Shown here: positions 1 through 64,000 of the stretch, one piece after another
Layout: each line of letters starts with the position of its first letter
How positions within the stretch are numbered: position 1 is the stretch's first letter
From: Bacteroidota bacterium
GTDB lineage: Bacteria; Bacteroidota; Ignavibacteria; UBA10030; SZUA-254
DNA: 64,000 nt
Assembly: GCA_044449065.1 (NCBI GenBank)
Contig: JBIOHP010000003.1
Location: 68,076-132,075, forward strand
Direction of reading: 5' to 3'
Made by a program: the position numbers and the translations under genes
Notes under the pieces: generated by a model
Databases searched by the model: none
What the model was told of the DNA's origin: nothing
Seen by the model: only the letters and a program-made list of their open reading frames with translations

Positions 1-319
1 TTACACGGATAGATGCAAGACACATGACAACGCCGCGCGTATCCTTCAGATTGTTGTGGCAATGATTGATTAACGAAGTGACCGATTCGTTTGCATGGGC
101 TTTGAGTGTTTCTATCGCAATTCTTGCGGCGTTCGCTGCCTCATTGCCATGTCCTAACCCGTCAACAACGCCCACCAACACGCCATTGTTACTGGGTTCG
201 ATTATATATTTATCACCGCATTCGGGCTCGCCCGGAAGAGCCCTGCTTATTACTCCGTACTCGATCTGAAGGTCATTCAGCGTTTTTGCAGGTCGAGAAA
301 TTTTTTTAACGGCGGTCAA
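1..319 (-). CDS. rsbX: Partial RsbX-like PP2C (SpoIIE-family) feedback phosphatase. Only the N-terminal part is in the window; it has a putative TTG start overlapping the rsbT stop.
   Basis: Minus-strand translation downstream of rsbT reads ...IEYGVISRALPGEPECGDKYIIEPSNNGVLVGVVDGLGHGNEAANAARIAIETLKAHANE... The DGLGHG..A motif and the layout match the N-terminus of B. subtilis RsbX. It sits immediately 3' of rsbT, as in sigB-type operons. There is no ATG; the start is inferred as TTG at 317-319. Confidence 0.5.
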   Translation of the reverse strand, partial: MTAVKKISRPAKTLNDLQIEYGVISRALPGEPECGDKYIIEPSNNGVLVGVVDGLGHGNEAANAARIAIETLKAHANESVTSLINHCHNNLKDTRGVVMCLASIRV

Positions 320-717
320 TCTTCCCACTTTCGAATGGTAACAATTGTGCCGTTGCCGGGAAACGATGATATTTCAAATTCATCCATGAGTCGCTTTGTC
401 CCCGGTAAGCCCATTCCTAAGCTTCGACGTGAAGAATACCCATCCTGCAACGCAAGGAGAACGTCCGGAATTCCGGGACCACGATCGCTCGCAACAATCT
501 CAATTCCTTTCTTTGTTCCTTTTTGGACAGAACGGATAATGATTTCACCGTTTTGCGCAAAATCAACAATGTTCCGGGCTAATTCAGAGATTGCCGTAGC
601 GATGAGCGTTAAATCACCCTGGCTAAATCCCAGGGCAGTTGCGAATGTGCGCCCCTGCTGCCTTGCTATGACGATATCTCCATCCGAAGTGATCGGAACG
701 TGAATTTCATTTTGCAC
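316..717 (-). CDS. rsbT: Anti-sigma regulatory factor / serine protein kinase (RsbT-like, HATPase_c)
   Basis: 133 aa, the same length as B. subtilis RsbT. It carries GHKL ATPase motifs (ELARNIVDFA, DRGPGIP, GMGLPG). Its start overlaps the STAS gene upstream. Confidence 0.8.
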   Translation of the reverse strand: MQNEIHVPITSDGDIVIARQQGRTFATALGFSQGDLTLIATAISELARNIVDFAQNGEIIIRSVQKGTKKGIEIVASDRGPGIPDVLLALQDGYSSRRSLGMGLPGTKRLMDEFEISSFPGNGTIVTIRKWED

Positions 718-1081
718 TATCGGTTTCCCCTTTTTCGCGTGCTTGAAGGTACGCTAATCCTTCTTCGAGGTCTAATGCGGTTGCAACATCTTCGAGGGTC
801 AATCCTAACTGAACCATCGCAAATGCCACTTCGGGTTGAATGCCCACGATAACTGTTTCGGCTCCCCGTAATTTAATCATATGGGCGATCGATCGCATGG
901 TACGCGTCGCAAATGAATCCATGACGTCAAGGACCGTCACGTCTACAATGACTCCCCGCGACCGGAATTTTCCTACGCGAGCGGCAAGTTCTTCCTGAAG
1001 TTTGAGCAGATCTGCGTCGCTAAGCGCCGATTGGATTGAAGCAATGAGGTAATGCCCTTGCTTGAGTATGGGGACTTCCAT
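707..1081 (-). CDS. rsbS: STAS-domain anti-sigma-factor antagonist (RsbS-like stressosome scaffold)
   Basis: 124 aa consisting of a STAS domain only, with a conserved phosphorylatable Ser/Thr region (VIVDVTVLDVMDS). It is sandwiched between the RsbR-like and RsbT-like genes. Confidence 0.8.
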   Translation of the reverse strand: MEVPILKQGHYLIASIQSALSDADLLKLQEELAARVGKFRSRGVIVDVTVLDVMDSFATRTMRSIAHMIKLRGAETVIVGIQPEVAFAMVQLGLTLEDVATALDLEEGLAYLQAREKGETDSAK

Positions 1082-1117
1082 AAAAATTCCTTATCAAAGT
1101 TCTGCGGCTGAATGCCT

Positions 1118-2014
1118 TTAAACACCTTCCGTTGTCGTTATGACTTTATATCCGAGCAGCCGTTCGGCTTCTTCGATGCCGCCCTGTAAATCTCCGACGG
1201 TTTTCATTTTTCCGAGATCCACGCCGATGGTTACGAGCGTTTGAGCGATTTCGGATGATAAACCGGTAACGATCACTGTTGAGCCCATGAGCCGGGATGC
1301 TTCCACAGTCTGGACAAGGTGATTTGCCACGTTCGAATCGATCGTCGGCACGCCGGTGATATCGATAACCACTACTTTCGCTCTGTTCGCGCGAATGCCG
1401 CGCAATAATTGTTCGGTTAGTTGGCGGGCGCGTTGGGGATCGATGACGCCGATGATGGGAAGAATGAGCAGCCGTTCCCGAACCTGCAGCACGGGCGTAG
1501 AAAGTTCTCTGATTGCCTCCTGCTGCTGGCGGATGATCCTCTCGCGTTCCTGAACGAAACCGACGGCTACCGTAAGCGCGATCCTGTTTGCGGCGGGCTC
1601 GTAGGCGTCGAGAACGCGGTTGAGAAGATCAAAATTGGACTGATACTTTTTGAAGAGCGACCTCGCAAGAACGTCTCTCAGCAGCAATACGATTCCCACA
1701 ACTTCCTGCGTTTCAACACCGCGGGGGATAATTCGTTCCGAAAGACTTCTCGCATACGCCTGAAGCGCTTCAATGCTTCCTGTCTCAAGCACTTCAACGT
1801 AATTATCAAACACCGAAGTCGCTTCGGCAAAAATCTCGTCTTTTGTCATGGCAGTTAATAACTGCGCCTCGGAAATTCGCCGTATCCACTCTTCGCGCAG
1901 TTGGGCGCGATTTTGTCGCAAGTGCGCGACCAACTCGCTCAATAACGCAGAGGTGACTTCCGGTAATACCTGGGAATTGACAGACATGGGAGTGGTATCT
2001 ATTTTTTTGGACAT
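1118..2014 (-). CDS. rsbR: RsbR-like stressosome sensor (N-terminal sensor domain plus C-terminal STAS)
   Basis: 298 aa. The C-terminal STAS domain (VVVIDITGVPTIDSNVANHLV...VIVTGLSSEIAQTLV) follows a roughly 150-aa N-terminal domain. The gene order R-S-T is the canonical stressosome order. Confidence 0.7.
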   Translation of the reverse strand: MSKKIDTTPMSVNSQVLPEVTSALLSELVAHLRQNRAQLREEWIRRISEAQLLTAMTKDEIFAEATSVFDNYVEVLETGSIEALQAYARSLSERIIPRGVETQEVVGIVLLLRDVLARSLFKKYQSNFDLLNRVLDAYEPAANRIALTVAVGFVQERERIIRQQQEAIRELSTPVLQVRERLLILPIIGVIDPQRARQLTEQLLRGIRANRAKVVVIDITGVPTIDSNVANHLVQTVEASRLMGSTVIVTGLSSEIAQTLVTIGVDLGKMKTVGDLQGGIEEAERLLGYKVITTTEGV

Positions 2015-2446
2015 AGTATATATTTCCTCTATTTAATAATTTTGCGCGTTTTCATATATTGTGTTTTACGTTCCTTCTCAGGTTAACTGTCGAAGTTTTT
2101 ATTGAGATCATTTCTTATATGGATATGAAAAATACCACGATAAACAGCTCGAAAGAGCTTACCACGGCTCTATTATTACCCACATGGGTATTTTAGAAAA
2201 TATAGTCAAATGATGCCTGAATTCCAATATCATTACTATTAATGAAGCTCTTCCCCTCTTATAATCCCGAAATTGCTTGAAATTCCACATAGTGTATGGT
2301 GATGATCATCATAGTGGGAATAACGGTTACCATTGCGCTGAAAATATCAAGAAATAATGGTTATACGCCTGGCAGGCGATGACCAGGTTTGTGTTTTACA
2401 CGATTTGTCAATACTTTGGATAAACTTTCAAAAGGTTACAACACGA

Positions 2447-3166
2447 ATGGAAAATAAACTGTCTATTATACACGTGGTAATGAGCGTTGTGCTGGGAGTC
2501 AGCATTATTATTTCTGCAATCATCTTCAGCAAGGCATTCATCACAGCGCGCAGGGGAGACCGGATCGTAAATGTAAAAGGACTTGCCGAGCGTGAAGTGG
2601 ACGCCGATGTAGCTATATGGCCTATCACGTTCACGGTGACAGGCAACGATTTGGGCGCCCTTCAGAAATCCATCGATGGTAATCGCGATATAATTGCGGG
2701 CTATCTCGCCGGCGCCGGATTTACCGCAAGCGAGATATCTCAATCAATTCCAAAAATCAGGGATAATCAAGCTGAGGTATACGGCAAAGATCAACAAAAC
2801 AAATTCCGGTATATTGCCCTGACGACGGTCTTGCTGAGATCGAATAAGGTAGCGCTGGTGAAACAGGCGATGGAAAATGCGGGCGTGATGGTCAGCAAGG
2901 GAGTCGTGGTTGTGCAGGACTGGCAGAGCAAGAATGAATTTATGTTCACCGGTTTAAATAAAATTAAACCCGAGATGATAGAAGAAGCGACTGTGAATGC
3001 AAGGAACGCAGCGGAAAAATTTGCAAAGGATTCCGGCAGCAAGTTAGGCAGGATTCGTTCGGCAACGCAGGGACTGTTTACGGTGACCGATAGGGATATC
3101 AATACTCCCGAAAAGAAAAACGTCAGGGTGGTTACAACCGTTGAGTATTATCTTGTGGATGAGTAA
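2447..3166 (+). CDS. SIMPL/DUF541-like periplasmic protein (YggE-like)
   Basis: The ORF track begins at 2357, but the MENKLSIIHVV... start at 2447 gives an N-terminal hydrophobic signal or anchor. The sequence pattern resembles the SIMPL/YggE family. The assignment is from memory of the family, not from a search. Confidence 0.5.
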   Translation: MENKLSIIHVVMSVVLGVSIIISAIIFSKAFITARRGDRIVNVKGLAEREVDADVAIWPITFTVTGNDLGALQKSIDGNRDIIAGYLAGAGFTASEISQSIPKIRDNQAEVYGKDQQNKFRYIALTTVLLRSNKVALVKQAMENAGVMVSKGVVVVQDWQSKNEFMFTGLNKIKPEMIEEATVNARNAAEKFAKDSGSKLGRIRSATQGLFTVTDRDINTPEKKNVRVVTTVEYYLVDE

Positions 3167-3191
3167 ACCCTGCTAACCCCGGCATTGTGTG

Positions 3192-3254
3192 TGAAAGGTC
3201 ATCGCGAGTTCCGCAGCAGCGGAACGTCGCGATCTCCTTATATCGATGCAAAAT
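3192..3254 (+). ncRNA. Copy A of a conserved structured intergenic element (nested hairpin followed by TATCGATGCAAA). It could be a terminator-type RNA motif or a small repeat family.
   Basis: tgaaaggtcATCGCGAgTTCCGCagcagGCGGAAcgTCGCGATctccttaTATCGATGCAAAatg. It is paired with copy B at 55053-55116, which shows compensatory changes. Confidence 0.5.
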
Positions 3255-3365
3255 GAAAATCCCCGGATTTCAATTGCATGATGTATCGGACTTTTCACGC
3301 AGTCTGAACTCGGAATGAGAGGGCGACAACTTTCGTTCGAGAGGTTTGAATAAAATTGTGAATTG

Positions 3366-3899
3366 TTACTGGAACATCGGTTTCAGCATAGAAGGAAGAT
3401 CTTCTTCCAGCGATGTTTTTGGCGACTCAATAATTCTCCCGATTTCCATTCCGCGATAAGTTATGATAAAGGTCGGCACTAATGTAATGTCGTGCTGCTG
3501 GGCGATCCCCGGCGGCAACTGTTTACTCCGGTCGAGGGCTATTAAGGAGATTTTATCCGCCGGAAATTTGATCGCATCCATTATCTTAAAGAAATGCGGC
3601 AACTCGCGCCTGCTGTCGCTGCACCATGTGCCGTACACAACGAGAATATCTACGCTATCTTTCATCTTCGATAACTGCTCCAGCTTTTCTTGATTTGGCT
3701 GGTATGCCGTGTATGCCGTATCGAACCAGGCGTACGCCGGAGATTGGAAAATTGTTCGCGGCGTCCAGCCGATCTCAATATGCTCGTTTGGTTTGATGGA
3801 TACGACTTGCTTTGATGAAGAGCATCCCGATAGAGTGAATGCGATGATGAGAACCGGGAGTGCGTACAGAAGAATGGAGGTAAACAATCGGATTTTCAT
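3366..3899 (-). CDS. Thioredoxin-fold (TlpA-like) lipoprotein with a CxxS variant active site
   Basis: There is a lipobox-like signal (LSGCSS). The thioredoxin-type motif is YGTWCSDS, which is WCxxS instead of WCxxC. Confidence 0.6.
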   Translation of the reverse strand: MKIRLFTSILLYALPVLIIAFTLSGCSSSKQVVSIKPNEHIEIGWTPRTIFQSPAYAWFDTAYTAYQPNQEKLEQLSKMKDSVDILVVYGTWCSDSRRELPHFFKIMDAIKFPADKISLIALDRSKQLPPGIAQQHDITLVPTFIITYRGMEIGRIIESPKTSLEEDLPSMLKPMFQ

Positions 3900-4065
3900 A
3901 AATTTTATGATAGTTATTCTTAATCAAAATGAATGAATTCAACCGTCTGTTCTTAATATACACAAAATGCTTGAGATTATTCTTTCCTCAAAACTTGAAA
4001 TAGTTGAGAATATCTCGTAGTTTAACACGATCATAATTTATGGTTATTTACAACTTACAACAGCA

Positions 4066-4983
4066 ATGCAAATGAAACAATCTTTGATTCTCTGGGTAGT
4101 TGCCTTTATCATTACCGTACTCTCGGCGTTGTATCAATTCATGACGGGTCCATCATACCCGGCAAGAGGAAGTTTGCAATTTAACGGGAAACAAATTTCC
4201 TATACGTTGAATAGAAGTCATGCCGGATCGACAAATTGTCCAGTCGTCGTTACCACGAACGACGAGTCGGTTCAGGGCGTTCTTGAGTGGAAACGGTATA
4301 AAAGCGATGATCCCTGGACGAGCCAGAAAATGACCTTTCAAAATAATACTCTTGTTGGCGAACTACCAGCTCAACCTCCGGCGGGCAAGTTGGAGTATCA
4401 TGTCAAACTATCGGATGGAACTGAAAGTCAAAATCTTCCTGAAAACGAGAGTGTGGTAGTGCGTTTTCACGGGGATATCCCGCCGTATATTCTTATTCCA
4501 CATATCCTCGCAATGTTCGGGGGGATGTTCCTTTCCGCCCGCACCGGAATTGAATCGCTGCGGAAAAATCCCAATCTGAAAAAACTCATCATCGTAACGG
4601 TGATGTTATTGCTCGTCGGGGGATTCATCCTCGGACCAATTGTGCAGTGGTTTGCATTCAACGCTTTCTGGACGGGCTGGCCCCTCGGTCACGACCTCAC
4701 CGATAATAAGACTGCTGTTGCCATTGTTGCGTGGATCGTTGCGCTTGCCATGCTTAAGAGATCGAAAAAACCGCACCGCTGGGCTTTGGGCGCAGCCATC
4801 GTTACGCTCGTTGTGTACCTCATTCCCCACAGCGTTTTGGGATCGGAAATCGAGTATAAAAAAGTTGAACAGAATACGACAACTCTTCACACCGTGAACG
4901 AACGGGCGGCAAATTTATGTACCCGGCAATCGAGAATGCATCCTCGTTTGAATTTATATACGGCGAGTGATTTTAACGGATAA
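4066..4983 (+). CDS. Hypothetical integral membrane protein
   Basis: 305-aa ORF. It has an N-terminal TM segment, a roughly 130-aa soluble segment, then four or five hydrophobic helices. No family was recognised. Confidence 0.45.
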   Translation: MQMKQSLILWVVAFIITVLSALYQFMTGPSYPARGSLQFNGKQISYTLNRSHAGSTNCPVVVTTNDESVQGVLEWKRYKSDDPWTSQKMTFQNNTLVGELPAQPPAGKLEYHVKLSDGTESQNLPENESVVVRFHGDIPPYILIPHILAMFGGMFLSARTGIESLRKNPNLKKLIIVTVMLLLVGGFILGPIVQWFAFNAFWTGWPLGHDLTDNKTAVAIVAWIVALAMLKRSKKPHRWALGAAIVTLVVYLIPHSVLGSEIEYKKVEQNTTTLHTVNERAANLCTRQSRMHPRLNLYTASDFNG

Positions 4984-5003
4984 TACACCCAAGGAATTAT
5001 CGT

Positions 5004-6422
5004 ATGGCTAACCCGGATGAAATGATACGGAGGGCGAAGAAAGCCGCCCGCGCATTCAGAGAATTGGATCAGAAACAAACCGACCGTATCGTGCGGAGCG
5101 TATTTCTTGCGGCGATGAAAAACCGCATTCCTCTTGCAAAGATGGCGGCGGAGGAAACAGGTCTCGGCGTCTGGCAGCATAAGGTCATAAAGAATATTAT
5201 CGCAAGCCAATTGGTGTATGAACATATCAGTCCTCATAAAACTGTCGGAATAATCTCGGAAGATCCCCTTTCGGGCGTTATCGAGCTTGCGCAGCCGATC
5301 GGTCCTATTCTGGCGTTAGTGCCGGTGATTAACCCAACCTCGACGGTTATCTTTAAATCGCTCATCACGATGAAGACCCGCAATCCGGTAATCTTCAGCA
5401 CCACTGCGGCGGCTAAAAATTGCGTAGCGGAAACAGCGCAGATTTGCTACGACGCCGCCATTGCAGCCGGCGCACCGGAGCATTGCATCCAGTGGCTGAC
5501 CAAACCGAATCTGCTGACGACGAAGGAACTGATGAGCCATAACGGTTTGGCGCTCATCCTGGCGACAGGAACCGGCGAAATGGTGAAAACGAGCTATAGC
5601 TCCGGAACGCCGACAATCGGAGTCGGTGCAGGGAACGTGCCGGTGTACATCGGCACATCAGCCGATATCCCTTTTGCGGTGCAAAGTATTCTCTCTTCGA
5701 AAACGTTTGATAACGGCTCGATTTGCGCGAGCGAACAGGCGGTGGTGGTGAAGCGAAATTCCGCCGATCAACTGATTGCAGAGTTCAAAAAACAAAACGC
5801 GTATTTCCTCACGCCTCCCGAGATTGAAAAAGTGGGCCGCATCGCCTATGATAAAAATAAAAATGTGATGAGCGCCGCCGTTGTTGGGCAATCGCCCCAT
5901 CGCATCGCGGAAATGGCTGGTATTCAAATTCCCGCTGAAACCCGGGTGCTCATCGCGATACTCGATACGGTTTCGCGCGATTGTCCTCTCTCCGCGGAAA
6001 TCCTCGCTCCAATTCTCGCCTTTTATATAGAAGAAGATTTTGAAAAATCCATCGAACGGTGCAGCGAGATCACGCGATTCGGCGGGTTAGGTCACACAGC
6101 GGTAATCTATTCCAACAACCCGGAGCGGATTGAATACTTCACGCAACACATGGATGTCGCGCGCATCCTGGTGAACACTCCTTCAACCCAGGGAGCGCTG
6201 GGGGGGATGTTCAACACGCTGCCGCCCTCGTTTACGCTGAGCTGCGGAACCGGCGGAAAGAATAGCACAACCGGAAATATTTCCACCCGCCATCTCCTGA
6301 ATGTCCACCGCATCTGTCGCCGGCGCATTAACGAACGGTGGATGAACGTGAATCAGGAAAAATATCTTGATGAATCAATGGGCGCTGAGGAATTGGAAAA
6401 AGAGTATTACAAGAACTCGTAA
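5004..6422 (+). CDS. CoA-acylating aldehyde dehydrogenase (AdhE N-terminal domain-like / EutE-PduP family)
   Basis: 472 aa of ALDH-superfamily sequence. It resembles the acetaldehyde dehydrogenase half of AdhE (ELAQPIGPILALVPVINPTSTVIFK, GTGEMVKTSYSSGTPTIGVGAGN, FDNGSICASEQ with a catalytic Cys). Confidence 0.7.
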   Translation: MANPDEMIRRAKKAARAFRELDQKQTDRIVRSVFLAAMKNRIPLAKMAAEETGLGVWQHKVIKNIIASQLVYEHISPHKTVGIISEDPLSGVIELAQPIGPILALVPVINPTSTVIFKSLITMKTRNPVIFSTTAAAKNCVAETAQICYDAAIAAGAPEHCIQWLTKPNLLTTKELMSHNGLALILATGTGEMVKTSYSSGTPTIGVGAGNVPVYIGTSADIPFAVQSILSSKTFDNGSICASEQAVVVKRNSADQLIAEFKKQNAYFLTPPEIEKVGRIAYDKNKNVMSAAVVGQSPHRIAEMAGIQIPAETRVLIAILDTVSRDCPLSAEILAPILAFYIEEDFEKSIERCSEITRFGGLGHTAVIYSNNPERIEYFTQHMDVARILVNTPSTQGALGGMFNTLPPSFTLSCGTGGKNSTTGNISTRHLLNVHRICRRRINERWMNVNQEKYLDESMGAEELEKEYYKNS

Positions 6423-6760
6423 TTTTGATTTAACTCCAGCTCGGCGGTCATTGTCCACGAGTGTGTCCGAGAACTCGTAGTAGCGCGTCACCAGACCCGC
6501 GCGAATGCCCAATCGGATTCATAATAGCCGCCGATCCGTTGATCGGGTACTACAAAACATGGTTATCGGACAGACTCCCACACCATGACCGAGAAAAAGC
6601 AAAATAATTTTTATCCATTCACCCGCTTTATACGACCACACCTTGCGAGTGGTTGTCGCTCGTGCCTGAGAAACAATTGATACTTTAGCATGTGCCTGGC
6701 AACATATAAAACCATTGAATAGAACAAACGGTATTATTTCAAGTGTACCGGTTCTGCCAG

Positions 6761-6849
6761 TGAAACCCCCTGTCCCCCTTTGACCCGCCAGAATGAACTT
6801 GTCGGGCTGGCGGGTCAAAGGGGGACCGCCGAAGGCGAGGGGGTTTCAT
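6761..6849. repeat. Long imperfect inverted repeat forming a hairpin (31-nt and 42-nt arms, 16-nt loop)
   Basis: Left arm tgaaaccccctgtccccctttgacccgccag; right arm ctggcgggtcaaaggggga[ccgccgaaggcg]agggggtttca. The arms are reverse complements of each other apart from a 12-nt insertion. Confidence 0.6.
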
Positions 6850-7100
6850 ATGGTGAACAATTTATTTTCATATCTGGCGGTCATGGTCCACACCATGACC
6901 GGAATCATGCAAAAAGTGAACGAGACTCAACCTGCTTATTCACCTATCCCATTTGGATTATATATTCATTTCTGAATAATAATTAATCTAATTTGTTTGT
7001 TCTATGCGATTCATACCCATTCAGGAGAGAGACTTATGAAACAAAAAATCCTTAAATTATGTTGATGTTAATACACGTTCATTAAACCAAAGGATTTATT

Positions 7101-9752
7101 TTGAAAAAATTATTTCTGCGGATAAAAATACCCATAAATTCGTTCCCATTCCTCATTTTTTTGTTTGTTAACGGTTCGTTATTCGTTCCTTTGTATGGAC
7201 AAAATTTCCTAACCAATACCCGCAAGCTGCCTATTGTTACGGGGGAGGCAACTATCCACCATTACGAATATGTTCTTCCCGATGGCTGGATTTACCGGTA
7301 CGACATCGATAACGGACATACGCTCATCGATAGCTTCAGCATTCCAACTTCGCAGGGCACGCGGGGCGTTTCGGTCAATCCCCCTACCGGCATGATGTAT
7401 ATCAGCTATCGCGGCGATGGCGGCTTCCGCGGCAATGGCTCCATCCTGCAATTCAATCTCCTCACCAATACTGTCGGATGGAATAAAAGCTACTCGCATG
7501 GGATTGACAGCCATGAAGCATCCCCGGATGGCAAGATAATATATAGTCCCGATGGAGAACTCTCCGGCGATGGAAAATGGTATCTCATCAACGCGTCCGA
7601 TGGCAGTGAAACAGGTGTTACTATTAATACATCGACTCAGGGACCGCATAACACCATCGTCAGTTTGGATGGCACGCGGCTGTATATGGGCGACCGCGAT
7701 CCGTATAATGTCGGCAACGATTATTTCTACGTTGCAAACACAGCGAACGATTCGGTAATTCAAAAGGTCGGTCCGCTTATCAGGGGAATCAGACCATTCA
7801 CGATTAACGGCAAAGGCACAATCGCATATATCACCATCACAGGTTTTCTTGGATTTCAAGTCGGCAGCATCACTACCGGTAATGTTCTCTTTACCGTTGA
7901 TCTGACGAAAATGGGTTTTACCATCAGCCGCTGCTTTACCGATGGTTTCCCCGGCGGAAATTGCCAGACAAGTCACGGCATCTCGCTTTCACCGGATGAG
8001 AAAGAGATTTATGTCATCGATTCGCCGAACAGCTATGTGCATGTGTTTGATGTAAGCGGGGTTGAGAGCGGCACCGCGCCGGTAAAGATCGCCGATATTC
8101 ATTTGAACCACCCCTTCTTAGGTCAGGCGTCGAGCTGCGCGTATGATTGTTTACAGATCGGCTGGCTGCAGCACAGTCTTGACGGCAGGTATGTCTATGT
8201 CGGCGATTGCGGAGATATAATAGAGACGGCGACGCATTCGATCGTCGGCTTTATACCCGCGATGCGCAACACGAGAAAGATAATTGAAATAGATTTCCAA
8301 AACGGCAGCCCCATAGCCACAAGCACCCGGCAGGGAATAGGGTATGTGAGAGGCAATTCCGCGCCTTCGAGTCCGCTATTATCTAATCCTGTTAATGGCG
8401 CCACGGGTGAACCGACGAATATAACATTAAGCTGGAATAAAGCAAACGGCGATTCAATGTACCGTGTGCAGGCGGGAACTGATTCTAATTTTACTTCTAT
8501 CGTTATCGATGATTCGGCATTGGTTGACACATTCAAGCAAATCCCATCCTTATTGAATGCGACCTCATATTTTTGGCGGGTTCGAGCAAAAAATGTAAAC
8601 GGATTAAGCCCCTGGTCGCAGACCTGGAAATTCACAACTACTGCGTCGTCGCTTCCGGCGCCTAGGTTGGTATCGCCGGATAGTTCCTCAACGAACATGC
8701 CTACACTGGAAGTTCTCCACTGGAATAATGTTGCGGCGGCGGATTCATACAGAGTACAACTTGCTGCCGGTTTCGCCTTCGTTTCCCTCGAGAAAGATAC
8801 CGTCATCGCTATCGATTCAGTCATGATTGATAGCTTACTCCCTTCCAGTAAATACTATTGGCGTGTTGCTGCAAAGAACAGCCAGGGATTAGGTCCATGG
8901 TCTGAAACTTGGTGGTTTGCCACCCAGCGGCGTTGGGTTTCAGTGAACGTTTCACTCACGCATGGATGGAATATGGTTTCCGTTCCGGTAATTCCAAGAG
9001 ATTCATTGGCTGCTGCCATATTTCAAAATTCCTATTCAAGCGTTTATGGATACAGGGGCGGGTATGTCTCCGATGACACGCTTATCAATGGCGCCGGTTA
9101 TTGGGTAAAGTATCTGCGGGACACCAGTTTGTCCATAAGCGGATACGATATCGTTTCTGATACATTCAATGTTCTTGAGGGTTGGAATTTAATTGGATCT
9201 ATCAGTTCACCTTTCCCAACAACAAAAGTAACATCGTTGCCCGGAGGGTTGCAAGCATCCGGATTTTTTAGATATTCAACAGGATACCACCAGGTGGATA
9301 CGCTTCAACCGGGAGTTGGTTATTGGGTCAAGATAGATCAAGCAGGACAATTGATTTTCGCATCATCGAACGCAGCATCAGATTTATTTTCACTGAAAAT
9401 TATTCCAACTAACGAACTTCCCCCAAATCCACCCGACGCAATCGATCAGTCAAAAACCGGGATTCCCGAAAAGTTTTCGCTGGAACAGAATTATCCCAAT
9501 CCGTTCAATCCGACCACGGTATTTCAATATGCATTGCCTCTTGAAGCCATAGTCACATTGAAAGTATATAATGTCCTTGGGGAAGAGGTCGCAACATTGG
9601 TGAACGGAACACAACCGGCTGGTTTTAAATCAATAACATGGGATGGGAGTATGTTATCCAGCGGCGTGTATTTTTATAGTCTCGAGGCAGCCAGCGTTTC
9701 CGATCCGGCAAGATCATTCAGGCAAGTTCGGAAGATGCTGCTGTTGAAGTGA
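7101..9752 (+). CDS. Secreted multidomain T9SS cargo protein: N-terminal beta-propeller-like region, Fn3-like repeats, a duplicated 'GWN...GYWVK' module, and a type-A T9SS C-terminal sorting domain
   Basis: There is a signal peptide. Fn3-like repeats are recognisable (YRVQAGTDSNF...YFWRVRAKNVNGLSPWSQTWKFTT, twice). The C-terminal CTD motif is PNPFNPTT...VYNVLGEEVATLVNG...SGVYFYSLEA...KMLLLK. Confidence 0.8.
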   Translation: MKKLFLRIKIPINSFPFLIFLFVNGSLFVPLYGQNFLTNTRKLPIVTGEATIHHYEYVLPDGWIYRYDIDNGHTLIDSFSIPTSQGTRGVSVNPPTGMMYISYRGDGGFRGNGSILQFNLLTNTVGWNKSYSHGIDSHEASPDGKIIYSPDGELSGDGKWYLINASDGSETGVTINTSTQGPHNTIVSLDGTRLYMGDRDPYNVGNDYFYVANTANDSVIQKVGPLIRGIRPFTINGKGTIAYITITGFLGFQVGSITTGNVLFTVDLTKMGFTISRCFTDGFPGGNCQTSHGISLSPDEKEIYVIDSPNSYVHVFDVSGVESGTAPVKIADIHLNHPFLGQASSCAYDCLQIGWLQHSLDGRYVYVGDCGDIIETATHSIVGFIPAMRNTRKIIEIDFQNGSPIATSTRQGIGYVRGNSAPSSPLLSNPVNGATGEPTNITLSWNKANGDSMYRVQAGTDSNFTSIVIDDSALVDTFKQIPSLLNATSYFWRVRAKNVNGLSPWSQTWKFTTTASSLPAPRLVSPDSSSTNMPTLEVLHWNNVAAADSYRVQLAAGFAFVSLEKDTVIAIDSVMIDSLLPSSKYYWRVAAKNSQGLGPWSETWWFATQRRWVSVNVSLTHGWNMVSVPVIPRDSLAAAIFQNSYSSVYGYRGGYVSDDTLINGAGYWVKYLRDTSLSISGYDIVSDTFNVLEGWNLIGSISSPFPTTKVTSLPGGLQASGFFRYSTGYHQVDTLQPGVGYWVKIDQAGQLIFASSNAASDLFSLKIIPTNELPPNPPDAIDQSKTGIPEKFSLEQNYPNPFNPTTVFQYALPLEAIVTLKVYNVLGEEVATLVNGTQPAGFKSITWDGSMLSSGVYFYSLEAASVSDPARSFRQVRKMLLLK

Positions 9753-10078
9753 TTTTCTGCTGGCGTTTCAAGATTGTCTATCCTTGAATTATAATATATA
9801 TCCAATCACCATAACCGATTTTCTGGTATGTGATTATAGAGTAATGGAACCGCAATCTTCATTGACTTCCTCATCAGTTCTAGGTAAATTATAAGTATTA
9901 AATATAGGTTCTCAGAGCGGTTGCAAGTGCGCGTTTCTGTGACCTGATAGAAGAACGAATGTCCGCAATGGTTCATTCATTATTCGCTCCCCTACCGAGC
10001 CACTCCGTGCACGGTTCCCAATATACTAAAATCATCCGGTCTGGAATCAGTTTCAGAAATGCTGATTCGCGCCTATCC

Positions 10079-10098
10079 AATTGACGATATCGTCAATT
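10079..10098. promoter_or_regulatory. 20-bp perfect palindrome AATTGACGATATCGTCAATT; candidate operator
   Basis: Read directly from the sequence. It lies about 35 bp upstream of the small ORF at 10133. Confidence 0.35.
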
Positions 10099-10132
10099 AT
10101 AACGGGATTTCTTGTAGTATTTTATAATTTAT

Positions 10133-10378
10133 ATGAGAAATTTTATTTTATTGCAGGCACGGGATCCATTCCACCTGAACATGACGAACATCGCCCTTGG
10201 ATGTTTTGTGATTGCGCTTGTTGCCTATCTCATTGTCAATATAGTGATCGACTTAAGACAACGGAAAGATAAGAAAAAAATAAAAATGGATTTAAAATCG
10301 ATCCTAACTAAACTTGGAGTAACAATGCAGGATGGCGGGGAGAAATCGAAAAAAGATGATGAGGAACCGGAAGTGTGA
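10133..10378 (+). CDS. Small hypothetical single-TM protein (81 aa) with a Lys/Glu-rich tail
   Basis: ORF with one hydrophobic helix. There is no similarity evidence. Confidence 0.3.
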   Translation: MRNFILLQARDPFHLNMTNIALGCFVIALVAYLIVNIVIDLRQRKDKKKIKMDLKSILTKLGVTMQDGGEKSKKDDEEPEV

Positions 10379-10431
10379 ATAAAGCGAAATGTTTTCTTCT
10401 GGCCGCTCATACCGATAAATCTTTCTAAATG

Positions 10432-11025
10432 TCATTTCTTTTTATACGTCCAGTACTGCGCTTGCGCGCATTTTGGACATATACCGTGAGAGAATGTGAT
10501 ATCGTGATGCGTGGAAAAATACTTTTCTACGCTTTCCCAGTATTGATCGTCATTCCGTATGCTCTTGCAATTTGAGCACATCGGCAACAGGTATCTTAAT
10601 TGATGCAATTCAGTTATATCCTCCATGATCAAAATTGCGTAGGACTCATTATTGTAGGGAAGAGGCGAAGTCGTTACCAATATATCCATTTCTTTTCTTC
10701 CCACACCATCAAGCACCTCAAATCGAGTCCGTTCTCTGTAGACCGTTTTTTGGCGAATGGCAGAGTTGACAGAATTTCTGATGATACAGGAATTGCAGGA
10801 GGTTGAATGACCGCATCCTTCATTCGTTTCGGTTGAATGAAGACAGTGCAGCGCATCTCCCCCCCGTTGTAAATAAACTTTCGATAATTCGGGTCCAAAA
10901 GTGGAAGTTGCCGCGGGATTTATATGATGAATCCGAACGTCCGAATCAACGATGAATAACGGGGAGGGAAGAGAATCAAAAAGTTTGATTAAGAAATCTA
11001 AACTTGAAAATAACAAATTTTGCAT
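10432..11025 (-). CDS. PAS-domain sensor protein with a C-terminal Cys/His-rich putative metal-binding motif
   Basis: The N-terminal region is PAS-like (LFIVDSDVRIHHINPAATSTFG). The C-terminus carries CSNCKSIRNDDQYW...HHDITFSHGICPKCAQ. Confidence 0.55.
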   Translation of the reverse strand: MQNLLFSSLDFLIKLFDSLPSPLFIVDSDVRIHHINPAATSTFGPELSKVYLQRGGDALHCLHSTETNEGCGHSTSCNSCIIRNSVNSAIRQKTVYRERTRFEVLDGVGRKEMDILVTTSPLPYNNESYAILIMEDITELHQLRYLLPMCSNCKSIRNDDQYWESVEKYFSTHHDITFSHGICPKCAQAQYWTYKKK

Positions 11026-11096
11026 CAGGGTTTCAAAAATAAATGAACAAAGTGGATATAGGTAAAGAATATTTGGACATTGCCTCTCATTGCAGA

Positions 11097-12113
11097 TTAT
11101 TTTGTGTCATCGCTAACTATCTCATAGACACGGATCTCCGCATTTAGAACACCGTGTTTAGGAACTGCGAGGTAGTAACGGTTTAATTGTGGGATAAACA
11201 AGGCGGTTCTTGCGCCTTCGGAAGTCGGAACGAGCTCTGCTATTTGATAATGACGAGGGTCCTTTTGTTCTATTACCGCAATGTATCCCTCCCCGCTGGA
11301 AACGAAAATATAATGGTGAACCGGATCAATAAAGATGTCGTCCGCGTCGTGTGGAATTTTTAATAGCGCGATTTCCTTCAGGGAATCAGTATCTAAGATA
11401 AGGAGTCGCGGCGGGGTGCGGTAACCAATGTATAAACGACTACTATTTTCATCGAGCGCCAATGAATAATTATCTCGTAAGTCCTCATGAGTTCTTTTTA
11501 AAATAACTTTGCCTGCTAGGTCGATTATTGCGAGACGATTGATAGTCGGAATATTCACAAAGATTCTATGTCTGATGGATTCAATAGCAAATGCTTCTGG
11601 ATGACCTGTCAGTCCAATATCTGATTCATGAGTCCATGTTAACGGATCGATAATTGCTAGAGAACCGGTTCCAAATCCGAGATACACTTTCCCGGCGTCA
11701 GCGTCATAGCGAAGATTATCGGCGTCATTGTTAAAAGTGAAACGTTTCAACACCGTATATGTGTTGCCGTCAAGAATATTGCATGTTCCATCGCCGCCAT
11801 TCGCAACGACCAGCCGGTTTGAATCTGGTAAAAAGAGAATACCCTGCGGTTCAACGAATCCGCCGATAGATTGAAGCCGTTTTGCCTGCTGAAGATCGAC
11901 AACTTCTACCGAGTTATTTCCCAGCGCCGCGATGAACAATCTCCCTCCCATCGGATCATACGCTATGTGATCAATTCGCCCGGCAACGTCGGGAAGGGGA
12001 ATTGTTTGTACTAATTTTAATCGTGATGAGGATTGCAATTCGAATGGAAGGAATACGCTATAAAAGAGTAACGATGCGATAAACGTTGGTATTCTCATGG
12101 TATTGTGCGGCAC
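11097..12113 (-). CDS. Secreted beta-propeller repeat protein (YVTN/YncE-like)
   Basis: It has a signal peptide and repeated blade-like segments about 40 aa long (e.g. DHIAYDPMGGRLFIAALGNNSVEVVDL; LVVANGGDGTCNILD). Confidence 0.55.
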   Translation of the reverse strand: MPHNTMRIPTFIASLLFYSVFLPFELQSSSRLKLVQTIPLPDVAGRIDHIAYDPMGGRLFIAALGNNSVEVVDLQQAKRLQSIGGFVEPQGILFLPDSNRLVVANGGDGTCNILDGNTYTVLKRFTFNNDADNLRYDADAGKVYLGFGTGSLAIIDPLTWTHESDIGLTGHPEAFAIESIRHRIFVNIPTINRLAIIDLAGKVILKRTHEDLRDNYSLALDENSSRLYIGYRTPPRLLILDTDSLKEIALLKIPHDADDIFIDPVHHYIFVSSGEGYIAVIEQKDPRHYQIAELVPTSEGARTALFIPQLNRYYLAVPKHGVLNAEIRVYEIVSDDTK

Positions 12114-12374
12114 TGTGAATCTGAAAATATATTAGTTCTATTTCATTGAATAAGATTTTTTAGACTACGTATTAGGTTAGATTCCATTTAGAATCCCCGT
12201 TTCTCAAACAATATAAAGAGTATACATGTTACCATTAAATTAAAGAGATGTATTAAAAGAATCAATAGGGTAAGAAATACCGGGAATGTATGGAAAGAGG
12301 CGGATTTGATGAAGTAATTGAAAAAAATAGTAAAAACGGTCCGGGGGAGGTCCAGTGGAGGAGGCAGAGCCGGA

Positions 12375-15122
12375 TTATTTATCCAACGCTTTTCTGACGC
12401 TTCTCAATATTGAAGCAACCTGGTACGGTTTTTGAAGAAAATCTTTTGCGCCGGCACGGGACATCTCCAGCCGCACTTCGGGTTCTATGTACCCGCTTGC
12501 GACAATTAATCTAATTGCGGGATTAATTTCTTTCAACCGGAGGAAGACGTCTCTCCCCGATAATCTGGGCAGACCGAGATCGCTGATGACAAGATCGATG
12601 GTTTTCCTCTGTTCCCGGTAAAGTCCTACCGCGGATTCACCATCCCTGGCGACCAAAATATGATACCCGCTCCCTTCGAGAACGGATTGCATGAATTCAA
12701 CGAGAAATTCTTCGTCCTCGACGATAAGAATTGTTTCTGCGCCGCCCGATATTTCTTCCTGGATTTTGTCCTCCGGTTGATTTGCAATTTCGGAAGCAGG
12801 CGGAACGGGGAAATAAAGATGGAACATCGATCCTTTACCATATTCGCTATCGACGGAGATGAATCCTTTATGGCTCATGACCACGCCGTAAACGACAGCC
12901 AGACCGAGACCCGTTCCTTTCCCTTTATCCTTCGTGGTGAAGAACGGTTCGAAAATCCGGTTCTTCATTTCTTCGCTCATGCCCATGCCCGTATCGGAGA
13001 GCGAAACCTCGACATAACGATCTACCGAAGCGTCATGAAAGCGCATCCTGAGTTTCGAGCCGTCCGCCATTTGAGTTTTAAATTTCATCTTACCCCCGCC
13101 TTGCATTGCATCCCGCGCGTTCACGCATAGGTTCAACAGCACCTGATGAAATTGTGTTTGATCTGCAATAATGAGGGGGAGATTCTCGGTAAGCTCCAGT
13201 TCAATCGTAATGAACCGTGGAAATGTTTCCCCGAGCATTTTAGCGATATCCCTGACGATGGTATTAACGTCGAGCGGAGTCTGCACAACTTCAGTCTGGC
13301 GGGCAAACGTTAAAATTTGTTTAACAAGGGACGCCCCGCGCTGCACGGTGCTATCGATGACTGCGGCGGCTTTGTTGATTACTTCAGGCGATTTCTCTCC
13401 GCCCTGGAGCAACCGGTTGTATCCCATAATGATCCCGAGAATATTATTGAAATCATGGGCAATTCCGCTGGCAAGTGTTCCGATGCTTTCTAATTTTTGC
13501 GCCCGGATTAATTCCTGCTCCAGCCGTTTACGCGGAGTATCATCGAAAATGTATCCTTTAAATTGTATCAATTCTCCTTTATCGTTGAAGACGCCGATTG
13601 CATTTTCGATAATATTAATCAATGTGCCGTCACGGCGGCGCATCGTTCCTTCGTAATATTCAAGTTTCTTCTTCTGCTGAAGAAGCCGCATAAAATCGCC
13701 GCGTTTCTGCGGATTGGTATACAGCGACCGTATATCGGCGTTAAGTGCTTCTTCAACGCTGGCATATCCGAAGATCCGCGCAAAGGCGGGATTGCAATCG
13801 AGCAGGCGTCCTTCGGTTGTTGCGATATAATCGCCCGTGAGATCTTCCTCAAAAAATCTCCGGTACCGTTCTTCGCTTTTTCGCAATTCGCCTTCGATGC
13901 GTTTACGTTCGGTCACATCGCGCAAAATTCCTTCATGATACAGAACATTGCCGTCTTCGTCGTGTACATATTGCCCGTGATCTTCCACCCATATTTCGGA
14001 TCCGTCTTTTTTCCGCATCCGGAATACTTCAATTTTTTCCAAGCCGGTATCGAGGAACAGACTTTCCCGATCTTCCTCCGCAAAATAAAGGTCGTTCTTG
14101 ATGTCGATAGTCAGCATTTCTTCTTTGCTGGCATAACCAAACATTTTCACCATCGCGGGGTTAATATCCACAAAATGACCTTCATGCGTGCTGCGGTATA
14201 TGCCGTCCATCATCCGGTCGAATAATGACCGATAGCGTTCTTCCGATTCCCGCAGCGCTTTCTCGATTCGCATACGCTCGGTTACATCGCGCAGAATGCC
14301 TTCGTGAAATATGACATTGCCGTGTTCATCATGCACGTATTGGCCATGATCTTCCACCCATATCTCGGCGCCGTCCTTCCGCTTCATGCGGAAGATCTCA
14401 ATTTTTTCCTGTCCGGTGTCTAAAAATAAACTTTCCCGGTCTTCCTCTGCAAAATAGCAATCCTTTTTAATGTCGATTGCAAGCATTTCTTCCTTGCATG
14501 CATACCCGAACATCTTCACCATGGCGTCGTTGACCTCGATAAATTTTCCGTTATGGGTGCTTCGATAGATACCATCCATCATACGGTCGAAAAGGGTGCG
14601 GTACCGTTCGTGCGACGCCCGTAATTCTTCTTCCATTTGTTTGCGGTCTGTAATATCCGTGATAAACCCGAGGATGGCTGGATGATTCCGGTAGGTGATT
14701 AATTTTGATGTTATGATCGAGGCGATTTTCGCGCCTGATTTTGTTACTAAGATATATTCGTACGGGATAACTTCTTCGCCATGAACATGTTTTGCATATG
14801 CGTCATCGACAAGTGAGCGGGATTCTATTGCGACCAACGATCGGAAATCGAATGAGGGGTGCATGAGTTCTTTCTTCGAATACCCCATCATCATTTCGCA
14901 TTTTGAATTCGCATACACAATTCTTCCGTTTTGATTGATGAAAATCATGTGGGGGGATTGCTCGGCGAGGATATTAAATTGATCTTCAGCTCCCTCTGGT
15001 ATTACTTCGGGAGATGGCCGTGAAACAGTCTCTGATAATTGTTTTTCGAGCTTCGCTATCCGAGTCCGAAGAGTCTTAAGTTCCTTCAACGGATCAGATT
15101 TTGGACTATGTTCATCTGCCAT
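12375..15122 (-). CDS. Multi-PAS hybrid sensor histidine kinase (PAS x4, HisKA, HATPase_c, C-terminal receiver)
   Basis: HisKA H-box [13 protein letters not shown]; HATPase G-boxes [11 protein letters not shown]; receiver ILIVEDEEF...[10 protein letters not shown]...K. There is an N-terminal coiled coil. Two PAS units are near-identical tandem copies. Confidence 0.85.
13861..14609. repeat. Tandem duplication of about 375 bp (13861-14240 and 14229-14609) encoding two near-identical PAS domains inside the histidine kinase gene
   Basis: The protein repeats are [23 protein letters not shown]...[13 protein letters not shown] and [23 protein letters not shown]...[13 protein letters not shown]. The nucleotide copies are visibly similar, estimated at about 75-80% identity. 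Confidence 0.7.
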
Positions 15123-15582
15123 AGGGGAATTTTACTAAATTAGACAATATCGCGTAATTGTTTTGACTTTAAAAATTAAAGAAAAGATACCCGATTTGCA
15201 AGGGGGTGTGAGATCAACATCACATCCCAAAACGCCTCAATTACTCTTAATATAAGGATATTATGCCTCGTCAGTGTTTTCTAAACGACCTTTATATGAG
15301 GAGTCTGTGTGAAAAATCAATTCGTGTAGTAGCCGATCACCTGATCGGCGCGTTAAATCTCATTAAATCGCCGGTTTGATAACCTGCTACTACATTGACA
15401 TACTATTTATCACACAGACTCTAGGGTGAGGGGATAGAAATAATTTAGATGCTGACCTTTATGAGACACTATAATTTGCTCGAAGGGATGGTCGGTCCAG
15501 CCGTTGTATCTAACATCGGTAAAGATATTGACGAGCACTTGCCGTTGAAGCAAATTGATGCGATGATTACAACCCTGCTGGA

Positions 15583-18570
15583 TTATAAATCTTTTGCGGG
15601 TTTAAGTATAACTCCTTTCTGTTCGTGCCCATTCATTTTCACTATAACGGGGCTGGAAAAATGCAGATGTTTAGTGTATGTCTTTTCTTGCGCGGGTTGT
15701 TGTTCTAAAAGCCATCGCCAATCGAGTTTACCGCGGTCGTTCATTTCATTGACCGTAAAATATCCGATCATGAAAGCTGTCAGATTTTGGAAAAAGTGAG
15801 AACCCTGGGAAGGAGTTACAACGACGTCTTTAAATCCGGTTTCTACGATAACTTTCGCACCCGATATTTGTTCCCACCGGACCGGGATCCCCAGCCACGG
15901 ATCAAACGTGCCCCATCTGCCGAGACCGATGAGAAGGTACGGCTTGTTCTCCGCGGTTAACACGCCATTGAATTGTTCCACTTCCATTGCCACCTGTTCG
16001 CTCATCGCCCGATCGAATTTATTAAAATCAACCATGACAATATCGTAGATATTGTCGATAACTCCGTTGCCCAGCACCTGAGGACTTTCGCAAAGGATGG
16101 TTTCCGGTTCCATTTTATCAAGCCGTAATTCTTCCACTTCTCGGTTGATTACTAACGGGCGCATCTGGAGAAGCCCGAATTCTTTTCGCTCGCCCGGATT
16201 TACAGACATCCTGACGGCAAATTCAATTTCAACAGGCGTTCCCATGCCCGAGCTGCCGATTTCTAAGATCAAATCTAAGATTTCAGGAAGCGGCAGAAGT
16301 TTATTTTTTAATATCGGCGCGAACGTCACCAATCGAGTCCCTATTCGGGATAATCCGTCATGAACGGTGTCGTTTTCCGGAGAGTACGTCGATCCGGCAT
16401 ATCGCAATGTTCCATCCTCCTCGGCGTCATTTAGAACAAAGCGTTTCGTAAGATCGTTGACGCCGGTTTCTGTGGAATTGGAATCGAGCTCTAAATCGAT
16501 TGCGAAGAATTCGCGCTGGTTATTCGCGAGTGTTTCTTCAATGGTTGTAAATTGGTATAGATGTCCGGGATATTTCGGGCAAAATTTTACACACGATCCG
16601 CCATCGACAATCATCTGCCCCAGTCCAAGCGCAACGGATGTTATTCCATCCGAGGAAAGTTGGGGAGGCATCGGATAAAAATTGAACGATTTGGCGACGC
16701 CTGAAAAATCCGGATAGAACCTTTTTCGATGTTTAATCCCGACCACTTTTTGAATAATCACCGCCATTTTTTCTTCTTCGAGTCGATAGAGCGTATGGCG
16801 CGTATACTCTTTTGCCGCGCGGGAATACGTGGAAGCGTAGACTCGTCTGATTGCGTTTAAAAGCTGTGTGAGCCGGAATTCAGGGTCGGGATGATTATTC
16901 GGAATCATGAGCGTGGAGTAAATTCCCGCGAACGGTTGGTATTGCGAATCTTCCTGCAAGCTTGACGATCTGACGGCAAGCGGCTCCGCGACAACTTCCA
17001 GGAATGCCTTCAGATCGCGCAGGACTCTGCGGGGAAATTTTTTTGCGCTTAAAAAACGTGCGGTTGTTTCTTCATCCGAAACTTCACTCAGAATCAGATC
17101 GTGCAGATAATTTTTTTCAACAAAATAGTCAAATACATCAGTGGCGATGACGACGCCTGGTGGGATAAAGATACGAACGTCTTCAAACCGTTCCCGAAGG
17201 TCGTAGGTATTCAGGAGCATATTCAAAAAATTCAACCCGCGCGCTTTGCCCCCCAATGATCCGCCTCCGATACGCGCGAAACTGCTTGATGGATCGAACG
17301 TGTCTTTCGCAAAATCCGTGATCCTGCCGCGCTGTTGTTCTTCCCGGTAACTATGCAGGGAATCGATCAAATCCTGACGCAGCAATTCCAACGATGCGTA
17401 ATCGGAGACGCGCCGGGGACGCAGATGGTACGCAACGCCGAATTCCGTCCGCGCTTTCAGCCAATTCGAGAAATGGTTTCGTTCGGCATGAAATTTAATG
17501 CTTGCCTCGGGAACAAGATGAAGCTGTTCTTCCAGCGATTTGAGGTCTGAAGCTTGCCCAACCTCCTGCCCATCGGGCGTCCGGAATATAAAATCCCCGA
17601 AACTGAAATAATATTTCATAAAGGAACGGACTTCCTGTAGTAACGTGGGCGATCCCTTCAACGCAAACGATGCCCCCACTTCAAATGCTTTTGCGCGGTT
17701 TTCCGGATGGTTTGATTGGAGGAGGATGGGTATATCTTCCTGTGCGGCTTTTACCCGCAGGGCAAACTCGATACCCGCTTCCGGATCGGGTTTGCCGTCT
17801 TTTTGAAAATCCACATCCGAAATGACGCCGGAAATATATTTCTGATATTTCGTAAAGTATAACCACGCTTCCTCGTAGGTCGTAGCAAGAAGAATTTTTG
17901 GTCTCGCACGCATTCGCAGGAACCGGTGAGAAAGGTTCACCCCTTCCGTTATTAATCGTTTGGAATGTTTGAGCACCTCGGTATAGATGCTCGGTAAAAA
18001 TGACGAGTAGAATCTGACGTTATCTTCGATCAACAGAATCGCCTGAACTCCGGCAACCTCTGTATCATGTTGAACATTTTTAAGATCTTCAATATGAGAT
18101 AATATTGCGATGATCAGGTGGTAATCTCCCTGCCATAGAAATATCCGGTCGAATAAGGACGTTTCATGGTGGGTAAGAAGGTCGGCTAATTCTTTTTGAT
18201 CGAGCGCAAGAAGCACAACAGATATATTGAGTTTCAATTCTCGAATTTGTTTGGCGAGCTGAAGCGCATGCATATCCTCTATATGCATCGTTGTAATGAT
18301 CAGGTCGAATTGTTTTCCTTCTTTCGCCAGCGCAATCGCCTCGGCGCCTGTCGAAACACGATGGAGCTCGGGTGCGTGAGAAATATGAAATCCCTCGTAT
18401 TCGCTGCGGATTAATTCGTATAAACGGGCGTCTTCCTCGATCATATACGAATCGTAAAGACTCGAAACAAGAAGCACGTCGCGGATTCGGAATCGCATGA
18501 GATTTTGAAAATCCATGTATTTACGCTGGTAGATGTGATCTACCCAGTGATCATCCCTGGATATCATCAT
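15583..18570 (-). CDS. Fusion protein: receiver-like domains (one degenerate, one canonical) joined to a PEP-synthase/PPDK N-terminal ATP-grasp domain, with no phosphohistidine swivel domain
   Basis: The receiver region is QAILLIEDNVRFYSSFLP...ISDVDFQKDG...ILLQS. The PPDK_N hallmarks are RIGGGSLGGKARGLNFL, and ...VEIEFAV...GLLQMRPLV, which resembles the EFA..QaRP motif of PEP synthase. No GGRTSH-type swivel motif was found. Confidence 0.65.
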   Translation of the reverse strand: MMISRDDHWVDHIYQRKYMDFQNLMRFRIRDVLLVSSLYDSYMIEEDARLYELIRSEYEGFHISHAPELHRVSTGAEAIALAKEGKQFDLIITTMHIEDMHALQLAKQIRELKLNISVVLLALDQKELADLLTHHETSLFDRIFLWQGDYHLIIAILSHIEDLKNVQHDTEVAGVQAILLIEDNVRFYSSFLPSIYTEVLKHSKRLITEGVNLSHRFLRMRARPKILLATTYEEAWLYFTKYQKYISGVISDVDFQKDGKPDPEAGIEFALRVKAAQEDIPILLQSNHPENRAKAFEVGASFALKGSPTLLQEVRSFMKYYFSFGDFIFRTPDGQEVGQASDLKSLEEQLHLVPEASIKFHAERNHFSNWLKARTEFGVAYHLRPRRVSDYASLELLRQDLIDSLHSYREEQQRGRITDFAKDTFDPSSSFARIGGGSLGGKARGLNFLNMLLNTYDLRERFEDVRIFIPPGVVIATDVFDYFVEKNYLHDLILSEVSDEETTARFLSAKKFPRRVLRDLKAFLEVVAEPLAVRSSSLQEDSQYQPFAGIYSTLMIPNNHPDPEFRLTQLLNAIRRVYASTYSRAAKEYTRHTLYRLEEEKMAVIIQKVVGIKHRKRFYPDFSGVAKSFNFYPMPPQLSSDGITSVALGLGQMIVDGGSCVKFCPKYPGHLYQFTTIEETLANNQREFFAIDLELDSNSTETGVNDLTKRFVLNDAEEDGTLRYAGSTYSPENDTVHDGLSRIGTRLVTFAPILKNKLLPLPEILDLILEIGSSGMGTPVEIEFAVRMSVNPGERKEFGLLQMRPLVINREVEELRLDKMEPETILCESPQVLGNGVIDNIYDIVMVDFNKFDRAMSEQVAMEVEQFNGVLTAENKPYLLIGLGRWGTFDPWLGIPVRWEQISGAKVIVETGFKDVVVTPSQGSHFFQNLTAFMIGYFTVNEMNDRGKLDWRWLLEQQPAQEKTYTKHLHFSSPVIVKMNGHEQKGVILKPAKDL

Positions 18571-18695
18571 CGTTTACGGAGAGATTGTTTGTCTAAATAG
18601 ATCATCTGATACACAGGAGTTGTCTCAATGAATTTCGTCTAAGTGAATCATCCATAAATGTAACAAGGAGACATAAGAAAACCAACCGAATGCAT

Positions 18696-18731
18696 ATAAA
18701 AAAACGGAGTGGATAATTCCACTCCGTTTTT
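18696..18731 (-). terminator. Rho-independent terminator for gdhA (aaaaaaACGGAGTGG-ataattC-CACTCCGTtttt), possibly bidirectional
   Basis: A perfect 9-bp GC-containing stem is flanked by an A-run and a T-run, directly 3' of gdhA. Confidence 0.7.
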
Positions 18732-18753
18732 AATGGGCTCGTGTAGAAGATTG

Positions 18754-20115
18754 TTATACTACGCCCTGATCCATCATCGCATCGGCAACTTTTAAGAAGC
18801 CGGCGATATTGGCGCCATTCACATAATTACCAGGCGTGCCGAAACGTTCTGCCGTTTCGTAGCTGGCTTTATGAATGCTCTTCATAATGTTATGGAGACG
18901 GTTATCGACTTCTTCGCGCGTCCATGAGTAGCGCTGGCTGTTCTGCGACATCTCTAAACCAGAGGTCGCAACACCGCCGGCATTCGCCGCTTTGCCCGGA
19001 CCGTAAAGAATTTTTGCGTCGATGAATTGTTTTACGCCGTCGAGCGTGGTAGGCATGTTTGCGCCTTCAGATACCACGTACACGCCATTCTTTAAGAGAT
19101 TGGCTGCGTCTTTGCCGTTGACTTCATTCTGGGTAGCGCTCGGGAACGCGCACTGCGCTTTGTGATTCCAAAGCGGGTTGTACCCTAATTTTGAATCGGT
19201 CGGAGTATACACCGCGCTCTTGAATTTATCGGCATATTCTTTAATTCTGCCGCGGCGAACATTCTTTAAATCCATCACGAATGCCAATTTCTTCGCGTCT
19301 ATTCCGGCTTCATCATAAATGTAACCCGCTGAATCGGACACGGTAACGGCTTTGCCGCCAAGCTGGTTGATTTTTTCAATAGTGTATTGTGCGACATTGC
19401 CGCTTCCGGAAACGAGGCAAATTTTTCCATCAAGCGTTTGTTTCTTCGTTGATAACATTTCTGCCGCAAAGTACACTGCGCCATATCCGGTTGCCTCGGG
19501 ACGAATGAGCGAACCGCCCCAATTTAATCCCTTGCCGGTAAGAACGCCGGTAAATTCGTTGCGGAGTTTTTTGTACCTGCCGAATAAAAATCCTATTTCA
19601 CGGCCTCCAACGCCGATATCGCCCGCCGGGACGTCGGTATCCGGACCGATGTGGCGGAATAACTCATCCATGAACGCCTGGCAAAAACGCATGACTTCCA
19701 TATCGCTCTTGCCTTTTGGATCGAAATCGGATCCGCCCTTACCGCCGCCCATCGGCAGCGTGGTTAAACTGTTTTTGAATACCTGTTCGAATGCAAGGAA
19801 TTTTAAAATTCCAAGATTTACCGATGGATGAAGTCTCAACCCGCCCTTGTACGGACCGATTGCGCTGTTCATTTCGATTCGGAAGCCGCGATTGACATGT
19901 ATTTCACCGCGATCATCTACCCATGGTACGCGAAACATCAGCACGCGTTCCGGTTCCACTATGCGTTCGAGCATTTTTGCCGAACGATATTCCGGATGAC
20001 GTTCAAGCACGATGGAAAGCGATTCTACCACTTCCTGAACTGCCTGATGAAATTCCGGTTCAGCCGGATTTTTTGCTTTGATTGCAGCCATGAGATCGTT
20101 TACATAACCTGACAT
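18754..20115 (-). CDS. gdhA: NADP-specific glutamate dehydrogenase
   Basis: 453 aa with the GDH signature region LPMGGGKGGSDFDPKGKSD and the Rossmann motif GSGNVAQY. Confidence 0.9.
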   Translation of the reverse strand: MSGYVNDLMAAIKAKNPAEPEFHQAVQEVVESLSIVLERHPEYRSAKMLERIVEPERVLMFRVPWVDDRGEIHVNRGFRIEMNSAIGPYKGGLRLHPSVNLGILKFLAFEQVFKNSLTTLPMGGGKGGSDFDPKGKSDMEVMRFCQAFMDELFRHIGPDTDVPAGDIGVGGREIGFLFGRYKKLRNEFTGVLTGKGLNWGGSLIRPEATGYGAVYFAAEMLSTKKQTLDGKICLVSGSGNVAQYTIEKINQLGGKAVTVSDSAGYIYDEAGIDAKKLAFVMDLKNVRRGRIKEYADKFKSAVYTPTDSKLGYNPLWNHKAQCAFPSATQNEVNGKDAANLLKNGVYVVSEGANMPTTLDGVKQFIDAKILYGPGKAANAGGVATSGLEMSQNSQRYSWTREEVDNRLHNIMKSIHKASYETAERFGTPGNYVNGANIAGFLKVADAMMDQGVV

Positions 20116-20594
20116 TGTAATCTCCTTTAAAGTAATTTAATGTGTATTGTTCGTTTCTTGTACGTTGTAATAATTACGGTTGAATCAATTCTTTTCATTC
20201 CCACCGTGAAAAGAATTTGTAAAAAATAAAATTCGTTTATGCGTCGATCGTTTTTACCGCCAGGGGGGATGTAATTATAATGCGAGATATGAAATTGATC
20301 GGATAAGTTACATGGAATACGTAGTGATTACCGGGAGAGGATGATCTTGTTTGGACATTCATTTGGAGGAACCCATGATTTTTTTATCCTCGTACCAATT
20401 CAATTTCTGCATTTAAAACATTCTTATTTTGACGGGAAATTTGTCGATCGATGCATATTACACTTCAATTTCTATGCCAATGAATTGGCGAAAGATAACC
20501 GAAATGCCACCTATAGGAAATAGGCGAAATTGGTTCAATTTCAATAGTGAGAGTAATGCTCAATGACAATTTTCAATATTGATAAAATTTCGGA

Positions 20595-20638
20595 TAATTG
20601 CAATTAAATCTATGGTTTGTCGCTATTTACACTGTAAA
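20595..20638. promoter_or_regulatory. Two perfect palindromes (TAATTGCAATTA at 20595-20606; TTTACAcTGTAAA at 20626-20638) in the 800-bp divergent gdhA/aguB intergenic region; candidate regulator binding sites
   Basis: Read directly from the sequence. They sit between divergently transcribed nitrogen-metabolism genes. Confidence 0.3.
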
Positions 20639-20918
20639 TGAACTCGTTTAAATGGTGCATTCTTAGATTTGTTCAGACGCAGATTACCGAATGATTTCTT
20701 CAGCGCCAGTGCTTGGCGATGCGGAAAACCGGAATCGTATCCCGAAAGATTTCATGAGATAGATTTCACATCGATTTTTTCTCCCTTCGCCCATGATGCC
20801 GTTAATGTTTAGCGAAGATGTTTTCTATGCGGATGATCGCTTTTTATCTCTCGATGTGCTATAATGTTAATTTTTTCATACATTCAATGATTGTTTCACA
20901 AGCCAATAGGATCAATTG

Positions 20919-21815
20919 ATGCGCCAGATGAAAAATTTCACCATCGGTTTAATTCAAATGTCGATGACCCCCAGCCCGAAAGACAACCTGCAGCGGGCGG
21001 TCGATTTTATCGGGCAGGCGGCAAAGAAAAAAGCTCAAATAATTTGTCTCCCCGAATTGTTCAGCTTCCAATACTTTTGCCAGCGCGAAGATATCGCGTT
21101 GTTCGATCTCGCCGAGCCCGTGCCGGGACCGACGACGGAGGCAATTCAGGCGGCCGCGAAGAAACACAATGTTGTTGTTGTTGTACCGCTTTTTGAAAAA
21201 CGCGCGATCGGGTTGTATCATAACACCGCCGCTGTGATCGACGCCGACGGCGTCTTACTCGGTCTCTACCGCAAAATGCATATCCCGGACGATCCTTCTT
21301 TTTTTGAAAAATTTTACTTCACGCCGGGCGACCGCGGGTTTCAGGCATTTCAAACAAAATTCGGAAAAGTCGGAACGCTCATCTGCTGGGATCAGTGGTA
21401 TCCCGAAGGAGCGCGGCTCACCTCGCTCCTCGGCGCCGGGGTTCTTTTTTATCCTACCGCAATCGGGTGGCTGCCTCATGAGAAAAAGCAATACGGAGCT
21501 ACACAGCGGGACGCGTGGGAGACGGTTCAACGGGGACATGCTATCGCTAACGGCGTTTTTGTTGCGGCAGTCAACCGGGTGGGCATTGAAAAGCCCTCGC
21601 CGGATTCCACGGGGCTGGAATTCTGGGGAAGTTCGTTCATCGCCGATCCGCAGGGAGTGATCCTTGCCAAGGGCTCGACCGATAAGGAAGAAATTATTAC
21701 GGCGGAAATCGATCTTGCTCACATGGAAGAGGTCCGGCGCAATTGGCCCTTCCTCCGCGACCGCAGGATCGACGCGTACCAGGGCATTACCGAACGGTTT
21801 TTGGATAAGAAATAA
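20919..21815 (+). CDS. aguB: N-carbamoylputrescine amidase (carbon-nitrogen hydrolase family)
   Basis: Nitrilase-superfamily catalytic triad context (E in LPELF, K in YRKMH, C in LICWDQW). The length is about 298 aa. It is adjacent to agmatine deiminase. The ORF as given begins at TTG 20916, but the ATG at 20919 is the more likely start. Confidence 0.85.
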   Translation: MRQMKNFTIGLIQMSMTPSPKDNLQRAVDFIGQAAKKKAQIICLPELFSFQYFCQREDIALFDLAEPVPGPTTEAIQAAAKKHNVVVVVPLFEKRAIGLYHNTAAVIDADGVLLGLYRKMHIPDDPSFFEKFYFTPGDRGFQAFQTKFGKVGTLICWDQWYPEGARLTSLLGAGVLFYPTAIGWLPHEKKQYGATQRDAWETVQRGHAIANGVFVAAVNRVGIEKPSPDSTGLEFWGSSFIADPQGVILAKGSTDKEEIITAEIDLAHMEEVRRNWPFLRDRRIDAYQGITERFLDKK

Positions 21816-21835
21816 TTATCGCATCCCCTTTTAGC

Positions 21836-22918
21836 ATGATTTCATCTCCAAAAACAATGTCCGGGCGGGTATCGCCTGCCAACATTATGCCGGCTGAATG
21901 GGAACCGCATGAAGCTACCTGGATCGGCTGGCCCCAAAACCTCACAGATTGGCCCGGGAAGTTTACGCCAATACCCTGGGTGTACGCCGAAATAGTACGA
22001 AAACTTACCGAAGGGGAAAAGGTGAGAATACTCGTCGATTCGAAACGCGTGGAACAAAAAGCCAAAGATGTATTGACAAAAGTCGGCGTTAATAATAAAA
22101 TGGTTGAGTTTTTTCAAATTCCAACCAACCGCGGGTGGACGAGGGATATGGGACCGATGTTTATCCGGCAAGGGAAGAAAAAAAATCATCGCACAATTCT
22201 TCGTTTTGGATTCAGCGGCTGGGCGAAATATCCGAACTGGCAAAAGGATGGCACAGTGCCCGAACGGGTTTCAAAAATATTAAAGATTCCTCTATTCGAT
22301 GCGATGGCGGCAGACCGTCGGGTTGTGCTGGAAGGAGGGAGCATCGATGTGAACGGACGCGGCACGCTGATCACGACGGAAGAATGCCTGCTCCATCCAA
22401 AAATCCAGGTGCGTAATCCCGGTTTTTCCCGGAAAGATTATGAAAGTGTGTTCAGCAAATACTTAGGCGCTTCAAATGTGATCTGGCTCGGCAAGGGCAT
22501 AGCGGGGGACGATACCCACGGGCATGTGGACGATCTCTGCCGGTTCGTCAACCTGCGCACGGTTGTGCTCTGCGCTGAGAATAACAAAAACGATGATAAT
22601 TATAAGCCGCTCTGTGAAAACCTGGAACGGCTGCAAACCGCGAGATTAGAAGATGGCTCCAGACCGGAGGTTATTCCCTTGCCTATGCCCGCGCCGCTCT
22701 ATTTTAACGAACAGCGGTTGCCTGCAAGCTACGCTAATTTTTATATCTCGAACGCGGCGGCGCTTGTCCCCACATTTAACGATCCCAACGACCGGCACGC
22801 GCTCGGCATCCTGGGCGAATTAATTACCGACCGCCCGGTTATCGGGATTCACGCCGTCGATCTTGTTTGGGGACTTGGTACGCTGCATTGCCTGACACAA
22901 CAGCAGCCGGGTAGGTGA
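21836..22918 (+). CDS. aguA: Agmatine deiminase (PAD_porph family)
   Basis: N-terminal MPAEWEPHEATWIGWPQN and C-terminal GGIHCxTQQ-type motif (GTLHCLTQQQP). It is adjacent to aguB. Confidence 0.85.
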   Translation: MISSPKTMSGRVSPANIMPAEWEPHEATWIGWPQNLTDWPGKFTPIPWVYAEIVRKLTEGEKVRILVDSKRVEQKAKDVLTKVGVNNKMVEFFQIPTNRGWTRDMGPMFIRQGKKKNHRTILRFGFSGWAKYPNWQKDGTVPERVSKILKIPLFDAMAADRRVVLEGGSIDVNGRGTLITTEECLLHPKIQVRNPGFSRKDYESVFSKYLGASNVIWLGKGIAGDDTHGHVDDLCRFVNLRTVVLCAENNKNDDNYKPLCENLERLQTARLEDGSRPEVIPLPMPAPLYFNEQRLPASYANFYISNAAALVPTFNDPNDRHALGILGELITDRPVIGIHAVDLVWGLGTLHCLTQQQPGR

Positions 22919-23091
22919 AAGAGATAGCAGCGGGATGCTCAACCGTGAAAAATTTTGTTTTTCGCCTCAAATTTAGTATATTATTAAGCTAAAGTCATTA
23001 TTTTCAACACCGCGAGGTGAGTCCCGCTCTGGTTTTGAGCGGGAGTAGCCCGTTGGGCAGATTTTAGCAGTAAAAATTTCAACATGGACAC

Positions 23092-23164
23092 CGCGGGGTG
23101 GAGCAATTGGTAGCTCGTTGGGCTCATAACCCAAAGGCTGTAGGTTCAAGTCCTACCCCCGCTA
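23092..23164 (+). tRNA. Initiator tRNA-fMet (anticodon CAU), with no CCA encoded
   Basis: Manual fold: acceptor CGCGGGG/CCCCGCU with a 1:72 C-U mismatch, which is an initiator hallmark; D-arm GAGC-AATTGGTA-GCTC; anticodon stem TTGGG/CCCAA with the three consecutive G-C pairs typical of initiators; loop CTCATAA; T-arm GTAGG-TTCAAGT-CCTAC. It closely resembles E. coli tRNA-fMet. Confidence 0.85.
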
Positions 23165-23184
23165 CAATAACTACAGAAACCTCA
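23154..23184 (+). repeat. attL-like 31-bp direct repeat (TACCCCCGCTACAATAACTACAGAAACCTCA) overlapping the 3' end of tRNA-fMet
   Basis: It is identical to 29424-29454, giving a perfect 31/31 match as read from the sequence. Confidence 0.8.
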
Positions 23185-23298
23185 ATCGATATAAACCGGT
23201 TGAGGTTTTGTATTTAATACACCTCGATGAGGCCGTTATGCAGGTTGGCATAAAAAAATGAAGGCATTTCAATTAATGTTGATTTCGTCGCTAAATTA

Positions 23299-24102
23299 TT
23301 AAATCAACTTGTCGGCATATTTGAGGGCATCCATTCCACGTTGGACATTTAGCAGTTTTTCATATTGATCCATTGTCGCCGTGTCCCCTAAAGGATTTGT
23401 TTTGAGTATTTTGGGATAGATCACAAGCCAGATAGTGCATATCCAACCAATTGTGTCTTCCGTTAACTCACAAATCCTTTCAAATAGTTGTTCGTCGAAA
23501 TCAGGCGTATCTGCCCCCATATTTATTGAGTTTGTCGGGAGATCGTCATCGTTAGAATAAGGGCGACTATGTGTAAAGTTGCAAAGATATTGGAAATGAC
23601 TATATATTTCATTTACGATATCGCAAGAATCCTGAATATTAAAGTCTTTTATTGGCTGCAATTTATTTATTAAGGTTTTCATTTCACGCCAATTGGGAGT
23701 ATCCCTCTTTCCACATTCCCATTCACTAAAATATTTCTCGTCTCCGTTTTTGGTGAAATCTTCACGGGCCTGAAAATACAGACTAACCGTTGCTATATCG
23801 AGAGCATTTCTTAAAAGAGTAGCCGCTGATTTATAGAATCCCGAACAAAGATTCCATGCAGCAGCATTAATATCATCAGAAACGTCAACAAAGGTCCAGT
23901 TTATTATTTCGTCATCGCCTGCTATCTTGGGATCATTGATTTGAGTGTACCCGTAAACAAATCCTAGCATTTCATCTACTTTTTGTCCCAAGTACTTTAA
24001 TCTGTTGATTCTTGTAGGATCCGAGAGTGTGATAGTATTGGCTTGTTGTGCTAATTCGATTATCCTGCGACTTTTAGCTCCCATACTTGTTGTGGTCTTC
24101 AT
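23299..24102 (-). CDS. Hypothetical protein (267 aa) at the island edge
   Basis: Long ORF with no recognisable motifs. It is acidic and has no TM segments. Confidence 0.45.
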   Translation of the reverse strand: MKTTTSMGAKSRRIIELAQQANTITLSDPTRINRLKYLGQKVDEMLGFVYGYTQINDPKIAGDDEIINWTFVDVSDDINAAAWNLCSGFYKSAATLLRNALDIATVSLYFQAREDFTKNGDEKYFSEWECGKRDTPNWREMKTLINKLQPIKDFNIQDSCDIVNEIYSHFQYLCNFTHSRPYSNDDDLPTNSINMGADTPDFDEQLFERICELTEDTIGWICTIWLVIYPKILKTNPLGDTATMDQYEKLLNVQRGMDALKYADKLI

Positions 24103-24748
24103 ATTACTCTATCCTATATATTGATTTTTGAGAAAGGGAATTGTTATTAAAGTATCCAACGAGGAGTAAATTGCCAGCAGGCTTAGTGGTAATGTCATTT
24201 TTGTTATAAATTTGAATCCTATTACCTGAGGCACCTGGGAGTGTACATATCCAAAGAAATCATCAGCCCGCACCCTTATCGGGCGTCGTTGACTTCAATC
24301 ACAGATACAAAAAAAAATCTCAGATTTTCAGATCAAGATTGTAGACAATGCTACGCATATTTGATTTCAATTAATTATTTTTCTGTTTGTATGATCCATT
24401 ATTTTTTATCACCATTAGTGACAATTTCGAAAATATTCAGTCTTCAAATGAAGGCAATGCTTTATAATATACAGTTATTGATTTAAATAATAAATAGAGT
24501 GTGTGTTTTTTGTTGTCAAAACAATTGAATGATATTCATAGTTTAATTCCATTAGGTAGGGATTTGATCAAAATCTATAACCATATCATGATGGTGTTTA
24601 ATGAGCCCATAATGAAACATCCATTAATATGGAGGAAATTGAGCAGAATTAGGGATAGATCATTGATATCGTTTAATTTAGATCGTTAGCGAGTCCGTTC
24701 GTTAACTTGATTAAAGCATAATAATTATGTATCTTTTTCCCACCACGG

Positions 24749-25414
24749 GTGATAAGAAAATCACCTCGCATTGATGATTTTATAAGAACATATGAAAGGA
24801 GAAGCAGTATGTCAAATGCCATTGTCCCTCGGTTGACTATCGCAGACATATGCTACGGTGTAGTTAGCTACGGTGCAACATTGATTAGATTGGGCATAGC
24901 CGCAGCAGTTGCTGTGATCATTATTGGCGACGTTAATTGGAATAAAGTCGTCGTTAGCTTGGGCATTGTTCTTGTGATGGTGCTCGATTACCTTGATGGA
25001 ATACTTTTTAGTCGATCTGTCATGAACAATGACAAATCTTGGAGAATCCGAAGACGAATAGTTGATTCCGTAATTGATCGAATTGTAATACAGGCCGTCT
25101 GTATTCCGTTAGTTTTGATATACAATTCTTTCCAGCCCTTCTTTCTGATTATCCTTGCTAGGGAAGTGTTCATGTCTACTTTCTTAACAAGAGTTTTTGC
25201 TCGAAATATTCTTATTTATCCTAGCAAGGTTTCTCGTCTATCTATGATCATGATAGGAATTACTGTTATCGCCTATGCTTTAAACTACAGCAATGTTGCT
25301 GTATTGGCAGCCACATTGATGATTGGATTTAGTCTAATATCATTTCAAGAATACAAAAAGAGGTTAAGTAATAACCAAGGCGATTCAATAATCGAGCTAC
25401 GCGAGATTCAATGA
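24749..25414 (+). CDS. Polytopic membrane protein with a degenerate CDP-alcohol phosphatidyltransferase-like motif
   Basis: About five TM helices. The segment DYLDGILFSRS...RIVDSVID resembles D-G-x2-A-R...D-x3-D, but the motif is imperfect. Confidence 0.4.
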   Translation: MIRKSPRIDDFIRTYERRSSMSNAIVPRLTIADICYGVVSYGATLIRLGIAAAVAVIIIGDVNWNKVVVSLGIVLVMVLDYLDGILFSRSVMNNDKSWRIRRRIVDSVIDRIVIQAVCIPLVLIYNSFQPFFLIILAREVFMSTFLTRVFARNILIYPSKVSRLSMIMIGITVIAYALNYSNVAVLAATLMIGFSLISFQEYKKRLSNNQGDSIIELREIQ

Positions 25415-26061
25415 GTCACGACTTTGAGTATTTCAAAAAACGATTTAACCTCATAATAAATTCGGGCGTGGGAATATGTCTGTTTATCGGGTTGGTTCTC
25501 TGTGGCATCGACAGATTGGATGTATTCGTTATAGATAAGAGTCAGTTATTTAACAAGTTCCTTTTTATATTCATACCCTGTGCCATAATAGTGTTAGCAT
25601 CCCAATTCGGCATGCGTACGTTTAAAAACAAAATTCAGGAAAAAACGGCCACGATTTGCCTTTTTTTCTCTGCTGTGTCTTTCATCGTGTTAATGGCGAT
25701 ACCTGTCTACTTCTTCGGGGGTGCTCATAAATCTTGCTTTACTCCCATCTTGATAACTGTTTCAAGTATGAGTGTTATCACAACAAAATCAAGGCAGATC
25801 AAGTTCATATTCTTCGGAGTTTGTTTAGCTCTATTTATTATTCTGTCAATGCCTGGATACTATCAAGAAATTTCAATTAATCCAAACATTGTATGGAAAA
25901 ATTATACAGGTGCTGATCTTTACAGTTTCATGGAGACAGCATCGGTTGTTGCTTGCCTTATAGTGAGTATTGCTTTGACTTGGAACGCAGGTTTGATATT
26001 CAAAGAAGACAATCCTCCCCAAACAAACGATAGCGGCCAACCAATTCAGCAAAGTTCTTAG
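25411..26061 (+). CDS. Hypothetical polytopic membrane protein; its start overlaps the upstream stop (ATGA), so the two genes form an operon
   Basis: 216 aa with 5-6 hydrophobic helices. It is translationally coupled to the upstream gene. Confidence 0.45.
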   Translation: MSHDFEYFKKRFNLIINSGVGICLFIGLVLCGIDRLDVFVIDKSQLFNKFLFIFIPCAIIVLASQFGMRTFKNKIQEKTATICLFFSAVSFIVLMAIPVYFFGGAHKSCFTPILITVSSMSVITTKSRQIKFIFFGVCLALFIILSMPGYYQEISINPNIVWKNYTGADLYSFMETASVVACLIVSIALTWNAGLIFKEDNPPQTNDSGQPIQQSS

Positions 26062-26924
26062 CTAAATCACCCAACTTCAATTTAGAGGCAGCTGAAACAA
26101 ATCTACCAATCTCACTGTAGATCGAAAGATTCTATGTGTGCCAACTCAGGAAAATACTAGGGTGTCCACAAACAAAACAAACCCTTGAAATAATCATCAA
26201 TTGCATGTGCGCGACGTTGAATAATGTTGATGCAATTAAACTTTCTACCTTCTTCTCAAATCAATTTTCTGTCCATAATTGTAGAATAAGGCACAAAAAC
26301 AATCCTGGACAAAGGCATCCCTAGAAGGAAATAATGGTTCTTTGGTTCATATCTTTAACCTTTACTATATTTACATTGAAACTCTATGAATGAATCGACA
26401 ATCTCGAAAATAGAATCAGTCGGAAACCTAATAAGGTTGAATAAATCAAACAATGTTGAAATATAATCATATATCTTCACAAATCTTCACACTCAATGTG
26501 AACGAGGGGGAGATATTTATTTGTCTCAAAATAAACTACTCAAGATAATTGTGAATAACTTATTCAGTTGAAAATTTAATTTGAAAATCTGCTCTGAGAT
26601 TGTTAATAATGTACCATTCCCTATTGTTGAGAGGCTCAGATTAAAAATTATTGGTTTATTGATTTAAGAAACAAAGTTTCTTATCTTCAATTGTCTTAGG
26701 AAATTGTCATAAAATATTAATAAAGTTACCGATACTTGGTTTACATTTCAACCTAAGAACCGTTCTTAATTATCAAACAAATGAAACTCGATCAAAAAGA
26801 ATTTCATTTCTATTACCGTTCACATGATTGAAAGCTTGGTAAATAACACGGATATTTTCAAATGATATGGTAAATGTTTGTTGACTTTAAGAAATCTGTT
26901 AATATAGTTAACTAAAATCATGGA

Positions 26925-26953
26925 TTGACACGTTTTGTATACGATTTTATAAC
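26925..26953 (+). promoter_or_regulatory. Candidate sigma70-type promoter (TTGACA-17 bp-TATAAC) upstream of the radical SAM gene
   Basis: The sequence is ttgacaCGTTTTGTATACGATTTtataac, about 120 bp upstream of the ATG at 27071. A second weaker candidate, TTGACT-16-TATAGT, is at 26881-26908. Confidence 0.35.
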
Positions 26954-27070
26954 ATAATTCATATGGAAAAACAACATAGCTATTTACCAAACCCAAATGA
27001 CTACTTAATTTGTTTTCCAAGCATGGCTTATTCAGGATTGCAGTTAATGACCACGACTGGATGAATCATA

Positions 27071-28507
27071 ATGAAAAAATTTAATCTTGCCTTGATCTCA
27101 CCCGGTAGAGAAGGAAGTGTGGTTTCTGGTCGGTGGAAAGGAATGGTAAATTTCTATCGCCTCACACTTCCATTGCTTGCTGGTCTAACACCGAAGGATC
27201 GTTACACGATTTCTATTTTTGATGAATGCGTTGATACAATTCCTCTGGATAGAGATTTTGATTTGGTGGCCATGAGTGTTATGACTGCTTATGCTCCAAG
27301 AGCATACGAATTGTGCCGTAATTTGCAAAAACGTGGATCTATCGTTGTTTTAGGAGGTCATCACCCTACTCTTCTTCCAACTGAAGCGATGGAATATGCT
27401 GATACAGTTGCCATAGGAGACGCTGAGGCAATCTGGCCACAGATTCTACAAGACTTTGAAAAAGGGATTCTCCAGAAAATATATCATGGTACAGATATTG
27501 GAGCTGATTTCAACCGATCTCTTTATCCCGATAGGTATTCTGTTAAACAAAAATCAATGCTTGTTTTTAATACAGTCGAAACCTCCCGAGGGTGTCCATA
27601 TCTTTGTGATTATTGCACAATTGCTTCATTCTATAAATCTAGTTATAGAAAATATAGCATTGAATCTGTAATGAGGGATATCGAATCTACAAATGGGAAA
27701 TACATTTTTTTTGTCGATGATAATCTCATTGGTGGAAACGCTCAAGACAGGAATCGTACTAAAGAGTTACTACGGGCCTTAATCCCTCTAAATAAACGAT
27801 GGTTTTGTCAGGCGACCGTCAAATTTGCTGATGACGAAGAGCTTCTTTCACTTGCTGCCTTGGCTGGCTGCGTTGGTGTGTATTTAGGTCTGGAATCAAT
27901 ATCGACTGAAAGCCTCAATGAGGTTAGGAAAGGATGGAACAAGCCCGAATCCTATTCGGAACGCATTAAGCGAATTCGTAGTGCAGGTATTGCAATCGAA
28001 GCTGGCTTGATATTCGGATTTGATCACGACAATCGTGATGTTTTCAAGCGTACGGCAGAATTCATTATCCAGACAGGAATCGAGAGTCCAAATGGCCATC
28101 TTCTAACTCCATATCCGGGGACACCTCTATTTGATCGAATGCAATCAGAAAAACGAATTCTTACCTACGATTGGAGCCTTTATAACACTGGTAATGTGGT
28201 CTTTAAACCCCTTAAGATGACTCCCGATGAATTATTTGAAGGATATGTCAACTGGTATCAGAAAATGTTCTCAACCTCGACAATCGTTGAGAGACTCACG
28301 AAGGCAAATTTTCCTTATTATACTGCCCTCATCGGATTAGCCAAGGCTATCGAGGTTAGGAGAAGAGAATTTCACATTCGGAAAACTACGATAGATAGCA
28401 AAACCTGTCCTACGAACCTGATAATTGATTGTGGTGCTATACCTGAGACTTTCAACAGTACCGAACGCCACTCATTTGATACGATTAACGTTCAAACAAC
28501 TCTTTAA
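27071..28507 (+). CDS. B12-binding (class B) radical SAM enzyme
   Basis: The N-terminal cobalamin-binding-like domain reads LVAMSVMTAYAPRAYELCRNLQKRGSIVVLGGHHPTLLP. The radical SAM CxxxCxxC motif is SRGCPYLCDYCTIAS. Confidence 0.8.
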   Translation: MKKFNLALISPGREGSVVSGRWKGMVNFYRLTLPLLAGLTPKDRYTISIFDECVDTIPLDRDFDLVAMSVMTAYAPRAYELCRNLQKRGSIVVLGGHHPTLLPTEAMEYADTVAIGDAEAIWPQILQDFEKGILQKIYHGTDIGADFNRSLYPDRYSVKQKSMLVFNTVETSRGCPYLCDYCTIASFYKSSYRKYSIESVMRDIESTNGKYIFFVDDNLIGGNAQDRNRTKELLRALIPLNKRWFCQATVKFADDEELLSLAALAGCVGVYLGLESISTESLNEVRKGWNKPESYSERIKRIRSAGIAIEAGLIFGFDHDNRDVFKRTAEFIIQTGIESPNGHLLTPYPGTPLFDRMQSEKRILTYDWSLYNTGNVVFKPLKMTPDELFEGYVNWYQKMFSTSTIVERLTKANFPYYTALIGLAKAIEVRRREFHIRKTTIDSKTCPTNLIIDCGAIPETFNSTERHSFDTINVQTTL

Positions 28508-28854
28508 CTAAATTTGAAAGTCGAAATACATTCGACTCTATACTATCTTCATCAATTAAACATGGTTGCTTTGAATTAATTGTTTGAGAAGGTAAAAGTT
28601 ATAGTATCATTCTTCTGTAGTTATTGTTTCGGGCCCCCGCTACCAGAGAAAACCGGTTTCTGAAAAGAGATCGGCTTTTGTTATAATGAGGTACAGACTG
28701 TCAAAGCGGAACCGGTTGAAATGATTGATGTGTTCCGTTTGATTCACGAATGATTTAGCGCCAAACGGATACCTTGCCTCAATATCGATTTCGCTCAAGC
28801 GGGCTTGGTTACTCTAGATATTATTTCATTAATTTTTATCAGAATGGAAAAACG

Positions 28855-29421
28855 ATGAAACTGAAGCTTTTTGATCCACATGAAACCGATCAGATGCAGC
28901 GGTACGCCGGCATTCCTCTTGCCTCGTTTACTTCACGGGGAATTGCATTGTTTATCGACGTCCTCGCGGGCTCTGTCTTCACGTTCTTTATAGTTGTGCT
29001 TATTACCTTAACCCAATACTTTCTTTTCCACGTATCTGAACGACCGGACACGTTTGGCAATGCGCTGCTGAAAGAAATGATTGATACCGGATTAGGTACC
29101 GAAAAACCCGGCGGTGACGTTGTTGTTGCTCTGAATCCTCATTCAAGCGTGTTCACCGCGATCGGCATTGGCATCTATTTTGCCATCATAACATACGTGA
29201 CAAACGGGAGTTCGCTGGGCAAGCGGTTGATGAGGATTCGGGTGATCTCTTTAGTGCACGAAAAGATATCCGTCTGGCAATCGGTTGAACGAGCCCTGGG
29301 ATATTCGGCTTCCCTTGCGGAAGCGGGATTTGGGTTTTTTCAATACTTCATTCATCCAAACCGCCGCACCGTCCATGACAGGATTGCGGAGACGATTGTG
29401 ATTAAGGTGGTGAAGAAGTAA
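28855..29421 (+). CDS. Small polytopic membrane protein (RDD-family-like)
   Basis: The in-frame ATG at 28855 follows a GGAAAAA ribosome-binding site. There are three hydrophobic helices, and the GKRLMRIRV motif resembles the RDD family. The stop codon lies 3 nt before the attR-like repeat. Confidence 0.4.
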   Translation: MKLKLFDPHETDQMQRYAGIPLASFTSRGIALFIDVLAGSVFTFFIVVLITLTQYFLFHVSERPDTFGNALLKEMIDTGLGTEKPGGDVVVALNPHSSVFTAIGIGIYFAIITYVTNGSSLGKRLMRIRVISLVHEKISVWQSVERALGYSASLAEAGFGFFQYFIHPNRRTVHDRIAETIVIKVVKK

Positions 29422-29423
29422 CG

Positions 29424-29454
29424 TACCCCCGCTACAATAACTACAGAAACCTCA
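29424..29454 (+). repeat. attR-like 31-bp direct repeat copy
   Basis: Identical to 23154-23184. Confidence 0.8.
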
Positions 29455-29710
29455 GATCGAAAAAAGGGGTTTTCTGCTTAATATACTGTCATGAACTAAT
29501 AATTCGGGTAAATTTATAAAGTGGAGACAAACCATTTGTCAGCATTGGCTCGAGCATCCTTTCCTAACTGGTAGGTCAATCCTTTTTTTTCCTATCAAGT
29601 GGCAAGAATTGACGAAAGTCCGCGGAATTTGTATATTGGTCAATTCAATACTCATTAAGTTCTCGTTTTTTTGATCGTTACTGGTCAATAATCCATTCTG
29701 AATTTATCAG

Positions 29711-30334
29711 ATGAAAAGAACGTCACTCGATCTTGAACAACATATTTTTCACTCACCTAATTTTCGGAGTGTAATTACAGAGGCAGTAAAATTTTTCCGT
29801 AGTACACCTCCAGTTGATCTTCCGCCTGGAGAGAAATTTATAGGTGGGGGTGTCTATGCATTGTACTACAAAGGGACATTTAAATATTATAAGCCACTCG
29901 CAAAGCAAAATGCGAAGGAATTTGTTCAACCAATATATGTTGGGAAAGCTGTTCCTCCCGGATGGAGGACAGGGAGAATCTCAAACTCTGAAAGTATGGA
30001 TTTATTCCGTAGACTGAGTGAGCATGCTAAGAGCATAATGCAGGCACAAAACCTGAATCTGGTGGATTTTCGATGTCGGTTCGTTATCTTGAACGAAGCA
30101 GAGGGTGATCTGATTGTTCCCCTGGAAGCCGAGTTAATTCGAGTTTATTCTCCGATCTGGAATCAGGTCGTTGATGGATTCGGAAATCACGACCCAGGCT
30201 CAGGGAGGTATGATCAAGCAACATCAGAATGGGATATTTTGCATCCGGGACGAACATGGACAAAAAACCTTCGAGGAGTCGCGCCAGTTCTTAAAAACAT
30301 TGTCGCCAACGTAAAAGCTGCTCTCGTTAAATAA
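29711..30334 (+). CDS. Hypothetical protein with a GIY-YIG-like motif; candidate type II restriction endonuclease (Eco29kI/Cfr42I-like class) partnered with the convergent methyltransferase
   Basis: GGGVYALYY...QPIYVGKA gives a GVY...IYVG motif, followed by conserved R (GWRTGR) and E/N positions (LNEAEGD, IWN). It is about 207 aa, a size typical of GIY-YIG restriction enzymes. It is convergent with and 8 bp from the methyltransferase stop. Confidence 0.4.
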   Translation: MKRTSLDLEQHIFHSPNFRSVITEAVKFFRSTPPVDLPPGEKFIGGGVYALYYKGTFKYYKPLAKQNAKEFVQPIYVGKAVPPGWRTGRISNSESMDLFRRLSEHAKSIMQAQNLNLVDFRCRFVILNEAEGDLIVPLEAELIRVYSPIWNQVVDGFGNHDPGSGRYDQATSEWDILHPGRTWTKNLRGVAPVLKNIVANVKAALVK

Positions 30335-30341
30335 AGAAATA

Positions 30342-31691
30342 TTATTTCTTCTTAACGACTACGACAGCTTCGTAGAGTGAGTGAGAGTTCTTCGCTTTTG
30401 TCACGCGTACCGTTGATTGAATAATGCTATTGCCTATTCGGGTTTTTCGTGGCACGTTAATCTCGATCAACTTAAGACCACAATACTCTGCGATTTCTCC
30501 GAAAAATTCATCCGTTGGAATTTGGATTCCCTGAAGGATACTGTTCCCAATGACAATAAATGCGTAGTGATCACTCTTGAGCGCATGCTTTATTCCCGTT
30601 GCAAGCTTATGGCAGTCGTTAAAATATGAAATTGCATAATTTGCCCAACCCTTGCCGCCATATATCCCTTTTTCCTGATTGCAACCACTCAAATTTTGGA
30701 TCGTCTTAATCAGTTTATCCGATGGAGATGAAAATTCCCATCTTACATTGTCTTTTTCTCTGACGGTCTGCCAGTACTTACCGAAGTTCATCTCTTCAAG
30801 TTTCTGCATATCGTCCGTGCTCAATGCATATCCTAACCAATAGAGTTGAGGTCGAGTGTTCCGGTTGTAATGGTAGTTATTGAGATATGGTGGTGACGTG
30901 ATTACAATGTCTATTGATTCTTTCATCAGGTGCTTCGTCACATTGAAAAAAGAATCGTTAATAACCGTTCCTTTTCCATGGAGAGGGTTGGGCTTAAATT
31001 GAATTTCTTCAACATCCTCAGACATTTCAGATAGCTTCGATTTCATCGTCTCGATCACGGGAAAGTCATCGAACTCGTTCTTGCCGGAACCCTTGCGTGT
31101 TCCTAAACTAGGCTCATACGAATAATTCGAATATCGAACCATCGTCGCACCGAAGGCGAGCATGAATAAATCATTAATCCGTTTATTCTTCAAAGACGAG
31201 ATAAAATCTTGAATCACCAAGACCTTCCTGAGAATCTTTGGATTGTAGAATGCAATTCGAGTCTTGAAGGTCTCGGGGGGCTTGCTGAACGGTGTATAAT
31301 TCGATTTAAGAGTATTAATGCAGAATTCCTCGAATAGGTCGATATTTTTCCTGAGCAATTTGAGGTCAATACTCAAAGATGCCACCTTTACTTTGCTTGC
31401 AAGTGCGGCGTAAGGATTGATTTCAAAACCTATAGCATCATGACCGAGCGTGCATGCCTCAATTAGCGTTGTCCCTACTCCTGCAAATGGATCAAGCACC
31501 GTTCCCTTTTTAGTCATATATCGCTGCAGGACATCCTGAACGAAGAGACTCGAAAATCCAGCTATCCAAGGAACCCATCTGTGAATGGGTAGTGATTTGT
31601 TATTAGCAAATGCCGGATCAACAAAATCTTCACCGTTCTTTCGCAAACGGGAAGCAACATTTAGTTCGAAGAGTTCGGTTTGTAAGTGCAT
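30342..31691 (-). CDS. Site-specific DNA methyltransferase (amino-methyltransferase, N4-C/N6-A type)
   Basis: AdoMet motif I DPFAGVGTTLIEA and catalytic motif IV VITSPPYLNNY. SPPY favours N4-cytosine specificity. Confidence 0.75.
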   Translation of the reverse strand: MHLQTELFELNVASRLRKNGEDFVDPAFANNKSLPIHRWVPWIAGFSSLFVQDVLQRYMTKKGTVLDPFAGVGTTLIEACTLGHDAIGFEINPYAALASKVKVASLSIDLKLLRKNIDLFEEFCINTLKSNYTPFSKPPETFKTRIAFYNPKILRKVLVIQDFISSLKNKRINDLFMLAFGATMVRYSNYSYEPSLGTRKGSGKNEFDDFPVIETMKSKLSEMSEDVEEIQFKPNPLHGKGTVINDSFFNVTKHLMKESIDIVITSPPYLNNYHYNRNTRPQLYWLGYALSTDDMQKLEEMNFGKYWQTVREKDNVRWEFSSPSDKLIKTIQNLSGCNQEKGIYGGKGWANYAISYFNDCHKLATGIKHALKSDHYAFIVIGNSILQGIQIPTDEFFGEIAEYCGLKLIEINVPRKTRIGNSIIQSTVRVTKAKNSHSLYEAVVVVKKK

Positions 31692-31926
31692 TTCATTTAT
31701 TCTTTATTGAAGTTTACGAAAACCCAGCATTAATCTCAAATCCTCATGGTTTTACTTCTTCTATTTGCTTGCCTGCCTTCGGTTTGGTGACTTGTGCCAT
31801 TTTCCATTGACTAAATTCCATTCTTTGTTTATACTTAAAAATTCTTATACTTGGTGTTACATCTATATAAATAGTTGGATAAATCAAGCAAAATTCTTTA
31901 AGTGGCTCTGAAACCCGAATATTGAG

Positions 31927-34900
31927 ATGAAACAATTCAATAAACCTGGACGAATGGTCAAATCACAATACGCCTTGTGGTTTATGGCATTTCTCGGTTT
32001 GTTCATATTGTTTTATTCATCATCCAAATCCCAAAGTCTTGATTTCACAGAGAAATCGCGCTGGGTGCATTTTACTACATACTCAGGCCTGCCCGCGGGT
32101 GAAATTAACGGTATATTTGAATCCTCCGATAGCACGTTGTGGGTATCAACATTGCAGGGGCTTGCATGCTTTGATGGTTATAGATGGAGAAGCGGCGATA
32201 GCTCCGCCGGCTGGCCCACAAATAAAAGCGTAACGATTCGGGGCGAGTATCACGATAGTATATTAATTTTATTTTCCGGAACAGAATTTCTGGGAAATAA
32301 AAATGGATTTCGTAAAATTATAGAGCGTGTACACGATAGTGTTACCATCATTGGAAAATCTTTCCATCCGTCAGATGAATACACGGCTCTTTTCACACTT
32401 TATAGCGATTACTTCCGCAACAAGCCTGATCCGGACTTCGTTAAAACCGTAAAATCGTTTTACCCCGCGAAGAACGGAAGTCTATGGATAACCCGGAACG
32501 ACGGCTTATACCGGTGGGATGGCAATCAGTGGCGATTCAGATTTCAATTATCGAACCCGCGCGCACTGGGGAGTGTAATCTTGCTGTCGGAAAATAACAG
32601 CGGTTCGGGCATCTGCCTCGAACGAATGCCGACTGGTCAAACGGGGATGTGGGAATGGATACATAATGGCCCCTTCATCCAGTGTGAGATGGAGCATCAA
32701 TATCTTTATATGACCAGTGCCGATATTGACGACTCTGATAATGTCGTTTCCGTGAGTCAGGGAGGTGAAATCTATGTGAGGACAGACAACGGATGGAAAA
32801 TTTTGCCCTTCTTTCCCGATAATCCAAAAAATATTACCAAAGTGTTATTCAGAAAAAATGGCGATCTGTGCGTCGGCAGCGATGAAGGAATATCAATCTG
32901 GCGGCGGTCATTCAATACCTGGACTACCCTGCCTCAATCCTCAACGGAATTGAAAAACTGCATCGATGAAATTCTTCTGACGAGGAAAGGCGACCTGTGG
33001 ATTGGATCCGCCAATGGATTCGAAATCAGATATGCGGATGGGAGGGTTGAGGATAAGACAGTCCTCGATAATAAGAGAATTTTGAATATTACCGGTCTAC
33101 AGGAAGACGACGATGGAAATATCTGGATATCGAGCGGCTCCTCTTTCGATGGCGCGTATAAGTGGGATGGAAAATCGTGGACGTATTACCCGATACAACA
33201 ATCTTCCCAGGGAATTTATGTCCACAAAATCCGTAAAGACAAACGTGGACGGCTTTGGTTTCTTGGCCTCGGACAAAATCTTGTTCCACCAATCGATGAT
33301 GAACCGGGTGCTTACGTTCTTGATCACGGCATATTTACAAAATGGGGTTTGAAGGAAGGTTTGCACAGCGCCCGTGTGTACGCGTTTGATGAAGGAGATA
33401 AAGGGACTTTTTATTTTGGCACTCACAAAGGGATATGCAGATTCAGAGACGGAGCGTGGACATATTGGACAACAGGGAATGGGTTGCGTGAGGATCATGT
33501 GTTTTGCCTGGCGGCAGATCATGAGGGTGGAATCTGGTTTGGACATATGAATACTGTCGGATTGGGTTATATCGATGCGCATGATAGCGTTCATTATTTC
33601 ACCACCGACGATGGCATTCCCGATAACCGTGTCTATGATATCAAAGTAGATGCTGGCGGAGTTGTGTGGGTCGCTACTCATGGCGGACTCTGTTGTTATG
33701 ATCATGGGCAATGGTCAATTTTTGATGAGAAGAGCGGATTAATTTCCAATTCCCTCTGGCCCGTGTTACCGCTGGACCACGATGTTTATGTGGGAACGAC
33801 GGGAAAGGGCGTGGCAATTCTCAACCGGGATGCTGGAAGATCATTGTATCCAAAAGTAGAAAATGAGAAGCCGATCGTTGAAAATCAGAATGTCTATATC
33901 AGATGGAAATCTTTCGCGTACTATGGGGAAGTAATGCCTGAAAATTCGCTCACACGATACCGCATCAATAACGACAATTGGTCGCCATGGAACACAACCC
34001 ATGAGATATCGTATCGGGAACTGGCAGCAGGTCAATATACAATTGGTATTCAGGGTAAGGGTTTATACGGTCAGTTTAATCCTGTTCCGGAAAATGCAAC
34101 ATTTATAATCTTACCGCCGCTGTATCTCCGCCCGATCATTTATATTCCAGCAAGCGGCGCAATTCTGGCTATGGCAATGCTGTTAACATTGCTGCAATTA
34201 CGACGGATAAAACATCGCAAAGAACTTACGAAGAGCGAAGAACGGTACCGCCTGATCACGGAATTGATGTCCGATTATGCCTATTTGTATCACATTGAGG
34301 ATGAGGGACGGCTGAACGTACTTTGGATAACCGAATCGTTTACGCGGCTCACCGGTTATTCAATAGAAGAGTTCAAGCAATCAGAATTCTTCGAAAGGTA
34401 TAATCACGCCGAGGATCTGCCGTTTATCCTCAAAATGCATGAAGCCGTTATGAATGGAACGCCGGAGAGTTATGAAGGTAGAGTAAAAACTAAAAATGGC
34501 GATACCCTCTGGATGCATAACCATCTGGCGCCAATCTGGAATAGCGATCATACACGCGTGACGCATATGTATGGAATTGCCAGAGATATCACGCGGCGAA
34601 AACATGATGAAGAGCAAATGCGGATGCTCGCCACGGAACTTTCCACTACCGAAGAGCGGGAACGGCGAAGAATGGCTGAGTTTCTTCATGATACGATAGG
34701 GCAGACACTGGCGTTTTCAAAAATAAAGCTCCGCACAATTGAACGATCCTCAACTGATGAAAAAGTGCATACCCAGATCGAAGAAGTTCGAAAGCTTATC
34801 GAAGAATCGATAAAAAATACGCGTTCGCTTACCTTTGAACTGAGTCCTCCTACGCTGTATGAATTAGGCCTGGTGGAATCTGTCCGATCGTTAGCCGAAC

Positions 34901-35295
34901 AGATGTTCGCACAGCATAATATCCGGTTACAATTTGAAAATGAAGAATTGTCAATTCACACGGGGAATGAATTGAGTATTGCGCTTTACTATGCGGTGCG
35001 TGAAGTTCTCATTAATATCGTCAAACATTCCGGCGCCACCGAAGTATCAATTGTTATTCCTTCTTCTAACGACTTCATCCGGGTAATAATCCGTGATAAC
35101 GGCAGGGGAATTGATCCACTCCCTTCCGGCTCTCCCTCAAAAACTGAAACGTCTTTTGGATTGTTCAATATCCGCGAACGTCTCAAACATCTCGGCGGAA
35201 GCCTTGAAATTAATTCAGCGCCAAACGCAGGAACCACAATTACGTTAACAATTCCCCTTACGTCGGGAGATATCAGAGAAGAGGTAAAATCATGA
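31927..35295 (+). CDS. Sensor histidine kinase with a periplasmic two-component-regulator beta-propeller (Reg_prop) and Y_Y_Y domain, a TM segment, a PAS domain, and a HisKA_3/HATPase_c kinase core
   Basis: Repeated Reg_prop units (GLACFDGYRW, GLYRWDGNQW, GAYKWDGKSWTYY, GICRFRDGAWTYW, GLCCYDHGQWSIF). A TM helix (IIYIPASGAILAMAMLL). A NarL-family H-box (MAEFLHDTIGQTLAF). An ATP-binding region (VIIRDNGRGI...FGLFNIRERLKHLGG). Confidence 0.85.
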   Translation: MKQFNKPGRMVKSQYALWFMAFLGLFILFYSSSKSQSLDFTEKSRWVHFTTYSGLPAGEINGIFESSDSTLWVSTLQGLACFDGYRWRSGDSSAGWPTNKSVTIRGEYHDSILILFSGTEFLGNKNGFRKIIERVHDSVTIIGKSFHPSDEYTALFTLYSDYFRNKPDPDFVKTVKSFYPAKNGSLWITRNDGLYRWDGNQWRFRFQLSNPRALGSVILLSENNSGSGICLERMPTGQTGMWEWIHNGPFIQCEMEHQYLYMTSADIDDSDNVVSVSQGGEIYVRTDNGWKILPFFPDNPKNITKVLFRKNGDLCVGSDEGISIWRRSFNTWTTLPQSSTELKNCIDEILLTRKGDLWIGSANGFEIRYADGRVEDKTVLDNKRILNITGLQEDDDGNIWISSGSSFDGAYKWDGKSWTYYPIQQSSQGIYVHKIRKDKRGRLWFLGLGQNLVPPIDDEPGAYVLDHGIFTKWGLKEGLHSARVYAFDEGDKGTFYFGTHKGICRFRDGAWTYWTTGNGLREDHVFCLAADHEGGIWFGHMNTVGLGYIDAHDSVHYFTTDDGIPDNRVYDIKVDAGGVVWVATHGGLCCYDHGQWSIFDEKSGLISNSLWPVLPLDHDVYVGTTGKGVAILNRDAGRSLYPKVENEKPIVENQNVYIRWKSFAYYGEVMPENSLTRYRINNDNWSPWNTTHEISYRELAAGQYTIGIQGKGLYGQFNPVPENATFIILPPLYLRPIIYIPASGAILAMAMLLTLLQLRRIKHRKELTKSEERYRLITELMSDYAYLYHIEDEGRLNVLWITESFTRLTGYSIEEFKQSEFFERYNHAEDLPFILKMHEAVMNGTPESYEGRVKTKNGDTLWMHNHLAPIWNSDHTRVTHMYGIARDITRRKHDEEQMRMLATELSTTEERERRRMAEFLHDTIGQTLAFSKIKLRTIERSSTDEKVHTQIEEVRKLIEESIKNTRSLTFELSPPTLYELGLVESVRSLAEQMFAQHNIRLQFENEELSIHTGNELSIALYYAVREVLINIVKHSGATEVSIVIPSSNDFIRVIIRDNGRGIDPLPSGSPSKTETSFGLFNIRERLKHLGGSLEINSAPNAGTTITLTIPLTSGDIREEVKS

Positions 35296-35945
35296 AAAAT
35301 ATCAAGGTGCTGCTTGCAGACGATCATAAAATACTTCGCGAGGGGTTGCGGCATATTATAGAAGATGAATTGGAGATGGAAGTGGTAGGTCAGGCGACCA
35401 ACGGCAGGAGTGCAGTCGCTCTTGCGGCGGAACTTCATCCCGACCTTGTCATTATGGATATTTCAATGCCGGAGTTAAACGGCATAGAAGCAACCCGGCA
35501 AATCCTCCAGCAGGCGTCTCACGTAAAAGTGATCGCTCTTTCCATGCATACGAACAGGGAATTCGTATCAAAAATGTTTGGAGCCGGCGCGACGGCATAT
35601 TTATTGAAGGAGTGCGCGGTCGATGAACTTGGAGACGCGATAAAATGCGTCCTCGCAAATAAAATCTATATCAGCCCGGATATTGCCAGTGTTGTGGTTG
35701 AGGATTTTCTCAGGAAATCGGAAGGGAAAGACGCGGTTCCACCCGGCAAGCTGACAGCGAAAGAGCGCGAGGTGCTGCAGCTTATAGCAGAAGGCAAGTC
35801 TACGAAGGAAATTGCCTCTATCTTCAATACCAGCATATCGACGGTAGAAACCCACCGCCAACATGTCATGGAAAAATTAAATATTTACACTGTTGCCGGT
35901 CTTACCAAGTACGCTATCCGGGAAGGTTTAACCTCGCTGGAATAA
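35292..35945 (+). CDS. NarL/FixJ-family response regulator (receiver plus LuxR-type HTH)
   Basis: Receiver motifs (LLADDH, DLVIMDISMP). The LuxR HTH is LTAKEREVLQLIAEGKSTKEIASIFNTSISTVETHR. The start overlaps the kinase stop (ATGA). Confidence 0.9.
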   Translation: MKNIKVLLADDHKILREGLRHIIEDELEMEVVGQATNGRSAVALAAELHPDLVIMDISMPELNGIEATRQILQQASHVKVIALSMHTNREFVSKMFGAGATAYLLKECAVDELGDAIKCVLANKIYISPDIASVVVEDFLRKSEGKDAVPPGKLTAKEREVLQLIAEGKSTKEIASIFNTSISTVETHRQHVMEKLNIYTVAGLTKYAIREGLTSLE

Positions 35946-36140
35946 TCAATTTCTCAGAGCGGGGTCCTCACCTATTGCATTTAACGGACATATAACCCCT
36001 TTTTATCTTATTTCACCCCCCTCCCTCGTGTATTTCATTGGTAAAAATCATGGAATCCACTATTGTCCGCTATAAAACACCTGTCTATATTATTCAGAGT
36101 AAATTATTCTATTTGGAGTATTGGCGACCAGCGACAACCG

Positions 36141-36437
36141 ATGAGCAATGAATTTAAATCACGACAGGTTTTGAACGATGTTAACAAAACGGGATGCATC
36201 ATAGAATTTCAGCTTCCGGAAGAAGCGTCGATTACTCTGAGCATTCTCAATGAGCAGGGAAAAGTCGTTGCTCTAATTATCGAAAAAGGAAAATATCTGC
36301 CGGGTCGGTATGAAATTGCCATAGAAGATAAAAAATACAACGGACAATTCAGTTTTTACCGGCTTTCCATGCAAACGAAGCAAGGAGAAATCGTAGATAC
36401 CAAGAAAATTGTTAGCACTATCCATCCCGCAGGATAG
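36141..36437 (+). pseudogene. CTD-only small ORF: a T9SS C-terminal sorting-domain-like beta-sandwich with no signal peptide or passenger domain. It is either a gene remnant or a stand-alone CTD protein.
   Basis: ...IEFQLPEEASITLSILNEQGKVVALI...GRYEIAIE...GQFSFYRLSMQTKQGEIVDTKKIV follows the same pattern as the CTDs of the three cargo genes in this window. The ORF as drawn (36063, TTG start) has no signal peptide. Confidence 0.35.
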
Positions 36438-36522
36438 TTTCTGTTTTATGAAAATATTTATTCCCATTTTTTACAGAAATTAATTAACTAATTCATCAAG
36501 TCCCATTTCAAAAGGATGTTTT

Positions 36523-39500
36523 ATGAAAAAATTATCTATTATTTGCTGCTTAGTGTTGATGATAGTTGCACTACAGAGCTTGTATTCGCAAACTCTTCCC
36601 AATCCGAAGATTACCTCGTCGTTCAATCCCGATAGCAGCTGTATCAATCGGAATACGTCCGGTACGGGCGGTCCCGGTAAAGGTGAATGTCTTTATGCAT
36701 GCGAGAATCATCTCGCAACATATTGCACAAGTTTATCAGCAACCGATACATACTCCTGGACAGTTGTCGGAGGCACCATAGGGGGCAATAGTACCGTAAC
36801 TGGAATTGGACTTAACTGCGTCACAGTTCTTTGGGGACCAGCCGGCAGCGGCAATATTTCCGTGATTGAAACGGATACCAGCGGAAATACGGGCATCGAT
36901 CATGCTTGTGTTAATATCATCAACGCCCCCAAAGCGATTTTCACGCCGACGAGCATCTCTGCCTGTTCCGGTATCCCGGTTAACTTTACCGACGCCTCGT
37001 TGAATGCTATCAGCTATATTTGGAATTTTGGCGATCTGGCGAGCGGCGGTAACAACACCTCGGCGCTGCAAAATCCGACGCACTTATTTTCCGCGCCGGG
37101 CACATACACCGTCACGCTCGTTGTTTTCAATCATTGCGGTTGCAGCGACACCACACACGGAACTGTGACGATTACCAGTCTTTCTGGCCCGAGAATCGAT
37201 TGTCCGTCAACAGTTTGCGCAGGCACAACAAAATGTTATTCAACGCCGGATGGATGTCTGGGAGCGGTTTATACCTGGACCGTTACCGGTGGAACACGGC
37301 TTGCTCCGTTTGGCAGTGTAAATAATATTTGCGTTCAATGGGGCTCTGGAAATCCACAGGGACAGATTACTCTTACAATTACGGGATGCGGTTCCGTGTG
37401 TCCCGGACCGACAACCGTCGATATCCCAATTGTTCCAACCACGACAACAATTATGGGAGGAAGCGTAGCTTGTTATGGCGCCAATTCAGTCTATTCAGTT
37501 CCGGCCTGGCCCGGAGCATGTTACAATTGGACAGTCCCGGCGGGCGCTGCGACGATTATTGCCGGGGACAGCACAAATCATATTCAGGTTCATTGGAATA
37601 CTGTCGGAACATTCACGATTAATGTTTCCTGGCACGACGACCTGCTTGGCTGTGCCCCCGGCAGCGCCTCCATCCAGGTGACCGTAAAGCCGGATTTCGA
37701 TATCATAGGACCAACCGATCCGATATGCCTTAATTCATCAGCTACTTTCACTGCAATTGGTAATCCATTTACGCCATCGCCTAATTTTACCTGGTCTTGT
37801 CCGGGTGGGACGGTGACTGCGGGGCAGGGTACGCAGAGTGCGACCATTCAATTCACATCGCCGGGTCTCCAAACTGTTACCGCAACCCCGATCGGCTCTC
37901 CGAATCCCTATTGCTCGCCGAGTAAAACATTTACGGTAAATGTTGTCATGGTCAATCCTCCCATAAGCATCACGGGACCTGACACTATTTGCGCAAATGG
38001 AACATACACCTATAGCACTCCACCACCCCCATCGGGGTTGGATATCCAGTGGACAGCAACCGGCGGCGTTATCGTGGGTTCAAGCCACGCAAATCCCGTT
38101 TCGGTTACATGGAATCCCATCGGACCGTATTCAATATCGGTGTCGTATGTAAATACCGTCGCGCCATTCTGCTCGTCGACGCCCTTTACACTGCCTGTCT
38201 ATTTGTTCAACGTTCCCAGCATCACCGGAAGTCAAAATGTTTGCATGGATCAGACGTTTACTTACACCGCCGGTGGTTCCCATCCGGCATTGGATTATCA
38301 ATGGTCGATTGTTACTGCTCCCAGCGGACCGACTTCACCGGATGGCAGTATTGTCACGGGGCAGGGCAGCAATTCAGTTTCAGTGCTCTGGCATGGACCG
38401 GGATCCGTAACTGTATATCTCCAACTAACAGTGTGCAGCACTATCATAACACTGCCGATCACTATTAACCCAAAACCGACGCCGACTATTATGATGAGCG
38501 GACAACTCTGTAATCCGGTCATCCTGACTGCAAGCGCCGGATATATATCCTATTCATGGTCGAACGGAGCTTCCGGCAATCCAATCGTAGTCAATACAGG
38601 AGGCAATTATACCGTAACAGTTACGAATGCCGGAGGATGCACAGGCACTGCAACCATCAACGTGCCGACGCCGCCCGGTCCGGTTGCCAGCATATCGACG
38701 CCCGATCCGACTTCGTATTGTCCGGCTACCGCTCCAATTAGCGTTACTCTTTATGCTCTTCAGGGCGCCGGATATACATACCTATGGTCAAATGGATCGA
38801 TACTAAATCCCATCACGGTTACCACACCCGGAACGTATTATGTAACTGTGACAGACGCAAATAATTGTAAATCAGTTTCGAACTCAATAATTATTACTCG
38901 TGGACCCTGTCCACCGCCGAATCCTTGCGTCACCACTGATACAGTCGGTTTCACGTTCGGTATTCCGTCGTGTAATCCTGTCCCTTTTACAGGGGTGTCT
39001 ACACCCGGCGCTACCAATCTGATATGGAATTTTGGCGACCCACTGAGTGGAACGAGTGATACATCAACCTCAACAAATCCGACGCACTCCTTTACCTCCG
39101 CCGGTTACTACACAGTAACGTATAGCGGTACCGGAGCTCCCAATTGTGCCATTGCGGTATCGCATCCGGTCGCCATAACGATAGCGGCGGATTTTAGTGA
39201 TGTTATTGGATGCGCAGGAAGCCCGACGCAATTTACGGATCACTCCACCTTCTTGCCGCCGTATTCGATTACTTCGTACTCGTGGAACTTTGGCGATTTC
39301 ACTTCATCGACATCGCCGAATCCTTCTCACGTGTATGCCCCAGGGACGTATACCGTCACGTTAACCATAACGAATTCGCAATGCACGGTAATGAAGACTA
39401 AGATTATCACGATCAATCCGCTTCCATCAGCCGCGTTTATTCTTCCGCCGATTTCATGCGTTGGAACAGATATTCCGATGAGCGCTGCGGCGTCCAATTT

Positions 39501-42500
39501 GACTTACGCATGGTCATTTGGCGACGGAGCGACTTCCGCCGTGCAGAACACATCGCATGCGTATACAACTCCGGGACCGTATACCGTAACGCTGACCGTT
39601 ACGGATACCGCAGGCGGGGGATGCACCAACACGGTTTCGCAATCGATAACCATCGTTCCTCCGGCAGGGACATGTTTGATTTCCCCGGCGGGAATAGTGA
39701 CTGTTTGTCCAAATCAACTTCCCTACCCCCTGACCGCCCCGCCAGCGTCGTCATATCAATGGTATCTCAATGGACTCCCGGTCGCCGGTCTTCCGGGCAT
39801 CGCACCAACGCTCAATGTTACTGTCGGCGGTAATTACACTGTAGTCGTAACCGATGCGAACGGTTGCAAGTGTAAAACACCTCCGGTGACTGTCGTTGTG
39901 AATCCATCCCCGTTCGCGAATATCACTGTGACACCGGGGCAGCTTGTTTGTCTCGGTTCGGGTTCGAATGCCGTTACCTTATCTACTCCGCCGGGTCCCG
40001 GTTCGTACAAATTTGCATGGACAGAAAACGGAAGTCCGGTTGGCAGTAATTCGAACACGTTTGGCAAAACGTATTCAATCACCGGATCGTATGTCTATGT
40101 AGTAACGGTTACGGATACCGTCACGGGATGTGTGGACAGCGCGAAAATGACTATTAAAGTCTGCAACACTCCGGCTCCGCCAATCATCACACCGTTCGGC
40201 AGCACCAACTTGTGCCAGGGGGATTCTGTAACGCTCATGAGCTCAATCGGACCGCCGTTTATCCTCTGGAGCACGGGACAAACAACGCAAAGCATTACCG
40301 TCTATGCAGCCGGCACGTACATCGTGACATTCAAGGATCCGGGCTGCGGCTGCAAGAGCTCTGCAAGCATTGTGGTGAAAGTTTTCCCGTACCCGGATTT
40401 CAGCTTATTCCCGGTTGATGACAGCACGTGCTGCGATAAGATTTGCGATACCGCACACATCTGCGCGCCCAGGGGGTATCTCGGCTATCAATGGCAATTG
40501 AACGGCGTAAATATCCCGCCGCCGCTTGGCAACTCGGAAGATTTCACACCGCCGGCAAGCGGAAGCTATACATTAATTCTAACCGGTCCGAACGGGTGTA
40601 AAGATACATCAAAACCATATTGCGTAATACTGGAAAAATGCAGCGGGATGTGTGTAACGCCTCCGAAAGATATGGTTGCATGGTGGCCACTCAACGACCC
40701 GAACGGCGGCACGCTCGACACAGAAATTGTCGGCAATCATTATGGAGTGCCTAAACCCGGCGCCATTCATGATTACCCAACATGGGTGACAGGATATGGT
40801 CCCTCTCCCGCGAGCACAGTCACGCTTATCGGAGGAGGAAAAGTCGGAGACGCTTTGTACTTCTTCGGTCAGAACCCAACCAGAGGTTATGTGGATGTCG
40901 CGCATAGTTCCGCGATAACCTTCGCAACCTCCGATATGTCGATCGACGCATGGGTTTACATCCAATCGGACACCACCGGGATTCATCCTATCGTCGAAAA
41001 AATGGCTTTGAGCCCTGTTGGAACCCCTGTTGGGTATCGTTTCTATCTGAACAATGGCATGCTGACGTTTGACGTCGCTTCCGTCTCGCCGTCCGCAAAT
41101 CCGAGCAGTGTTCAGTTCCCGACGCCGTTATCAATCAATAAATGGCACCATGTTGCGGTGACCATGAAGCGCAATTCAAGTCCGCAGCGTATCGTACTCT
41201 ATGAAGATGGTGTGCCAGTGCAGACGACGCCCATCATCAGTATCGGTAATATGTATGAGACAGCGCATCTTCTCATCGGCGGCTCCCAGCTTGCGATAGA
41301 AACCCCGCTGCTCAATATCGCTATTGACGAATTGGAACTCTTCACGCGCGCTCTCGATTCGACCGAGATCTATTCACTCTGGCATGCCGATAGCAAAGGA
41401 AAATGCCGCGCCTGCGATGAAGCATGCACCGGCGTTATCACCGGAACAAAATGGTATGATCTGAATCGCAACGGAAGATTCGATCAGCCGGCGGAGAAAG
41501 GGATCCCGAACTGGAAAATCTCTCTCGTCGTATGCAATGGAAACAATATGCCATCGAAAGATACGATTGCGACCACAACGACAGACTCACTCGGAAATTA
41601 CAGCTTCACCAATCTCTGTCCGGGCGAGTATTGCGTTATCGAACAACATCTCCCCGGATGGAAACAAACCTGGCCTCATGCAGGATTCTATCATGTTCCT
41701 CTCGCCGATAGTCAGGTGATCGGAAATATTAACTTCGGCAACTGGAAGCCGCGGATAAATATATGGAACGGCACTGGAATCGATTCGGTGCATTTCAATC
41801 CGGATTCCGTGTACTATGGCGGAGGAATCCCGTGGCCCATTGTTATAGCGCAATTGAGTCCATACCAGGTTGTCTTTAACGGCATGGTCGATCCGACAAC
41901 CGATTTCAACCTGCGCGGCGCGGTTGGCGATTACAGCATCCGGCGCAGACGCATCGCTAATTTCTCGTTCTCTGAGATAGCGCTCAATGATAACCTCCTG
42001 CCGAACGGTTCCGCAGATTCGGTGACCGTGACCTTAACGCCTGATACAACAATCGGTGTGACGATTGGATTCTTCGATATTACTACGCCGGATAATACGG
42101 TGAGATTCCGCACGTTTAGCGCGGATCAATTCGCCCGCTTGGATCAGGCGCGGCCGGTAGTAATCAGGAGAACCCAAACTACCTTTGCAGGCAATACGGC
42201 AAATCTTGTTGCCCAGCTCTTCCGCCAGGGTGGAAGACCGGTTGTCGGCAAAGCAGGCCAGTCGACGCCGACCGGCAAAGTCGCACCATATCTGGCGCCG
42301 GGAACGCAAATCGACGTCGCTACAACATTCTATTCCAAAACGTTTACGCACACCGCCCCGGCGCATGGGATAGATTTTGATGCGAAGGAGAACCTCATCT
42401 TCAAACTCCAGAAGAGCTTACCCGCGACCAAGCAAAACAATACACTGGTCGCAGATATGCTGGCTCTGGAACTCAATATCCTCTTCAGCGACAAGGGAAT

Positions 42501-43146
42501 AACCCCGCCGGGCTTTGGCGACCTCGTGGTGCTCGACTCGCTGATCACGACAGATCACCGCAGGATCAAGCCGGGATGCACGGTGCGTGAATTAGCCGAT
42601 TCGATCAACAATATTATGACGAACTGGCGCGGAGTTTCCGCGGATATTTACCTGAACGTCGATAACATCCTCGAACAGATCAATAACGCGTTCATGAAAC
42701 CGCTGCCGTTGACGGCTGCGGATACGACGGCATGGCTGCACGGGACGAATTTCCAGTTAGCCGGTGTTGTGCCGCTGGATAATGTTCCGTTCCTGCTGAA
42801 AATATCGAGCGCGGCGGCGAGCGGCAACGCGTCCAATACGCCGAATCATGTTCCGCTGCCATCGGCATTCGCGCTGCACCAGAACTATCCGAATCCGTTC
42901 AACCCGGTAACGGTTCTGAGTTACGATTTGCCTGTGTCCTCGCATGTAACCCTGACCATCTATAATACGCTCGGTCAGGTTGTGAGCACGCTGGTGAATA
43001 ATGTTCAGGACGCCGGTTTCCGGTCCGTTGAATGGAACGGAAATAACATCGCAAGCGGCGTCTACTTCTACCGTATCGAAGCGGTTGGAGTGAACGATCC
43101 CGCAAAAGCATTCACGCAGGTGAAAAAGATGGTGCTGATCAAATAA
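36523..43146 (+). CDS. Giant (2207 aa) secreted adhesin-like T9SS cargo protein with multiple PKD/Ig-like repeats, a LamG (concanavalin A-like) domain, an SdrD-B/Cna-B-like domain, and a type-A T9SS CTD
   Basis: It has a signal peptide. Repeated PKD-like units read WNFGD...NPTH.F...G.YTVTL. The LamG-like segment is SIDAWVYIQSD...GYRFYLNNGMLTFDVAS...WHHVAVTMKRN...VLYEDGVPV. The SdrD-B-like segment is GVITGTKWYDLNRNGRFD...DSLGNYSFTNLCPGEYCV...PGWKQTWP. The CTD is PNPFNPVTVLSYDLP...TIYNTLGQVVSTLVN...SGVYFYRIEA...KKMVLIK. Confidence 0.85.
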   Translation: MKKLSIICCLVLMIVALQSLYSQTLPNPKITSSFNPDSSCINRNTSGTGGPGKGECLYACENHLATYCTSLSATDTYSWTVVGGTIGGNSTVTGIGLNCVTVLWGPAGSGNISVIETDTSGNTGIDHACVNIINAPKAIFTPTSISACSGIPVNFTDASLNAISYIWNFGDLASGGNNTSALQNPTHLFSAPGTYTVTLVVFNHCGCSDTTHGTVTITSLSGPRIDCPSTVCAGTTKCYSTPDGCLGAVYTWTVTGGTRLAPFGSVNNICVQWGSGNPQGQITLTITGCGSVCPGPTTVDIPIVPTTTTIMGGSVACYGANSVYSVPAWPGACYNWTVPAGAATIIAGDSTNHIQVHWNTVGTFTINVSWHDDLLGCAPGSASIQVTVKPDFDIIGPTDPICLNSSATFTAIGNPFTPSPNFTWSCPGGTVTAGQGTQSATIQFTSPGLQTVTATPIGSPNPYCSPSKTFTVNVVMVNPPISITGPDTICANGTYTYSTPPPPSGLDIQWTATGGVIVGSSHANPVSVTWNPIGPYSISVSYVNTVAPFCSSTPFTLPVYLFNVPSITGSQNVCMDQTFTYTAGGSHPALDYQWSIVTAPSGPTSPDGSIVTGQGSNSVSVLWHGPGSVTVYLQLTVCSTIITLPITINPKPTPTIMMSGQLCNPVILTASAGYISYSWSNGASGNPIVVNTGGNYTVTVTNAGGCTGTATINVPTPPGPVASISTPDPTSYCPATAPISVTLYALQGAGYTYLWSNGSILNPITVTTPGTYYVTVTDANNCKSVSNSIIITRGPCPPPNPCVTTDTVGFTFGIPSCNPVPFTGVSTPGATNLIWNFGDPLSGTSDTSTSTNPTHSFTSAGYYTVTYSGTGAPNCAIAVSHPVAITIAADFSDVIGCAGSPTQFTDHSTFLPPYSITSYSWNFGDFTSSTSPNPSHVYAPGTYTVTLTITNSQCTVMKTKIITINPLPSAAFILPPISCVGTDIPMSAAASNLTYAWSFGDGATSAVQNTSHAYTTPGPYTVTLTVTDTAGGGCTNTVSQSITIVPPAGTCLISPAGIVTVCPNQLPYPLTAPPASSYQWYLNGLPVAGLPGIAPTLNVTVGGNYTVVVTDANGCKCKTPPVTVVVNPSPFANITVTPGQLVCLGSGSNAVTLSTPPGPGSYKFAWTENGSPVGSNSNTFGKTYSITGSYVYVVTVTDTVTGCVDSAKMTIKVCNTPAPPIITPFGSTNLCQGDSVTLMSSIGPPFILWSTGQTTQSITVYAAGTYIVTFKDPGCGCKSSASIVVKVFPYPDFSLFPVDDSTCCDKICDTAHICAPRGYLGYQWQLNGVNIPPPLGNSEDFTPPASGSYTLILTGPNGCKDTSKPYCVILEKCSGMCVTPPKDMVAWWPLNDPNGGTLDTEIVGNHYGVPKPGAIHDYPTWVTGYGPSPASTVTLIGGGKVGDALYFFGQNPTRGYVDVAHSSAITFATSDMSIDAWVYIQSDTTGIHPIVEKMALSPVGTPVGYRFYLNNGMLTFDVASVSPSANPSSVQFPTPLSINKWHHVAVTMKRNSSPQRIVLYEDGVPVQTTPIISIGNMYETAHLLIGGSQLAIETPLLNIAIDELELFTRALDSTEIYSLWHADSKGKCRACDEACTGVITGTKWYDLNRNGRFDQPAEKGIPNWKISLVVCNGNNMPSKDTIATTTTDSLGNYSFTNLCPGEYCVIEQHLPGWKQTWPHAGFYHVPLADSQVIGNINFGNWKPRINIWNGTGIDSVHFNPDSVYYGGGIPWPIVIAQLSPYQVVFNGMVDPTTDFNLRGAVGDYSIRRRRIANFSFSEIALNDNLLPNGSADSVTVTLTPDTTIGVTIGFFDITTPDNTVRFRTFSADQFARLDQARPVVIRRTQTTFAGNTANLVAQLFRQGGRPVVGKAGQSTPTGKVAPYLAPGTQIDVATTFYSKTFTHTAPAHGIDFDAKENLIFKLQKSLPATKQNNTLVADMLALELNILFSDKGITPPGFGDLVVLDSLITTDHRRIKPGCTVRELADSINNIMTNWRGVSADIYLNVDNILEQINNAFMKPLPLTAADTTAWLHGTNFQLAGVVPLDNVPFLLKISSAAASGNASNTPNHVPLPSAFALHQNYPNPFNPVTVLSYDLPVSSHVTLTIYNTLGQVVSTLVNNVQDAGFRSVEWNGNNIASGVYFYRIEAVGVNDPAKAFTQVKKMVLIK

Positions 43147-43168
43147 GGATCATCGGATACATCGAATA

Positions 43169-43210
43169 GCCCCGGCTTTCTCAATTGGAAGTCGGGGCTT
43201 TTTGTTTTTC
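43169..43210 (+). terminator. Rho-independent terminator after the giant adhesin gene
   Basis: aGCCCCGGCTTtctcaattggAAGTCGGGGCTttttgttttt: a GC-rich stem with one mismatch followed by a T-tract. Confidence 0.7.
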
Positions 43211-43592
43211 AGAGACTGAAATGGCGTGAAGATGAATCGTTCGTTGCGCTGGAGAAGTTTGCAAAAATATTTTTAAGAAACCCGTCTTAGCTTGACCACC
43301 CCACGCTCCGCGTCTCCCCTCCTCTCTCGAGGAGGGGAAACCCGCAGGGAGGGGAGGTCGAGATAATTAATTTCACATCAACGCAGGATTTGCTCTCCAT
43401 TTAGTTAGAACAACCAAACCATCCCTTCGAACTGACTATAAAGAGTTTGTCAATCAGACAATATAGTCGGTTGATAAAATCTTGAAATATCAATATCTTA
43501 TCCGGCTTAATTGAGCGATCATTATCCTGCCTGAAAACCGCTGCACTTGATAGAGAATCGCTCAAAACACTCTCATAAATAATACAAACACC

Positions 43593-45752
43593 ATGAAACG
43601 TTTCTATCTTCTTGTATTTATTCTTATCTCGAACGCGGTATTTGCCCAGAATTTCTGGCAGCAAACGAATGGACCAGTCGGCGGTTCTATAAATCCCCTG
43701 GCTATCAATTCACTGGGGCATATTTATGCAGGGACATGGGAGGGCGGTTTGTTCCGCTCAACCGACGATGGGTTAAGCTGGGTATCGATTTATCACGGAG
43801 TCCGATACGTCAGTATTAAATGCGTGGCAGTAGATACCGACGGAACCTTATTTATTGCTCCGTATGATCTCCCTGGTTACTCCGCTGGGTTATGGCGTTC
43901 AGCAGATAACGGCGGCAACTGGGTCCAAATAGGCGGCGGTTGGTATGTCTCGTCTATTGTTTTCAATGCAAACGGAATTCTTTATGTAGGGACGAGTGGA
44001 TCTGGCGTGTTCAGCTCAACCGATAAAGGCGTCCACTGGATGCAAAGGGACTCGGGGTTAACAAATATCAAAGTTCATACCCTTGCTGCAAAGTCCGGCG
44101 GGTATCTCTTTACTGCTACAGACGCCGGAGCATTTAGTTCATCCGATGATGGAAACCACTGGGCGCCTATGACCAACGGATTGACAAACGTTTATGTTTA
44201 CTCGTTCACAGTCAGTCCCAACGGTATAATCTTTGCCGGGTCTGCAGGAGCCGGAATCTTCTCGTCAACAGATAACGGTAATCATTGGGTAAATGCAGGT
44301 CTTACTAACAGGACGGTCATCTCTTTTGCGACGAATTCAGCTGGTTACATCTATGCCGCGTCAGACAGCGGAGTGTTTCTCTCGACCAACAATGGCAACA
44401 CTTGGATTCCGCACGGCAATGGATTGATAAATAGTTCAGTTGTGTCACTTATTATAAATCATAATGGACACATCTTCGGGGGATCGGCTTATCACGGCGT
44501 GTTTCGCTCAACCGATGATGGAAACACGTGGTCGCAAACTTCGTTGCCGGGGAGAGATGTGCCGGTTCTTGCTGTTAATGCAAGCGGACATATTTTTGCG
44601 GGAACAGAAGGCGAGTATACCGGAACCTCGGGCGGGGGCGTATTTCGTTCAACCGATAATGGAAATAGCTGGGTCCAGCTCAGCAATGGGATTAAGAATT
44701 GGAATCTCACTTCGATTGCAATCAATGCGAGAGGACATCTCTTTGCGCAGACGTACGGGGAAATGACCTATGTATATATTTTGTACCATTCAACGGACAA
44801 TGGCGAGAATTGGACCCCGATAAAAATCCGAGTTGATAATCCGCAGTTGAATGGAAAATTCGTCACCGACCATAATGGCAATCTCTTTACCGGTACAGAT
44901 CGCGGAATATTCCGATCAAGTGATGATGGCGATACATGGGTCCAAAGTGGTTTAGGGGGCAATGCCGTAAAAATTTTCTACTTCAATTCGGGGGATACGC
45001 TGTTCGCCGGCGGAGCAGGCGGTGTATATCGTTCAACCAATGATGGAACAAATTGGATTCAATCAGGATTGCAAACCCTTCAGGTTGTTTCAATGGCAGG
45101 GAACCCGGGTGGTTATCTTTTTGCTGCGACTTCCACAGGAGGGATGTATCGATCGACGGACAAAGGCGGCAGCTGGATTGCATTTAATACCGGTTTACCG
45201 GATTTGTCTATCATGGCTCTTGCAATCACCCACAGCGGAATTCTGTACCTATCCACCTCAAACCAGTATGGGTATGGGTGGTATGGAGTTTACAGCTCAA
45301 CGGACAATGGCAGCCATTGGGTACAACGGAATGATGGGTTAACAAGCGGTTTCGTTCGTGCGCTCCTCGTCGATAACCAGGGATATCTTCTTGCAGGTAC
45401 GAATGGATCCGGAGTTTTCAGAAGCATTACTTCAACTGAAGGAGTGAATGAACAAACGTTACCCGGAACAAGCTTTACTTTATCGCAAAACTACCCCAAC
45501 CCCTTCAACCCGGCGACGGTCATTAAGTATCAATTACCGAATGAGTCGCATGTCCGGCTTGTTCTGTATAATGTACTCGGTCAGGAAGTGCGAACGTTAG
45601 TGAATACAACAGAGCAACCGGGGGAGAAATCGGTACAGATTGATGCAAGCGGCTTGCCGAGCGGGATTTATTTTTACCGCCTCGAAGCAACATCTGTAAG
45701 CGATCCCGCAAAATCCTTCACGCAGGTGAAAAAGATGGCGGTGATCAAGTAA
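43593..45752 (+). CDS. Secreted BNR/Asp-box repeat beta-propeller protein (sortilin/Ycf48-like repeats) with a type-A T9SS CTD
   Basis: It has a signal peptide and at least 12 S-x-D-x-G-x-(T/S/H)-W repeats (STDDGLSW, STDKGVHW, SSDDGNHW, STDNGNHW, and so on). The C-terminal CTD is PNPFNPATVIKYQLP...LYNVLGQEVRTLVN...SGIYFYRLEA...KKMAVIK. Confidence 0.8.
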   Translation: MKRFYLLVFILISNAVFAQNFWQQTNGPVGGSINPLAINSLGHIYAGTWEGGLFRSTDDGLSWVSIYHGVRYVSIKCVAVDTDGTLFIAPYDLPGYSAGLWRSADNGGNWVQIGGGWYVSSIVFNANGILYVGTSGSGVFSSTDKGVHWMQRDSGLTNIKVHTLAAKSGGYLFTATDAGAFSSSDDGNHWAPMTNGLTNVYVYSFTVSPNGIIFAGSAGAGIFSSTDNGNHWVNAGLTNRTVISFATNSAGYIYAASDSGVFLSTNNGNTWIPHGNGLINSSVVSLIINHNGHIFGGSAYHGVFRSTDDGNTWSQTSLPGRDVPVLAVNASGHIFAGTEGEYTGTSGGGVFRSTDNGNSWVQLSNGIKNWNLTSIAINARGHLFAQTYGEMTYVYILYHSTDNGENWTPIKIRVDNPQLNGKFVTDHNGNLFTGTDRGIFRSSDDGDTWVQSGLGGNAVKIFYFNSGDTLFAGGAGGVYRSTNDGTNWIQSGLQTLQVVSMAGNPGGYLFAATSTGGMYRSTDKGGSWIAFNTGLPDLSIMALAITHSGILYLSTSNQYGYGWYGVYSSTDNGSHWVQRNDGLTSGFVRALLVDNQGYLLAGTNGSGVFRSITSTEGVNEQTLPGTSFTLSQNYPNPFNPATVIKYQLPNESHVRLVLYNVLGQEVRTLVNTTEQPGEKSVQIDASGLPSGIYFYRLEATSVSDPAKSFTQVKKMAVIK

Positions 45753-45765
45753 TTCGAACAAACAG

Positions 45766-45806
45766 CAACATAAAACCCCCGATTTTCTTAAGTGAAGGTC
45801 GGGGGT
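45766..45806 (+). terminator. Rho-independent terminator after the BNR/CTD gene
   Basis: CCCCCGAttttcttaagtgaaggTCGGGGGtttttgttttt. The hairpin and the downstream TTTTTGTTTTTCAG are nearly identical in form to the terminator at 43169. Confidence 0.7.
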
Positions 45807-45888
45807 TTTTGTTTTTCAGCATCTTTATTCACCTCTACTTTCCTTACTTTCTATTGAGATTCATTCCCTCGTTTAGTATTTTATAAGT

Positions 45889-47238
45889 ATGCAATACACC
45901 GGTCAATTCATAAAATTTGCTGGAATAATCCTGTTTACGGTTGCCCTATTACCTCTTCAAGCATGGGGACAGGATTTTTCAACATCGGTTACGATGGGGC
46001 ACGACCCGAATATCCTGGAAAGCGCTATTTCCATGCCCGATCAATTCTATCAATGGGAATTAAGTCTATCTAAAGATTTGGATTTCAATCAATTCCAGTT
46101 AAGCGCTTCGTACGATGGATCGCTGCAGATGTATCGCGATCAGCAAGGGCGAAATTTTTATCAGCATTCTCTCGTCGTCTCTCCATCATATATTTTTGGG
46201 CATTCCGACGATGATGATGAATCTTCCAATGATCCGCCCGATTCAACTACAAATAATGATGATTCCTCCGGGGTAGTGAATAAAATACCGCCGCCACCTC
46301 CGCCGAAAGTAGTGCCCGATTATCCTCCCGATAGTCTCGACCACGTTTTGTATAGCGCGTTTTTCTATTCTTCGCGAACTGATAAAGATGAATTTGATCA
46401 GTATGATAACGCTCATCCCGGCGGGTGGCTCCTGTACCGCTTTCCAATATCGGCGAAATTCAATCTTAGGCCCTCCGTTGGTATTTCGAGTTGGAACTTT
46501 GAAAACGTCGATGCGCTTTCTAACACGGAAAATTTTGCATCGTTGATGTTAGGCGCCTGGAATTCTTCAATCAACTGGATTGAAGGGGGAGCCACAATCG
46601 GCGAAGTGAATTATCTCTACTCTCGAACATATTATGACAGCGTGAGAATCGGAAACCCGGGACACGGGAAAAAAGGAGCCGGCGGCGGTCAATTGAGAGT
46701 TGATTCGCTCACATTCTCGAACCCATCAGTCGATCAGATTACCTGGAGAATTGCGGTGAATAAAAAATTCTTTAACAGCACGGAACTGAAACTTGGATAC
46801 GCGTATTTCGGACCGCCATCCAGCGAAGCCCGCGTTCTTCCCCCGCAATTCACCAATAGCGTCGGACGCAGCAAAGAATTAGTGTCGCTGACAGGGGTGA
46901 ATGAATTTTACGACGACCATTACGCTTATCAGGGTAGCGCGTTCACCGCCCATTTCGATCAGCCGTTTCTCTTCGATCTTTTGTTGCAGGGGGATTTTGA
47001 AATTCAGCAAAAAGAATTTACCAGTCCGGCGTTGAATCTCGTTGATTCCGTTGTCGCTCCCCGGCGTCTCGATCACCGGTTCTCCGGCTCGTTCACTCTT
47101 TCAAAATCATTTCCGGTTTTCATTAACGGCAAGCTTATTGCCCATCTTGTATACTCATATTTGAGGAATTCCTCCAATGCCGATTATTTCGTATTTGATA
47201 AAAGTGTGATCTCGTTTGGGTTGGAATTAACGTACTGA
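45889..47238 (+). CDS. Putative outer-membrane beta-barrel protein; possibly a T9SS-associated PorP/SprF- or PorV-like porin, but this is unverified
   Basis: It has a signal peptide (AWGQDF cleavage region). There are alternating amphipathic strands, a proline-rich linker (PPPPPPKVVPDYPPD), and a C-terminal ...ISFGLELTY ending in an aromatic residue, which is typical of outer-membrane beta-barrels. It is directly downstream of a T9SS cargo gene. Confidence 0.4.
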   Translation: MQYTGQFIKFAGIILFTVALLPLQAWGQDFSTSVTMGHDPNILESAISMPDQFYQWELSLSKDLDFNQFQLSASYDGSLQMYRDQQGRNFYQHSLVVSPSYIFGHSDDDDESSNDPPDSTTNNDDSSGVVNKIPPPPPPKVVPDYPPDSLDHVLYSAFFYSSRTDKDEFDQYDNAHPGGWLLYRFPISAKFNLRPSVGISSWNFENVDALSNTENFASLMLGAWNSSINWIEGGATIGEVNYLYSRTYYDSVRIGNPGHGKKGAGGGQLRVDSLTFSNPSVDQITWRIAVNKKFFNSTELKLGYAYFGPPSSEARVLPPQFTNSVGRSKELVSLTGVNEFYDDHYAYQGSAFTAHFDQPFLFDLLLQGDFEIQQKEFTSPALNLVDSVVAPRRLDHRFSGSFTLSKSFPVFINGKLIAHLVYSYLRNSSNADYFVFDKSVISFGLELTY

Positions 47239-47337
47239 AAAATATGTATTGTAGAATCTAATCAGGGGACCTGCCCGACTACTCAGACGTGTCAAAAGTT
47301 ACCCCTCTAAGATAATACCCCGCTTTCACGAGGCGAT

Positions 47338-48636
47338 CTAATCCGTTTCATCCTTAACTGTTGTCGGCTTCTGAATTTTAAACCGCACGGTTTTTACCCA
47401 TGTTCGTTTTTCCCGTTTAATCACATCGAGATAAATTGCCTTCCCGACAATATAAATCCAGAATTGGCAATAGGTAAAGTACATCAAGGCGGTCAGGAAG
47501 ATATTCTGCATAGTATCTTCGCGGTCATAGGAAAGCGCCAGAAGGATTTCGAGCATATATAATATTAACGCAACTATCCATACGGTTGTGAAGGGACCCG
47601 GCAATGTTATCAACACGACATTGAACGCACCAAGCAAAAAAAGCGCATCCGAAATAATGATGGCGACAAAAAACACGTAATAGAGCGATAATAAATACAG
47701 CAGCTCGATTCCGAGAAACTTATTCTTAAACGACCGGATTTCATGCAGAAATTTTAATCCGACATAATTATTTCCCCGTACCCATCTCGTCCGCTGCTTG
47801 ATCCAGACCCGCCACGATTCCGGCTCCTGTTCGTATGTTATCGAATAGGGAACAAACTTAATTAAATATCCTTCTTTGTAAATCCGGATGCTTAATTCCG
47901 AATCCTCGGTAATCGCATCCTCATCCCACCCGTTGAGTACATCCAATAATTTACGCCGGATGACAAGATTTGTCCCTGGAAGCGTGGCAACCTTAAACAT
48001 TTTCCATCTTCCGGCTTGCAGGATCGATTGAAAGCTCAGCGTTTCGATGTTGATAAACCGCGTGAGCAAATTTCTGGATTTATTCACCGTCCGAAATTTT
48101 CCGAGGACTGCGCCCAAGGCAGGATCAAGCAAGAGCTGCGCCATCAGATATTTCAGCGCCGATGGCTGGGGAGTATTATCAGCGTCATACACGGCGATAA
48201 ACTCGGCGTCGGTCTGTTTTAATCCAAGATTAAGCGCCCTCGATTTTCCTTTGCCGCCCTCGCTCTCCGGGATATTATAGAGGCGGAGTCGTTTATCATT
48301 TCTGGCGTATTCTTCAACAATCTCGGCGGTTTGATCCGTCGAGCCGTCGTTTATGACGATCACCTCCAACTTCTCCCTCGGATAATCGAGCAGCAGCATC
48401 GATTCGATGGTTTGGGCTATGACAACTTCTTCATTATGGGCGGGGATCAGGATGGAAACTTTCGGATAATCGAACTGCTGGGCGTCAATATGTTTTTTTT
48501 CTTTCAACGAGGACCGGTATTGAAAGAATCCAGCCAGCGTAAGAACGAGCTGGTACGCGATCATAAACCAGATCAGAATTACGGCAAGCAAAAAAACGAT
48601 GCTGAGATCGAGTTGGAGAAGACTTTGTTCGCCCAT
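47338..48636 (-). CDS. Processive family-2 glycosyltransferase (PgaC/IcaA/cellulose-synthase-like polysaccharide synthase)
   Basis: It has an N-terminal TM segment. The GT2 motifs are VINDGSTDQT, YDADN, and the processive Q(R)xRW motif QRTRWVRG. C-terminal TM helices are present. Confidence 0.8.
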   Translation of the reverse strand: MGEQSLLQLDLSIVFLLAVILIWFMIAYQLVLTLAGFFQYRSSLKEKKHIDAQQFDYPKVSILIPAHNEEVVIAQTIESMLLLDYPREKLEVIVINDGSTDQTAEIVEEYARNDKRLRLYNIPESEGGKGKSRALNLGLKQTDAEFIAVYDADNTPQPSALKYLMAQLLLDPALGAVLGKFRTVNKSRNLLTRFINIETLSFQSILQAGRWKMFKVATLPGTNLVIRRKLLDVLNGWDEDAITEDSELSIRIYKEGYLIKFVPYSITYEQEPESWRVWIKQRTRWVRGNNYVGLKFLHEIRSFKNKFLGIELLYLLSLYYVFFVAIIISDALFLLGAFNVVLITLPGPFTTVWIVALILYMLEILLALSYDREDTMQNIFLTALMYFTYCQFWIYIVGKAIYLDVIKREKRTWVKTVRFKIQKPTTVKDETD

Positions 48637-51600
48637 TTACTTTTTCGACGCTGCAGGACGTGAAAAGCGAATTATCATATAAAACAGAAACAACATCGCT
48701 ACAGCAAACACACCAAAAATTACTATAATCCAGGAAGACCAAAAACTTGTGATATCGACTCCGTAGGAAACACCGGTTTCGAGCACGGCGATAACCGAGT
48801 GTTCACCGGATGGCAGCATGACCGTAAATCGCTTATATCCTTCAAGCGATTCCACCGGATAATCGCTCCCATCCACCATCACATTATACGGAGGATGATT
48901 AAACGATGCGAAGCAGCGGGTCGTGCTAACATAGTTGAACTTAATCGATCGGTTCGAAGGAACAACGTCTTTCAAATTGCCTGTGATCGAAAAGAGTTTT
49001 CCCATGATCGGCATTTGAGTGAATGGAGCGCCAGACTGTTGGACGATCTTTACTGAGAATTGTCCGGGTGGGAGATAGAACCTGCCGCTATTGGAAAAAA
49101 GCTGTTTTCCTGTTGAGAGCTCCAACGATGAAATTGTGCTTGGTAATTGCGCGATGAGAGGAAAGGGAGTTGAGATATTCCAGCCATTATCGGTGAGATC
49201 TATCCAGGCAGGCGCCGATGCGGCGTAGCTGAATAAATGGCGATCCTGCGGTCGGACGCCCGATTCCGAATAAATTGTGAACCGGTCCGCCCCAAGCGCG
49301 GCGGATCGTATCATCTGGAAGCTTTCTGTCCCGGTTTGCACCAACGTTGGGAATGGAGTCGGTTTATTCTCTGTCCGAAATGGATAGATGTTCAAATCCA
49401 GCATCAGTCCGCCGGAATCCGGCACCAAGGCGCGATACGTTTCGGCGATTTTTTTATATCGCAACGGATCGGTCGACCACTGCGTTTGCGGGTCTTCTAT
49501 CTGCACGGTAAAATTGTGCCGTTTCCGTAAAGAGATGATCTCGCGCGTATCCACCCCAAGGTATGTCCGCAGATTTGGATTATTAAGATCATCCATGATC
49601 GTTACGATGATATCAAGGTATGGTTTTTTGGTCTTTACTTCATCGAAGAGAGAAAGAAATTCATCATGAAGCCGGGTTAATGTCTGTATCCGGTACCCTT
49701 CGTATTTTTTCAATGCCGCGGGATTTTTCCGCCAATAATTCATCGATGTGGAATCCAGAAGTTGCACGGGATCGAATCCGTATTTATAGTGAAATTCATC
49801 CCGCGCCGAAACATGCATCGGATTAAATGTTGCCGGGTCTAAAACGCCGGAGGGGGATTCGAAATAAAGTTCGGCAAGATTGACGCCATCCCAATCATAG
49901 GATTGCAGCATGTCGCGGTAGAAAGTTTTTACAGCGGCAAGACACTGTGAATTGGTCAGCGCGGCAAGATAGCGCCATGCGGGAGGAATTTGCTGACCTT
50001 TATAGTTTACCTCCCGCCATTCGGGATGGTCGTCCCAGAATTTTTTTGTCACCATCGGCGGTTCAAGCCATACGTACACCAGGATGCCGTTCGCGTGGCA
50101 AAGTTTAATCAGGTGATCGTAGGCATAAGTGTAATTCGCATAAAAGTCCCAACCGGTCACATGAATGCGCCTTACTCCATCCTCCACCCAGCGTTTGACG
50201 AGATCTTCTTCGCTGACATTTTTGCGGTAGCCGGGATCGAAATACATTTCAAGATTTTCTCTGCGGAAAACCGGGCGGAGATGGAGATAACGTTCGATGT
50301 ATTCGATAACATAGGGAAATCGGCTGTATCCTTCGGAGCTCTGGGGATCGAACCGTATGCCGATATAAATAAATTTTCCATTTCCCCGCTGCCGTCCAAT
50401 CACTACGGGCGCGTCGGTTCTTTCATCGACGCAGAGAATGTCGTCATCGCGTTCTGCATCGAACCGGTTCATGATTTCCGGCTCGCGCATCCATAAAAGA
50501 TCTTCCGGATAGAGCAAATCACGCATGCGTTCGATTCGCAGCGATGAATTCGCAAATTTAATTCCCAGTTCCTGGGCAAGCTCGTTCTTCCCGTCGGTAA
50601 TGACGTTTCCGCCCTTTTCTACATACTGCAGCAATCGGTCGTAATCGGTGTTTTTCAATTGCTCGACCGTATTGTACGGAATCACGATAAGATTGTAGTC
50701 GTTCATCGCTTCCAGCGAGTCATTAACGAGCGTATCAACCGGAATATTCAACGCCTGGAACATCGAGACAAAACTCGCTTGATTATTAAAAGCGCTTCCC
50801 TGGGCCTTCGGATCAATGAGAACTGCGGCGCGCACTTCGTTAAACGATTCCTCGCGCTTGGCGAGGTTTTCCCAGGTCGTCTTGATCTGATTCGATATTT
50901 TTTCAAAAAATGATAATTCTGCCTGATGATATTCAGAGGGTTCGGCAAGGTAGACCATCCCCGCAGGAACTTGAACAGCCCGTTTAAACAAACCATTAAT
51001 GCGCTCTGCAGAAATAGTCTGATGGTCAATTTCACCTCTGTTAAGCCAAATCTCACGAAGATACTGGTCTTCGAGTGTTAATTCATAATTTTGGGCGCCT
51101 GTGAGGATGATCCGATCCTTCAACCGGACTTGAAGTGATTCCTCTTTAACGTCCATAAACGTGTATCCAAGCGCCTCGACAGAATCGACATACTCAGCCA
51201 TATATTTCGTGTCGATCACAGGGTGGATAAACGCGGAAGCGAATCCATCACGGACGCCAAGCTCGGCTCTTGCCCCGTCGACCAGCAATTGTAATGATTG
51301 TTGTTCGGCGCCCGAAGAATCGTTATCGGGAATATACCCCAGAGTTTCCGGAATAAGCCGCTGTCCGTGAAGATCGTGATTAATGATATAGGGGTAGTAC
51401 TGGCTGTAGTCCGGATTATCTATCACCATCCGCTGTTCCATTGCTGTATTAAAGAATTCACTGAACACGGAATAATCTAATTGTGTCGCTGTATAATGGG
51501 GTGTTTCCCAGATGAGCGGGTAAAGATTGTTTTTCCAGAATTCGTCCAATCCCATTCGCATCTTTTTTTCAACGTATTCTTTTGAGTCGTTATGAATCGG

Positions 51601-52641
51601 CTTGTTGAGCGTCCCATCCCAAAATTCAAAATCCACAGCCGTCGCACCCTGATATTGATGTGTAACGCCGTGCATGACAATTGTCGCACCATGAGCAACC
51701 ATATAATGAAGAGCGTCGACAAAATCAGGTTTCTCAGACATGCTGATGCGGATCTCTTGCTGCGGATCGACATAGAACGGGATCACTCCGACCAGAAACG
51801 GAATATTTTTCGAGGAGAGAAGATCGGCGATTGCGCGAAGTCGTCCGGGATTTTCGAATGCGTTTACATCTTCTATTCGCAGCAAGGCGCGATGGTTTTC
51901 AGAATGCGGTTGACCCAGAATATCGTGCAGCAGATCGGCAAAGTATAAATAGCGATCAGTGCCATCTGCAGAAGCGAACGGAGAATCTGCAACGTACATA
52001 AAATTTCCGCTTTGGACAATGTATTTCTCCTCGCGTTTACGCGTGGGAGAATACGCAGTGCCCAGAACTTCCACTTTCGATGGTGTATTGATAGTAATAA
52101 TATTGAGGTTTGGTTCACCTTTGGTATAAACCCTGCCGCCTGCGTGCACAATGGAGAAATTCGATACTGTATCAAAATCAGAAAATTTGAATCCGTATTT
52201 TCCCACGATATCAAATTTCTGACAGTATCGGTCGAAACCCGTGTTGAGCCAGATTACATCTGTCGATGTCGAGAAAAGGTCTCGCATCATCCGATCTGGC
52301 GGGTCAAATTTTTTGCTGAAACCGATAATAAAAATTCTATCGAAATTATTTACATCGCCCGATTTGTACGATTGTATCGGTTCAAGTCGGTAATCAACGG
52401 TAAAATGGCCCAGTAATTGTGCAAGTTCACGAGCATCGCCGCGAGCATAATTTGTGGCAATATCGGCGCCTTCGTACAGAATCAACACATGTTTCGCAGG
52501 GCTTTGATAAGCGAGTGAAAGATCCTTCCATCCGGGGATTAAAAGAAGTAATAGTAAGAGGGAGCTGGAGATCCTTCTCATATAGACAATAAACGTGTAT
52601 ACATCTCGCATAAAATGAATAGATCCATACCTATCTAACAT
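48637..52641 (-). CDS. Large (about 1314-1334 aa) exopolysaccharide-associated protein with a DUF2334/polysaccharide-deacetylase-like domain, a GHL10-like TIM-barrel domain, and a C-terminal TM anchor. It is translationally coupled to the GT2 synthase.
   Basis: The signal peptide is likely to start at the second Met (MRRISSSLLLLLLLIPGW, 52581). The DUF2334-like region reads LRIEDVNAF...IPFLVGVIPFY...MHGVTHQY. The GH-like region reads IHVTGWDFYANYTYAYDHL...VYVWLEPPMV...DWDGVNLAELYFE. A C-terminal hydrophobic helix follows (IIVIFGVFAVAMLFLFYMII). Its stop abuts the GT2 start codon. The domain names come from memory of B. subtilis YdaL-type loci, not from a search. Confidence 0.55.
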   Translation of the reverse strand: MLDRYGSIHFMRDVYTFIVYMRRISSSLLLLLLLIPGWKDLSLAYQSPAKHVLILYEGADIATNYARGDARELAQLLGHFTVDYRLEPIQSYKSGDVNNFDRIFIIGFSKKFDPPDRMMRDLFSTSTDVIWLNTGFDRYCQKFDIVGKYGFKFSDFDTVSNFSIVHAGGRVYTKGEPNLNIITINTPSKVEVLGTAYSPTRKREEKYIVQSGNFMYVADSPFASADGTDRYLYFADLLHDILGQPHSENHRALLRIEDVNAFENPGRLRAIADLLSSKNIPFLVGVIPFYVDPQQEIRISMSEKPDFVDALHYMVAHGATIVMHGVTHQYQGATAVDFEFWDGTLNKPIHNDSKEYVEKKMRMGLDEFWKNNLYPLIWETPHYTATQLDYSVFSEFFNTAMEQRMVIDNPDYSQYYPYIINHDLHGQRLIPETLGYIPDNDSSGAEQQSLQLLVDGARAELGVRDGFASAFIHPVIDTKYMAEYVDSVEALGYTFMDVKEESLQVRLKDRIILTGAQNYELTLEDQYLREIWLNRGEIDHQTISAERINGLFKRAVQVPAGMVYLAEPSEYHQAELSFFEKISNQIKTTWENLAKREESFNEVRAAVLIDPKAQGSAFNNQASFVSMFQALNIPVDTLVNDSLEAMNDYNLIVIPYNTVEQLKNTDYDRLLQYVEKGGNVITDGKNELAQELGIKFANSSLRIERMRDLLYPEDLLWMREPEIMNRFDAERDDDILCVDERTDAPVVIGRQRGNGKFIYIGIRFDPQSSEGYSRFPYVIEYIERYLHLRPVFRRENLEMYFDPGYRKNVSEEDLVKRWVEDGVRRIHVTGWDFYANYTYAYDHLIKLCHANGILVYVWLEPPMVTKKFWDDHPEWREVNYKGQQIPPAWRYLAALTNSQCLAAVKTFYRDMLQSYDWDGVNLAELYFESPSGVLDPATFNPMHVSARDEFHYKYGFDPVQLLDSTSMNYWRKNPAALKKYEGYRIQTLTRLHDEFLSLFDEVKTKKPYLDIIVTIMDDLNNPNLRTYLGVDTREIISLRKRHNFTVQIEDPQTQWSTDPLRYKKIAETYRALVPDSGGLMLDLNIYPFRTENKPTPFPTLVQTGTESFQMIRSAALGADRFTIYSESGVRPQDRHLFSYAASAPAWIDLTDNGWNISTPFPLIAQLPSTISSLELSTGKQLFSNSGRFYLPPGQFSVKIVQQSGAPFTQMPIMGKLFSITGNLKDVVPSNRSIKFNYVSTTRCFASFNHPPYNVMVDGSDYPVESLEGYKRFTVMLPSGEHSVIAVLETGVSYGVDITSFWSSWIIVIFGVFAVAMLFLFYMIIRFSRPAASKK

Positions 52642-52784
52642 ACCTTATTGTACTAAATTTAACAAACCAAATTTGCAATCAATTCTGAAATGCTAATTTT
52701 ATCCGTGTAATGGCAAATATTTTTTTGTATTTTATAAATATAATCGATTTTGTATGTCTATAATTATTCAGGTATTAGAATTCC

Positions 52785-55019
52785 ATGAAGCCGTTTGCCT
52801 TAATTATTATACTCGGATTAATTATTTTTAATTCATCCATTCTTTTTACCCAATGGGAATGGCAAAACCCTTACCCGCAGGGTAATACATTAAATATGGT
52901 TCGTTTTATAGACGCCTCGAATGGATGGGCCGTTGGGAACTTCGGTACTATCATCCATACTGCCGATGGAGGCGCGCATTGGGATGTTCAATGGTATGGA
53001 TCCACCGATAATGTACAATCAATTTCTATGGTATCTTCCACCGAAGGTTACGCAGTAGGCGATAACGGAATAGTTGAACATACGACCGATGCAGGCGACG
53101 ACTGGCTTGATTTGACTCCGCCTGTTTTATCGGGTTTAAACGCCGTTCATTTTATCAACTCAACAACCGGCTGGGTTGGCGGCGATCTGATGACGATCTT
53201 GAAAACCACAAATGGCGGTTCATCATGGCAAACGGAAAATGTTGGAAGCGGAAGTATCAACGCATTGTATTTCTTTAATGCCAGCGATGGATGGGCTGTC
53301 GGCACAAGCAACACGATTCTTCACACTACGAACGGCGGCGCGCATTGGACGTCCGTTTCCAGCAGCGCTTCACCAGCTTCATTTCTGAGTATTACATTCT
53401 ATAATTCGCTGATCGGGATTATTACCGGAACGGGCGGTACAGTCTGCCATACAACCGATGGTGGATCAACATGGACTTTAATTCCAACTCCGGTAATTTC
53501 CGATCTTAACGGGACTCTAACGTTGAACGCTGCCGAGTGGTTAGTGGGCGGAGCATCGGGAGTGATACTGCATACTACGAATAGCGGCGTTTCATGGTCT
53601 CTCAATAATATATCGGATGGCCGGGATATACAGACCCTCGCTATGGCAGGATCGAACAGTATCGTCGCCGGTGAATTGGGTGAAATATATAGTTCCTCCA
53701 ACGGGGGTGGATCATGGAACCAATTAGACCAGGGACAACACTTGAGCGTGAATTGGATTGATTTCGCGCCGGGAAGTTTATCGGGGGGAGCAGTTGGGCA
53801 AACAGGTTTGATTGTTACCAGTACCGATGGTGGAACGACGTGGAAAGAAGCAGCGTCTCCCGCTCCGTTGATCTCATGCTACGGTTTAAAATATATCGAT
53901 AGTACCCACGCCTGTGCCGTTGGCGACGCTGGAACAATTCTTCGCACGACAGATGGAACCATCTGGTCAACTGTTTCAAGCCCAACTGCGCAATCTCTGC
54001 TGGGGATTGATTTCAGTGATTTGACAAATGGATGGATCGTAGGCGCTGATTTCAATAGTTTTACCGGTTCGATTCTTCATAGCACTGACGGTGGCGCCTC
54101 CTGGAATATTCAAGTCGCGACAACTACGAATATCCTCTACGGGGTGTCATTTCTCAATGCTACAACCGGTTGGGTGTGCGGCGAGGGCGGCACAATCCTT
54201 CACACCACAGACGGTGGGGGTTCATGGAATCCCCAAACAAGCGGAGTCACGATCGCTCTTTTCTGGATTCACATGAGCGACTTCGTAAATGGTTGGGCAG
54301 TTGGGGAATCAGGAACGGTACTGCATACGACGAACGGGGGAGCCGCGTGGACTTCCGTTCAACATTTAACCACTACAACCCTGTATGGTGTTGCAGCCGC
54401 CTCACCGGACGAAGCTGTCGTCGTGGGAGATAGCGGCATCGTCTTGCACACTTTTGATGGCGGAAGCTCCTGGCAAATGGAATATAGCAGAACTCTTAAT
54501 GGATTGTTTGGCGCAAGCAATAACACTGAAGGTTTTGTCATTTCTGGGGACTACGGCGCGATATTACAGGAATTGAACCCTAATACTAATCCGACGATGG
54601 TAATGGCATCTGGCTGGAATATGATTTCGTTTCCTTTTATACCGCAGGATCCGCGGGTTACAACAATTTTTCCGGATGCGGCTTCGAGCGCATTCATTTA
54701 CAATTCCACGGGATACCACGCCCAGGATTCACTGAAAAGCGGAATGGGATTCTGGCTCAAATTTAATTCAGCCGATTCGGTATTGGTGAGAGGTTCCCTT
54801 GTGTTGAAGGATTCCGTAATTGTTCGCCGCGGTTGGAATCTCATCGGCTCTGTTGGCTCAACGATTCCCCTTTCTGCAATTAGCACGAATCCTTTGGGCA
54901 TTATCGTATCGCCATTTTACGGTTATTCTTCGGGATATGTTCAATCGGATTCACTCTATTTTTCAAAAGCATACTGGGTAAAAACGTCTGCCGCTGGCAC
55001 AGTGTATCTCGGGCATTGA
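52785..55019 (+). CDS. Secreted Ycf48-like/BNR-repeat beta-propeller protein ending in a duplicated 'GWN...GYWVK' module, with no T9SS CTD
   Basis: It has a signal peptide and at least 13 T-x-D/N-G-G-x-x-W repeats (TADGGAHW, TTDAGDDW, TTNGGSSW, TTDGGSTW, and so on). The C-terminal roughly 140 aa resemble aa about 610-750 of the 883-aa cargo protein (GWNMISFP...GFWLKF / GWNLIGSV...AYWVKT). Confidence 0.7.
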   Translation: MKPFALIIILGLIIFNSSILFTQWEWQNPYPQGNTLNMVRFIDASNGWAVGNFGTIIHTADGGAHWDVQWYGSTDNVQSISMVSSTEGYAVGDNGIVEHTTDAGDDWLDLTPPVLSGLNAVHFINSTTGWVGGDLMTILKTTNGGSSWQTENVGSGSINALYFFNASDGWAVGTSNTILHTTNGGAHWTSVSSSASPASFLSITFYNSLIGIITGTGGTVCHTTDGGSTWTLIPTPVISDLNGTLTLNAAEWLVGGASGVILHTTNSGVSWSLNNISDGRDIQTLAMAGSNSIVAGELGEIYSSSNGGGSWNQLDQGQHLSVNWIDFAPGSLSGGAVGQTGLIVTSTDGGTTWKEAASPAPLISCYGLKYIDSTHACAVGDAGTILRTTDGTIWSTVSSPTAQSLLGIDFSDLTNGWIVGADFNSFTGSILHSTDGGASWNIQVATTTNILYGVSFLNATTGWVCGEGGTILHTTDGGGSWNPQTSGVTIALFWIHMSDFVNGWAVGESGTVLHTTNGGAAWTSVQHLTTTTLYGVAAASPDEAVVVGDSGIVLHTFDGGSSWQMEYSRTLNGLFGASNNTEGFVISGDYGAILQELNPNTNPTMVMASGWNMISFPFIPQDPRVTTIFPDAASSAFIYNSTGYHAQDSLKSGMGFWLKFNSADSVLVRGSLVLKDSVIVRRGWNLIGSVGSTIPLSAISTNPLGIIVSPFYGYSSGYVQSDSLYFSKAYWVKTSAAGTVYLGH

Positions 55020-55052
55020 GAGAATAATAATCGAACAGACACGAAGTTTGTA

Positions 55053-55116
55053 TGAAGAGTCATCGCGATCCCGACAGTAGTCGGGAGTCGCGATTTCCTA
55101 CTATCGATGCAAATCG
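55053..55116 (+). ncRNA. Copy B of the same structured intergenic element
   Basis: tgaagagtcATCGCGAtCCCGACagtagGTCGGGagTCGCGATttcctacTATCGATGCAAAtcg. The outer stem is identical to copy A. The inner stem differs at every base but keeps its complementarity (TTCCGC/GCGGAA versus CCCGAC/GTCGGG). Confidence 0.5.
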
Positions 55117-55585
55117 CAAAAGAATGAATCTCAATTAAAACATCAACATAGTTTTCGCGCAATCTGGCAGCGTTGAAAACGTCTCCCCCTCACCATTGAA
55201 ATATTCTACAGTTCTTGGAAGAAAGTTGATTCGTTGTCATTAATAGTTTTATCTATAATATAGGGATCCGTCTTGCCCCTTTCTTTTCTTTATTTTCCCT
55301 AAAAAATGAAATAGATTTTCAAATGTAATTTTATCATTTGTGAAATCATATTTTCGCACTCTTGATAATTATCCTCACCAAATTACCTCTAAATTTTATC
55401 CTTTTAAAAATAATTAGCTAAAACGCGCAATAAACGAACAAAACTGTTTCTCGTAAACATATTTCGTATACAAAGTAATGGCATATTTATTGTTGACATT
55501 TTATACAATCTTAAAATACTACCCATATTTTAGTGAAATTATGATGGGTAAATTTCAATGTTGATTAAGAAAGCGAATTGTAAAC

Positions 55586-56701
55586 ATGGCTGCTCAAAAA
55601 AAGCGAAAAGTTGCAATTATCCCCGGCGATGGCATCGGCGTAGATGTCACACGGGAAGCTGTAAAAGTTCTTGAGATCGTCATTCAAAAATATTCACTCG
55701 ATCTTGATCTAATCCATTTTGATTACGGCGCAGAAAAATTCCTTGCAACAAAAATATCCATGCCGAAGGATCAACTGGAGGATTACCGGCAAAATTATGC
55801 GGCAATTTTTCTCGGTGCGCTCGGCGACCCCCGCATTCCCGATATGTCGCATGCAAGGGATATTCTCTTCGGTATGCGGTTCGGACTCGACCAGTTTATT
55901 AACCTCCGCCCAATAAAATTATTCCATCCGAAGCTCTGTCCGTTAAAAGATAAAACCGTTGAGGATATCAACTTTGTGGTGTTCCGTGAAAACACGGAGG
56001 GAATGTATGTCGGTGCCGGAGGATTTTTTAAGAAAGGAACGAAAGACGAGGTTGCCGTTCAGGAGAGCATTAATACGTACAAAGGAGTTGAGCGGATTAT
56101 ACGACACGCTTTTGAATATGCCCGGTCCCATGGCAATACCAAGGTGACCATGAGCGATAAAAACAATGCGCTCCGGTACGAGGGCGATCTCTGGCAGCGG
56201 GTGTTTGAAGAGGTCTCGATCGATTTTCCCGAAATCCAAAAAGAACATTTCTTTGTCGATGCGCTTACGATGCAGATGATCAAACGACCCGAACAATTTC
56301 AAGTAATTGTTACAAACAATCTGTTCGGCGATATCATCACCGACCTCGGCGCTCAATTGCAGGGTGGTTTGGGTATGGCAGCTTCGGGAAATATCAATCC
56401 ATACGGTGTCAGTATGTTTGAACCGGTTCATGGCTCTGCGCCGAAATATGCCGGCAAAAATATCGCAAATCCGTTCGGCGCGATTCTCACCGTCGGGCTT
56501 ATGCTCCAGCATCTTGGATACGAAAAAGCAGGCAACCTGGTCGAACGGGCAGTTCGATTGGCAGTCGCGGAAAACCAAACGCCTCAGGACCTCGGAGGAA
56601 CGCTCGGAACCCGCGAAGCAGGCAAGGCAATCTGCGACTTCTTGCAAAACGGAAAAGCCGAACACGAATCTCATTTGAAAGATAACCACGTATGGGCATG
56701 A
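55586..56701 (+). CDS. leuB: 3-isopropylmalate dehydrogenase (isocitrate/isopropylmalate dehydrogenase family)
   Basis: N-terminal IAIIPGDGIGVDV and the signature NLFGDIITDLGAQLQGGLGMAASGNI. It is adjacent to and overlaps leuC. Confidence 0.8.
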   Translation: MAAQKKRKVAIIPGDGIGVDVTREAVKVLEIVIQKYSLDLDLIHFDYGAEKFLATKISMPKDQLEDYRQNYAAIFLGALGDPRIPDMSHARDILFGMRFGLDQFINLRPIKLFHPKLCPLKDKTVEDINFVVFRENTEGMYVGAGGFFKKGTKDEVAVQESINTYKGVERIIRHAFEYARSHGNTKVTMSDKNNALRYEGDLWQRVFEEVSIDFPEIQKEHFFVDALTMQMIKRPEQFQVIVTNNLFGDIITDLGAQLQGGLGMAASGNINPYGVSMFEPVHGSAPKYAGKNIANPFGAILTVGLMLQHLGYEKAGNLVERAVRLAVAENQTPQDLGGTLGTREAGKAICDFLQNGKAEHESHLKDNHVWA

Positions 56702-57951
56702 CAATATCCGAAAAAATTTTTGCAGCGCACAGCGGACGAAAATCTGTTAGCGCGGGCGAGCTGGTGTACGCCAAACTCGATCTCGTTATGGGGACGGATG
56801 TTACTGTTCCCCTCGCCGTGGAAGTTTTTAATCAAATAGGGGCAACGAAGGTTTTTGATAACGAAAAAATCGCGCTGGTCAACGATCATTTTGTGCCCGC
56901 AAAAGATATCCAGGCGGCGGGTTTATCCAAGACTATGCGGGAGTTTGCGCAAAAATACAACATAAAGAATTATTTCGAGGTTGGGCGTTCCGGTATTTGT
57001 CATTGCATCGTTCCCGATAAGGGGCTCATCGTTCCCGGCGATCTTATCGTCGGAGCGGATTCGCATACCTGCACCTACGGCGCTCTTGGCGCATTTGCAA
57101 CGGGAGTAGGAAGCACCGATATGGCAACCTCCTGGGCGCTCGGTGAAAATTGGTTTAAAGTTCCTCCCACCATAAAAATTATCTACACCGGCAAACTTCC
57201 CCCGTTCGTCGGCGGCAAGGATATTATTCTCCATACGATAGGAATGCTGGGCGTGGAAGGCGCGTTATATTGCGCCCTCGAATTCAGCGGTCCGGTGATC
57301 GATAACCTTCCGCTTGCAGATCGTCTGACAATATGTAACATGGCAATTGAGGCAGGCGCTAAAGCCGGCTTAATCGCCGCGGATGAAAAAGTGTTTTCGC
57401 ACCTTCGGGGAAAAACGAAAAGAATTCCGATCGTCCATAAACCCGATCCCGACGCCCGTTACGAAAAAATTATTGAGATCGACGTTTCAAATCTCGAACC
57501 GCAAATTGCATTCCCATACCTCCCGAGCAACGTAAAGCCAATTTCTAAAATCGATTCGATTAAGATCGATCAAGTGGTTATCGGTTCGTGCACCAACGGG
57601 AGAATTGAAGATTTCCGCGCAGCCGAAGCCGTTCTTCGGGGTAAAAATATTGCTCCCTACGTCCGCCTTCTCGCCATTCCTGCAACACAGGAAATTTATC
57701 TGCAAATGATCGATGAAGGACTTATTACATCATTCATAAACTCCGGCGCAGTCATCAGTCCGCCTACCTGCGGACCCTGTATTGGAGGGCATATGGGAAT
57801 TCTTGCAGAGAACGAAGTCGGTTTATACACCACCAACCGGAACTTCAAAGGTAGAAACGGACACACCTCCAGTAAAGTCTATCTTTGCAGTCCTGTAGTG
57901 GCGGCAGCTTCTGCTATCGCGGGAGTAATCGCAGATCCGAGGAGTGTGTAA
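56692..57951 (+). CDS. leuC: 3-isopropylmalate dehydratase large subunit, short (type 2, archaeal-like) form
   Basis: 419-aa aconitase-family catalytic domain: VGADSHTCTYGALGAFATGVG, VVIGSCTNGR, and Cys ligands in PPTCGPCIGGH. Confidence 0.8.
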   Translation: MGMTISEKIFAAHSGRKSVSAGELVYAKLDLVMGTDVTVPLAVEVFNQIGATKVFDNEKIALVNDHFVPAKDIQAAGLSKTMREFAQKYNIKNYFEVGRSGICHCIVPDKGLIVPGDLIVGADSHTCTYGALGAFATGVGSTDMATSWALGENWFKVPPTIKIIYTGKLPPFVGGKDIILHTIGMLGVEGALYCALEFSGPVIDNLPLADRLTICNMAIEAGAKAGLIAADEKVFSHLRGKTKRIPIVHKPDPDARYEKIIEIDVSNLEPQIAFPYLPSNVKPISKIDSIKIDQVVIGSCTNGRIEDFRAAEAVLRGKNIAPYVRLLAIPATQEIYLQMIDEGLITSFINSGAVISPPTCGPCIGGHMGILAENEVGLYTTNRNFKGRNGHTSSKVYLCSPVVAAASAIAGVIADPRSV

Positions 57952-57954
57952 GTT

Positions 57955-58395
57955 ATGATGAAAGATGTTATGTGGACTCTCGACCAAAGTTTGGGATATC
58001 TCATGGTTCGCACCGCCCGTGGAATGAAACGTGCGCTCGAATCAAAACTCGAAGAACACAACCTCACCGCTACTCAATATATACTCCTTGCGCGGTTATG
58101 GGAACAGGACGGTATCTCGCTCTCCGAGTTAGGGGAACGCCTTTTCCTCGATAATCCGACGCTCACCGGAATCGTCGATAGGATGGAGCGCGACGGCCTG
58201 GTTGAACGAAAAAGAAATGACGGCGACCGGAGAGTTGTGAGGGTTTACCTTACTCCCAAGGGAGAATCGCTCAAAGAAACCATCGGAACACTGGCGGCTG
58301 AAGTTGATGATGAAGCGAACGATCATTTTACCGAAACTCAGCGTCAGGATTTGTTGAACAGCTTGAATATCATCTGGAATAAATTCAATGACTGA
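57955..58395 (+). CDS. MarR-family transcriptional regulator
   Basis: 146 aa with a winged HTH (LTATQYILLARLWEQDGISLSELGERLFLDNPTLTGIVDRMERDGLVERKRNDGDRRVV). Confidence 0.8.
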   Translation: MMKDVMWTLDQSLGYLMVRTARGMKRALESKLEEHNLTATQYILLARLWEQDGISLSELGERLFLDNPTLTGIVDRMERDGLVERKRNDGDRRVVRVYLTPKGESLKETIGTLAAEVDDEANDHFTETQRQDLLNSLNIIWNKFND

Positions 58396-59644
58396 AAAAG
58401 ATAAAAAAGAAATCTACCGTACCCACGAAAAATGCGATTTTGCTTTCTCGGGAATTCTTAAAGACAAAAATAAAAAAATTGTTTTCCTCTCCGGAACCCG
58501 GACGCCTTTTGGAAAAGTCGGCGGGTCGTTGAAAGATTTTTCACCGATCGATCTCGGCGCTCTCGCCGCGCGGGCGGCAATCGAGCAGGCAGGGTTGGCG
58601 GGAAGAGAAGATGTGATCGACGCGGCGATCTTTGGCAACGGGATGCACGCCAGCATCGATTCGCATTACGGCGCCAGGCACGTCGGATTAAAAGCGGGTC
58701 TTTCAAATTTTTCCACCGCGCTTACGGTTAACAGGATATGCTGGTCCGGCGGCGAGGCAATTGTGCAGGGCGCAAAAGAAATCATCAGCGGTGAAGCCGG
58801 CGTTGTTCTCGTCGGCGGGTATGAAAGCACATCGCAATCTCCCCTTCTATTATATGGCGCGTCTTTCGGTTTTACCTACATGTTGGGACCGAAGGCATTG
58901 TTCCTTTTTAAGGACGGTTTGAACGACACCTTCATCAATAACGATATGATGGGTACTGCCGAAAACCTTGTCCGGTACTATAATATTACACGTGAAGAGA
59001 TTGATGAATTCGCGTTATCCTCCCAGATAAAAGCGAAAGCAGCCCAGGAGAAATGCATGCTTTCGAAAGAGATCACCCCGGTGAAGGTAATGGAGGGCCG
59101 CAAGGAAAAAATTCTATCATCCGATGAAAATCCCCGCCATGATACCACCTTAACAGGATTATCACGTCTCCCTGCGGTGAAACCCGGAGGCGTTCACACG
59201 GGCGGTAATTCTTCCGGAATCGTGGATGGAGCGGCAGCGCTTGTGATGACCACGTTTGGAAAAGCAAAAGAGCTTGGTCTCGAACCGATTGGCGAGTTGC
59301 TTTCATGGGGAGTTGCCGGAGTCGATCCGCATTACATGGGTATCGGACCGGTTCCTGCTTCGGAAATTGCATTGAAGCGCGCAGGATTATCGTTAAAGCA
59401 GCTCAACCACATCGAAATTAATGAAGCGTTCGGCGGTCAGTATCTTGCGGTTGAGCGGAAGCTCAATCTCAATCGAGCAAAAGTGAACGTGAACGGCGGT
59501 GCGATTGCTCTCGGACATCCGCTTGGCGCAACCGGCTCGCGCATGACGATCTCTCTATTAAAACTCGGGGGACTCGGTCTTGCCTCCGCGTGTATCGGTG
59601 GTGGACAGGGCGGCGCGTTAATTGTTGAAGGGTACAACGAATAG
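58388..59644 (+). CDS. Acetyl-CoA C-acyltransferase (thiolase)
   Basis: Thiolase signatures NRICWSGGEAI (active-site Cys region) and the C-terminal NVNGGAIALGHPLGATGSRM...CIGGGQG. Confidence 0.85.
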   Translation: MTEKDKKEIYRTHEKCDFAFSGILKDKNKKIVFLSGTRTPFGKVGGSLKDFSPIDLGALAARAAIEQAGLAGREDVIDAAIFGNGMHASIDSHYGARHVGLKAGLSNFSTALTVNRICWSGGEAIVQGAKEIISGEAGVVLVGGYESTSQSPLLLYGASFGFTYMLGPKALFLFKDGLNDTFINNDMMGTAENLVRYYNITREEIDEFALSSQIKAKAAQEKCMLSKEITPVKVMEGRKEKILSSDENPRHDTTLTGLSRLPAVKPGGVHTGGNSSGIVDGAAALVMTTFGKAKELGLEPIGELLSWGVAGVDPHYMGIGPVPASEIALKRAGLSLKQLNHIEINEAFGGQYLAVERKLNLNRAKVNVNGGAIALGHPLGATGSRMTISLLKLGGLGLASACIGGGQGGALIVEGYNE

Positions 59645-59656
59645 AGAATATTAAAT

Positions 59657-61966
59657 ATGAAAACTACTTGGAATGATATTGAAGTATTAGTCGTTGGCGC
59701 CGGAACTATGGGCGCCAGTTTAGCTCAGAATTATGCGCAAAACGGTTTTTGTGTCGGTTTGCTCGATGTCTCCGATGAAATACTGAACCGGGGCTTCTCT
59801 ATAATAGAGCAGGAACTCAACGGAGCGAAAGGCAGAATATTCTCACCTGCGGAAGTCGCCGCTATCCGGGAACGCATCATTGGCACGACCGATTATAACG
59901 TAGCGTGCAAGAGTAAATCGCTGAATCTCGTCGTTGAAGCGGCGACGGAACGCCTCGATATTAAAAAAGAAATTTTTAAATGCCTCGATTCACTCACAGC
60001 TCCTCATGTTGTGCTTGCGACGAATTCTTCCTCGCTTGATTCCAATGTCCTCGCCAAAGTTACGAAGCGCCCGGATAAAGTCGTCTGGATGCATTATTTT
60101 TATCTCCCGCATAAGAACCGGGCAGCAGAATATGCCGGAACGGATACTGCCAGCGAACAGAGCAAAAATGTTGCCCGGAAATATTTAAAACTTGGCGGAA
60201 AAATCGCCACCCACGTCATGGGTAGCCGCAAGGGCGGAGTCGCTGATATAATTTTTGTGGCACTTCTCCTTGAAGCGACCCGGATGCTGGAAGAAGGATA
60301 TGCTATCGCCGACATCGAAGCCGCCGGAAAAAAAGCGTACAATATCCCGATAGGTTTTCTCGAATTAATGGACGCGACCGGTCTCGCTATCGGTTTGTTC
60401 TCCATGTATTCTTTTTCCGATGGCTCCAATCCCAACGATCCGTTGTTCAAAGTTTACGGCAATTTTTTCAAACCCCGGCAAAACTATATTAATCTTGTCG
60501 AGCTCTCTAATAAATCGCAGGATAAATCGGCTGTTCGTTGGATACGGGATGGCGCATTGCAATCGCATCAACCCGATGCTAAAGTTGTCAATGCGTTAAG
60601 CGACCGGTTCCTTGCAATTGGAATTCTCTCCTCGACCGAGTGCGTCGACGCCGGTTTAATCACGAAAGAGGATTTAGACCTTCTCACGCAGAATGCTTTC
60701 CTCTGGCGTAAAGGACCTTTCCAGATTATGTCTGAATTAGGCGGAAAGCGGATCGAAGAGATCATTAACAAACGAACTGGGATCGCCGAGAAGCAGAGAC
60801 AGGATTTCCCGGTTTCAGCGCTTCTCAAGAAGATGATGAAGGAAAAGAAATTTCCTGCTCCTGCCATCCGTTCGGTATACACCGAAAGCGAACGCGAGGG
60901 TGCCGTCCGACGGATTGTACTTTCCAATCCCCGCGCGTCAAATGCGATGAATAATGACGTATTCGAAGCGTTAAACCGTCAATTTTCCGAAGCAAATAAT
61001 GATAAGCGCTGCAAGGTCATCATATTCGATACGGCTCCAATTAAATCGTTTATCGCCGGGGCGGATGTGCGATTATTTATTGAACGGGTAAAGGCAAAGA
61101 ATTTCACCGCTATAAAAGATGATACCGCCGAGTGGCAGCGTGTTATTTTTAAAGTTATGACCGGCACAACAAAACCAAAGATTGCCATAGTCGACGGGCA
61201 GGCGTTTGGCGGCGGCGTGGAAGTTGCAACTGCGTTTGCGTTGGATCCTCATTCAATTGTTTTGATAACGAATCGCACATCGTTTGCCTTGCCGGAAACA
61301 CGGCTTGGCATTTATCCCGGTTTGCGGGGCACATTAAATCTCGCCCAATTAATCTATAATCACACCCACGATCTGGAAACTGCCGCCGGTCTTGCGCGGT
61401 ATTTCATTCTTGGCGGAGGTCTTGCGACGTCCTCGCCGCAGATGATTTACAATCTTGGTTGCGCCGATGCAATTATCCCCCAGCATCGCAGAGATGAAAT
61501 AGCAGGTCTTATTGCGAAAGCTATAATAGACAACAGCGGGAAAATCTTAACAGCAACTCAGTTGAATAACCTTAAATTTGAACGGTTAAATACGGCTCTC
61601 TCATTCGTTGAAAAAACCCAGACTCAAATTGTCCGCGATTTGTTCAATCAATCCGACCTAGTGCCGACGCTATATGCACAGGGACGGAGCCATTTGCCCG
61701 TTCAATATACCGGCGAAATGAAAACATTCGCCGATCGGGCAGTCAGGCGTGTTGCTGCCAACTCGCCAAATGCCGTGATGCTCTCAAATTTCCTGATCTC
61801 CCGCGGGTTGGAAGGATTCATGAACGGAATTGATAACCATACTCTCGCAGAATTTGAGCTTGAACATCATCTCCAGCAGGTCTTTGAACATCCCGATGCG
61901 TTGATTGGATTGGAAGCAATGGTAAACGGAAAATTCCCGGATTTCAAACGGAAATATCCATTATAA
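59657..61966 (+). CDS. Bifunctional 3-hydroxyacyl-CoA dehydrogenase (N-terminal) / enoyl-CoA hydratase (C-terminal). The domain order is reversed relative to E. coli FadB.
   Basis: The N-terminal Rossmann fold is [15 protein letters not shown], with the 3HCDH core following. The C-terminal crotonase fold spans [23 protein letters not shown] to FIAGADV...[11 protein letters not shown]. Confidence 0.85.
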
Positions 61967-61991
61967 GCATAACAGGTACGAAAGAATTTCG

Positions 61992-62489
61992 ATGATAAAA
62001 GGAACCACACACAAGTACGGCGATAACGTTGATACCGACGTTATTATCCCGGCGCGGTATTGCACCGCTTTCACAGAAAAAGAACTGGCGCCTCATTGCC
62101 TTGAAGACCTCGATGTGAATTTTGTAAAGAAGGTACAGAGGGGCGATCTCATCGTAGCCGGAAGGAATTTCGGCTGTGGCAGCTCCCGCGAGAATGCCCC
62201 CATCGCCATAAAAGGCGCTGGCGTATCGTGCGTTATCGCGAAATCATTCGCCAGGATATTTTACCGGAACTCGATCAATATCGGTCTGCCGATTCTTGAA
62301 TCCGATGCCGCTGTTGATGATTCTCAGAACGGCGATGTGATCGAAGTGGATTTATCAACCGGGACGATTAAAAATCTTACGAAGAAAAAAGAATACCGCA
62401 CCACGCCCTTTCCGGAAATTATCCAGAATATTATCGGAGCGGGCGGGATGGTCAACTTTGCAAAACAACGGCTCGCGGCAGCGAAATGA
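61992..62489 (+). CDS. leuD: 3-isopropylmalate dehydratase small subunit, type 2 (165 aa)
   Basis: Aconitase swivel-domain small subunit ([27 protein letters not shown]). The size matches the archaeal-type LeuD that partners a roughly 420-aa LeuC. Confidence 0.8.
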
Positions 62490-62536
62490 CTCTAATTCTC
62501 TTTAAATTTTTTAAAAGATAAACTCAGGAGTTCGTT

Positions 62537-63784
62537 ATGATTCCTAAACAAAAAGATTTAATCTACGACTGGAACAAGGGCGGTATCGTCGATCTCAAAG
62601 GAGTTGTTCACGTTGAATTCGACGATGAAACGCTTCGCGACGGCTTGCAATCGCCTTCAATTACCGATCCCACCATCGAGCAAAAGATAAAAATTTTACA
62701 TCTCATGGAGGAGATCGGCATTCATTCGGCGAATATCGGATTACCAGGCGCCGGTCCGCGCGCCTATAACGATACGCTGGAGCTTGCAAGGGAAATCGCC
62801 CGCTGCAAAATGAAGATTTTTCCAAATTGCGCCGCCCGTACGGTAATCGCCGATATCGATCCCGTGATTGATATCTCGCAGAAGACGGGCATTCCCATCG
62901 AGGTTGCGACCTTTATCGGTTCAAGCCCCATCCGGCAATACGTCGAAGGATGGACAATTGATAATGTTTTAACGCTCACCGAAAAAGCCGTGAGCTATGT
63001 TGTAGAACATAACCTGCCGAGTATGTACGTCACCGAAGATACAACGCGTTCCCACCCGGAAGATATAGAACGGCTATACACGTTAGCGATCGATTGCGGC
63101 GCCCGACGTGTTGTGGTCGCAGATACCGTTGGTCATACTACACGAACCGGCGCTACCAACATCGTGCGGTTTGTGAAAGATATTATAGAAAATACGGGTC
63201 AGGATGTAAAAATAGACTGGCATGGCCATAACGATCGCGGGTTTGCCCTTGCATCCACCATTGCCGCTATCCGCGCGGGAGCAGACCGGGTTCATGGTAC
63301 CGCGTTAGGTATCGGTGAACGTTGTGGAAACGCACCGATGGATATTTTACTCGTAAATTTAAAACTGTGGGGTCTTGTCGGCAATGACCTTTGCAAATTG
63401 CATGAGTACTGCCAGTTGGTTTCCGAAGCGACGCACACCCAAATTCCCTTCAACTACCCCATGCTTGGTCCCGATGCATTCCGTACCGCAACAGGAGTGC
63501 ATGCCGCGGCGGTTATTAAAGCGCTGAACACCGGCGATGATTGGCTTGCCGATATGGTGTACTCGGCGGTTCCAGCGCATATGGTGGGACGAAAACAGCG
63601 TATTGAAATCGGTCCCTTCAGCGGCGAATCGAATGTCATCTACTGGCTGAAGGATCATGGATACGAAATGCGCGATGGCGTTGTGAAAAAGATTTTCGAT
63701 TACGCAAAACATTCCAACCGGCTTCTTACCGATGATGAAATCGAAACATTTATAGAAACAGAATATGCGGAGGGTGACCGATGA
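62537..63784 (+). CDS. 2-isopropylmalate/homocitrate/citramalate synthase-family (HMGL-like, LeuA-related) protein
   Basis: DRE-TIM barrel motifs: VEFDDETLRDGLQSP at the N-terminus and the HxH metal site DWHGHNDRGFALASTIAAIRAGA. At 415 aa it lacks the long LeuA regulatory domain. Confidence 0.65.
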   Translation: MIPKQKDLIYDWNKGGIVDLKGVVHVEFDDETLRDGLQSPSITDPTIEQKIKILHLMEEIGIHSANIGLPGAGPRAYNDTLELAREIARCKMKIFPNCAARTVIADIDPVIDISQKTGIPIEVATFIGSSPIRQYVEGWTIDNVLTLTEKAVSYVVEHNLPSMYVTEDTTRSHPEDIERLYTLAIDCGARRVVVADTVGHTTRTGATNIVRFVKDIIENTGQDVKIDWHGHNDRGFALASTIAAIRAGADRVHGTALGIGERCGNAPMDILLVNLKLWGLVGNDLCKLHEYCQLVSEATHTQIPFNYPMLGPDAFRTATGVHAAAVIKALNTGDDWLADMVYSAVPAHMVGRKQRIEIGPFSGESNVIYWLKDHGYEMRDGVVKKIFDYAKHSNRLLTDDEIETFIETEYAEGDR

Positions 63785-64000
63785 GTCTCGACTGGCTTCC
63801 ACGGGATTGCGAATTGAAAAACCATGATCTATGGGGTGATGAATTTTTTGGCGCCGAGCCGCCCTGCACCCAATATGAGCTACGTCCTATCCTTGATGGC
63901 AAGGGAAACGAGGTGAAAGGGTTATGCACCGCATGGATTACGTTAAATAATCCCGCTCAATATAATTCCTATACGACTAAGATGGTCAAAGGGGTCATTG
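63781..64000 (+). CDS. Partial crotonase-superfamily (enoyl-CoA hydratase/isomerase-like) protein. Only the N-terminal part is in the window; the start overlaps the upstream stop.
   Basis: ...GLCTAWITLNNPAQYNSYTTKMVKGVI matches the start of the crotonase fold (the I-T-L-N-R-P-type motif). Confidence 0.45.
   Translation, partial: MSLDWLPRDCELKNHDLWGDEFFGAEPPCTQYELRPILDGKGNEVKGLCTAWITLNNPAQYNSYTTKMVKGVI

What the first reader, a model, noticed from the sequence alone, without database searches (positions are those of the whole stretch)
8930..9370. Duplicated roughly 65-aa 'GWN(M/L)..P...(S/T)GY...L..G.G(Y/F)W(V/L)K' module shared by two different secreted proteins
The 883-aa T9SS cargo protein (here) and the Ycf48-like protein (54590-55016) each carry the same unannotatable roughly 140-aa region. 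The region is itself an internal tandem repeat of about 65 aa that starts with GWNM/GWNL and ends with GYWVK-like. In one protein it sits between Fn3 repeats and the CTD; in the other it is the C-terminus with no CTD. This looks like an uncharacterised extracellular domain, possibly carbohydrate- or surface-binding, that has been shuffled between beta-propeller proteins.
Basis: seen in the sequence. Interest (0 to 1): 0.55.

Follow-up and report, generated by a model that had tools for sequence, protein, structure and literature searches.

The report
Uncurated two-repeat extracellular beta domain
Two unrelated secreted proteins in this window share a real, roughly 140-residue all-beta domain built from two 70-residue repeats; it belongs to a very large family found in bacteria and archaea that no curated database describes, and its function is unknown, though it is probably a binding module.

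Summary
Window 8937-9356 (883-aa T9SS cargo protein) and 54585-55016 (744-aa Ycf48/BNR propeller protein) encode the same roughly 140-aa module: 39% identity, BLASTP E=2e-32. The module is an internal duplication of a roughly 70-aa unit (profile-profile E=1e-19).

It matches no Pfam or NCBIfam model and no PDB sequence. AlphaFold2 models it with very high confidence (pLDDT 96), and Foldseek finds no significant PDB match; the nearest are weak, small cupin/jelly-roll-like hits.

An exhaustive profile search finds 16,563 cluster representatives. The family is heavily expanded in Ignavibacteria-type MAGs, with several copies per genome. Typical layout is passenger domains, module, Pro-rich linker, T9SS CTD (about 74%). 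About 20% end at the module, as protein B does.

The module is not part of the secretion signal:
- Three of the four CTD proteins in this window lack it.
- It also occurs N-terminally, internally and in module-only secreted proteins.
- A cultured methanogen has three clustered genes ending in it.

Best reading: an autonomous, mobile extracellular domain, most likely ligand- or surface-binding. The function is inferred, not shown. This is a new domain family of an ordinary kind, of moderate interest.

The parts
7101..9752 (+). Gene for protein A (883 aa). Layout: signal peptide, unassigned N-terminal region, two Fn3-like domains, module, linker, T9SS CTD. Identical to NCBI MFI5251273.1, 'T9SS type A sorting domain-containing protein', from a Bacteroidota MAG.
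8403..8924 (+). Two Fn3-like / Ig-like domains (aa ~435-608) immediately upstream of the module.
   Evidence: Pfam fn3 E=1.4e-11 (best stretch aa 539-602) and Ig_Rha78A_N at aa 443-514
8937..9152 (+). Module A, repeat 1 (aa 613-684): VSVNVSLTHGWNMVSVP...GAGYWVKY...
9153..9356 (+). Module A, repeat 2 (aa 685-752): VSDTFNVLEGWNLIGSISSP...GVGYWVKIDQAGQLI. It folds confidently on its own (pLDDT 93.7).
9390..9434 (+). Conserved segment 'SLKIIPTNELPPNPP' (family consensus RIRIVPTSE-PPPPP): a short strand plus a polyproline linker. It accompanies the module when a CTD follows and is absent from CTD proteins that lack the module.
   Evidence: Tails of the hits. The tail HMM matches protein A from profile position 8 but the other CTD ORFs only from position 28-32.
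9492..9749 (+). T9SS type A C-terminal sorting domain (aa 798-883).
   Evidence: PF18962 E=9.7e-6 and TIGR04183 E=8.3e-8; in-session CTD HMM E=4e-36
52785..55019 (+). Gene for protein B (744 aa): signal peptide, Ycf48/BNR-type propeller repeats, module at the extreme C-terminus, no CTD.
   Evidence: PF14870 E=2.5e-58 and Sortilin-Vps10 E=2.3e-13; stop codon directly after the module and no CTD remnant downstream
54585..54803 (+). Module B, repeat 1 (aa 601-673): TNPTMVMASGWNMISFP...GMGFWLKF...
54804..55016 (+). Module B, repeat 2 (aa 674-744): KDSVIVRRGWNLIGSVGS...KAYWVKTSAAGTVYLGH, followed by the stop codon.

Best explanation
Identity (well supported): the segment is one copy of a large protein domain family that no curated database describes. 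The domain is about 140 residues, all-beta, and made of two homologous units of about 70 residues. Each unit starts with a G-W-N strand and ends with a G-Y-W-(V/L)-K strand. Each unit can fold alone, and the two together form one compact unit. It is an autonomous, evolutionarily mobile extracellular domain attached to many unrelated passenger domains.

In Ignavibacteria-type Bacteroidota it usually sits just upstream of a conserved strand, a polyproline linker and the type A T9SS sorting domain, as in protein A. It can also end the protein (protein B), open it, be repeated, or make up the whole secreted protein. It also occurs in a methanogenic archaeon.

Function (inferred): it is most likely a non-catalytic binding module, lectin/CBM-like or adhesin-like. 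It would recognise a common ligand such as a surface or matrix glycan. In this way it would hold or position whatever passenger it is fused to on the cell surface, in the matrix or on a substrate, independently of the secretion route. In protein A it would be the last folded domain of the mature protein after the CTD is removed, held away from the anchor by the polyproline stalk.

The confidence value given (0.45) is for the whole statement including the inferred binding function. For the identity part alone I would give about 0.9.
For: Shown:
- Homology of the two window copies and the internal duplication.
- Family size: 16,563 cluster representatives at E<=1e-3.
- No Pfam, NCBIfam or PDB-sequence relative.
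- AF2 confidence: pLDDT 96.1 and pTM 0.88 for the pair; pLDDT 93.7 for repeat 2 alone.
- No Foldseek PDB match at E<=1e-3. The best hits are small cupin/PpnP/cNMP-binding barrels with TMq<=0.49.
- 52 of 72 full-length relatives carry Por_Secre_tail, with 54 different partner Pfam families.
- In 81 genome loci, 64 of 87 module ORFs continue into linker plus CTD, and 17 stop within 25 aa of the module.

Independence from T9SS:
- Only 1 of the 4 CTD ORFs in the window has the module.
- The module shows no profile similarity to the CTD.
- N-terminal, internal and tandem copies exist, as does a module-only secreted protein, P0025.
- Methanogenium cariaci has three clustered genes ending in the module, at E 1e-22 to 1e-25 within the locus and about 1e-17 for a 1.8e9-protein search space.

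Inference for binding:
- Stand-alone module-only proteins argue against a mere spacer.
- The near-invariant residues are aromatic and polar (W, N, S, Y, D, K) and sit at equivalent positions in both repeats. In the G-Y-W-V-K strand, W and K point to the same face.
- The nearest fold class (jelly-roll/cupin-like) is the commonest CBM architecture.
- One relative follows a GH53 catalytic domain.
Against: - No binding has been shown or predicted, and I could not inspect model coordinates to confirm that the conserved W/N/K residues are exposed.
- Partner domains are mostly not carbohydrate-active enzymes, so a classical substrate-targeting CBM role is not supported by partner enrichment.
- The conserved Lys is replaced by Ser in the archaeal copies.
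- The strongly preferred position right before the linker and CTD would also fit a structural role.
Confidence: 0.45

Rival explanations
1. Inert structural spacer or stalk. The module only adds length or rigidity between the passenger domains and the Pro-rich linker plus anchor, as Fn3, PKD or Big domains often do, and has no ligand.
For: The preferred position is directly before the polyproline linker and CTD, with a median of 121 aa from the C-terminus. It follows Fn3 or PKD domains in protein A and in the archaeal proteins. Partner domains are extremely diverse.
Against: - Module-only secreted proteins exist, and so do copies right after the signal peptide.
- About 20% of proteins end with the module, where nothing is left to space.
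- Conservation of polar and aromatic residues across thousands of clusters is unusually strong for a spacer.
Confidence: 0.22
2. Protein-protein docking or oligomerisation domain. The pseudo-symmetric double repeat mediates self-association, or docking onto a partner protein or scaffold (functionally dockerin-like, or like a phage receptor-binding-protein head). This would assemble many different passengers on one surface structure.
For: There are many paralogues per genome carrying one common module on different passengers. A weak Pfam hit to the lactophage RBP head domain has E=0.014-0.023. The two-repeat unit is compact (pTM 0.88).
Against: No cognate partner family was identified. The RBP hit is far below threshold and occurs in only 1 of 18 modules. 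No relatives were found in IMG/VR viral contigs. No multimer modelling was possible.
Confidence: 0.15
3. Part of the secretion or attachment signal. The module would be an extension of the T9SS CTD (a 'long signal'), or, when terminal as in protein B, a new kind of C-terminal sorting domain.
For: 74% of module ORFs continue into a CTD, and a conserved linker motif travels with the module. Protein B has the module exactly where protein A and the neighbouring BNR protein (43593-45752) have their CTD region.
Against: - Three of the four CTD proteins in this window lack the module.
- It has no similarity to the CTD.
- N-terminal and internal copies exist.
- It is present in Methanogenium, which has no outer membrane or T9SS.
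- In characterised T9SS cargo, cleavage occurs in the flexible linker downstream of the last folded passenger domain, so the module would stay on the mature protein (PMC11969387).
Confidence: 0.05
4. Chance or low-complexity similarity; not a real shared domain.
Against: BLASTP E=2e-32 with compositional adjustment. Thousands of homologues. Consistent high-confidence fold prediction.
Confidence: 0.01

Closest known systems
Carbohydrate-binding modules (CBMs) with beta-sandwich/jelly-roll folds, e.g. CBM6/CBM35-type accessory domains of secreted enzymes
   Same: A non-catalytic, all-beta, aromatic-rich accessory domain of about 130-140 aa. It is appended, usually C-terminally, to secreted multidomain proteins; it is sometimes tandemly repeated; one relative follows a GH53 domain.
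   Different: No sequence or significant structural match to any CBM. It is built from two homologous 70-aa halves. Its partners are mostly not glycoside hydrolases. No binding data exist.
Listeria GW modules / bacterial SH3b cell-surface binding repeats (InlB, Ami)
   Same: Tandem repeats of about 70-80 aa with a conserved Gly-Trp, located at the C-terminus of secreted proteins. In Listeria they retain proteins on the cell surface non-covalently, which is the kind of role proposed here.
   Different: No Pfam GW/SH3 hit, and no Foldseek hit to InlB or SH3b structures. The resemblance is a lead recalled from knowledge of the family, not homology.
Small cupins / double-stranded beta-helix barrels (cupin_2, PpnP) and bicupins (vicilin, canavalin)
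   Same: These are the best Foldseek matches of a single repeat (probability 0.7-0.9). Two tandem barrels in one unit recall bicupins.
   Different: E>=0.17, TMq<=0.49 and rmsd 5-6 A, which is not significant. There are no metal-binding His motifs. The context is extracellular and modular.
T9SS type A C-terminal domain (TIGR04183 / PF18962) and the Ig-like domain that precedes it in gingipain-type cargo
   Same: It lies next to the CTD in most family members. Like the pre-CTD Ig-like domain of RgpB, it would be the last folded domain of the mature protein (PMC11969387).
   Different: It is not homologous to the CTD, is optional for CTD proteins, and is found outside T9SS organisms.
Fn3 / PKD / Big-type spacer domains of surface proteins
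   Same: A mobile extracellular beta domain found together with them in protein A and in the archaeal proteins.
   Different: A different family (no Pfam hit). It has a two-repeat build, occurs as stand-alone proteins, and shows much stronger motif conservation.

Membership tests
Any curated Pfam-A (2025 copy) or NCBIfam (release 20) family | Score above the family's curated cut-off over the module region | tested here: not met
   Both full proteins were scanned against Pfam-A and NCBIfam, and 18 isolated modules against Pfam-A. The only hits were Caudo_bapla_RBP (E=0.014-0.023, 15 bits against a 26.7-bit cut-off, in 1 of 18 modules), MucBP_2 (E=0.13) and Sigma54_activat (E=0.31).
T9SS type A sorting domain (TIGR04183 / PF18962) | Sequence match to the CTD profile (motifs B, D, E) at the extreme C-terminus | tested here: not met
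   For the module: hhalign of either repeat against a CTD profile from 87 relatives gives probability 0.3%. For protein A as a whole the feature is met at aa 798-864, downstream of the module. Protein B has none.
Carbohydrate-binding module (CAZy CBM) | A discrete fold within a carbohydrate-active enzyme | tested here: inconclusive
   One relative (P0003) carries PF07745 (GH53) upstream. Among 72 full-length relatives, the top partner families are not glycoside hydrolases.
Carbohydrate-binding module (CAZy CBM) | Demonstrated carbohydrate-binding activity | not testable with these tools
   This needs binding assays with recombinant module.
Listeria GW / SH3b surface-binding repeats | SH3-like barrel fold and a match to the GW/SH3 Pfam models | tested here: not met
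   No Pfam hit. No InlB or SH3b structures appear among the Foldseek PDB hits for the double module or the single repeat.
Cupin superfamily | Significant structural match to a double-stranded beta-helix barrel, plus cupin sequence motifs | tested here: inconclusive
Cell-wall / glucan-binding YG (CW_binding) repeats | Significant match to the roughly 20-aa aromatic hairpin repeats | tested here: not met
   The only PDB sequence hit is a glucan-binding repeat region of alternansucrase at E=0.28, 14 bits. No Pfam CW_binding hit.

The most novel reading that the evidence does not exclude
The module has a previously unseen fold and serves as a surface-retention (lectin-like anchor) domain. It would define a secretion-system-independent way of displaying many different passengers on the envelope, shared by Ignavibacteria-type Bacteroidota and methanogenic archaea. 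In proteins such as B, which lack a CTD, it would be the only element that determines where the protein ends up.
Probability: 0.12. Interest if true: 0.7.

Novelty: new variant of a known kind. Interest (0 to 1): 0.42.

Why it matters
More than 16,000 protein clusters from genomes and metagenomes carry a confidently folded domain that no curated family, solved structure or searched paper describes. The carriers include much of the predicted T9SS secretome of uncultured Ignavibacteria-type bacteria.

Defining it as a family would improve annotation of these secreted proteins. Finding its ligand would show how these organisms, and at least one methanogen, display or retain a wide range of extracellular proteins.

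It is a good target for structure determination and glycan-array screening. It does not by itself reveal a new biological mechanism.

Tried and rejected
1. Known-family assignment. Pfam-A and NCBIfam on the full proteins, and Pfam-A on 18 isolated modules, gave nothing.
2. PDB by sequence profile: nothing; best hit alternansucrase at E=0.28.
3. Foldseek against PDB with the double module and with one repeat: no hit at E<=1e-3.
5. BFVD gave one hit, 'putative hemin binding protein [uncultured marine phage]' (E=5.7e-5, TMq 0.73). I judge this a homologue whose name probably comes from a T9SS CTD (HBP35-type annotation), so it says nothing about function. I could not fetch its sequence.
6. A divergent or duplicated CTD: rejected by hhalign.
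7. A degraded CTD downstream of protein B: rejected. The 567-nt spacer is AT-rich non-coding sequence.
8. Proteins B and 43593-45752 as close paralogues that swapped C-termini: rejected. They share only about 24% repeat-level similarity.
9. A phage receptor-binding origin: no relatives in IMG/VR for the Ignavibacteria-type motifs.
10. Literature: none of the six motif strings searched (GWNLIG, GWNMVS, GWNLIS, GWNLVS, GWNMIS, GYWVK) occurs in any paper of the library. T9SS papers found by keyword do not describe such a module.
11. The first genome scan with the 18-sequence alignment failed because it had no conserved stretch to search with. A 6-sequence alignment worked.
12. The identity of protein A's N-terminal region stays unresolved.
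Full report
**1. The observation**

The window encodes two proteins that carry the module.
- Protein A is 883 aa (7101-9752, + strand).
- Protein B is 744 aa (52785-55019, + strand).

BLASTP gives E=2e-32 with compositional adjustment. Secondary off-register alignments (E=1e-10 and 5e-7) expose an internal repeat.

A six-frame scan finds the GWN[LMIVF] motif followed by a GYW-type strand only at these four places. The spacing is 72 aa in A and 73 aa in B. The four units share 12 invariant columns. With profiles built from 171 family members, repeat 1 and repeat 2 align with hhalign probability 99.2% and E=1.1e-19.

The period is about 70 aa rather than 65. My boundaries are 8937-9356 and 54585-55016.

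**2. The two host proteins and their surroundings**

Protein A has this layout:
- a signal peptide;
- an unassigned N-terminal region of about 400 aa, with only weak SGL/arylesterase hits and no PDB sequence hit;
- two Fn3-like domains;
- the module;
- the segment SLKIIPTNELPPNPP;
- a T9SS type A sorting domain (PF18962, TIGR04183).

It is identical to NCBI MFI5251273.1, 'T9SS type A sorting domain-containing protein', from a Bacteroidota MAG contig of 235,747 bp.

Protein B has a signal peptide and Ycf48/BNR-type propeller repeats (PF14870, E=2.5e-58). It ends at a stop codon directly after the module. The 567 nt downstream are AT-rich non-coding DNA with no CTD remnant.

Protein B is transcribed divergently from a 1334-aa DUF2334/GH42M protein and a GT2 glycosyltransferase. 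Protein A's neighbours (an aldehyde dehydrogenase and PAS/histidine-kinase proteins) suggest nothing.

The window holds four ORFs with a T9SS CTD: 7101-9752, 36045-36434, 36523-43146 and 43593-45752. Only the first has the module.

**3. The family**

The word-indexed protein search found 20 relatives, all carrying the complete double module. I used these to build an 18-sequence alignment.

An exhaustive HMMER search of 1.84 billion cluster representatives with that profile found:
- 16,563 proteins at E<=1e-3;
- 7,489 at E<=1e-10;
- 2,926 at E<=1e-30.

In the best 165, the module lies a median of 121 aa from the C-terminus. The tail is a conserved 'RIRIVPTSE-PPPPP' segment followed by a CTD.

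Of 72 full-length relatives, 52 have Por_Secre_tail. Their N-terminal partners span 54 Pfam families, including Laminin_G_3, Sortilin/BNR/PSII_BNR, FG-GAP, ASH/HYDIN Ig, Fn3, SBBP, Kelch and nucleases. One relative follows a GH53 domain.

A scan of one genome per GTDB species gave 309 confirmed loci. The best 80 are nearly all from uncultured MAGs labelled Ignavibacteriae, Ignavibacteriales, Bacteroidota or (probably mislabelled) Chlorobiaceae. One assembly contributes up to six loci.

In those loci, 64 of 87 module ORFs run on into linker plus CTD. Another 17 stop within 25 aa of the module at a genuine stop codon. The CTD-less architecture of protein B is therefore a recurrent variant of about 20%, not an artefact.

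The two window copies are no closer to each other (39%) than to copies in other genomes (up to 48-50%). This is an old, diversified family, not a recent exchange between A and B.

**4. The module is not part of the T9SS signal**

- Most CTD proteins in the window lack it.
- It has no profile similarity to the CTD.
- Some relatives carry a copy directly after the signal peptide as well as one before the CTD (P0022, P0024).
- One giant protein has five interspersed copies (P0023).
- P0025 is just a signal peptide plus two tandem modules.

A more divergent branch reaches Archaea. 'PKD domain-containing protein [Methanogenium cariaci]' (P0167) and its paralogue P0171 end in a complete double module. 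The Ignavibacteria-derived profile matches them at about 1e-17 for a 1.8e9-protein search space. Their 8-kb contig (GCA_001315945.1) has three clustered genes that each end with the module.

In characterised T9SS cargo, the sortase cleaves in the flexible linker between the last folded passenger domain and the CTD (PMC11969387, read). By inference, the module would remain on mature protein A as its last folded domain, on a polyproline stalk.

**5. Structure**

AlphaFold2 with the 18-sequence alignment gives an all-beta model: pLDDT 96.1, pTM 0.88, 14 strands and one short helix. Repeat 2 alone also folds confidently (pLDDT 93.7, pTM 0.77) with the same strands. Each unit is therefore a self-contained small beta domain, and the pair packs as one compact unit.

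Foldseek against 350,542 PDB chains gives no hit at E<=1e-3 for either model.
- For the pair, the best hits are EF-G/EF-Tu domain II and the thiamin pyrophosphokinase C-terminal domain (TMq<=0.33).
- For the single repeat, the best are small cupins, PpnP and cNMP-binding barrels (probability 0.7-0.9, TMq<=0.49).

BFVD gave a single real match, a 587-aa 'putative hemin binding protein' from an uncultured marine phage (E=5.7e-5, TMq 0.73). It is most likely a homologue whose name says nothing about function. No relatives were found in IMG/VR contigs.

**6. What it most likely does**

Shown: this is a mobile, autonomous extracellular domain that is independent of the secretion route.

Inferred: it binds something. 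The reasons are as follows.
- Module-only secreted proteins, terminal copies and N-terminal copies are hard to reconcile with a pure spacer.
- The near-invariant residues are aromatic and polar (W, N, S, Y, D/T, K). They recur at equivalent positions in both repeats, giving two pseudo-symmetric candidate sites.
- In the G-Y-W-V-K strand, the Trp and the usually conserved Lys must face the same side. This suggests an exposed aromatic-plus-polar patch of the kind lectins and CBMs use.
- The passengers are so diverse, and mostly not carbohydrate-active enzymes, that the ligand is more likely a common surface or matrix component than each passenger's own substrate.

My confidence is about 0.9 for the identity statement and about 0.4-0.45 for the binding function. 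The rivals are:
- an inert stalk (0.22);
- a protein-protein docking or oligomerisation unit (0.15);
- a secretion-signal extension or a new sorting tag (0.05);
- chance similarity (about 0.01).

**7. Comparison with known families**

In function it most resembles CBMs and Gram-positive surface-binding repeats such as Listeria GW modules. In position it resembles the Ig-like domain that precedes the CTD in gingipain-type cargo.

It passes none of the membership tests I could run:
- no Pfam or NCBIfam family;
- no PDB relative by sequence;
- no significant structural match;
- not a CTD.

CBM membership cannot be decided without binding data. None of the six motif strings I searched (GWNLIG, GWNMVS, GWNLIS, GWNLVS, GWNMIS, GYWVK) occurs in any paper of the library.

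**8. Verdict**

This is a real and very widespread protein domain family that has not been described. Its kind is ordinary: a modular extracellular accessory beta domain. It is worth curating as a family and worth a binding screen and a structure. It is not evidence of a new biological system. Interest 0.42; novelty: new variant of a known kind.

Noticed in passing
window 9390-9434; tails of P0021-P0035 and other relatives: A conserved 'RIRIVPTSE-PPPPP' segment (SLKIIPTNELPPNPP in protein A) lies between the module and the CTD. It accompanies the module but is absent from CTD proteins that lack the module. It is probably a short strand plus a polyproline stalk; its role is unknown.
   Followed up: partly
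window 36045-36434, 36523-43146, 43593-45752: Three further T9SS CTD ORFs lack the module: a small 130-aa stop-to-stop frame, a 2207-aa PKD/Laminin_G_3/SdrD_B protein, and a 719-aa BNR/Sortilin propeller protein. The window is rich in T9SS cargo.
   Followed up: partly
window 47338-52641 (- strand), next to protein B: Protein B is transcribed divergently from a 1334-aa DUF2334/GH42M-domain protein, which is followed by a GT2 glycosyltransferase. This could be an exopolysaccharide-type locus, and it might hint at a glycan ligand for protein B. The link was not tested.
   Followed up: no
P0168, P0169, P0007 (relatives from metagenomes and MAGs): A class of small secreted proteins consists of a signal peptide, a Gly-rich motif of about 50 aa of the type 'GGGG..S.G.F.L..S.GQ...G....F.L..GF', and then the double module with nothing else. 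The N-terminal motif is not annotated either.
   Followed up: no
L082 (Methanogenium cariaci BBBG01000037.1) 2308-3180, 4422-5234, 6036-6933: Three clustered archaeal genes each end in the double module, and two of them also have PKD domains. The archaeal copies contain paired cysteines and replace the conserved Lys of GYWVK by Ser.
   Followed up: partly
L073 (JBBTZY010000176.1, labelled 'Patescibacteria group bacterium'): One module locus lies in a MAG labelled Patescibacteria, unlike all the other hits. It is probably a mis-binned contig.
   Followed up: no
L028, L045, L067, L074: Each of these genome loci carries two module-bearing ORFs within about 6 kb, so paralogues are sometimes adjacent.
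   Followed up: no
window 52785-55019: The exact 744-aa translation of protein B is not in the 15-billion-protein collection, although protein A and the neighbouring leuB product from the same contig are. The public annotation probably uses a different start codon.
   Followed up: no

Follow-up and report, generated by a model that had tools for sequence, protein, structure and literature searches.

The protein encoded at 15583..18570 (minus strand) of the window, i.e. the whole 64,000-nucleotide stretch of DNA analyzed here, is a response regulator with an enzymatic output that is an orphan in most genomes. Its core, consisting of an ATP-grasp domain and a C-terminal domain, is genomically locked to glutamate dehydrogenase (GDH) genes across several phyla, and this holds for two very different architectures. 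Because the family adjoins GDH genes across many phyla, it is probably an unrecognized control system for GDH, and a functional coupling of the family to GDH is likely. The ORF has an ATG start and specifies 995 aa, arranged as a pseudo-receiver, a receiver, a DUF5752-like linker, a PPDK_N ATP-grasp domain and a C-terminal His domain; a protein from a Bacteroidota MAG (P0001) is 100% identical to it. A preliminary description, made from the sequence by eye, had proposed the order pseudo-receiver, true receiver and PPDK_N ATP-grasp, and this was borne out by Pfam, the AF2 model, Foldseek and hhalign. The motifs it had singled out, GGKARGLNFL and EFAV...LLQMRPLV, were located at residues 440-449 and 783-807, respectively. 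Its further assignment of a domain of roughly 600 aa was right as to the presence of PPDK_N (residues 438-820), but the region is not a single domain, being made up of the linker (323-437), PPDK_N and the C-terminal domain (821-995).

Immediately upstream of the target is gdhA (18754..20115, minus strand), which encodes a 453-aa GDH (Pfam ELFV_dehydrog, E 4e-85). GDH was the sole widely conserved neighbor of the genes of the receiver-bearing (REC) clade, being present, and mostly co-directional, in 66 of 79 genome loci, which are labelled Ignavibacteria, Melioribacter, Calditrichia, KSB1, Zixibacteria, Acidobacteriota, Bdellovibrionota and others and are not phylogenetically independent. It lies directly upstream of the REC-clade gene in 52 of these loci and directly downstream in 33, and the identity of the neighbors as GDH was confirmed by Pfam in annotated contigs. 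Many loci have tandem arrays of the form GDH446-X-GDH453-X-GDH415, where X is a member of the target family, and the paralogs sort by the class of the GDH upstream of them: in 52 of 55 cases the nearest neighbor from another locus shared the class, and paralogs at the same locus are 56-60% identical versus 65.5% across loci within one GDH class. Counting against a role in GDH control are the 13 of 79 REC-clade loci with no GDH nearby. No fusion to GDH was present among 387 family proteins. The idea that gdhA and the target form an obligate operon was weakened by a hairpin and T-run resembling an intrinsic terminator between the end of gdhA and the start of the target (18698..18731, minus strand; RNA fold -20.7 kcal/mol, z = -7.1); given the strength of this terminator and the presence of similar hairpins in about half (27/56) of the GDH-to-target gaps at other loci, the pair is not considered an obligate operon. 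Among other neighbors of the family, M24 peptidase, aminotransferase and S9 peptidase genes were noted by eye, and M20 peptidase, OPT transporter and alanine dehydrogenase genes by Pfam; since these are of peptidase, aminotransferase and alanine dehydrogenase types, an explanation through a shared pathway is possible. Within the window, agmatine deiminase and CN-hydrolase genes adjoin gdhA.

The same core is found in a receiver-less clade, whose members have 585 aa and are ~40% identical to the target. Of 49 loci in this clade, 41 have GDH directly upstream. A second core is directly downstream in 39 of 40 and is joined to a nucleotidyltransferase domain in 38 of 40, and a metallophosphoesterase follows the second core in 23 of 33. 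In P0218 the two cores and the nucleotidyltransferase (NTase) are fused as a core-core-NTase protein. The cassette so formed (GDH, core 1, sensor-core 2-nucleotidyltransferase, metallophosphoesterase) looks like a writer/eraser cycle. An anti-phage defense system was considered and rejected, as PADLOC recognized neither the target nor core 1, and its matches for the companions were limited to generic NTases and phosphoesterases. The N-terminal input of the family is variable, consisting either of REC domains or of an unassigned repeat domain, and given this variability the ATP-grasp and C-terminal core is probably the output module under regulation.

Two (beta-alpha)5 domains were apparent at the N-terminus of the target in the AF2 model. 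The full-length model matched the tandem-receiver structures PleD and 3LUF as well as CheY-like receivers in Foldseek, with PleD and 3LUF being the top fold matches for the N-terminal 320 residues. Both domains have the CheY-like fold, but the Asp acceptor set is present in REC2 and not in REC1. REC1 (residues ~27-173; 18052..18492, minus strand) was delimited by Pfam, hhalign to CheY and AF2 secondary structure, and its Pfam Response_reg match covers residues 66-125 only (31.3 bits versus a cut-off of 30.2). REC1 was designated an aspartate-less receiver based on the hhalign alignment, in which T94 (codon 18289-18291) falls on D57 of CheY and S36/S37 fall at the position of the acidic pair. 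REC2 (residues ~174-322; 17605..18051, minus strand), a canonical receiver, was identified by hhalign to CheY, Foldseek and alignment; it holds an insertion of ~30-45 residues, and by Pfam on its own it is weak (E 0.15). Its acceptor D252 (codon 17815-17817) aligned on CheY D57 and S286 on T87 in hhalign, and the key residues E182/D183, D252, S286 and K305, among which E182/D183 and K305 were assigned from motif position as the acidic pair and the counterpart of CheY Lys109, are invariant in alignment A1. With T94 and D252 at the D57 position of REC1 and REC2, respectively, the proposal of a degenerate receiver followed by a canonical one was correct. PleD-type regulators similarly have one true and one pseudo-receiver ahead of an enzyme domain; the target differs from them in having the pseudo-receiver first, i.e. 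in reversed order, and an ATP-grasp core in place of GGDEF. By analogy, the target may be activated by dimerization in the manner of PleD.

The linker that follows the receivers (residues 323-437; 17260..17604, minus strand) has weak Pfam similarity to DUF5752 (PF19027; E 9.4e-05, 22.3 bits versus a cut-off of 23) and a conserved motif, FGDF.FR...HAERNHFSNWLKARTEF. DUF5752 was also matched in the relatives P0197, P0229 and P0143, and the linker is not present in the receiver-less clade. The PPDK_N ATP-grasp nucleotide-binding domain (residues 438-820; 16111..17259, minus strand) was assigned by Pfam (PF01326; E 4.1e-37, 128.6 bits versus a cut-off of 27), hhalign, in which it aligned with E. 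coli PpsA at a probability of 96.8% over residues 453-651, and PDB matches. The ATP-grasp residues G440-G441-K442, R534-S-S, E540-D541, Q607, E781/E783 and Q802/R804 are invariant in 61 diverse relatives (31-55% identity) and fall where the sequence aligns with PPDK_N and PpsA. On checking the catalytic residues, as the preliminary description had recommended, the GGK, VRSS..ED and E..Q motifs of a PEP-synthase-type domain were present and the nucleotide and Mg2+ motifs intact, and we consider it likely that the target is a catalytically active ATP-using enzyme.

The best PDB matches of the ATP-grasp domain, in both sequence and fold, were to Listeria rifampin phosphotransferase (RPH; 5HV1/5HV6), at a sequence E of 1.5e-11 to 4e-12 and a fold E of 2.5e-08. 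The ATP-grasp domains of RPH (PDB 5HV1/5FBS), PEP synthase (PEPS), PPDK and PigC/RedH are homologous to that of the target, with GGK, VRSS..ED and E..Q conserved. However, RPH, PEPS, PPDK and PigC carry a PF00391 swivel phospho-His domain, which in RPH is C-terminal, and a separate substrate domain, which lies centrally in RPH/PigC-type enzymes, whereas the target has neither and is set apart from them by its receiver control, its GDH linkage and a distinct C-terminal domain of 175 aa. The likeness to rifampicin phosphotransferase suggested earlier therefore stands for the ATP-grasp part, the only part of the target that aligns with RPH/PigC-type enzymes, and not for the C-terminal part, which differs and has an invariant His of its own. 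Consistent with this, the NCBIfam scores of the target were 20.9 bits versus 999 for RIF_Ptrans_rph and 50.7 versus 1300 for PigC.

The C-terminal domain (residues 821-995; 15586..16110, minus strand) was delimited by alignments A2 and A3 and AF2. N868, G884-R885(-W-G), G894, P896, E910, S921, G923 and H925 (codon 15796-15798) are invariant, and the signature motifs are GRWG and SQGSH(925)FF. In the AF2 model of the domain (pLDDT 93.4, pTM 0.90), H925 sits at the N-terminal end of a helix that is preceded by a loop of lower confidence; this histidine is adjacent to the invariant Gly-Arg-Trp-Gly loop. The absence of a swivel or PEP-utilizing domain, also claimed earlier, was upheld by four approaches: neither the swivel domain PF00391 nor the PEP/pyruvate TIM barrel PF02896 was found in the target at any Pfam threshold tried, the profile of the C-terminal domain had an hhalign probability of 0.15% against E. 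coli PpsA, the PDB profile search had no match for the domain, and its model had a best Foldseek match in the PDB at E 0.054 and TM 0.28. It is a distinct, previously undescribed domain to which no modelled family or solved structure is detectably related. The resemblance of SQGSHFF, with the invariant His925, to GGxTSHAA had prompted its interpretation as a diverged swivel phospho-His domain, which was dropped since none of Pfam (on the isolated domain and 32 homologs), hhalign with PpsA, the PDB profile search or Foldseek supported it. We retain the domain as a possible functional analog of the swivel domain and not a recognizable homolog. Based on its invariance and position, His925 may be the phospho-carrier, although we would put the chance of this at somewhat below one half.

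In our favored reading, to which we give close to an even chance, the protein would control GDH as an ATP-dependent modifier gated by a phosphorelay, with both its target and its chemistry inferred. In general terms, an ATP-dependent enzyme gated by a phosphorelay, as originally put forward, fits the evidence. A histidine kinase, for which the PAS hybrid kinase next door is a local candidate only, would phosphorylate D252, and the tandem receiver stem would then rearrange in a PleD-like manner and turn on the ATP-grasp core. The core would load a phosphoryl (or pyrophosphoryl) group from ATP, possibly onto His925, and then hand the group to its target. The most likely recipient would be the GDH of the adjacent gene or a direct effector of GDH, the activity of which would thereby be set post-translationally by a nitrogen/carbon signal. 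More tentatively, GDH itself may be the protein that is covalently modified, to which we give about one chance in three. In the receiver-less relatives, this role appears to be filled by a cassette of four genes. In its broadest form, in which the core is the heart of a widespread GDH control system passing a group from the PPDK-like domain to a new phospho-His domain and on to GDH, the scheme is speculative and rather unlikely; the REC form would then be under phosphorelay and the receiver-less writer/eraser cassette would be the GDH counterpart of the GlnE/glutamine-synthetase cycle. GlnE/glutamine synthetase (adenylylation), AceK/isocitrate dehydrogenase and SelO/GDH are functional analogies only, the common element being a dedicated ATP-using modifier that is encoded together with, or serves, a central metabolic enzyme, and the core of the target has no homology to GlnE, AceK or SelO. 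A Pol-beta-type nucleotidyltransferase and a phosphoesterase are further components of the receiver-less cassette, and a precedent for covalent control of GDH is mammalian SelO, which AMPylates and inactivates Glud1 (PMC12375108). GDH connects carbon with nitrogen metabolism, and how bacteria control it after translation is poorly understood; the near-obligatory pairing, in which each GDH class has its own paralog, indicates a specific target for biochemistry. If our reading were true, phosphotransfer of the PEP-synthase type would extend to a new class of target, either a protein or an effector of GDH, and would acquire a new carrier domain, and the switch of GDH between assimilation and catabolism in peptide-fermenting bacteria of the FCB group and related bacteria would be explained.

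Alternatively, the target could be a metabolic small-molecule phosphotransferase in the pathway of GDH, phosphorylating or activating a metabolite from the catabolism of glutamate, 2-oxoglutarate or amino acids, with the C-terminal domain being substrate-binding or catalytic and the receivers tuning flux. To our knowledge, known PPDK_N-type enzymes (PEPS, PPDK, RPH, GWD and PigC) all act on small molecules or glucans and not on proteins, which counts against the target being a protein modifier, and the best profile matches of the target are to the families of such characterized relatives (PEPS, PPDK, RPH and PigC/RedH). Genes for amino-acid and peptide catabolism are also abundant around the family, and the agmatine deiminase and CN-hydrolase genes beside gdhA count in favor of this alternative as well. 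We nonetheless regard this alternative as doubtful, based on the logic that at least three GDH classes in one genome, each with its own paralog, are better explained by a dedicated protein partner than by a single shared metabolite, that the variability of the sensory N-termini and the presence of nucleotidyltransferase and phosphoesterase companions resemble a regulatory cycle, and that no substrate-binding domain of known type was identified in the target by Pfam. Were the substrate a metabolite, the GDH linkage would still narrow the search for it considerably.

A further gene of relevance, 460 bp downstream of the target (12375..15122, minus strand), was confirmed by Pfam to encode what had been described as a multi-PAS hybrid histidine kinase with its own C-terminal receiver (four PAS domains, HisKA, HATPase_c and REC). 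The partnership that this had implied is not conserved, as homologs of the kinase were present in 3 of 79 loci, at varying positions, and the conserved neighbor is the upstream GDH, which the preliminary description had not mentioned. The kinase was consequently ruled out as a conserved partner, and only its proximity makes it a candidate phosphodonor. It is unlikely, in our estimation, that the kinase is the cognate phosphodonor and forms with the target a local signaling unit whose enzyme has an unknown substrate unrelated to gdhA. In favor of such a unit, the two genes are close together on the same strand and the kinase is complete, and at 7-9 other loci the GDH/target array is interspersed with a NarL-type regulator and a PAS-HisKA_3 kinase distinct from this one, so kinases are sometimes present in the cluster. 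Conversely, in addition to the scarcity of the homologs, no kinase was adjacent in the annotated family contexts of other genomes, the 460-bp gap suggests separate promoters, and a hybrid kinase normally reaches a separate receiver via an Hpt protein.

It is more improbable still that the core is a non-catalytic ATP/ADP sensor or scaffold that binds GDH, with noncovalent effects on the activity or assembly of GDH. The tight pairing of the genes with specific GDH paralogs and the lack of a recognizable phospho-carrier domain in the target would suit such a role, but the invariance of K442, R534, E783 and Q802 in very divergent members would be unusual for a mere binding module, and the C-terminal His/Arg/Glu set is likewise invariant and the nucleotidyltransferase and phosphoesterase co-occur. 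The view that the target is simply a PEP synthase or pyruvate phosphate dikinase to which regulatory receivers were added, as the PF01326 ATP-grasp domain and the database name "PEP/pyruvate-binding domain-containing protein" of some relatives might suggest, is refuted by the domain tests, with no swivel His domain, TIM barrel or family-level score (NCBIfam PEP-synthase equivalogs at <=54 bits versus cut-offs of 598-1063).

We found no functional study in the literature on PPDK_N with response regulators, on DUF5752, or on GDH with PEP synthase or NTase. In Bacteroides thetaiotaomicron, Baggio and Morrison reportedly described in 1996 "trans-acting gene(s) downstream of gdhA"; a link to this species was dropped as unsupported, since BT1971 is a catalase and searches of the neighboring locus tags had no useful result. 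The combination of REC and pyruvate phosphate dikinase was listed in a 2018 census as a "Bacteroides-like combination" (Galperin et al. 2018, PMC5847659), and a 2015 study reported that aspartate-less receivers are enriched on PPDK effector domains (Maule et al. 2015, PMC4395418). The target belongs to this class, having its receivers N-terminal to PPDK_N, and its REC1 fits the enrichment. In the passages retrieved from these censuses the architecture is already catalogued, with no description of its function, the C-terminal domain or the association with GDH. The REC-PPDK fusion, which is among the larger classes of response regulator with an enzyme output and without a known function, is not a rare one: the family is very large and spans many bacterial phyla, with at least ~900 clusters at 50% identity (E below 1e-30) in hundreds of species.

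The ORF at positions 15583..18570 (- strand) is real and encodes a protein of 995 aa (the target), identical to P0001, a database protein of the target family from a Bacteroidota MAG. When this identical sequence was excluded, the best 120 database relatives were all full-length (968-1012 aa) and shared 62-81% identity with the target, under source names that included "PEP/pyruvate-binding domain-containing protein", "CheY-like chemotaxis protein" and "histidine kinase", the last of which is wrong. The ATP-grasp domain of the target is a member of PF01326, with the Pfam PPDK_N match at residues 438-820 (E 4.1e-37), and there was a marginal Response_reg match at residues 66-125. The NCBIfam models for PEP synthase, PigC/RedH and rifampin phosphotransferase matched only residues ~461-671, and these matches were short and far below threshold (one of them scoring 53.7 bits where the cut-off is 883). 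The full-length AlphaFold model was of only moderate quality (pLDDT 66), but two (beta-alpha)5 domains could be recognized in it (residues 32-173 and 177-322), as could a linker made of helices, the ATP-grasp region and, separate from these, an alpha/beta domain at the C-terminus. Foldseek matches to this model included the Listeria rifampin phosphotransferase (5HV1, E 2.5e-08) and its isolated ATP-binding domain (5HV6, TM 0.53), tandem-receiver regulators (PleD and 3LUF) and CheY-like receivers.

The preliminary description of a degenerate receiver followed by a canonical one was correct, based on hhalign alignments to E. coli CheY and on the family alignment. In the first domain T94 falls on the phospho-acceptor D57 of CheY and the acidic pair is replaced by S36/S37, whereas in the second D252 falls on D57, S286 falls on T87, and E182/D183 at the acidic-pair position and K305 at the conserved-lysine position are invariant. 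The first domain, as judged by these alignments, is an aspartate-less receiver, a type that is reported as enriched on PPDK-type effector domains (PMC4395418). The linker (residues 323-437) had a weak match to DUF5752 (22.3 bits versus a Pfam cut-off of 23), a family that was also matched by several relatives.

Among 61 relatives with 31-55% identity, the invariant residues of the ATP-grasp domain were G440, G441, K442, R534, S535, S536, E540, D541, Q607, E783 and Q802. They belong to the GGK, VRSS..ED and E..Q segments, for which both PPDK_N and E. coli PpsA gave an alignment. In PPDK and PEP synthase these segments bind the nucleotide and Mg2+, and since they keep their invariant residues the domain looks catalytically competent.

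One histidine within the last 175 residues of the target, H925, is invariant and lies in a "PSQGSHFF" loop with a superficial likeness to the "GGxTSHAA" motif, and so the earlier statement that no swivel domain is evident was examined by several approaches. There was no Pfam match for the isolated C-terminal segment, and no consistent family and no PF00391 for the corresponding segments of 32 diverse homologues. The profile of the segment was aligned to E. coli PpsA by hhalign with a probability of only 0.15%, the whole-protein profile aligned to PpsA through the ATP-grasp region only, and a profile search of PDB sequences with the C-terminal domain found nothing. The AlphaFold model of residues 818-995 was confident (pLDDT 93.4, pTM 0.90), and a Foldseek search of the whole PDB with it returned nothing better than E 0.054 and TM 0.28; none of the 50 matches listed was to a chain of a dikinase, enzyme I or RPH. 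As all five tests (two with Pfam, and one each with hhalign, the PDB profile search and Foldseek) were without a match, the absence of a recognizable swivel is upheld, a TIM barrel is likewise not recognizable, and the C-terminal domain is unmodelled. The target was consequently rejected as a PEP synthase, PPDK or RPH-type enzyme, as the two defining domains tested for are both absent. Alignments of the C-terminal domain identified N868, G884, R885, G894, P896, E910, S921, G923 and H925 as invariant, and in the AlphaFold models a flexible loop precedes H925, which lies at the N-terminal end of a helix.

In order to determine the neighbours of the family, 79 related genome loci were fetched along with the family alignment, and their ORFs were called and then clustered. 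The preliminary description had emphasized the hybrid kinase at 12375..15122 (- strand; four PAS, HisKA, HATPase_c and REC domains by Pfam), 460 bp downstream of the target; its homologues were found in only 3 of the 79 loci and in differing positions, and it is probably an incidental neighbour. The domain order and the lack of a swivel were confirmed and the interpretation was partly supported, the important neighbour being the glutamate dehydrogenase (GDH) gene. The region at 10432-12113 (- strand), downstream of the hybrid kinase, encodes a 338-aa WD40/beta-propeller-like protein with weak Pfam matches and a small protein of 197 aa with a PAS domain. At 31927-35945 (+ strand) lie a second sensor kinase of 1,122 aa, with Reg_prop beta-propeller repeats, PAS, HisKA_3 and HATPase_c, and, overlapping its end, an ORF of 217 aa that is probably its NarL-type regulator; kinases of this class are interspersed in the GDH/target arrays of 7-9 other genomes.

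GDH is the sole widely conserved neighbour of the target family. In the window gdhA (18754..20115, - strand; Pfam ELFV_dehydrog E 4e-85) lies directly upstream of the target, and across the survey a GDH gene was near the target homologue in 66 of 79 loci, mostly co-directional; 52 loci had it immediately upstream and 33 had it immediately downstream. Many Ignavibacteria-type loci have arrays such as GDH(446 aa)-X-GDH(453)-X-GDH(415), where X is a target homologue. In annotated contigs the upstream gene was a Pfam-verified GDH, the surroundings were otherwise unrelated and there was no adjacent kinase. The locus labels, which are fallible for MAGs, span Ignavibacteria, Melioribacter, Calditrichia, KSB1, Zixibacteria, Acidobacteriota, Bdellovibrionota and others. 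Other recurrent neighbours, annotated by eye, were peptidases, an aminotransferase and a NarL-type two-component pair (in 7-9 loci), and alanine dehydrogenase was a further neighbour. No GDH fusion was present among 387 family proteins, and PADLOC made no defence-system assignment.

The target-family paralogues group by the class of their upstream GDH: 52 of 55 proteins shared that class with their nearest relative from another locus, and two paralogues of the same locus were 56-60% identical while proteins following the 446-aa class had a mean identity of 65.5% across loci. These groupings argue that the GDH-X pairs are old, co-inherited units. Directly after gdhA is a perfect hairpin of 14 bp, flanked by an A-run and a T-run (18698-18731, - strand; RNA fold -20.7 kcal/mol, z = -7.1) that looks like a bidirectional intrinsic terminator, and which a consensus terminator scan missed. 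Comparable hairpins were found in 27 of 56 GDH-to-X gaps of other loci. The two genes keep their relative position, probably without forming an obligate operon, and this arrangement is consistent with, and no proof of, a structural gene that has its regulator behind it. Genes transcribed divergently from gdhA encode a carbon-nitrogen hydrolase (20916..21815, + strand) and a Porphyromonas-type agmatine/peptidyl-arginine deiminase (21836..22918, + strand), a pair that looks like agmatine-to-putrescine nitrogen salvage beside GDH.

A representative search with residues 330-995 returned 3,632 clusters at 50% identity (E up to 1e-3), or 931 at E up to 1e-30, and these included genuine ~585-aa forms that start just before the GGK motif. 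This receiver-less clade is about 40% identical to the core of the target (the ATP-grasp and C-terminal domains), and its contexts were obtained from three look-ups and 79 metagenome loci (among L081-L165; for example, L082 4583-11805). These show a recurring cassette, in the order of a 428-aa GDH, core 1 (585 aa), a ~1,060-aa protein and a metallophosphoesterase. The GDH, a third class nearest to the 415-aa class, was immediately upstream of core 1 in 41 of the 49 loci with room, the ~1,060-aa protein followed core 1 in 39 of 40, often with overlapping stop and start, and the metallophosphoesterase, usually convergent, was next in 23 of 33. The ~1,060-aa protein has an unassigned N-terminal region, a second PPDK_N core (core 2) that keeps GRWG and "SFGTHFF", and in 38 of 40 cases a C-terminal Pol-beta-type nucleotidyltransferase (NTase); P0218, a family member of 1,654 aa, is a single core-core-NTase protein. 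GDH linkage is thus independent of the receivers. A ~130-aa repeat (WQYPE...ARI.YD...F.ET.W...G.IEV.Y...DEGPFL.EE..L), without a Pfam match and possibly a sensor domain, is present in 1-4 N-terminal copies in some long REC-type relatives (P0197, P0260, P0207 and P0268), and the motif also opens core 2 (L082 7755-8760). The core therefore behaves as an output module whose sensory inputs can be exchanged.

The REC-PPDK architecture is already known and the family is large; the combination appears in censuses, and that by Galperin and colleagues terms it "Bacteroides-like", with three Heimdallarchaeota examples (PMC5847659). Our literature search, for which subscription journals were mostly outside reach, identified no functional study, description of the C-terminal domain or GDH association. 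Two things appear to be undescribed: the GDH-locked core, whose His-bearing domain is new, and the four-gene cassette related to it. The alignments show a receiver predicted to be phosphorylatable, an intact PPDK-type ATP site and an ever-present C-terminal domain bearing invariant His, Arg and Glu, and the adjacency to GDH is conserved, paralogue-specific and found in two architectures. We infer that phosphorylation of D252 by a kinase would activate the enzyme, with the tandem-receiver stem probably relaying the change as in PleD, and that the activated ATP-grasp domain would then perform a PEP-synthase-like phosphotransfer to GDH or to an effector of GDH, possibly via His925. A nucleotidyltransferase together with a phosphoesterase, as in the receiver-less cassette, suggests a cycle of modification and de-modification, and covalent control of GDH has a precedent in mammalian Glud1, which is AMPylated and inactivated by SelO (PMC12375108). 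The main rival explanation, that the target is a small-molecule phosphotransferase in glutamate or amino-acid catabolism, would match the known chemistry of all characterized relatives, but it accounts more poorly than GDH modification for each GDH paralogue having its own copy of the target.

Elsewhere in the window, two large proteins (7101-9752 and 36523-43146, both + strand) end in Por_Secre_tail domains, the C-terminal sorting domains of type IX secretion; one of the two is 2,207 aa long and has PKD, laminin-G and SdrD-B repeats, and these findings are consistent with an organism of the FCB group. The G+C content falls to ~0.36 at 24001-28000, versus ~0.46 in the flanks, and this stretch may be a foreign or island segment. 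A cluster for fatty-acid or branched-chain catabolism (58388-63784, + strand) encodes a thiolase, a fused 3-hydroxyacyl-CoA dehydrogenase/enoyl-CoA hydratase and an HMGL-like lyase.

What the first reader, a model, noticed from the sequence alone, without database searches (positions are those of the whole stretch)
23092..29454. tRNA-fMet-anchored 6.3-kb island with perfect 31-bp att-like direct repeats and no integrase
The last 11 nt of the initiator tRNA plus 20 nt of downstream sequence (TACCCCCGCTACAATAACTACAGAAACCTCA) recur exactly at 29424-29454, 3 nt after the stop codon of the last island gene. That is the architecture of a site-specifically integrated element, but no integrase, excisionase or transposase ORF lies between the repeats. 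The interior is conspicuously AT-rich compared with its flanks. It carries one unassigned ORF, a coupled pair of membrane proteins, a B12-rSAM enzyme and an RDD-like protein. The element could be a decayed island, or a satellite mobilised in trans by an integrase encoded elsewhere. Integration at an initiator tRNA-Met is also less common than at other tRNAs.
Basis: seen in the sequence. Interest (0 to 1): 0.7.

Follow-up and report, generated by a model that had tools for sequence, protein, structure and literature searches.

The report
Integrase-less island remnants at tRNA-fMet
Foreign DNA was inserted by site-specific recombination into the end of the initiator tRNA gene of an uncultured Bacteroidota bacterium and has no recombinase gene of its own; the kind of event is familiar, but the region is a patchwork of at least two insertions rather than one neat 6.3-kb element.

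Summary
An initiator-type tRNA-Met(CAT) lies at 23092-23164. The exact 31-mer occurs only at 23154-23184 and 29424-29454 (0 expected by chance). No integrase, transposase or excisionase is detectable in the island or anywhere in the 64-kb window.

The 6.3-kb unit is not homogeneous. It is an inverted copy of the arm (19/21) abutting a direct copy of the tRNA 3' end, CCCCCGCTA-CCA, followed by a hairpin and the RDD gene.

Only 23166-28633 (5.47 kb) is compositionally foreign. RDD has host codon usage. A second foreign block, an Eco29kI-type restriction-modification pair, starts at the right-hand 31-mer.

Joining the ends of the 5.47-kb block in silico gives a 44-nt quasi-palindrome around the 10-bp core, which looks like an attP core.

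Best reading: an array of decayed, integrase-less elements, like cis-mobilizable elements (CIMEs), at a tRNA-fMet hotspot. They carry genes whose homologues sit in defence or mobile regions elsewhere.

No close relative genome was available, so no empty site could be checked. This is a new example of a known kind, of modest interest.

The parts
23092..23165 (+). Initiator tRNA-Met(CAT) gene, the integration target. It has a C1:U72 mismatch, A11:U24 and a GGG/CCC anticodon stem. No CCA is encoded in the present copy.
   Evidence: ARAGORN; Rfam RF00005, 66.4 bits; sequence read.
23154..23184 (+). 31-mer copy 1, the attL-type junction: TA, then the 10-bp core CCCCCGCTAC (c1, 23156-23165), then the 19-nt arm AATAACTACAGAAACCTCA.
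   Evidence: Exact match, 0 expected by chance; core copies listed.
23176..23209 (+). Strong terminator-like hairpin (13 pairs, followed by a T run). It straddles the right edge of the 31-mer and now ends the tRNA transcript. Its 3' half lies in the foreign block.
   Evidence: -19.5 kcal/mol.
23166..28633 (.). Block E1: 5,468 bp of compositionally foreign DNA (GC 0.31-0.41, tetranucleotide outlier, non-host codon usage). It is bounded by direct copies of the 10-bp core, with inverted arms of 21 nt (19/21) just inside.
23299..24102 (-). ORF267: a rare, all-alpha protein of unknown function next to attL. It shows no resemblance to any known recombinase. Its homologues lie in defence or mobile regions elsewhere.
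24749..25414 (+). 221-aa membrane protein, a divergent CDP-alcohol phosphatidyltransferase-like protein.
   Evidence: Pfam PF01066, E=3.6e-4, 21.4 bits against a cut-off of 22; aligns with the clear CDP-OH_P_transf partners in L083 and L214.
25411..26061 (+). 216-aa protein with 5 hydrophobic segments and no family hit. Its ORF overlaps the previous ORF by 4 nt.
26062..27070 (.). 1-kb stretch without ORFs, GC 0.307. It occupies the position where homologous cassettes carry a 644-711-aa polytopic membrane protein, so it is probably decayed or replaced DNA.
   Evidence: cassette structure.
27071..28507 (+). B12-binding radical SAM protein with a DUF4070 domain, from an uncharacterised clade.
   Evidence: Pfam; far below every NCBIfam cut-off; closest solved structure is AprD4, E=1e-13; homologue contexts.
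28613..28633 (-). X: an inverted copy of the arm (CCCGaaACAATAACTACAGAA, 19/21, including an exact 15-mer). It is the right end of block E1.
   Evidence: I11/I14; 0 expected.
28634..28645 (+). c2: a direct copy of the tRNA 3' end, CCCCCGCTA followed by CCA. It is the displaced tRNA fragment of an attR-type junction.
28653..28674 (+). Terminator-like hairpin directly after c2, a candidate for the native tRNA-fMet terminator.
   Evidence: -14.5 kcal/mol.
28855..29421 (+). RDD-family membrane protein of 188 aa from the ATG (the ORF is open from 28774). GC and codon usage are host-like.
   Evidence: Pfam PF06271, E=9.5e-18; annotated as 188 aa in NCBI; GC3 0.514; codon log-likelihood ratio +0.204 against host 0.183+/-0.069; a 48%-identical homologue lies among ordinary chromosomal genes.
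29424..29454 (+). 31-mer copy 2 (core c3 at 29426-29435).
29711..30334 (+). Eco29kI-family type II restriction endonuclease, with foreign-like codon usage.
   Evidence: Pfam PF09517, E=2.3e-62; PADLOC REase_II, 7e-71; log-likelihood ratio -0.120.
30342..31691 (-). Type II DNA methyltransferase, the partner of the endonuclease.
   Evidence: Pfam N6_N4_Mtase; PADLOC MTase_II, 1.9e-41.

Best explanation
The tRNA-fMet gene is a site-specific integration hotspot. It now holds an array of decayed elements that have lost their recombinase, not one intact element.

Inferred history:
1. The native locus read aguB-aguA, then tRNA-fMet ending ...CCCCCGCTA-CCA, then a hairpin terminator, then RDD.
2. A circular element (E1, now 23166-28633) recombined with the tRNA at the junction of the T stem and acceptor stem, through the 10-bp core CCCCCGCTAC. 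Its attP core was a 44-nt quasi-palindrome: a 21-nt arm, the central bases, and the inverted arm. A tyrosine integrase is the most likely enzyme.
3. The element's arm now supplies the last bases of the tRNA and a new strong terminator. The displaced native 3' end (c2, with CCA, hairpin and RDD) lies at its far end.
4. A second foreign block carries an Eco29kI-type restriction-modification pair. It begins at a second copy of the same junction sequence, right after RDD. It is taken to be another element of the same att family whose far end has been lost.

Neither block encodes a recombinase. They are either fossils or are moved only when a related integrase is supplied in trans or by an element that integrates alongside them, as described for cis-mobilizable elements (CIMEs).

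The cargo consists of ORF267, an incomplete CDP-alcohol-transferase-like / membrane protein / B12 radical SAM cassette, and the restriction-modification pair. Homologues of these genes lie in defence or mobile regions elsewhere, so the locus acts as a small defence or accessory island.

Shown: the three att copies, their geometry, the composition and codon-usage boundaries, the absence of recombinase genes, and the contexts of the homologues.
Inferred: the order of events, the class of recombinase, any mobility, and a defence role.
For: - Exact 31-mer pair overlapping the tRNA 3' end.
- Three direct exact copies of CCCCCGCTAC, at 23156, 28634 and 29426.
- The exact 15-mer ACAATAACTACAGAA occurs three times, once inverted at 28613-28627, with 0 expected. 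No other att remnant exists in the window.
- The c2 site reads CCCCCGCTA-CCA followed by a hairpin. This resembles the tRNA-fMet trailers seen in 80 metagenome loci.
- The reconstructed E1 junction is symmetric at 38 of 44 positions.
- The composition break coincides with X/c2. ORF267, CDP221, TM216 and the radical SAM gene have GC3 0.33-0.41 and codon log-likelihood ratios of -0.115 to -0.168. RDD has GC3 0.514 and +0.204. Host genes score 0.183+/-0.069, with a minimum of 0.059. The endonuclease scores -0.120.
- No recombinase was detected. The ORF267 model is all-alpha with no integrase-like match.
- Radical SAM homologues lie beside restriction-modification, Abi, AIPR, toxin-antitoxin and IS genes. 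ORF267 homologues lie beside SIR2, TIR, BanI restriction-modification and conjugation genes.
- The junction of T and acceptor stems is a recognised crossover subsite for tyrosine-integrase islands, and serine integrases are not known to target tRNA genes (PMC4383910).
- CIMEs are defined as elements that lost their integration and transfer genes but kept attL and attR (PMC5704250).
Against: - No related genome with an empty or differently filled site could be found. The proposed native order tRNA-RDD is therefore inferred only from composition and from the CCA-plus-hairpin remnant.
- The closest RDD homologue (61% identity, L210) is not next to a tRNA.
- This model needs the restriction-modification block to have inserted at a non-tRNA secondary site, and no right-hand att is found for that block.
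- The perfect, sharply bounded 31-mer pair is what a single integration event would produce.
- No cognate integrase or autonomous relative was found. The 25-mer is absent from the viral and metagenome collections.
Confidence: 0.45

Rival explanations
1. One reading: one 6.27-kb integrative element (23185-29423 plus one 31-mer) integrated into tRNA-fMet through a 31-bp identity block shared by attP and attB. The native trailer is then AATAACTACAGAAACCTCAGATCG.... The internal X/c2 site and the host-like RDD gene are host DNA picked up from a closely related former host by imprecise excision, in the manner of specialised transduction. The integrase was lost or acts in trans.
For: - The 31-mer pair is perfect and sharply bounded, as expected for the attL and attR of a single event.
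- In the circular form, the radical SAM and RDD genes would read through the core into the strong hairpin at 23176-23209, which would also end the convergent ORF267. That is a coherent layout.
- The RDD gene ends intact 2 nt before the repeat, at the same position as its 61% homologue.
Against: - The interior is not homogeneous. RDD is indistinguishable from host genes in codon usage, and the foreign signal stops at X/c2.
- The model gives no role to the inverted arm abutting a core copy, whereas joining c1 and c2 gives a near-perfect palindrome.
- The left side of the right-hand repeat has no inverted arm.
- The present host's tRNA trailer would have to equal the element's arm over 19 nt.
- The DNA right of the repeat is itself foreign-like, not native.
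Confidence: 0.33
2. A large non-autonomous transposon. The block 23158-28633 has 21-bp terminal inverted repeats (CCCGCTACAATAACTACAGAA and CCCGAAACAATAACTACAGAA). It inserted into the run of C's in the tRNA 3' end with a 2-bp CC duplication, and its end happens to rebuild the tRNA. A transposase would be supplied in trans.
For: The inverted ends match at 19 of 21 positions. The flanks are compatible with a 2-bp CC duplication, as read.
Against: - No transposase in the block or in the window.
- The end overlaps and exactly restores 8 nt of the tRNA. That is the hallmark of integrase-type tRNA-gene targeting (PMC4383910) and not of transposition.
- A third copy of the left junction, including the flanking TA-CC of the tRNA, lies at 29424. 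Transposition would not copy flanking bases.
Confidence: 0.07
3. Assembly artefact. The source is a metagenome-assembled genome, and 31 nt is a common assembler word length. A separate circular or foreign molecule that shares the 31-mer with the chromosome could have been threaded into the contig.
For: - The source is a MAG, named 'MAG... [Bacteroidota bacterium]'.
- The repeat is exactly 31 nt with sharp edges.
- Composition changes near the left repeat.
Against: - The composition break on the right falls at X/c2, not at the second 31-mer. The host-like RDD gene lies inside the supposed insert.
- A degenerate third copy inside the region shows real evolutionary history.
- Even if the contig were mis-joined, the inserted molecule would carry a perfect copy of the tRNA-fMet attachment sequence, so it would still be an integrative element of this host.
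Confidence: 0.05
4. The 31-mer is a dispersed genomic repeat, for example a terminator-associated or REP-like element, and has nothing to do with integration.
For: Part of the 31-mer forms the 5' arm of a terminator hairpin. The rest of the genome could not be searched.
Against: - Within 64 kb it occurs only at the tRNA and inside or at the edge of the foreign DNA.
- It includes 11 nt of the tRNA itself, in direct orientation.
- It is absent from the viral and metagenome collections.
Confidence: 0.03

Closest known systems
Cis-mobilizable elements (CIMEs) and accretion arrays of ICEs and IMEs at tRNA genes, as reviewed for streptococci in PMC5704250
   Same: - The DNA is flanked by attL- and attR-type sites at the 3' end of a tRNA gene and has no integration or transfer genes.
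- There is evidence for more than one element side by side, with an internal hybrid att site.
- Mobility is expected only through a recombinase from a related element.
   Different: - No related autonomous ICE, IME or phage, and no cognate integrase, has been identified.
- No conjugation-gene remnants are present.
- The host is an uncultured Bacteroidota bacterium.
- One member of the 'array' is a host-like gene.
- Mobility has not been tested.
tRNA-gene genomic islands of the Islander type (tyrosine-integrase islands; PMC4383910)
   Same: - The target tRNA gene is split and then regenerated by island sequence.
- A displaced 3' fragment in direct orientation marks the far end.
- The crossover lies at the junction of T and acceptor stems, a recognised subsite.
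- Tandem arrays are known in this class.
   Different: Islander requires a PF00589 integrase gene inside each island, and none is present here. The blocks are small (5.5 kb and about 2.4 kb).
Defence islands and integration hotspots that carry restriction-modification and candidate defence genes
   Same: - An Eco29kI-type restriction-modification pair is present.
- Homologues of ORF267 and of the radical SAM gene lie beside restriction-modification, Abi, AIPR, SIR2, TIR and toxin-antitoxin genes in other genomes.
- The cargo is low in GC and patchily distributed.
   Different: - Apart from the restriction-modification pair, none of the cargo belongs to a described defence system. The only PADLOC hit is a weak match of the radical SAM protein to PDC-M51A.
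- The radical SAM cassette here lacks its usual large membrane partner.
- A defence function is inferred from neighbourhood only.
Phage satellites and integrative mobilizable elements such as PICIs, P4-like elements and mobilizable genomic islands
   Same: They are small integrated elements at conserved sites that depend on helper functions.
   Different: As far as I know, those elements normally encode their own integrase, and often replication or packaging-hijack genes. Here there are no PHROGs hits apart from the methyltransferase and no integrase.

Membership tests
tRNA-gene island of the tyrosine-integrase (Islander) type | An intact target tRNA gene plus a displaced fragment of its 3' end in direct orientation downstream | tested here: met
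   The tRNA is intact. Direct copies of its 3' end lie at 28634-28645 (10 nt, followed by CCA) and at 29424-29434 (11 nt, within the 31-mer).
tRNA-gene island of the tyrosine-integrase (Islander) type | A tyrosine integrase gene (PF00589) inside the island | tested here: not met
   No PF00589 hit, or any other recombinase hit, for island ORFs, small ORFs, a six-frame translation of the ORF-less kilobase, or the 20 other large window ORFs tested. The ORF267 fold is unlike an integrase.
tRNA-gene island of the tyrosine-integrase (Islander) type | Crossover at a recognised subsite: anticodon loop, T loop, or the junction of T and acceptor stems | tested here: met
   The shared core, (TA)CCCCCGCTAC, starts at the last bases of the T stem and runs through the acceptor 3' strand. 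The subsites are as listed in PMC4383910.
Cis-mobilizable element (CIME) | attL and attR are retained, and integration and transfer genes are absent | tested here: met
   The att copies are intact. There are no recombinase, relaxase or coupling-protein families. The definition comes from PMC5704250.
Cis-mobilizable element (CIME) | Derived from, and mobilised by, a related ICE or IME whose integrase recognises the same att | not testable with these tools
   No related autonomous element was found: the att 25-mer is absent from the viral and metagenome collections, the tRNA 3' 21-mer is absent from viral contigs, and the island DNA gave no plasmid or phage match. The rest of the source genome is not available.
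Recombinase core site (inverted binding arms flanking the crossover region) | Dyad symmetry around the shared core in the reconstructed attP | tested here: met
   The junction of 28596-28633, the core and 23166-23203 is symmetric at 38 of 44 positions, with 15-nt perfect arms. This is an in-silico reconstruction, and binding has not been tested.
Insertion sequence or transposon | Terminal inverted repeats, a target-site duplication and a transposase | tested here: not met
   Inverted ends are present (19/21). Any duplication is at most an ambiguous 2-bp CC. No transposase is present.
Prophage or phage satellite | Phage structural, replication or packaging genes | tested here: not met
   No PHROGs family for any gene between the repeats. 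Only the methyltransferase outside them matches. The viral-contig searches gave no relative of ORF267 and only one distant (26% identity) match to the radical SAM protein.
Type II restriction-modification system (Eco29kI family) | An Eco29kI-type endonuclease next to a DNA methyltransferase | tested here: met
   PF09517, E=2.3e-62, with an adjacent N6_N4_Mtase; PADLOC REase_II and MTase_II.
HEPN-domain protein (ORF267) | A four-helix HEPN fold with an Rx4-6H motif | tested here: inconclusive
Known or candidate defence systems in PADLOC (the radical SAM cassette) | Matches to the system's component proteins | tested here: not met
   Only the radical SAM protein matches, weakly, PDC-M51A (2.3e-9). 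The partner proteins here and in L083 and L081 have no PADLOC hit.

The most novel reading that the evidence does not exclude
The blocks are not fossils. They would be members of a family of minimal, recombinase-free cargo modules that share a conserved attachment sequence: the 10-bp tRNA-fMet core plus a 19-21-nt arm that forms a palindromic attP. An integrase encoded elsewhere in the genome, or on a helper element, would shuffle them in and out of the tRNA-fMet hotspot, somewhat as integron cassettes are shuffled. They would deliver new defence genes: the ORF267 family and the CDP-alcohol-transferase / polytopic membrane protein / B12 radical SAM cassette.
Probability: 0.12. Interest if true: 0.6.

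Novelty: new member of a known kind. Interest (0 to 1): 0.3.

Why it matters
It shows that a direct repeat at a tRNA gene can be misread as the two ends of one island. Here composition, codon usage and a hidden third att copy indicate a compound array in which a host-like gene lies between foreign blocks.

It also gives an att sequence, with a reconstructed palindromic attP, for an unknown integrase that targets the initiator tRNA gene in an uncultured Bacteroidota lineage.

Finally, it flags two uncharacterised gene sets that recur in defence or mobile neighbourhoods: the ORF267 family, and a three-gene cassette of a CDP-alcohol transferase, a polytopic membrane protein and a B12 radical SAM enzyme. 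If the modules prove mobile in trans, they would be a compact example of recombinase-free cargo exchange at a tRNA hotspot. If not, this is an ordinary decayed island.

Tried and rejected
1. Looking for the same locus in relatives.
- Exact-protein look-ups of aguA, GDH and the radical SAM protein found nothing.
- The aguA search of one genome per species gave at most 68% identity and no tRNA-fMet synteny.

2. Looking for the att sequence elsewhere.
- The 25-mer is absent from viral and metagenome contigs.
- The tRNA 3' 21-mer is absent from viral contigs.
- The tRNA 3' 25-mer gave 80 metagenome loci, none related beyond the tRNA. The repeats found in them are tandem tRNA genes, not islands.

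3. A hidden recombinase.
- Pfam, NCBIfam, PADLOC and PHROGs on all island ORFs, on small ORFs, and on a six-frame translation of the ORF-less kilobase all gave nothing.

4. Extended homology beyond the 31-mer, which would have meant two related element arms. The MAFFT alignment looked suggestive but the similarity is not significant (p=0.28).

5. The 216-aa membrane ORF plus the 1-kb gap as a decayed copy of the 644-711-aa cassette partner. tblastn and a profile search found nothing, so this stays unproven.

6. Plasmid or phage origin of the island DNA. No blastn match in either collection.

7. RNA genes in the region. Rfam finds only the tRNA.

8. A right-hand att for the restriction-modification block. 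None was found.

9. The AlphaFold database fold library was unavailable.

Full report
OBSERVATION

ARAGORN finds one tRNA in the window, tRNA-Met(CAT) at 23092-23165. Rfam places it at 23092-23164 with 66.4 bits. Read directly, the gene has the initiator signatures: an unpaired 1:72 position (C1:U72), A11:U24, and three consecutive G:C pairs closing the anticodon stem. It encodes no CCA.

The 31-mer TACCCCCGCTACAATAACTACAGAAACCTCA occurs exactly twice, at 23154-23184 and 29424-29454. No shuffle gave even one match with 3 mismatches allowed. It covers the last 11 nt of the tRNA plus the next 20 nt. The second copy begins 2 nt after the stop codon of the RDD ORF.

NO RECOMBINASE

The ORFs between the repeats are these:
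- 23299-24102 (-): 267 aa, no family hit.
- 24749-25414 (+): a borderline CDP-alcohol phosphatidyltransferase match.
- 25411-26061 (+): a membrane protein with no family hit.
- 27071-28507 (+): a B12-binding radical SAM protein with DUF4070.
- 28774-29421 (+): an RDD-family protein.

None matches an integrase, excisionase or transposase in Pfam, NCBIfam, PADLOC or PHROGs. Small ORFs gave nothing. A six-frame translation of the 1-kb ORF-less stretch at 26062-27070 gave nothing. Twenty other large ORFs spread across the window, most of its long ORFs, also gave no recombinase family.

The repeat has a third, rearranged copy inside the 'island'.
- At 28613-28633 the + strand reads TTCTGTAGTTATTGTTTCGGG. 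This is the reverse complement of CCCGaaACAATAACTACAGAA and matches the att arm at 19 of 21 positions, including an exact 15-mer. That 15-mer occurs three times in the window against 0 expected.
- Immediately after it, on the + strand, comes CCCCCGCTACCA (28634-28645). This is a direct copy of the tRNA acceptor 3' strand and discriminator base, here followed by CCA. A terminator-like hairpin follows at 28653-28674.

The 10-mer CCCCCGCTAC thus occurs three times in direct orientation, at 23156, 28634 and 29426. A Smith-Waterman scan finds no further att remnant anywhere in the window.

COMPOSITION

The block 23185-28612 has GC 0.31-0.41 and is the strongest tetranucleotide outlier in the window. 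Its four genes have GC3 of 0.33-0.41.

I compared a host model of synonymous codon usage with an island model, using leave-one-out estimates. The four island genes score -0.115 to -0.168 per codon. The 28 host genes score +0.183 +/- 0.069, with a minimum of +0.059.

The RDD gene scores +0.204, with GC 0.463 and GC3 0.514. It is indistinguishable from host genes. RDD homologues are numerous (1200 hits). A 48%-identical homologue lies among ordinary chromosomal genes, in an lpxA-like / LOG / RDD arrangement.

To the right of the second 31-mer the DNA is again foreign-like. It carries an Eco29kI-family endonuclease (PF09517, 2e-62; codon score -0.120) and a type II methyltransferase.

The compositional picture is therefore: foreign block, then a host-like gene, then a second foreign block. 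The first boundary falls at the internal att site, not at the right-hand 31-mer.

GEOMETRY

If the two ends of the 5.47-kb foreign block are joined through one copy of the core, the junction is TTCTGTAGTTATTGTTTCGGG-CCCCCGCTAC-AATAACTACAGAA. It is symmetric at 38 of 44 positions and has 15-nt perfect arms.

Inverted binding arms flanking the crossover region are the usual design of a site-specific recombinase core site. This statement rests on established knowledge of lox, FRT, dif and lambda core sites, not on a test made here.

The shared core starts at the junction of the T stem and the acceptor stem. That is one of the three crossover subsites recognised for tyrosine-integrase islands in tRNA genes. 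Serine integrases are not known to target tRNA genes (PMC4383910).

The sequence that follows c2 (CCA, a short spacer, a hairpin and a T run) resembles the tRNA-fMet trailers in the 80 metagenome loci retrieved with the tRNA 3' 25-mer.

BEST EXPLANATION AND MAIN RIVAL

I read the locus as follows. The native order was aguB-aguA, tRNA-fMet(...CCCCCGCTA-CCA), hairpin, RDD. A circular element integrated through the 10-bp core. It replaced the end of the tRNA with its own arm and with a strong new terminator at 23176-23209 (-19.5 kcal/mol). The native 3' end was pushed 5.47 kb downstream. The restriction-modification block, which begins with the same TA-core-arm sequence, is a second element of the same att family.

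Neither block keeps a recombinase. This fits the definition of cis-mobilizable elements, which have lost their integration and transfer genes but retain attL and attR and often lie in arrays with other elements (PMC5704250). I give this composite model about 0.45.

It explains the perfect, sharply bounded 31-mer pair better: identity stops abruptly on both sides, and similarity beyond it is not significant (p=0.28). But it has to treat X/c2 and RDD as host DNA captured from a near-identical former host. It also has to assume that the present host's tRNA trailer equals the element's arm over 19 nt.

Under either model the general statement holds with about 0.85 confidence. These are relics of site-specific recombination at tRNA-fMet, without a local recombinase, and more than one event has occurred.

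MINOR RIVALS

- A non-autonomous transposon with 21-bp inverted ends and a 2-bp duplication (0.07).
- A chimeric assembly at a shared 31-mer (0.05). The source is a MAG according to the names on P0001 and P0121, and 31 nt is a common assembler word length. This can only be settled with the reads.
- A dispersed repeat unrelated to integration (0.03).

CARGO

Close homologues of the radical SAM protein (59-76% identity) lie in accessory regions:
- L083: beside a type I restriction-modification system, a cytosine methyltransferase and AbiEi.
- L081: beside a Ppl-like ATPase and an AIPR protein.
- L082: among IS elements.
- L214: between toxin-antitoxin modules.

In L083 and L214 the gene is the last of a three-gene cassette: a CDP-alcohol phosphatidyltransferase of about 190 aa, a 644-703-aa protein with 13-15 hydrophobic segments and no family, and the radical SAM enzyme. 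L081 has a homologous 711-aa membrane protein directly upstream of the radical SAM gene but no recognisable transferase. L082 has a truncated 311-aa homologue nearby.

The window copy has a divergent transferase-like protein, a 216-aa protein with 5 hydrophobic segments, and then 1 kb without ORFs where the large partner should be. Neither tblastn nor a profile search detects a remnant of the partner there. The cassette here is probably incomplete.

The radical SAM enzyme is far from any characterised subfamily. It scores below every NCBIfam cut-off, and the closest solved structure is AprD4 at E=1e-13.

A defence role for ORF267 and for the cassette is an inference from their neighbourhoods, not a finding. 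Only the restriction-modification pair is a recognised defence system.

COMPARATIVE LIMITS

- Exact-protein look-ups failed.
- The best aguA relatives are 68% identical and have no nearby tRNA-fMet.
- The att 25-mer is absent from the viral and metagenome collections.
- None of the 80 loci that share the tRNA 3' end is related beyond the tRNA.
- No fetched locus carries an RDD gene near tRNA-fMet or near aguBA.
- The 61%-identical RDD homologue (L210) is not next to a tRNA.
- The island DNA matches no plasmid or phage record.

No empty site, no autonomous relative and no cognate integrase could therefore be examined. The order of events remains an inference.

VERDICT

The region is a compound, decayed array at a tRNA-fMet hotspot, in which a host-like gene lies between two foreign blocks. 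This is a new example of a well-known kind of structure. Interest is modest (0.3).

The most novel reading still open is that these are recombinase-free cargo modules sharing a palindromic att site and exchanged in trans. I give it about 0.12 probability. It would be moderately interesting if shown.

Noticed in passing
L083 7291-11395; L214 6364-10263; L081 575-4170 (compare window 24749-28507): A recurring cassette in restriction-modification, Abi, AIPR and toxin-antitoxin neighbourhoods. L083 and L214 carry all three genes: a CDP-alcohol phosphatidyltransferase of about 190 aa, a 644-703-aa polytopic membrane protein with no family, and a B12-binding radical SAM/DUF4070 enzyme. L081 has a homologous 711-aa membrane protein plus the radical SAM gene, but no recognisable transferase. 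PADLOC does not list it as a system. The window copy lacks the large membrane protein.
   Followed up: partly
window 23299-24102 (-); alignment A2: ORF267 belongs to a very rare family: 13 clusters among 5.8 billion proteins. Three motifs are nearly fully conserved: DDEIINWT, SLYFQ and FTHSR. The confident model is all-alpha and resembles HEPN domains only loosely, with no Rx4-6H motif. Neighbours elsewhere include SIR2, TIR, a BanI restriction-modification system and conjugation genes.
   Followed up: partly
window 23092-23165 and 28634-28645; loci L090-L169: The initiator tRNA has C1:U72 rather than C1:A72, and the present gene encodes no CCA. The displaced remnant at 28634-28645 does read ...GCTA-CCA. 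The 3' 25-mer of this tRNA is found in at least 120 metagenome contigs, so this variant is widespread. Several of those contigs (L133, L134, L137) carry two or three tRNA-fMet genes.
   Followed up: partly
window 36523-43146 (+): A 2207-aa ORF with GC about 0.52. It is the second tetranucleotide outlier of the window (37-41 kb). It was not annotated.
   Followed up: no
window 20001-21000, 52001-53000, 55001-56000: Local GC dips to 0.375-0.39, away from the island. These may be intergenic regions or small insertions. They were not examined.
   Followed up: no
window 31692-31926: A 235-bp AT-rich spacer (GC 0.32) lies between the methyltransferase and the large sensor kinase. It is the presumed right border of the restriction-modification block, but it contains no att-like sequence.
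   Followed up: yes
window 15583-18570 (-) and L082 6115-8304: A 995-aa protein with a response-regulator receiver and a PPDK_N domain lies 5 kb left of the tRNA. An unrelated locus with a homologous radical SAM gene (L082) also has a PPDK_N protein nearby. This is probably coincidence and was not tested.
   Followed up: no
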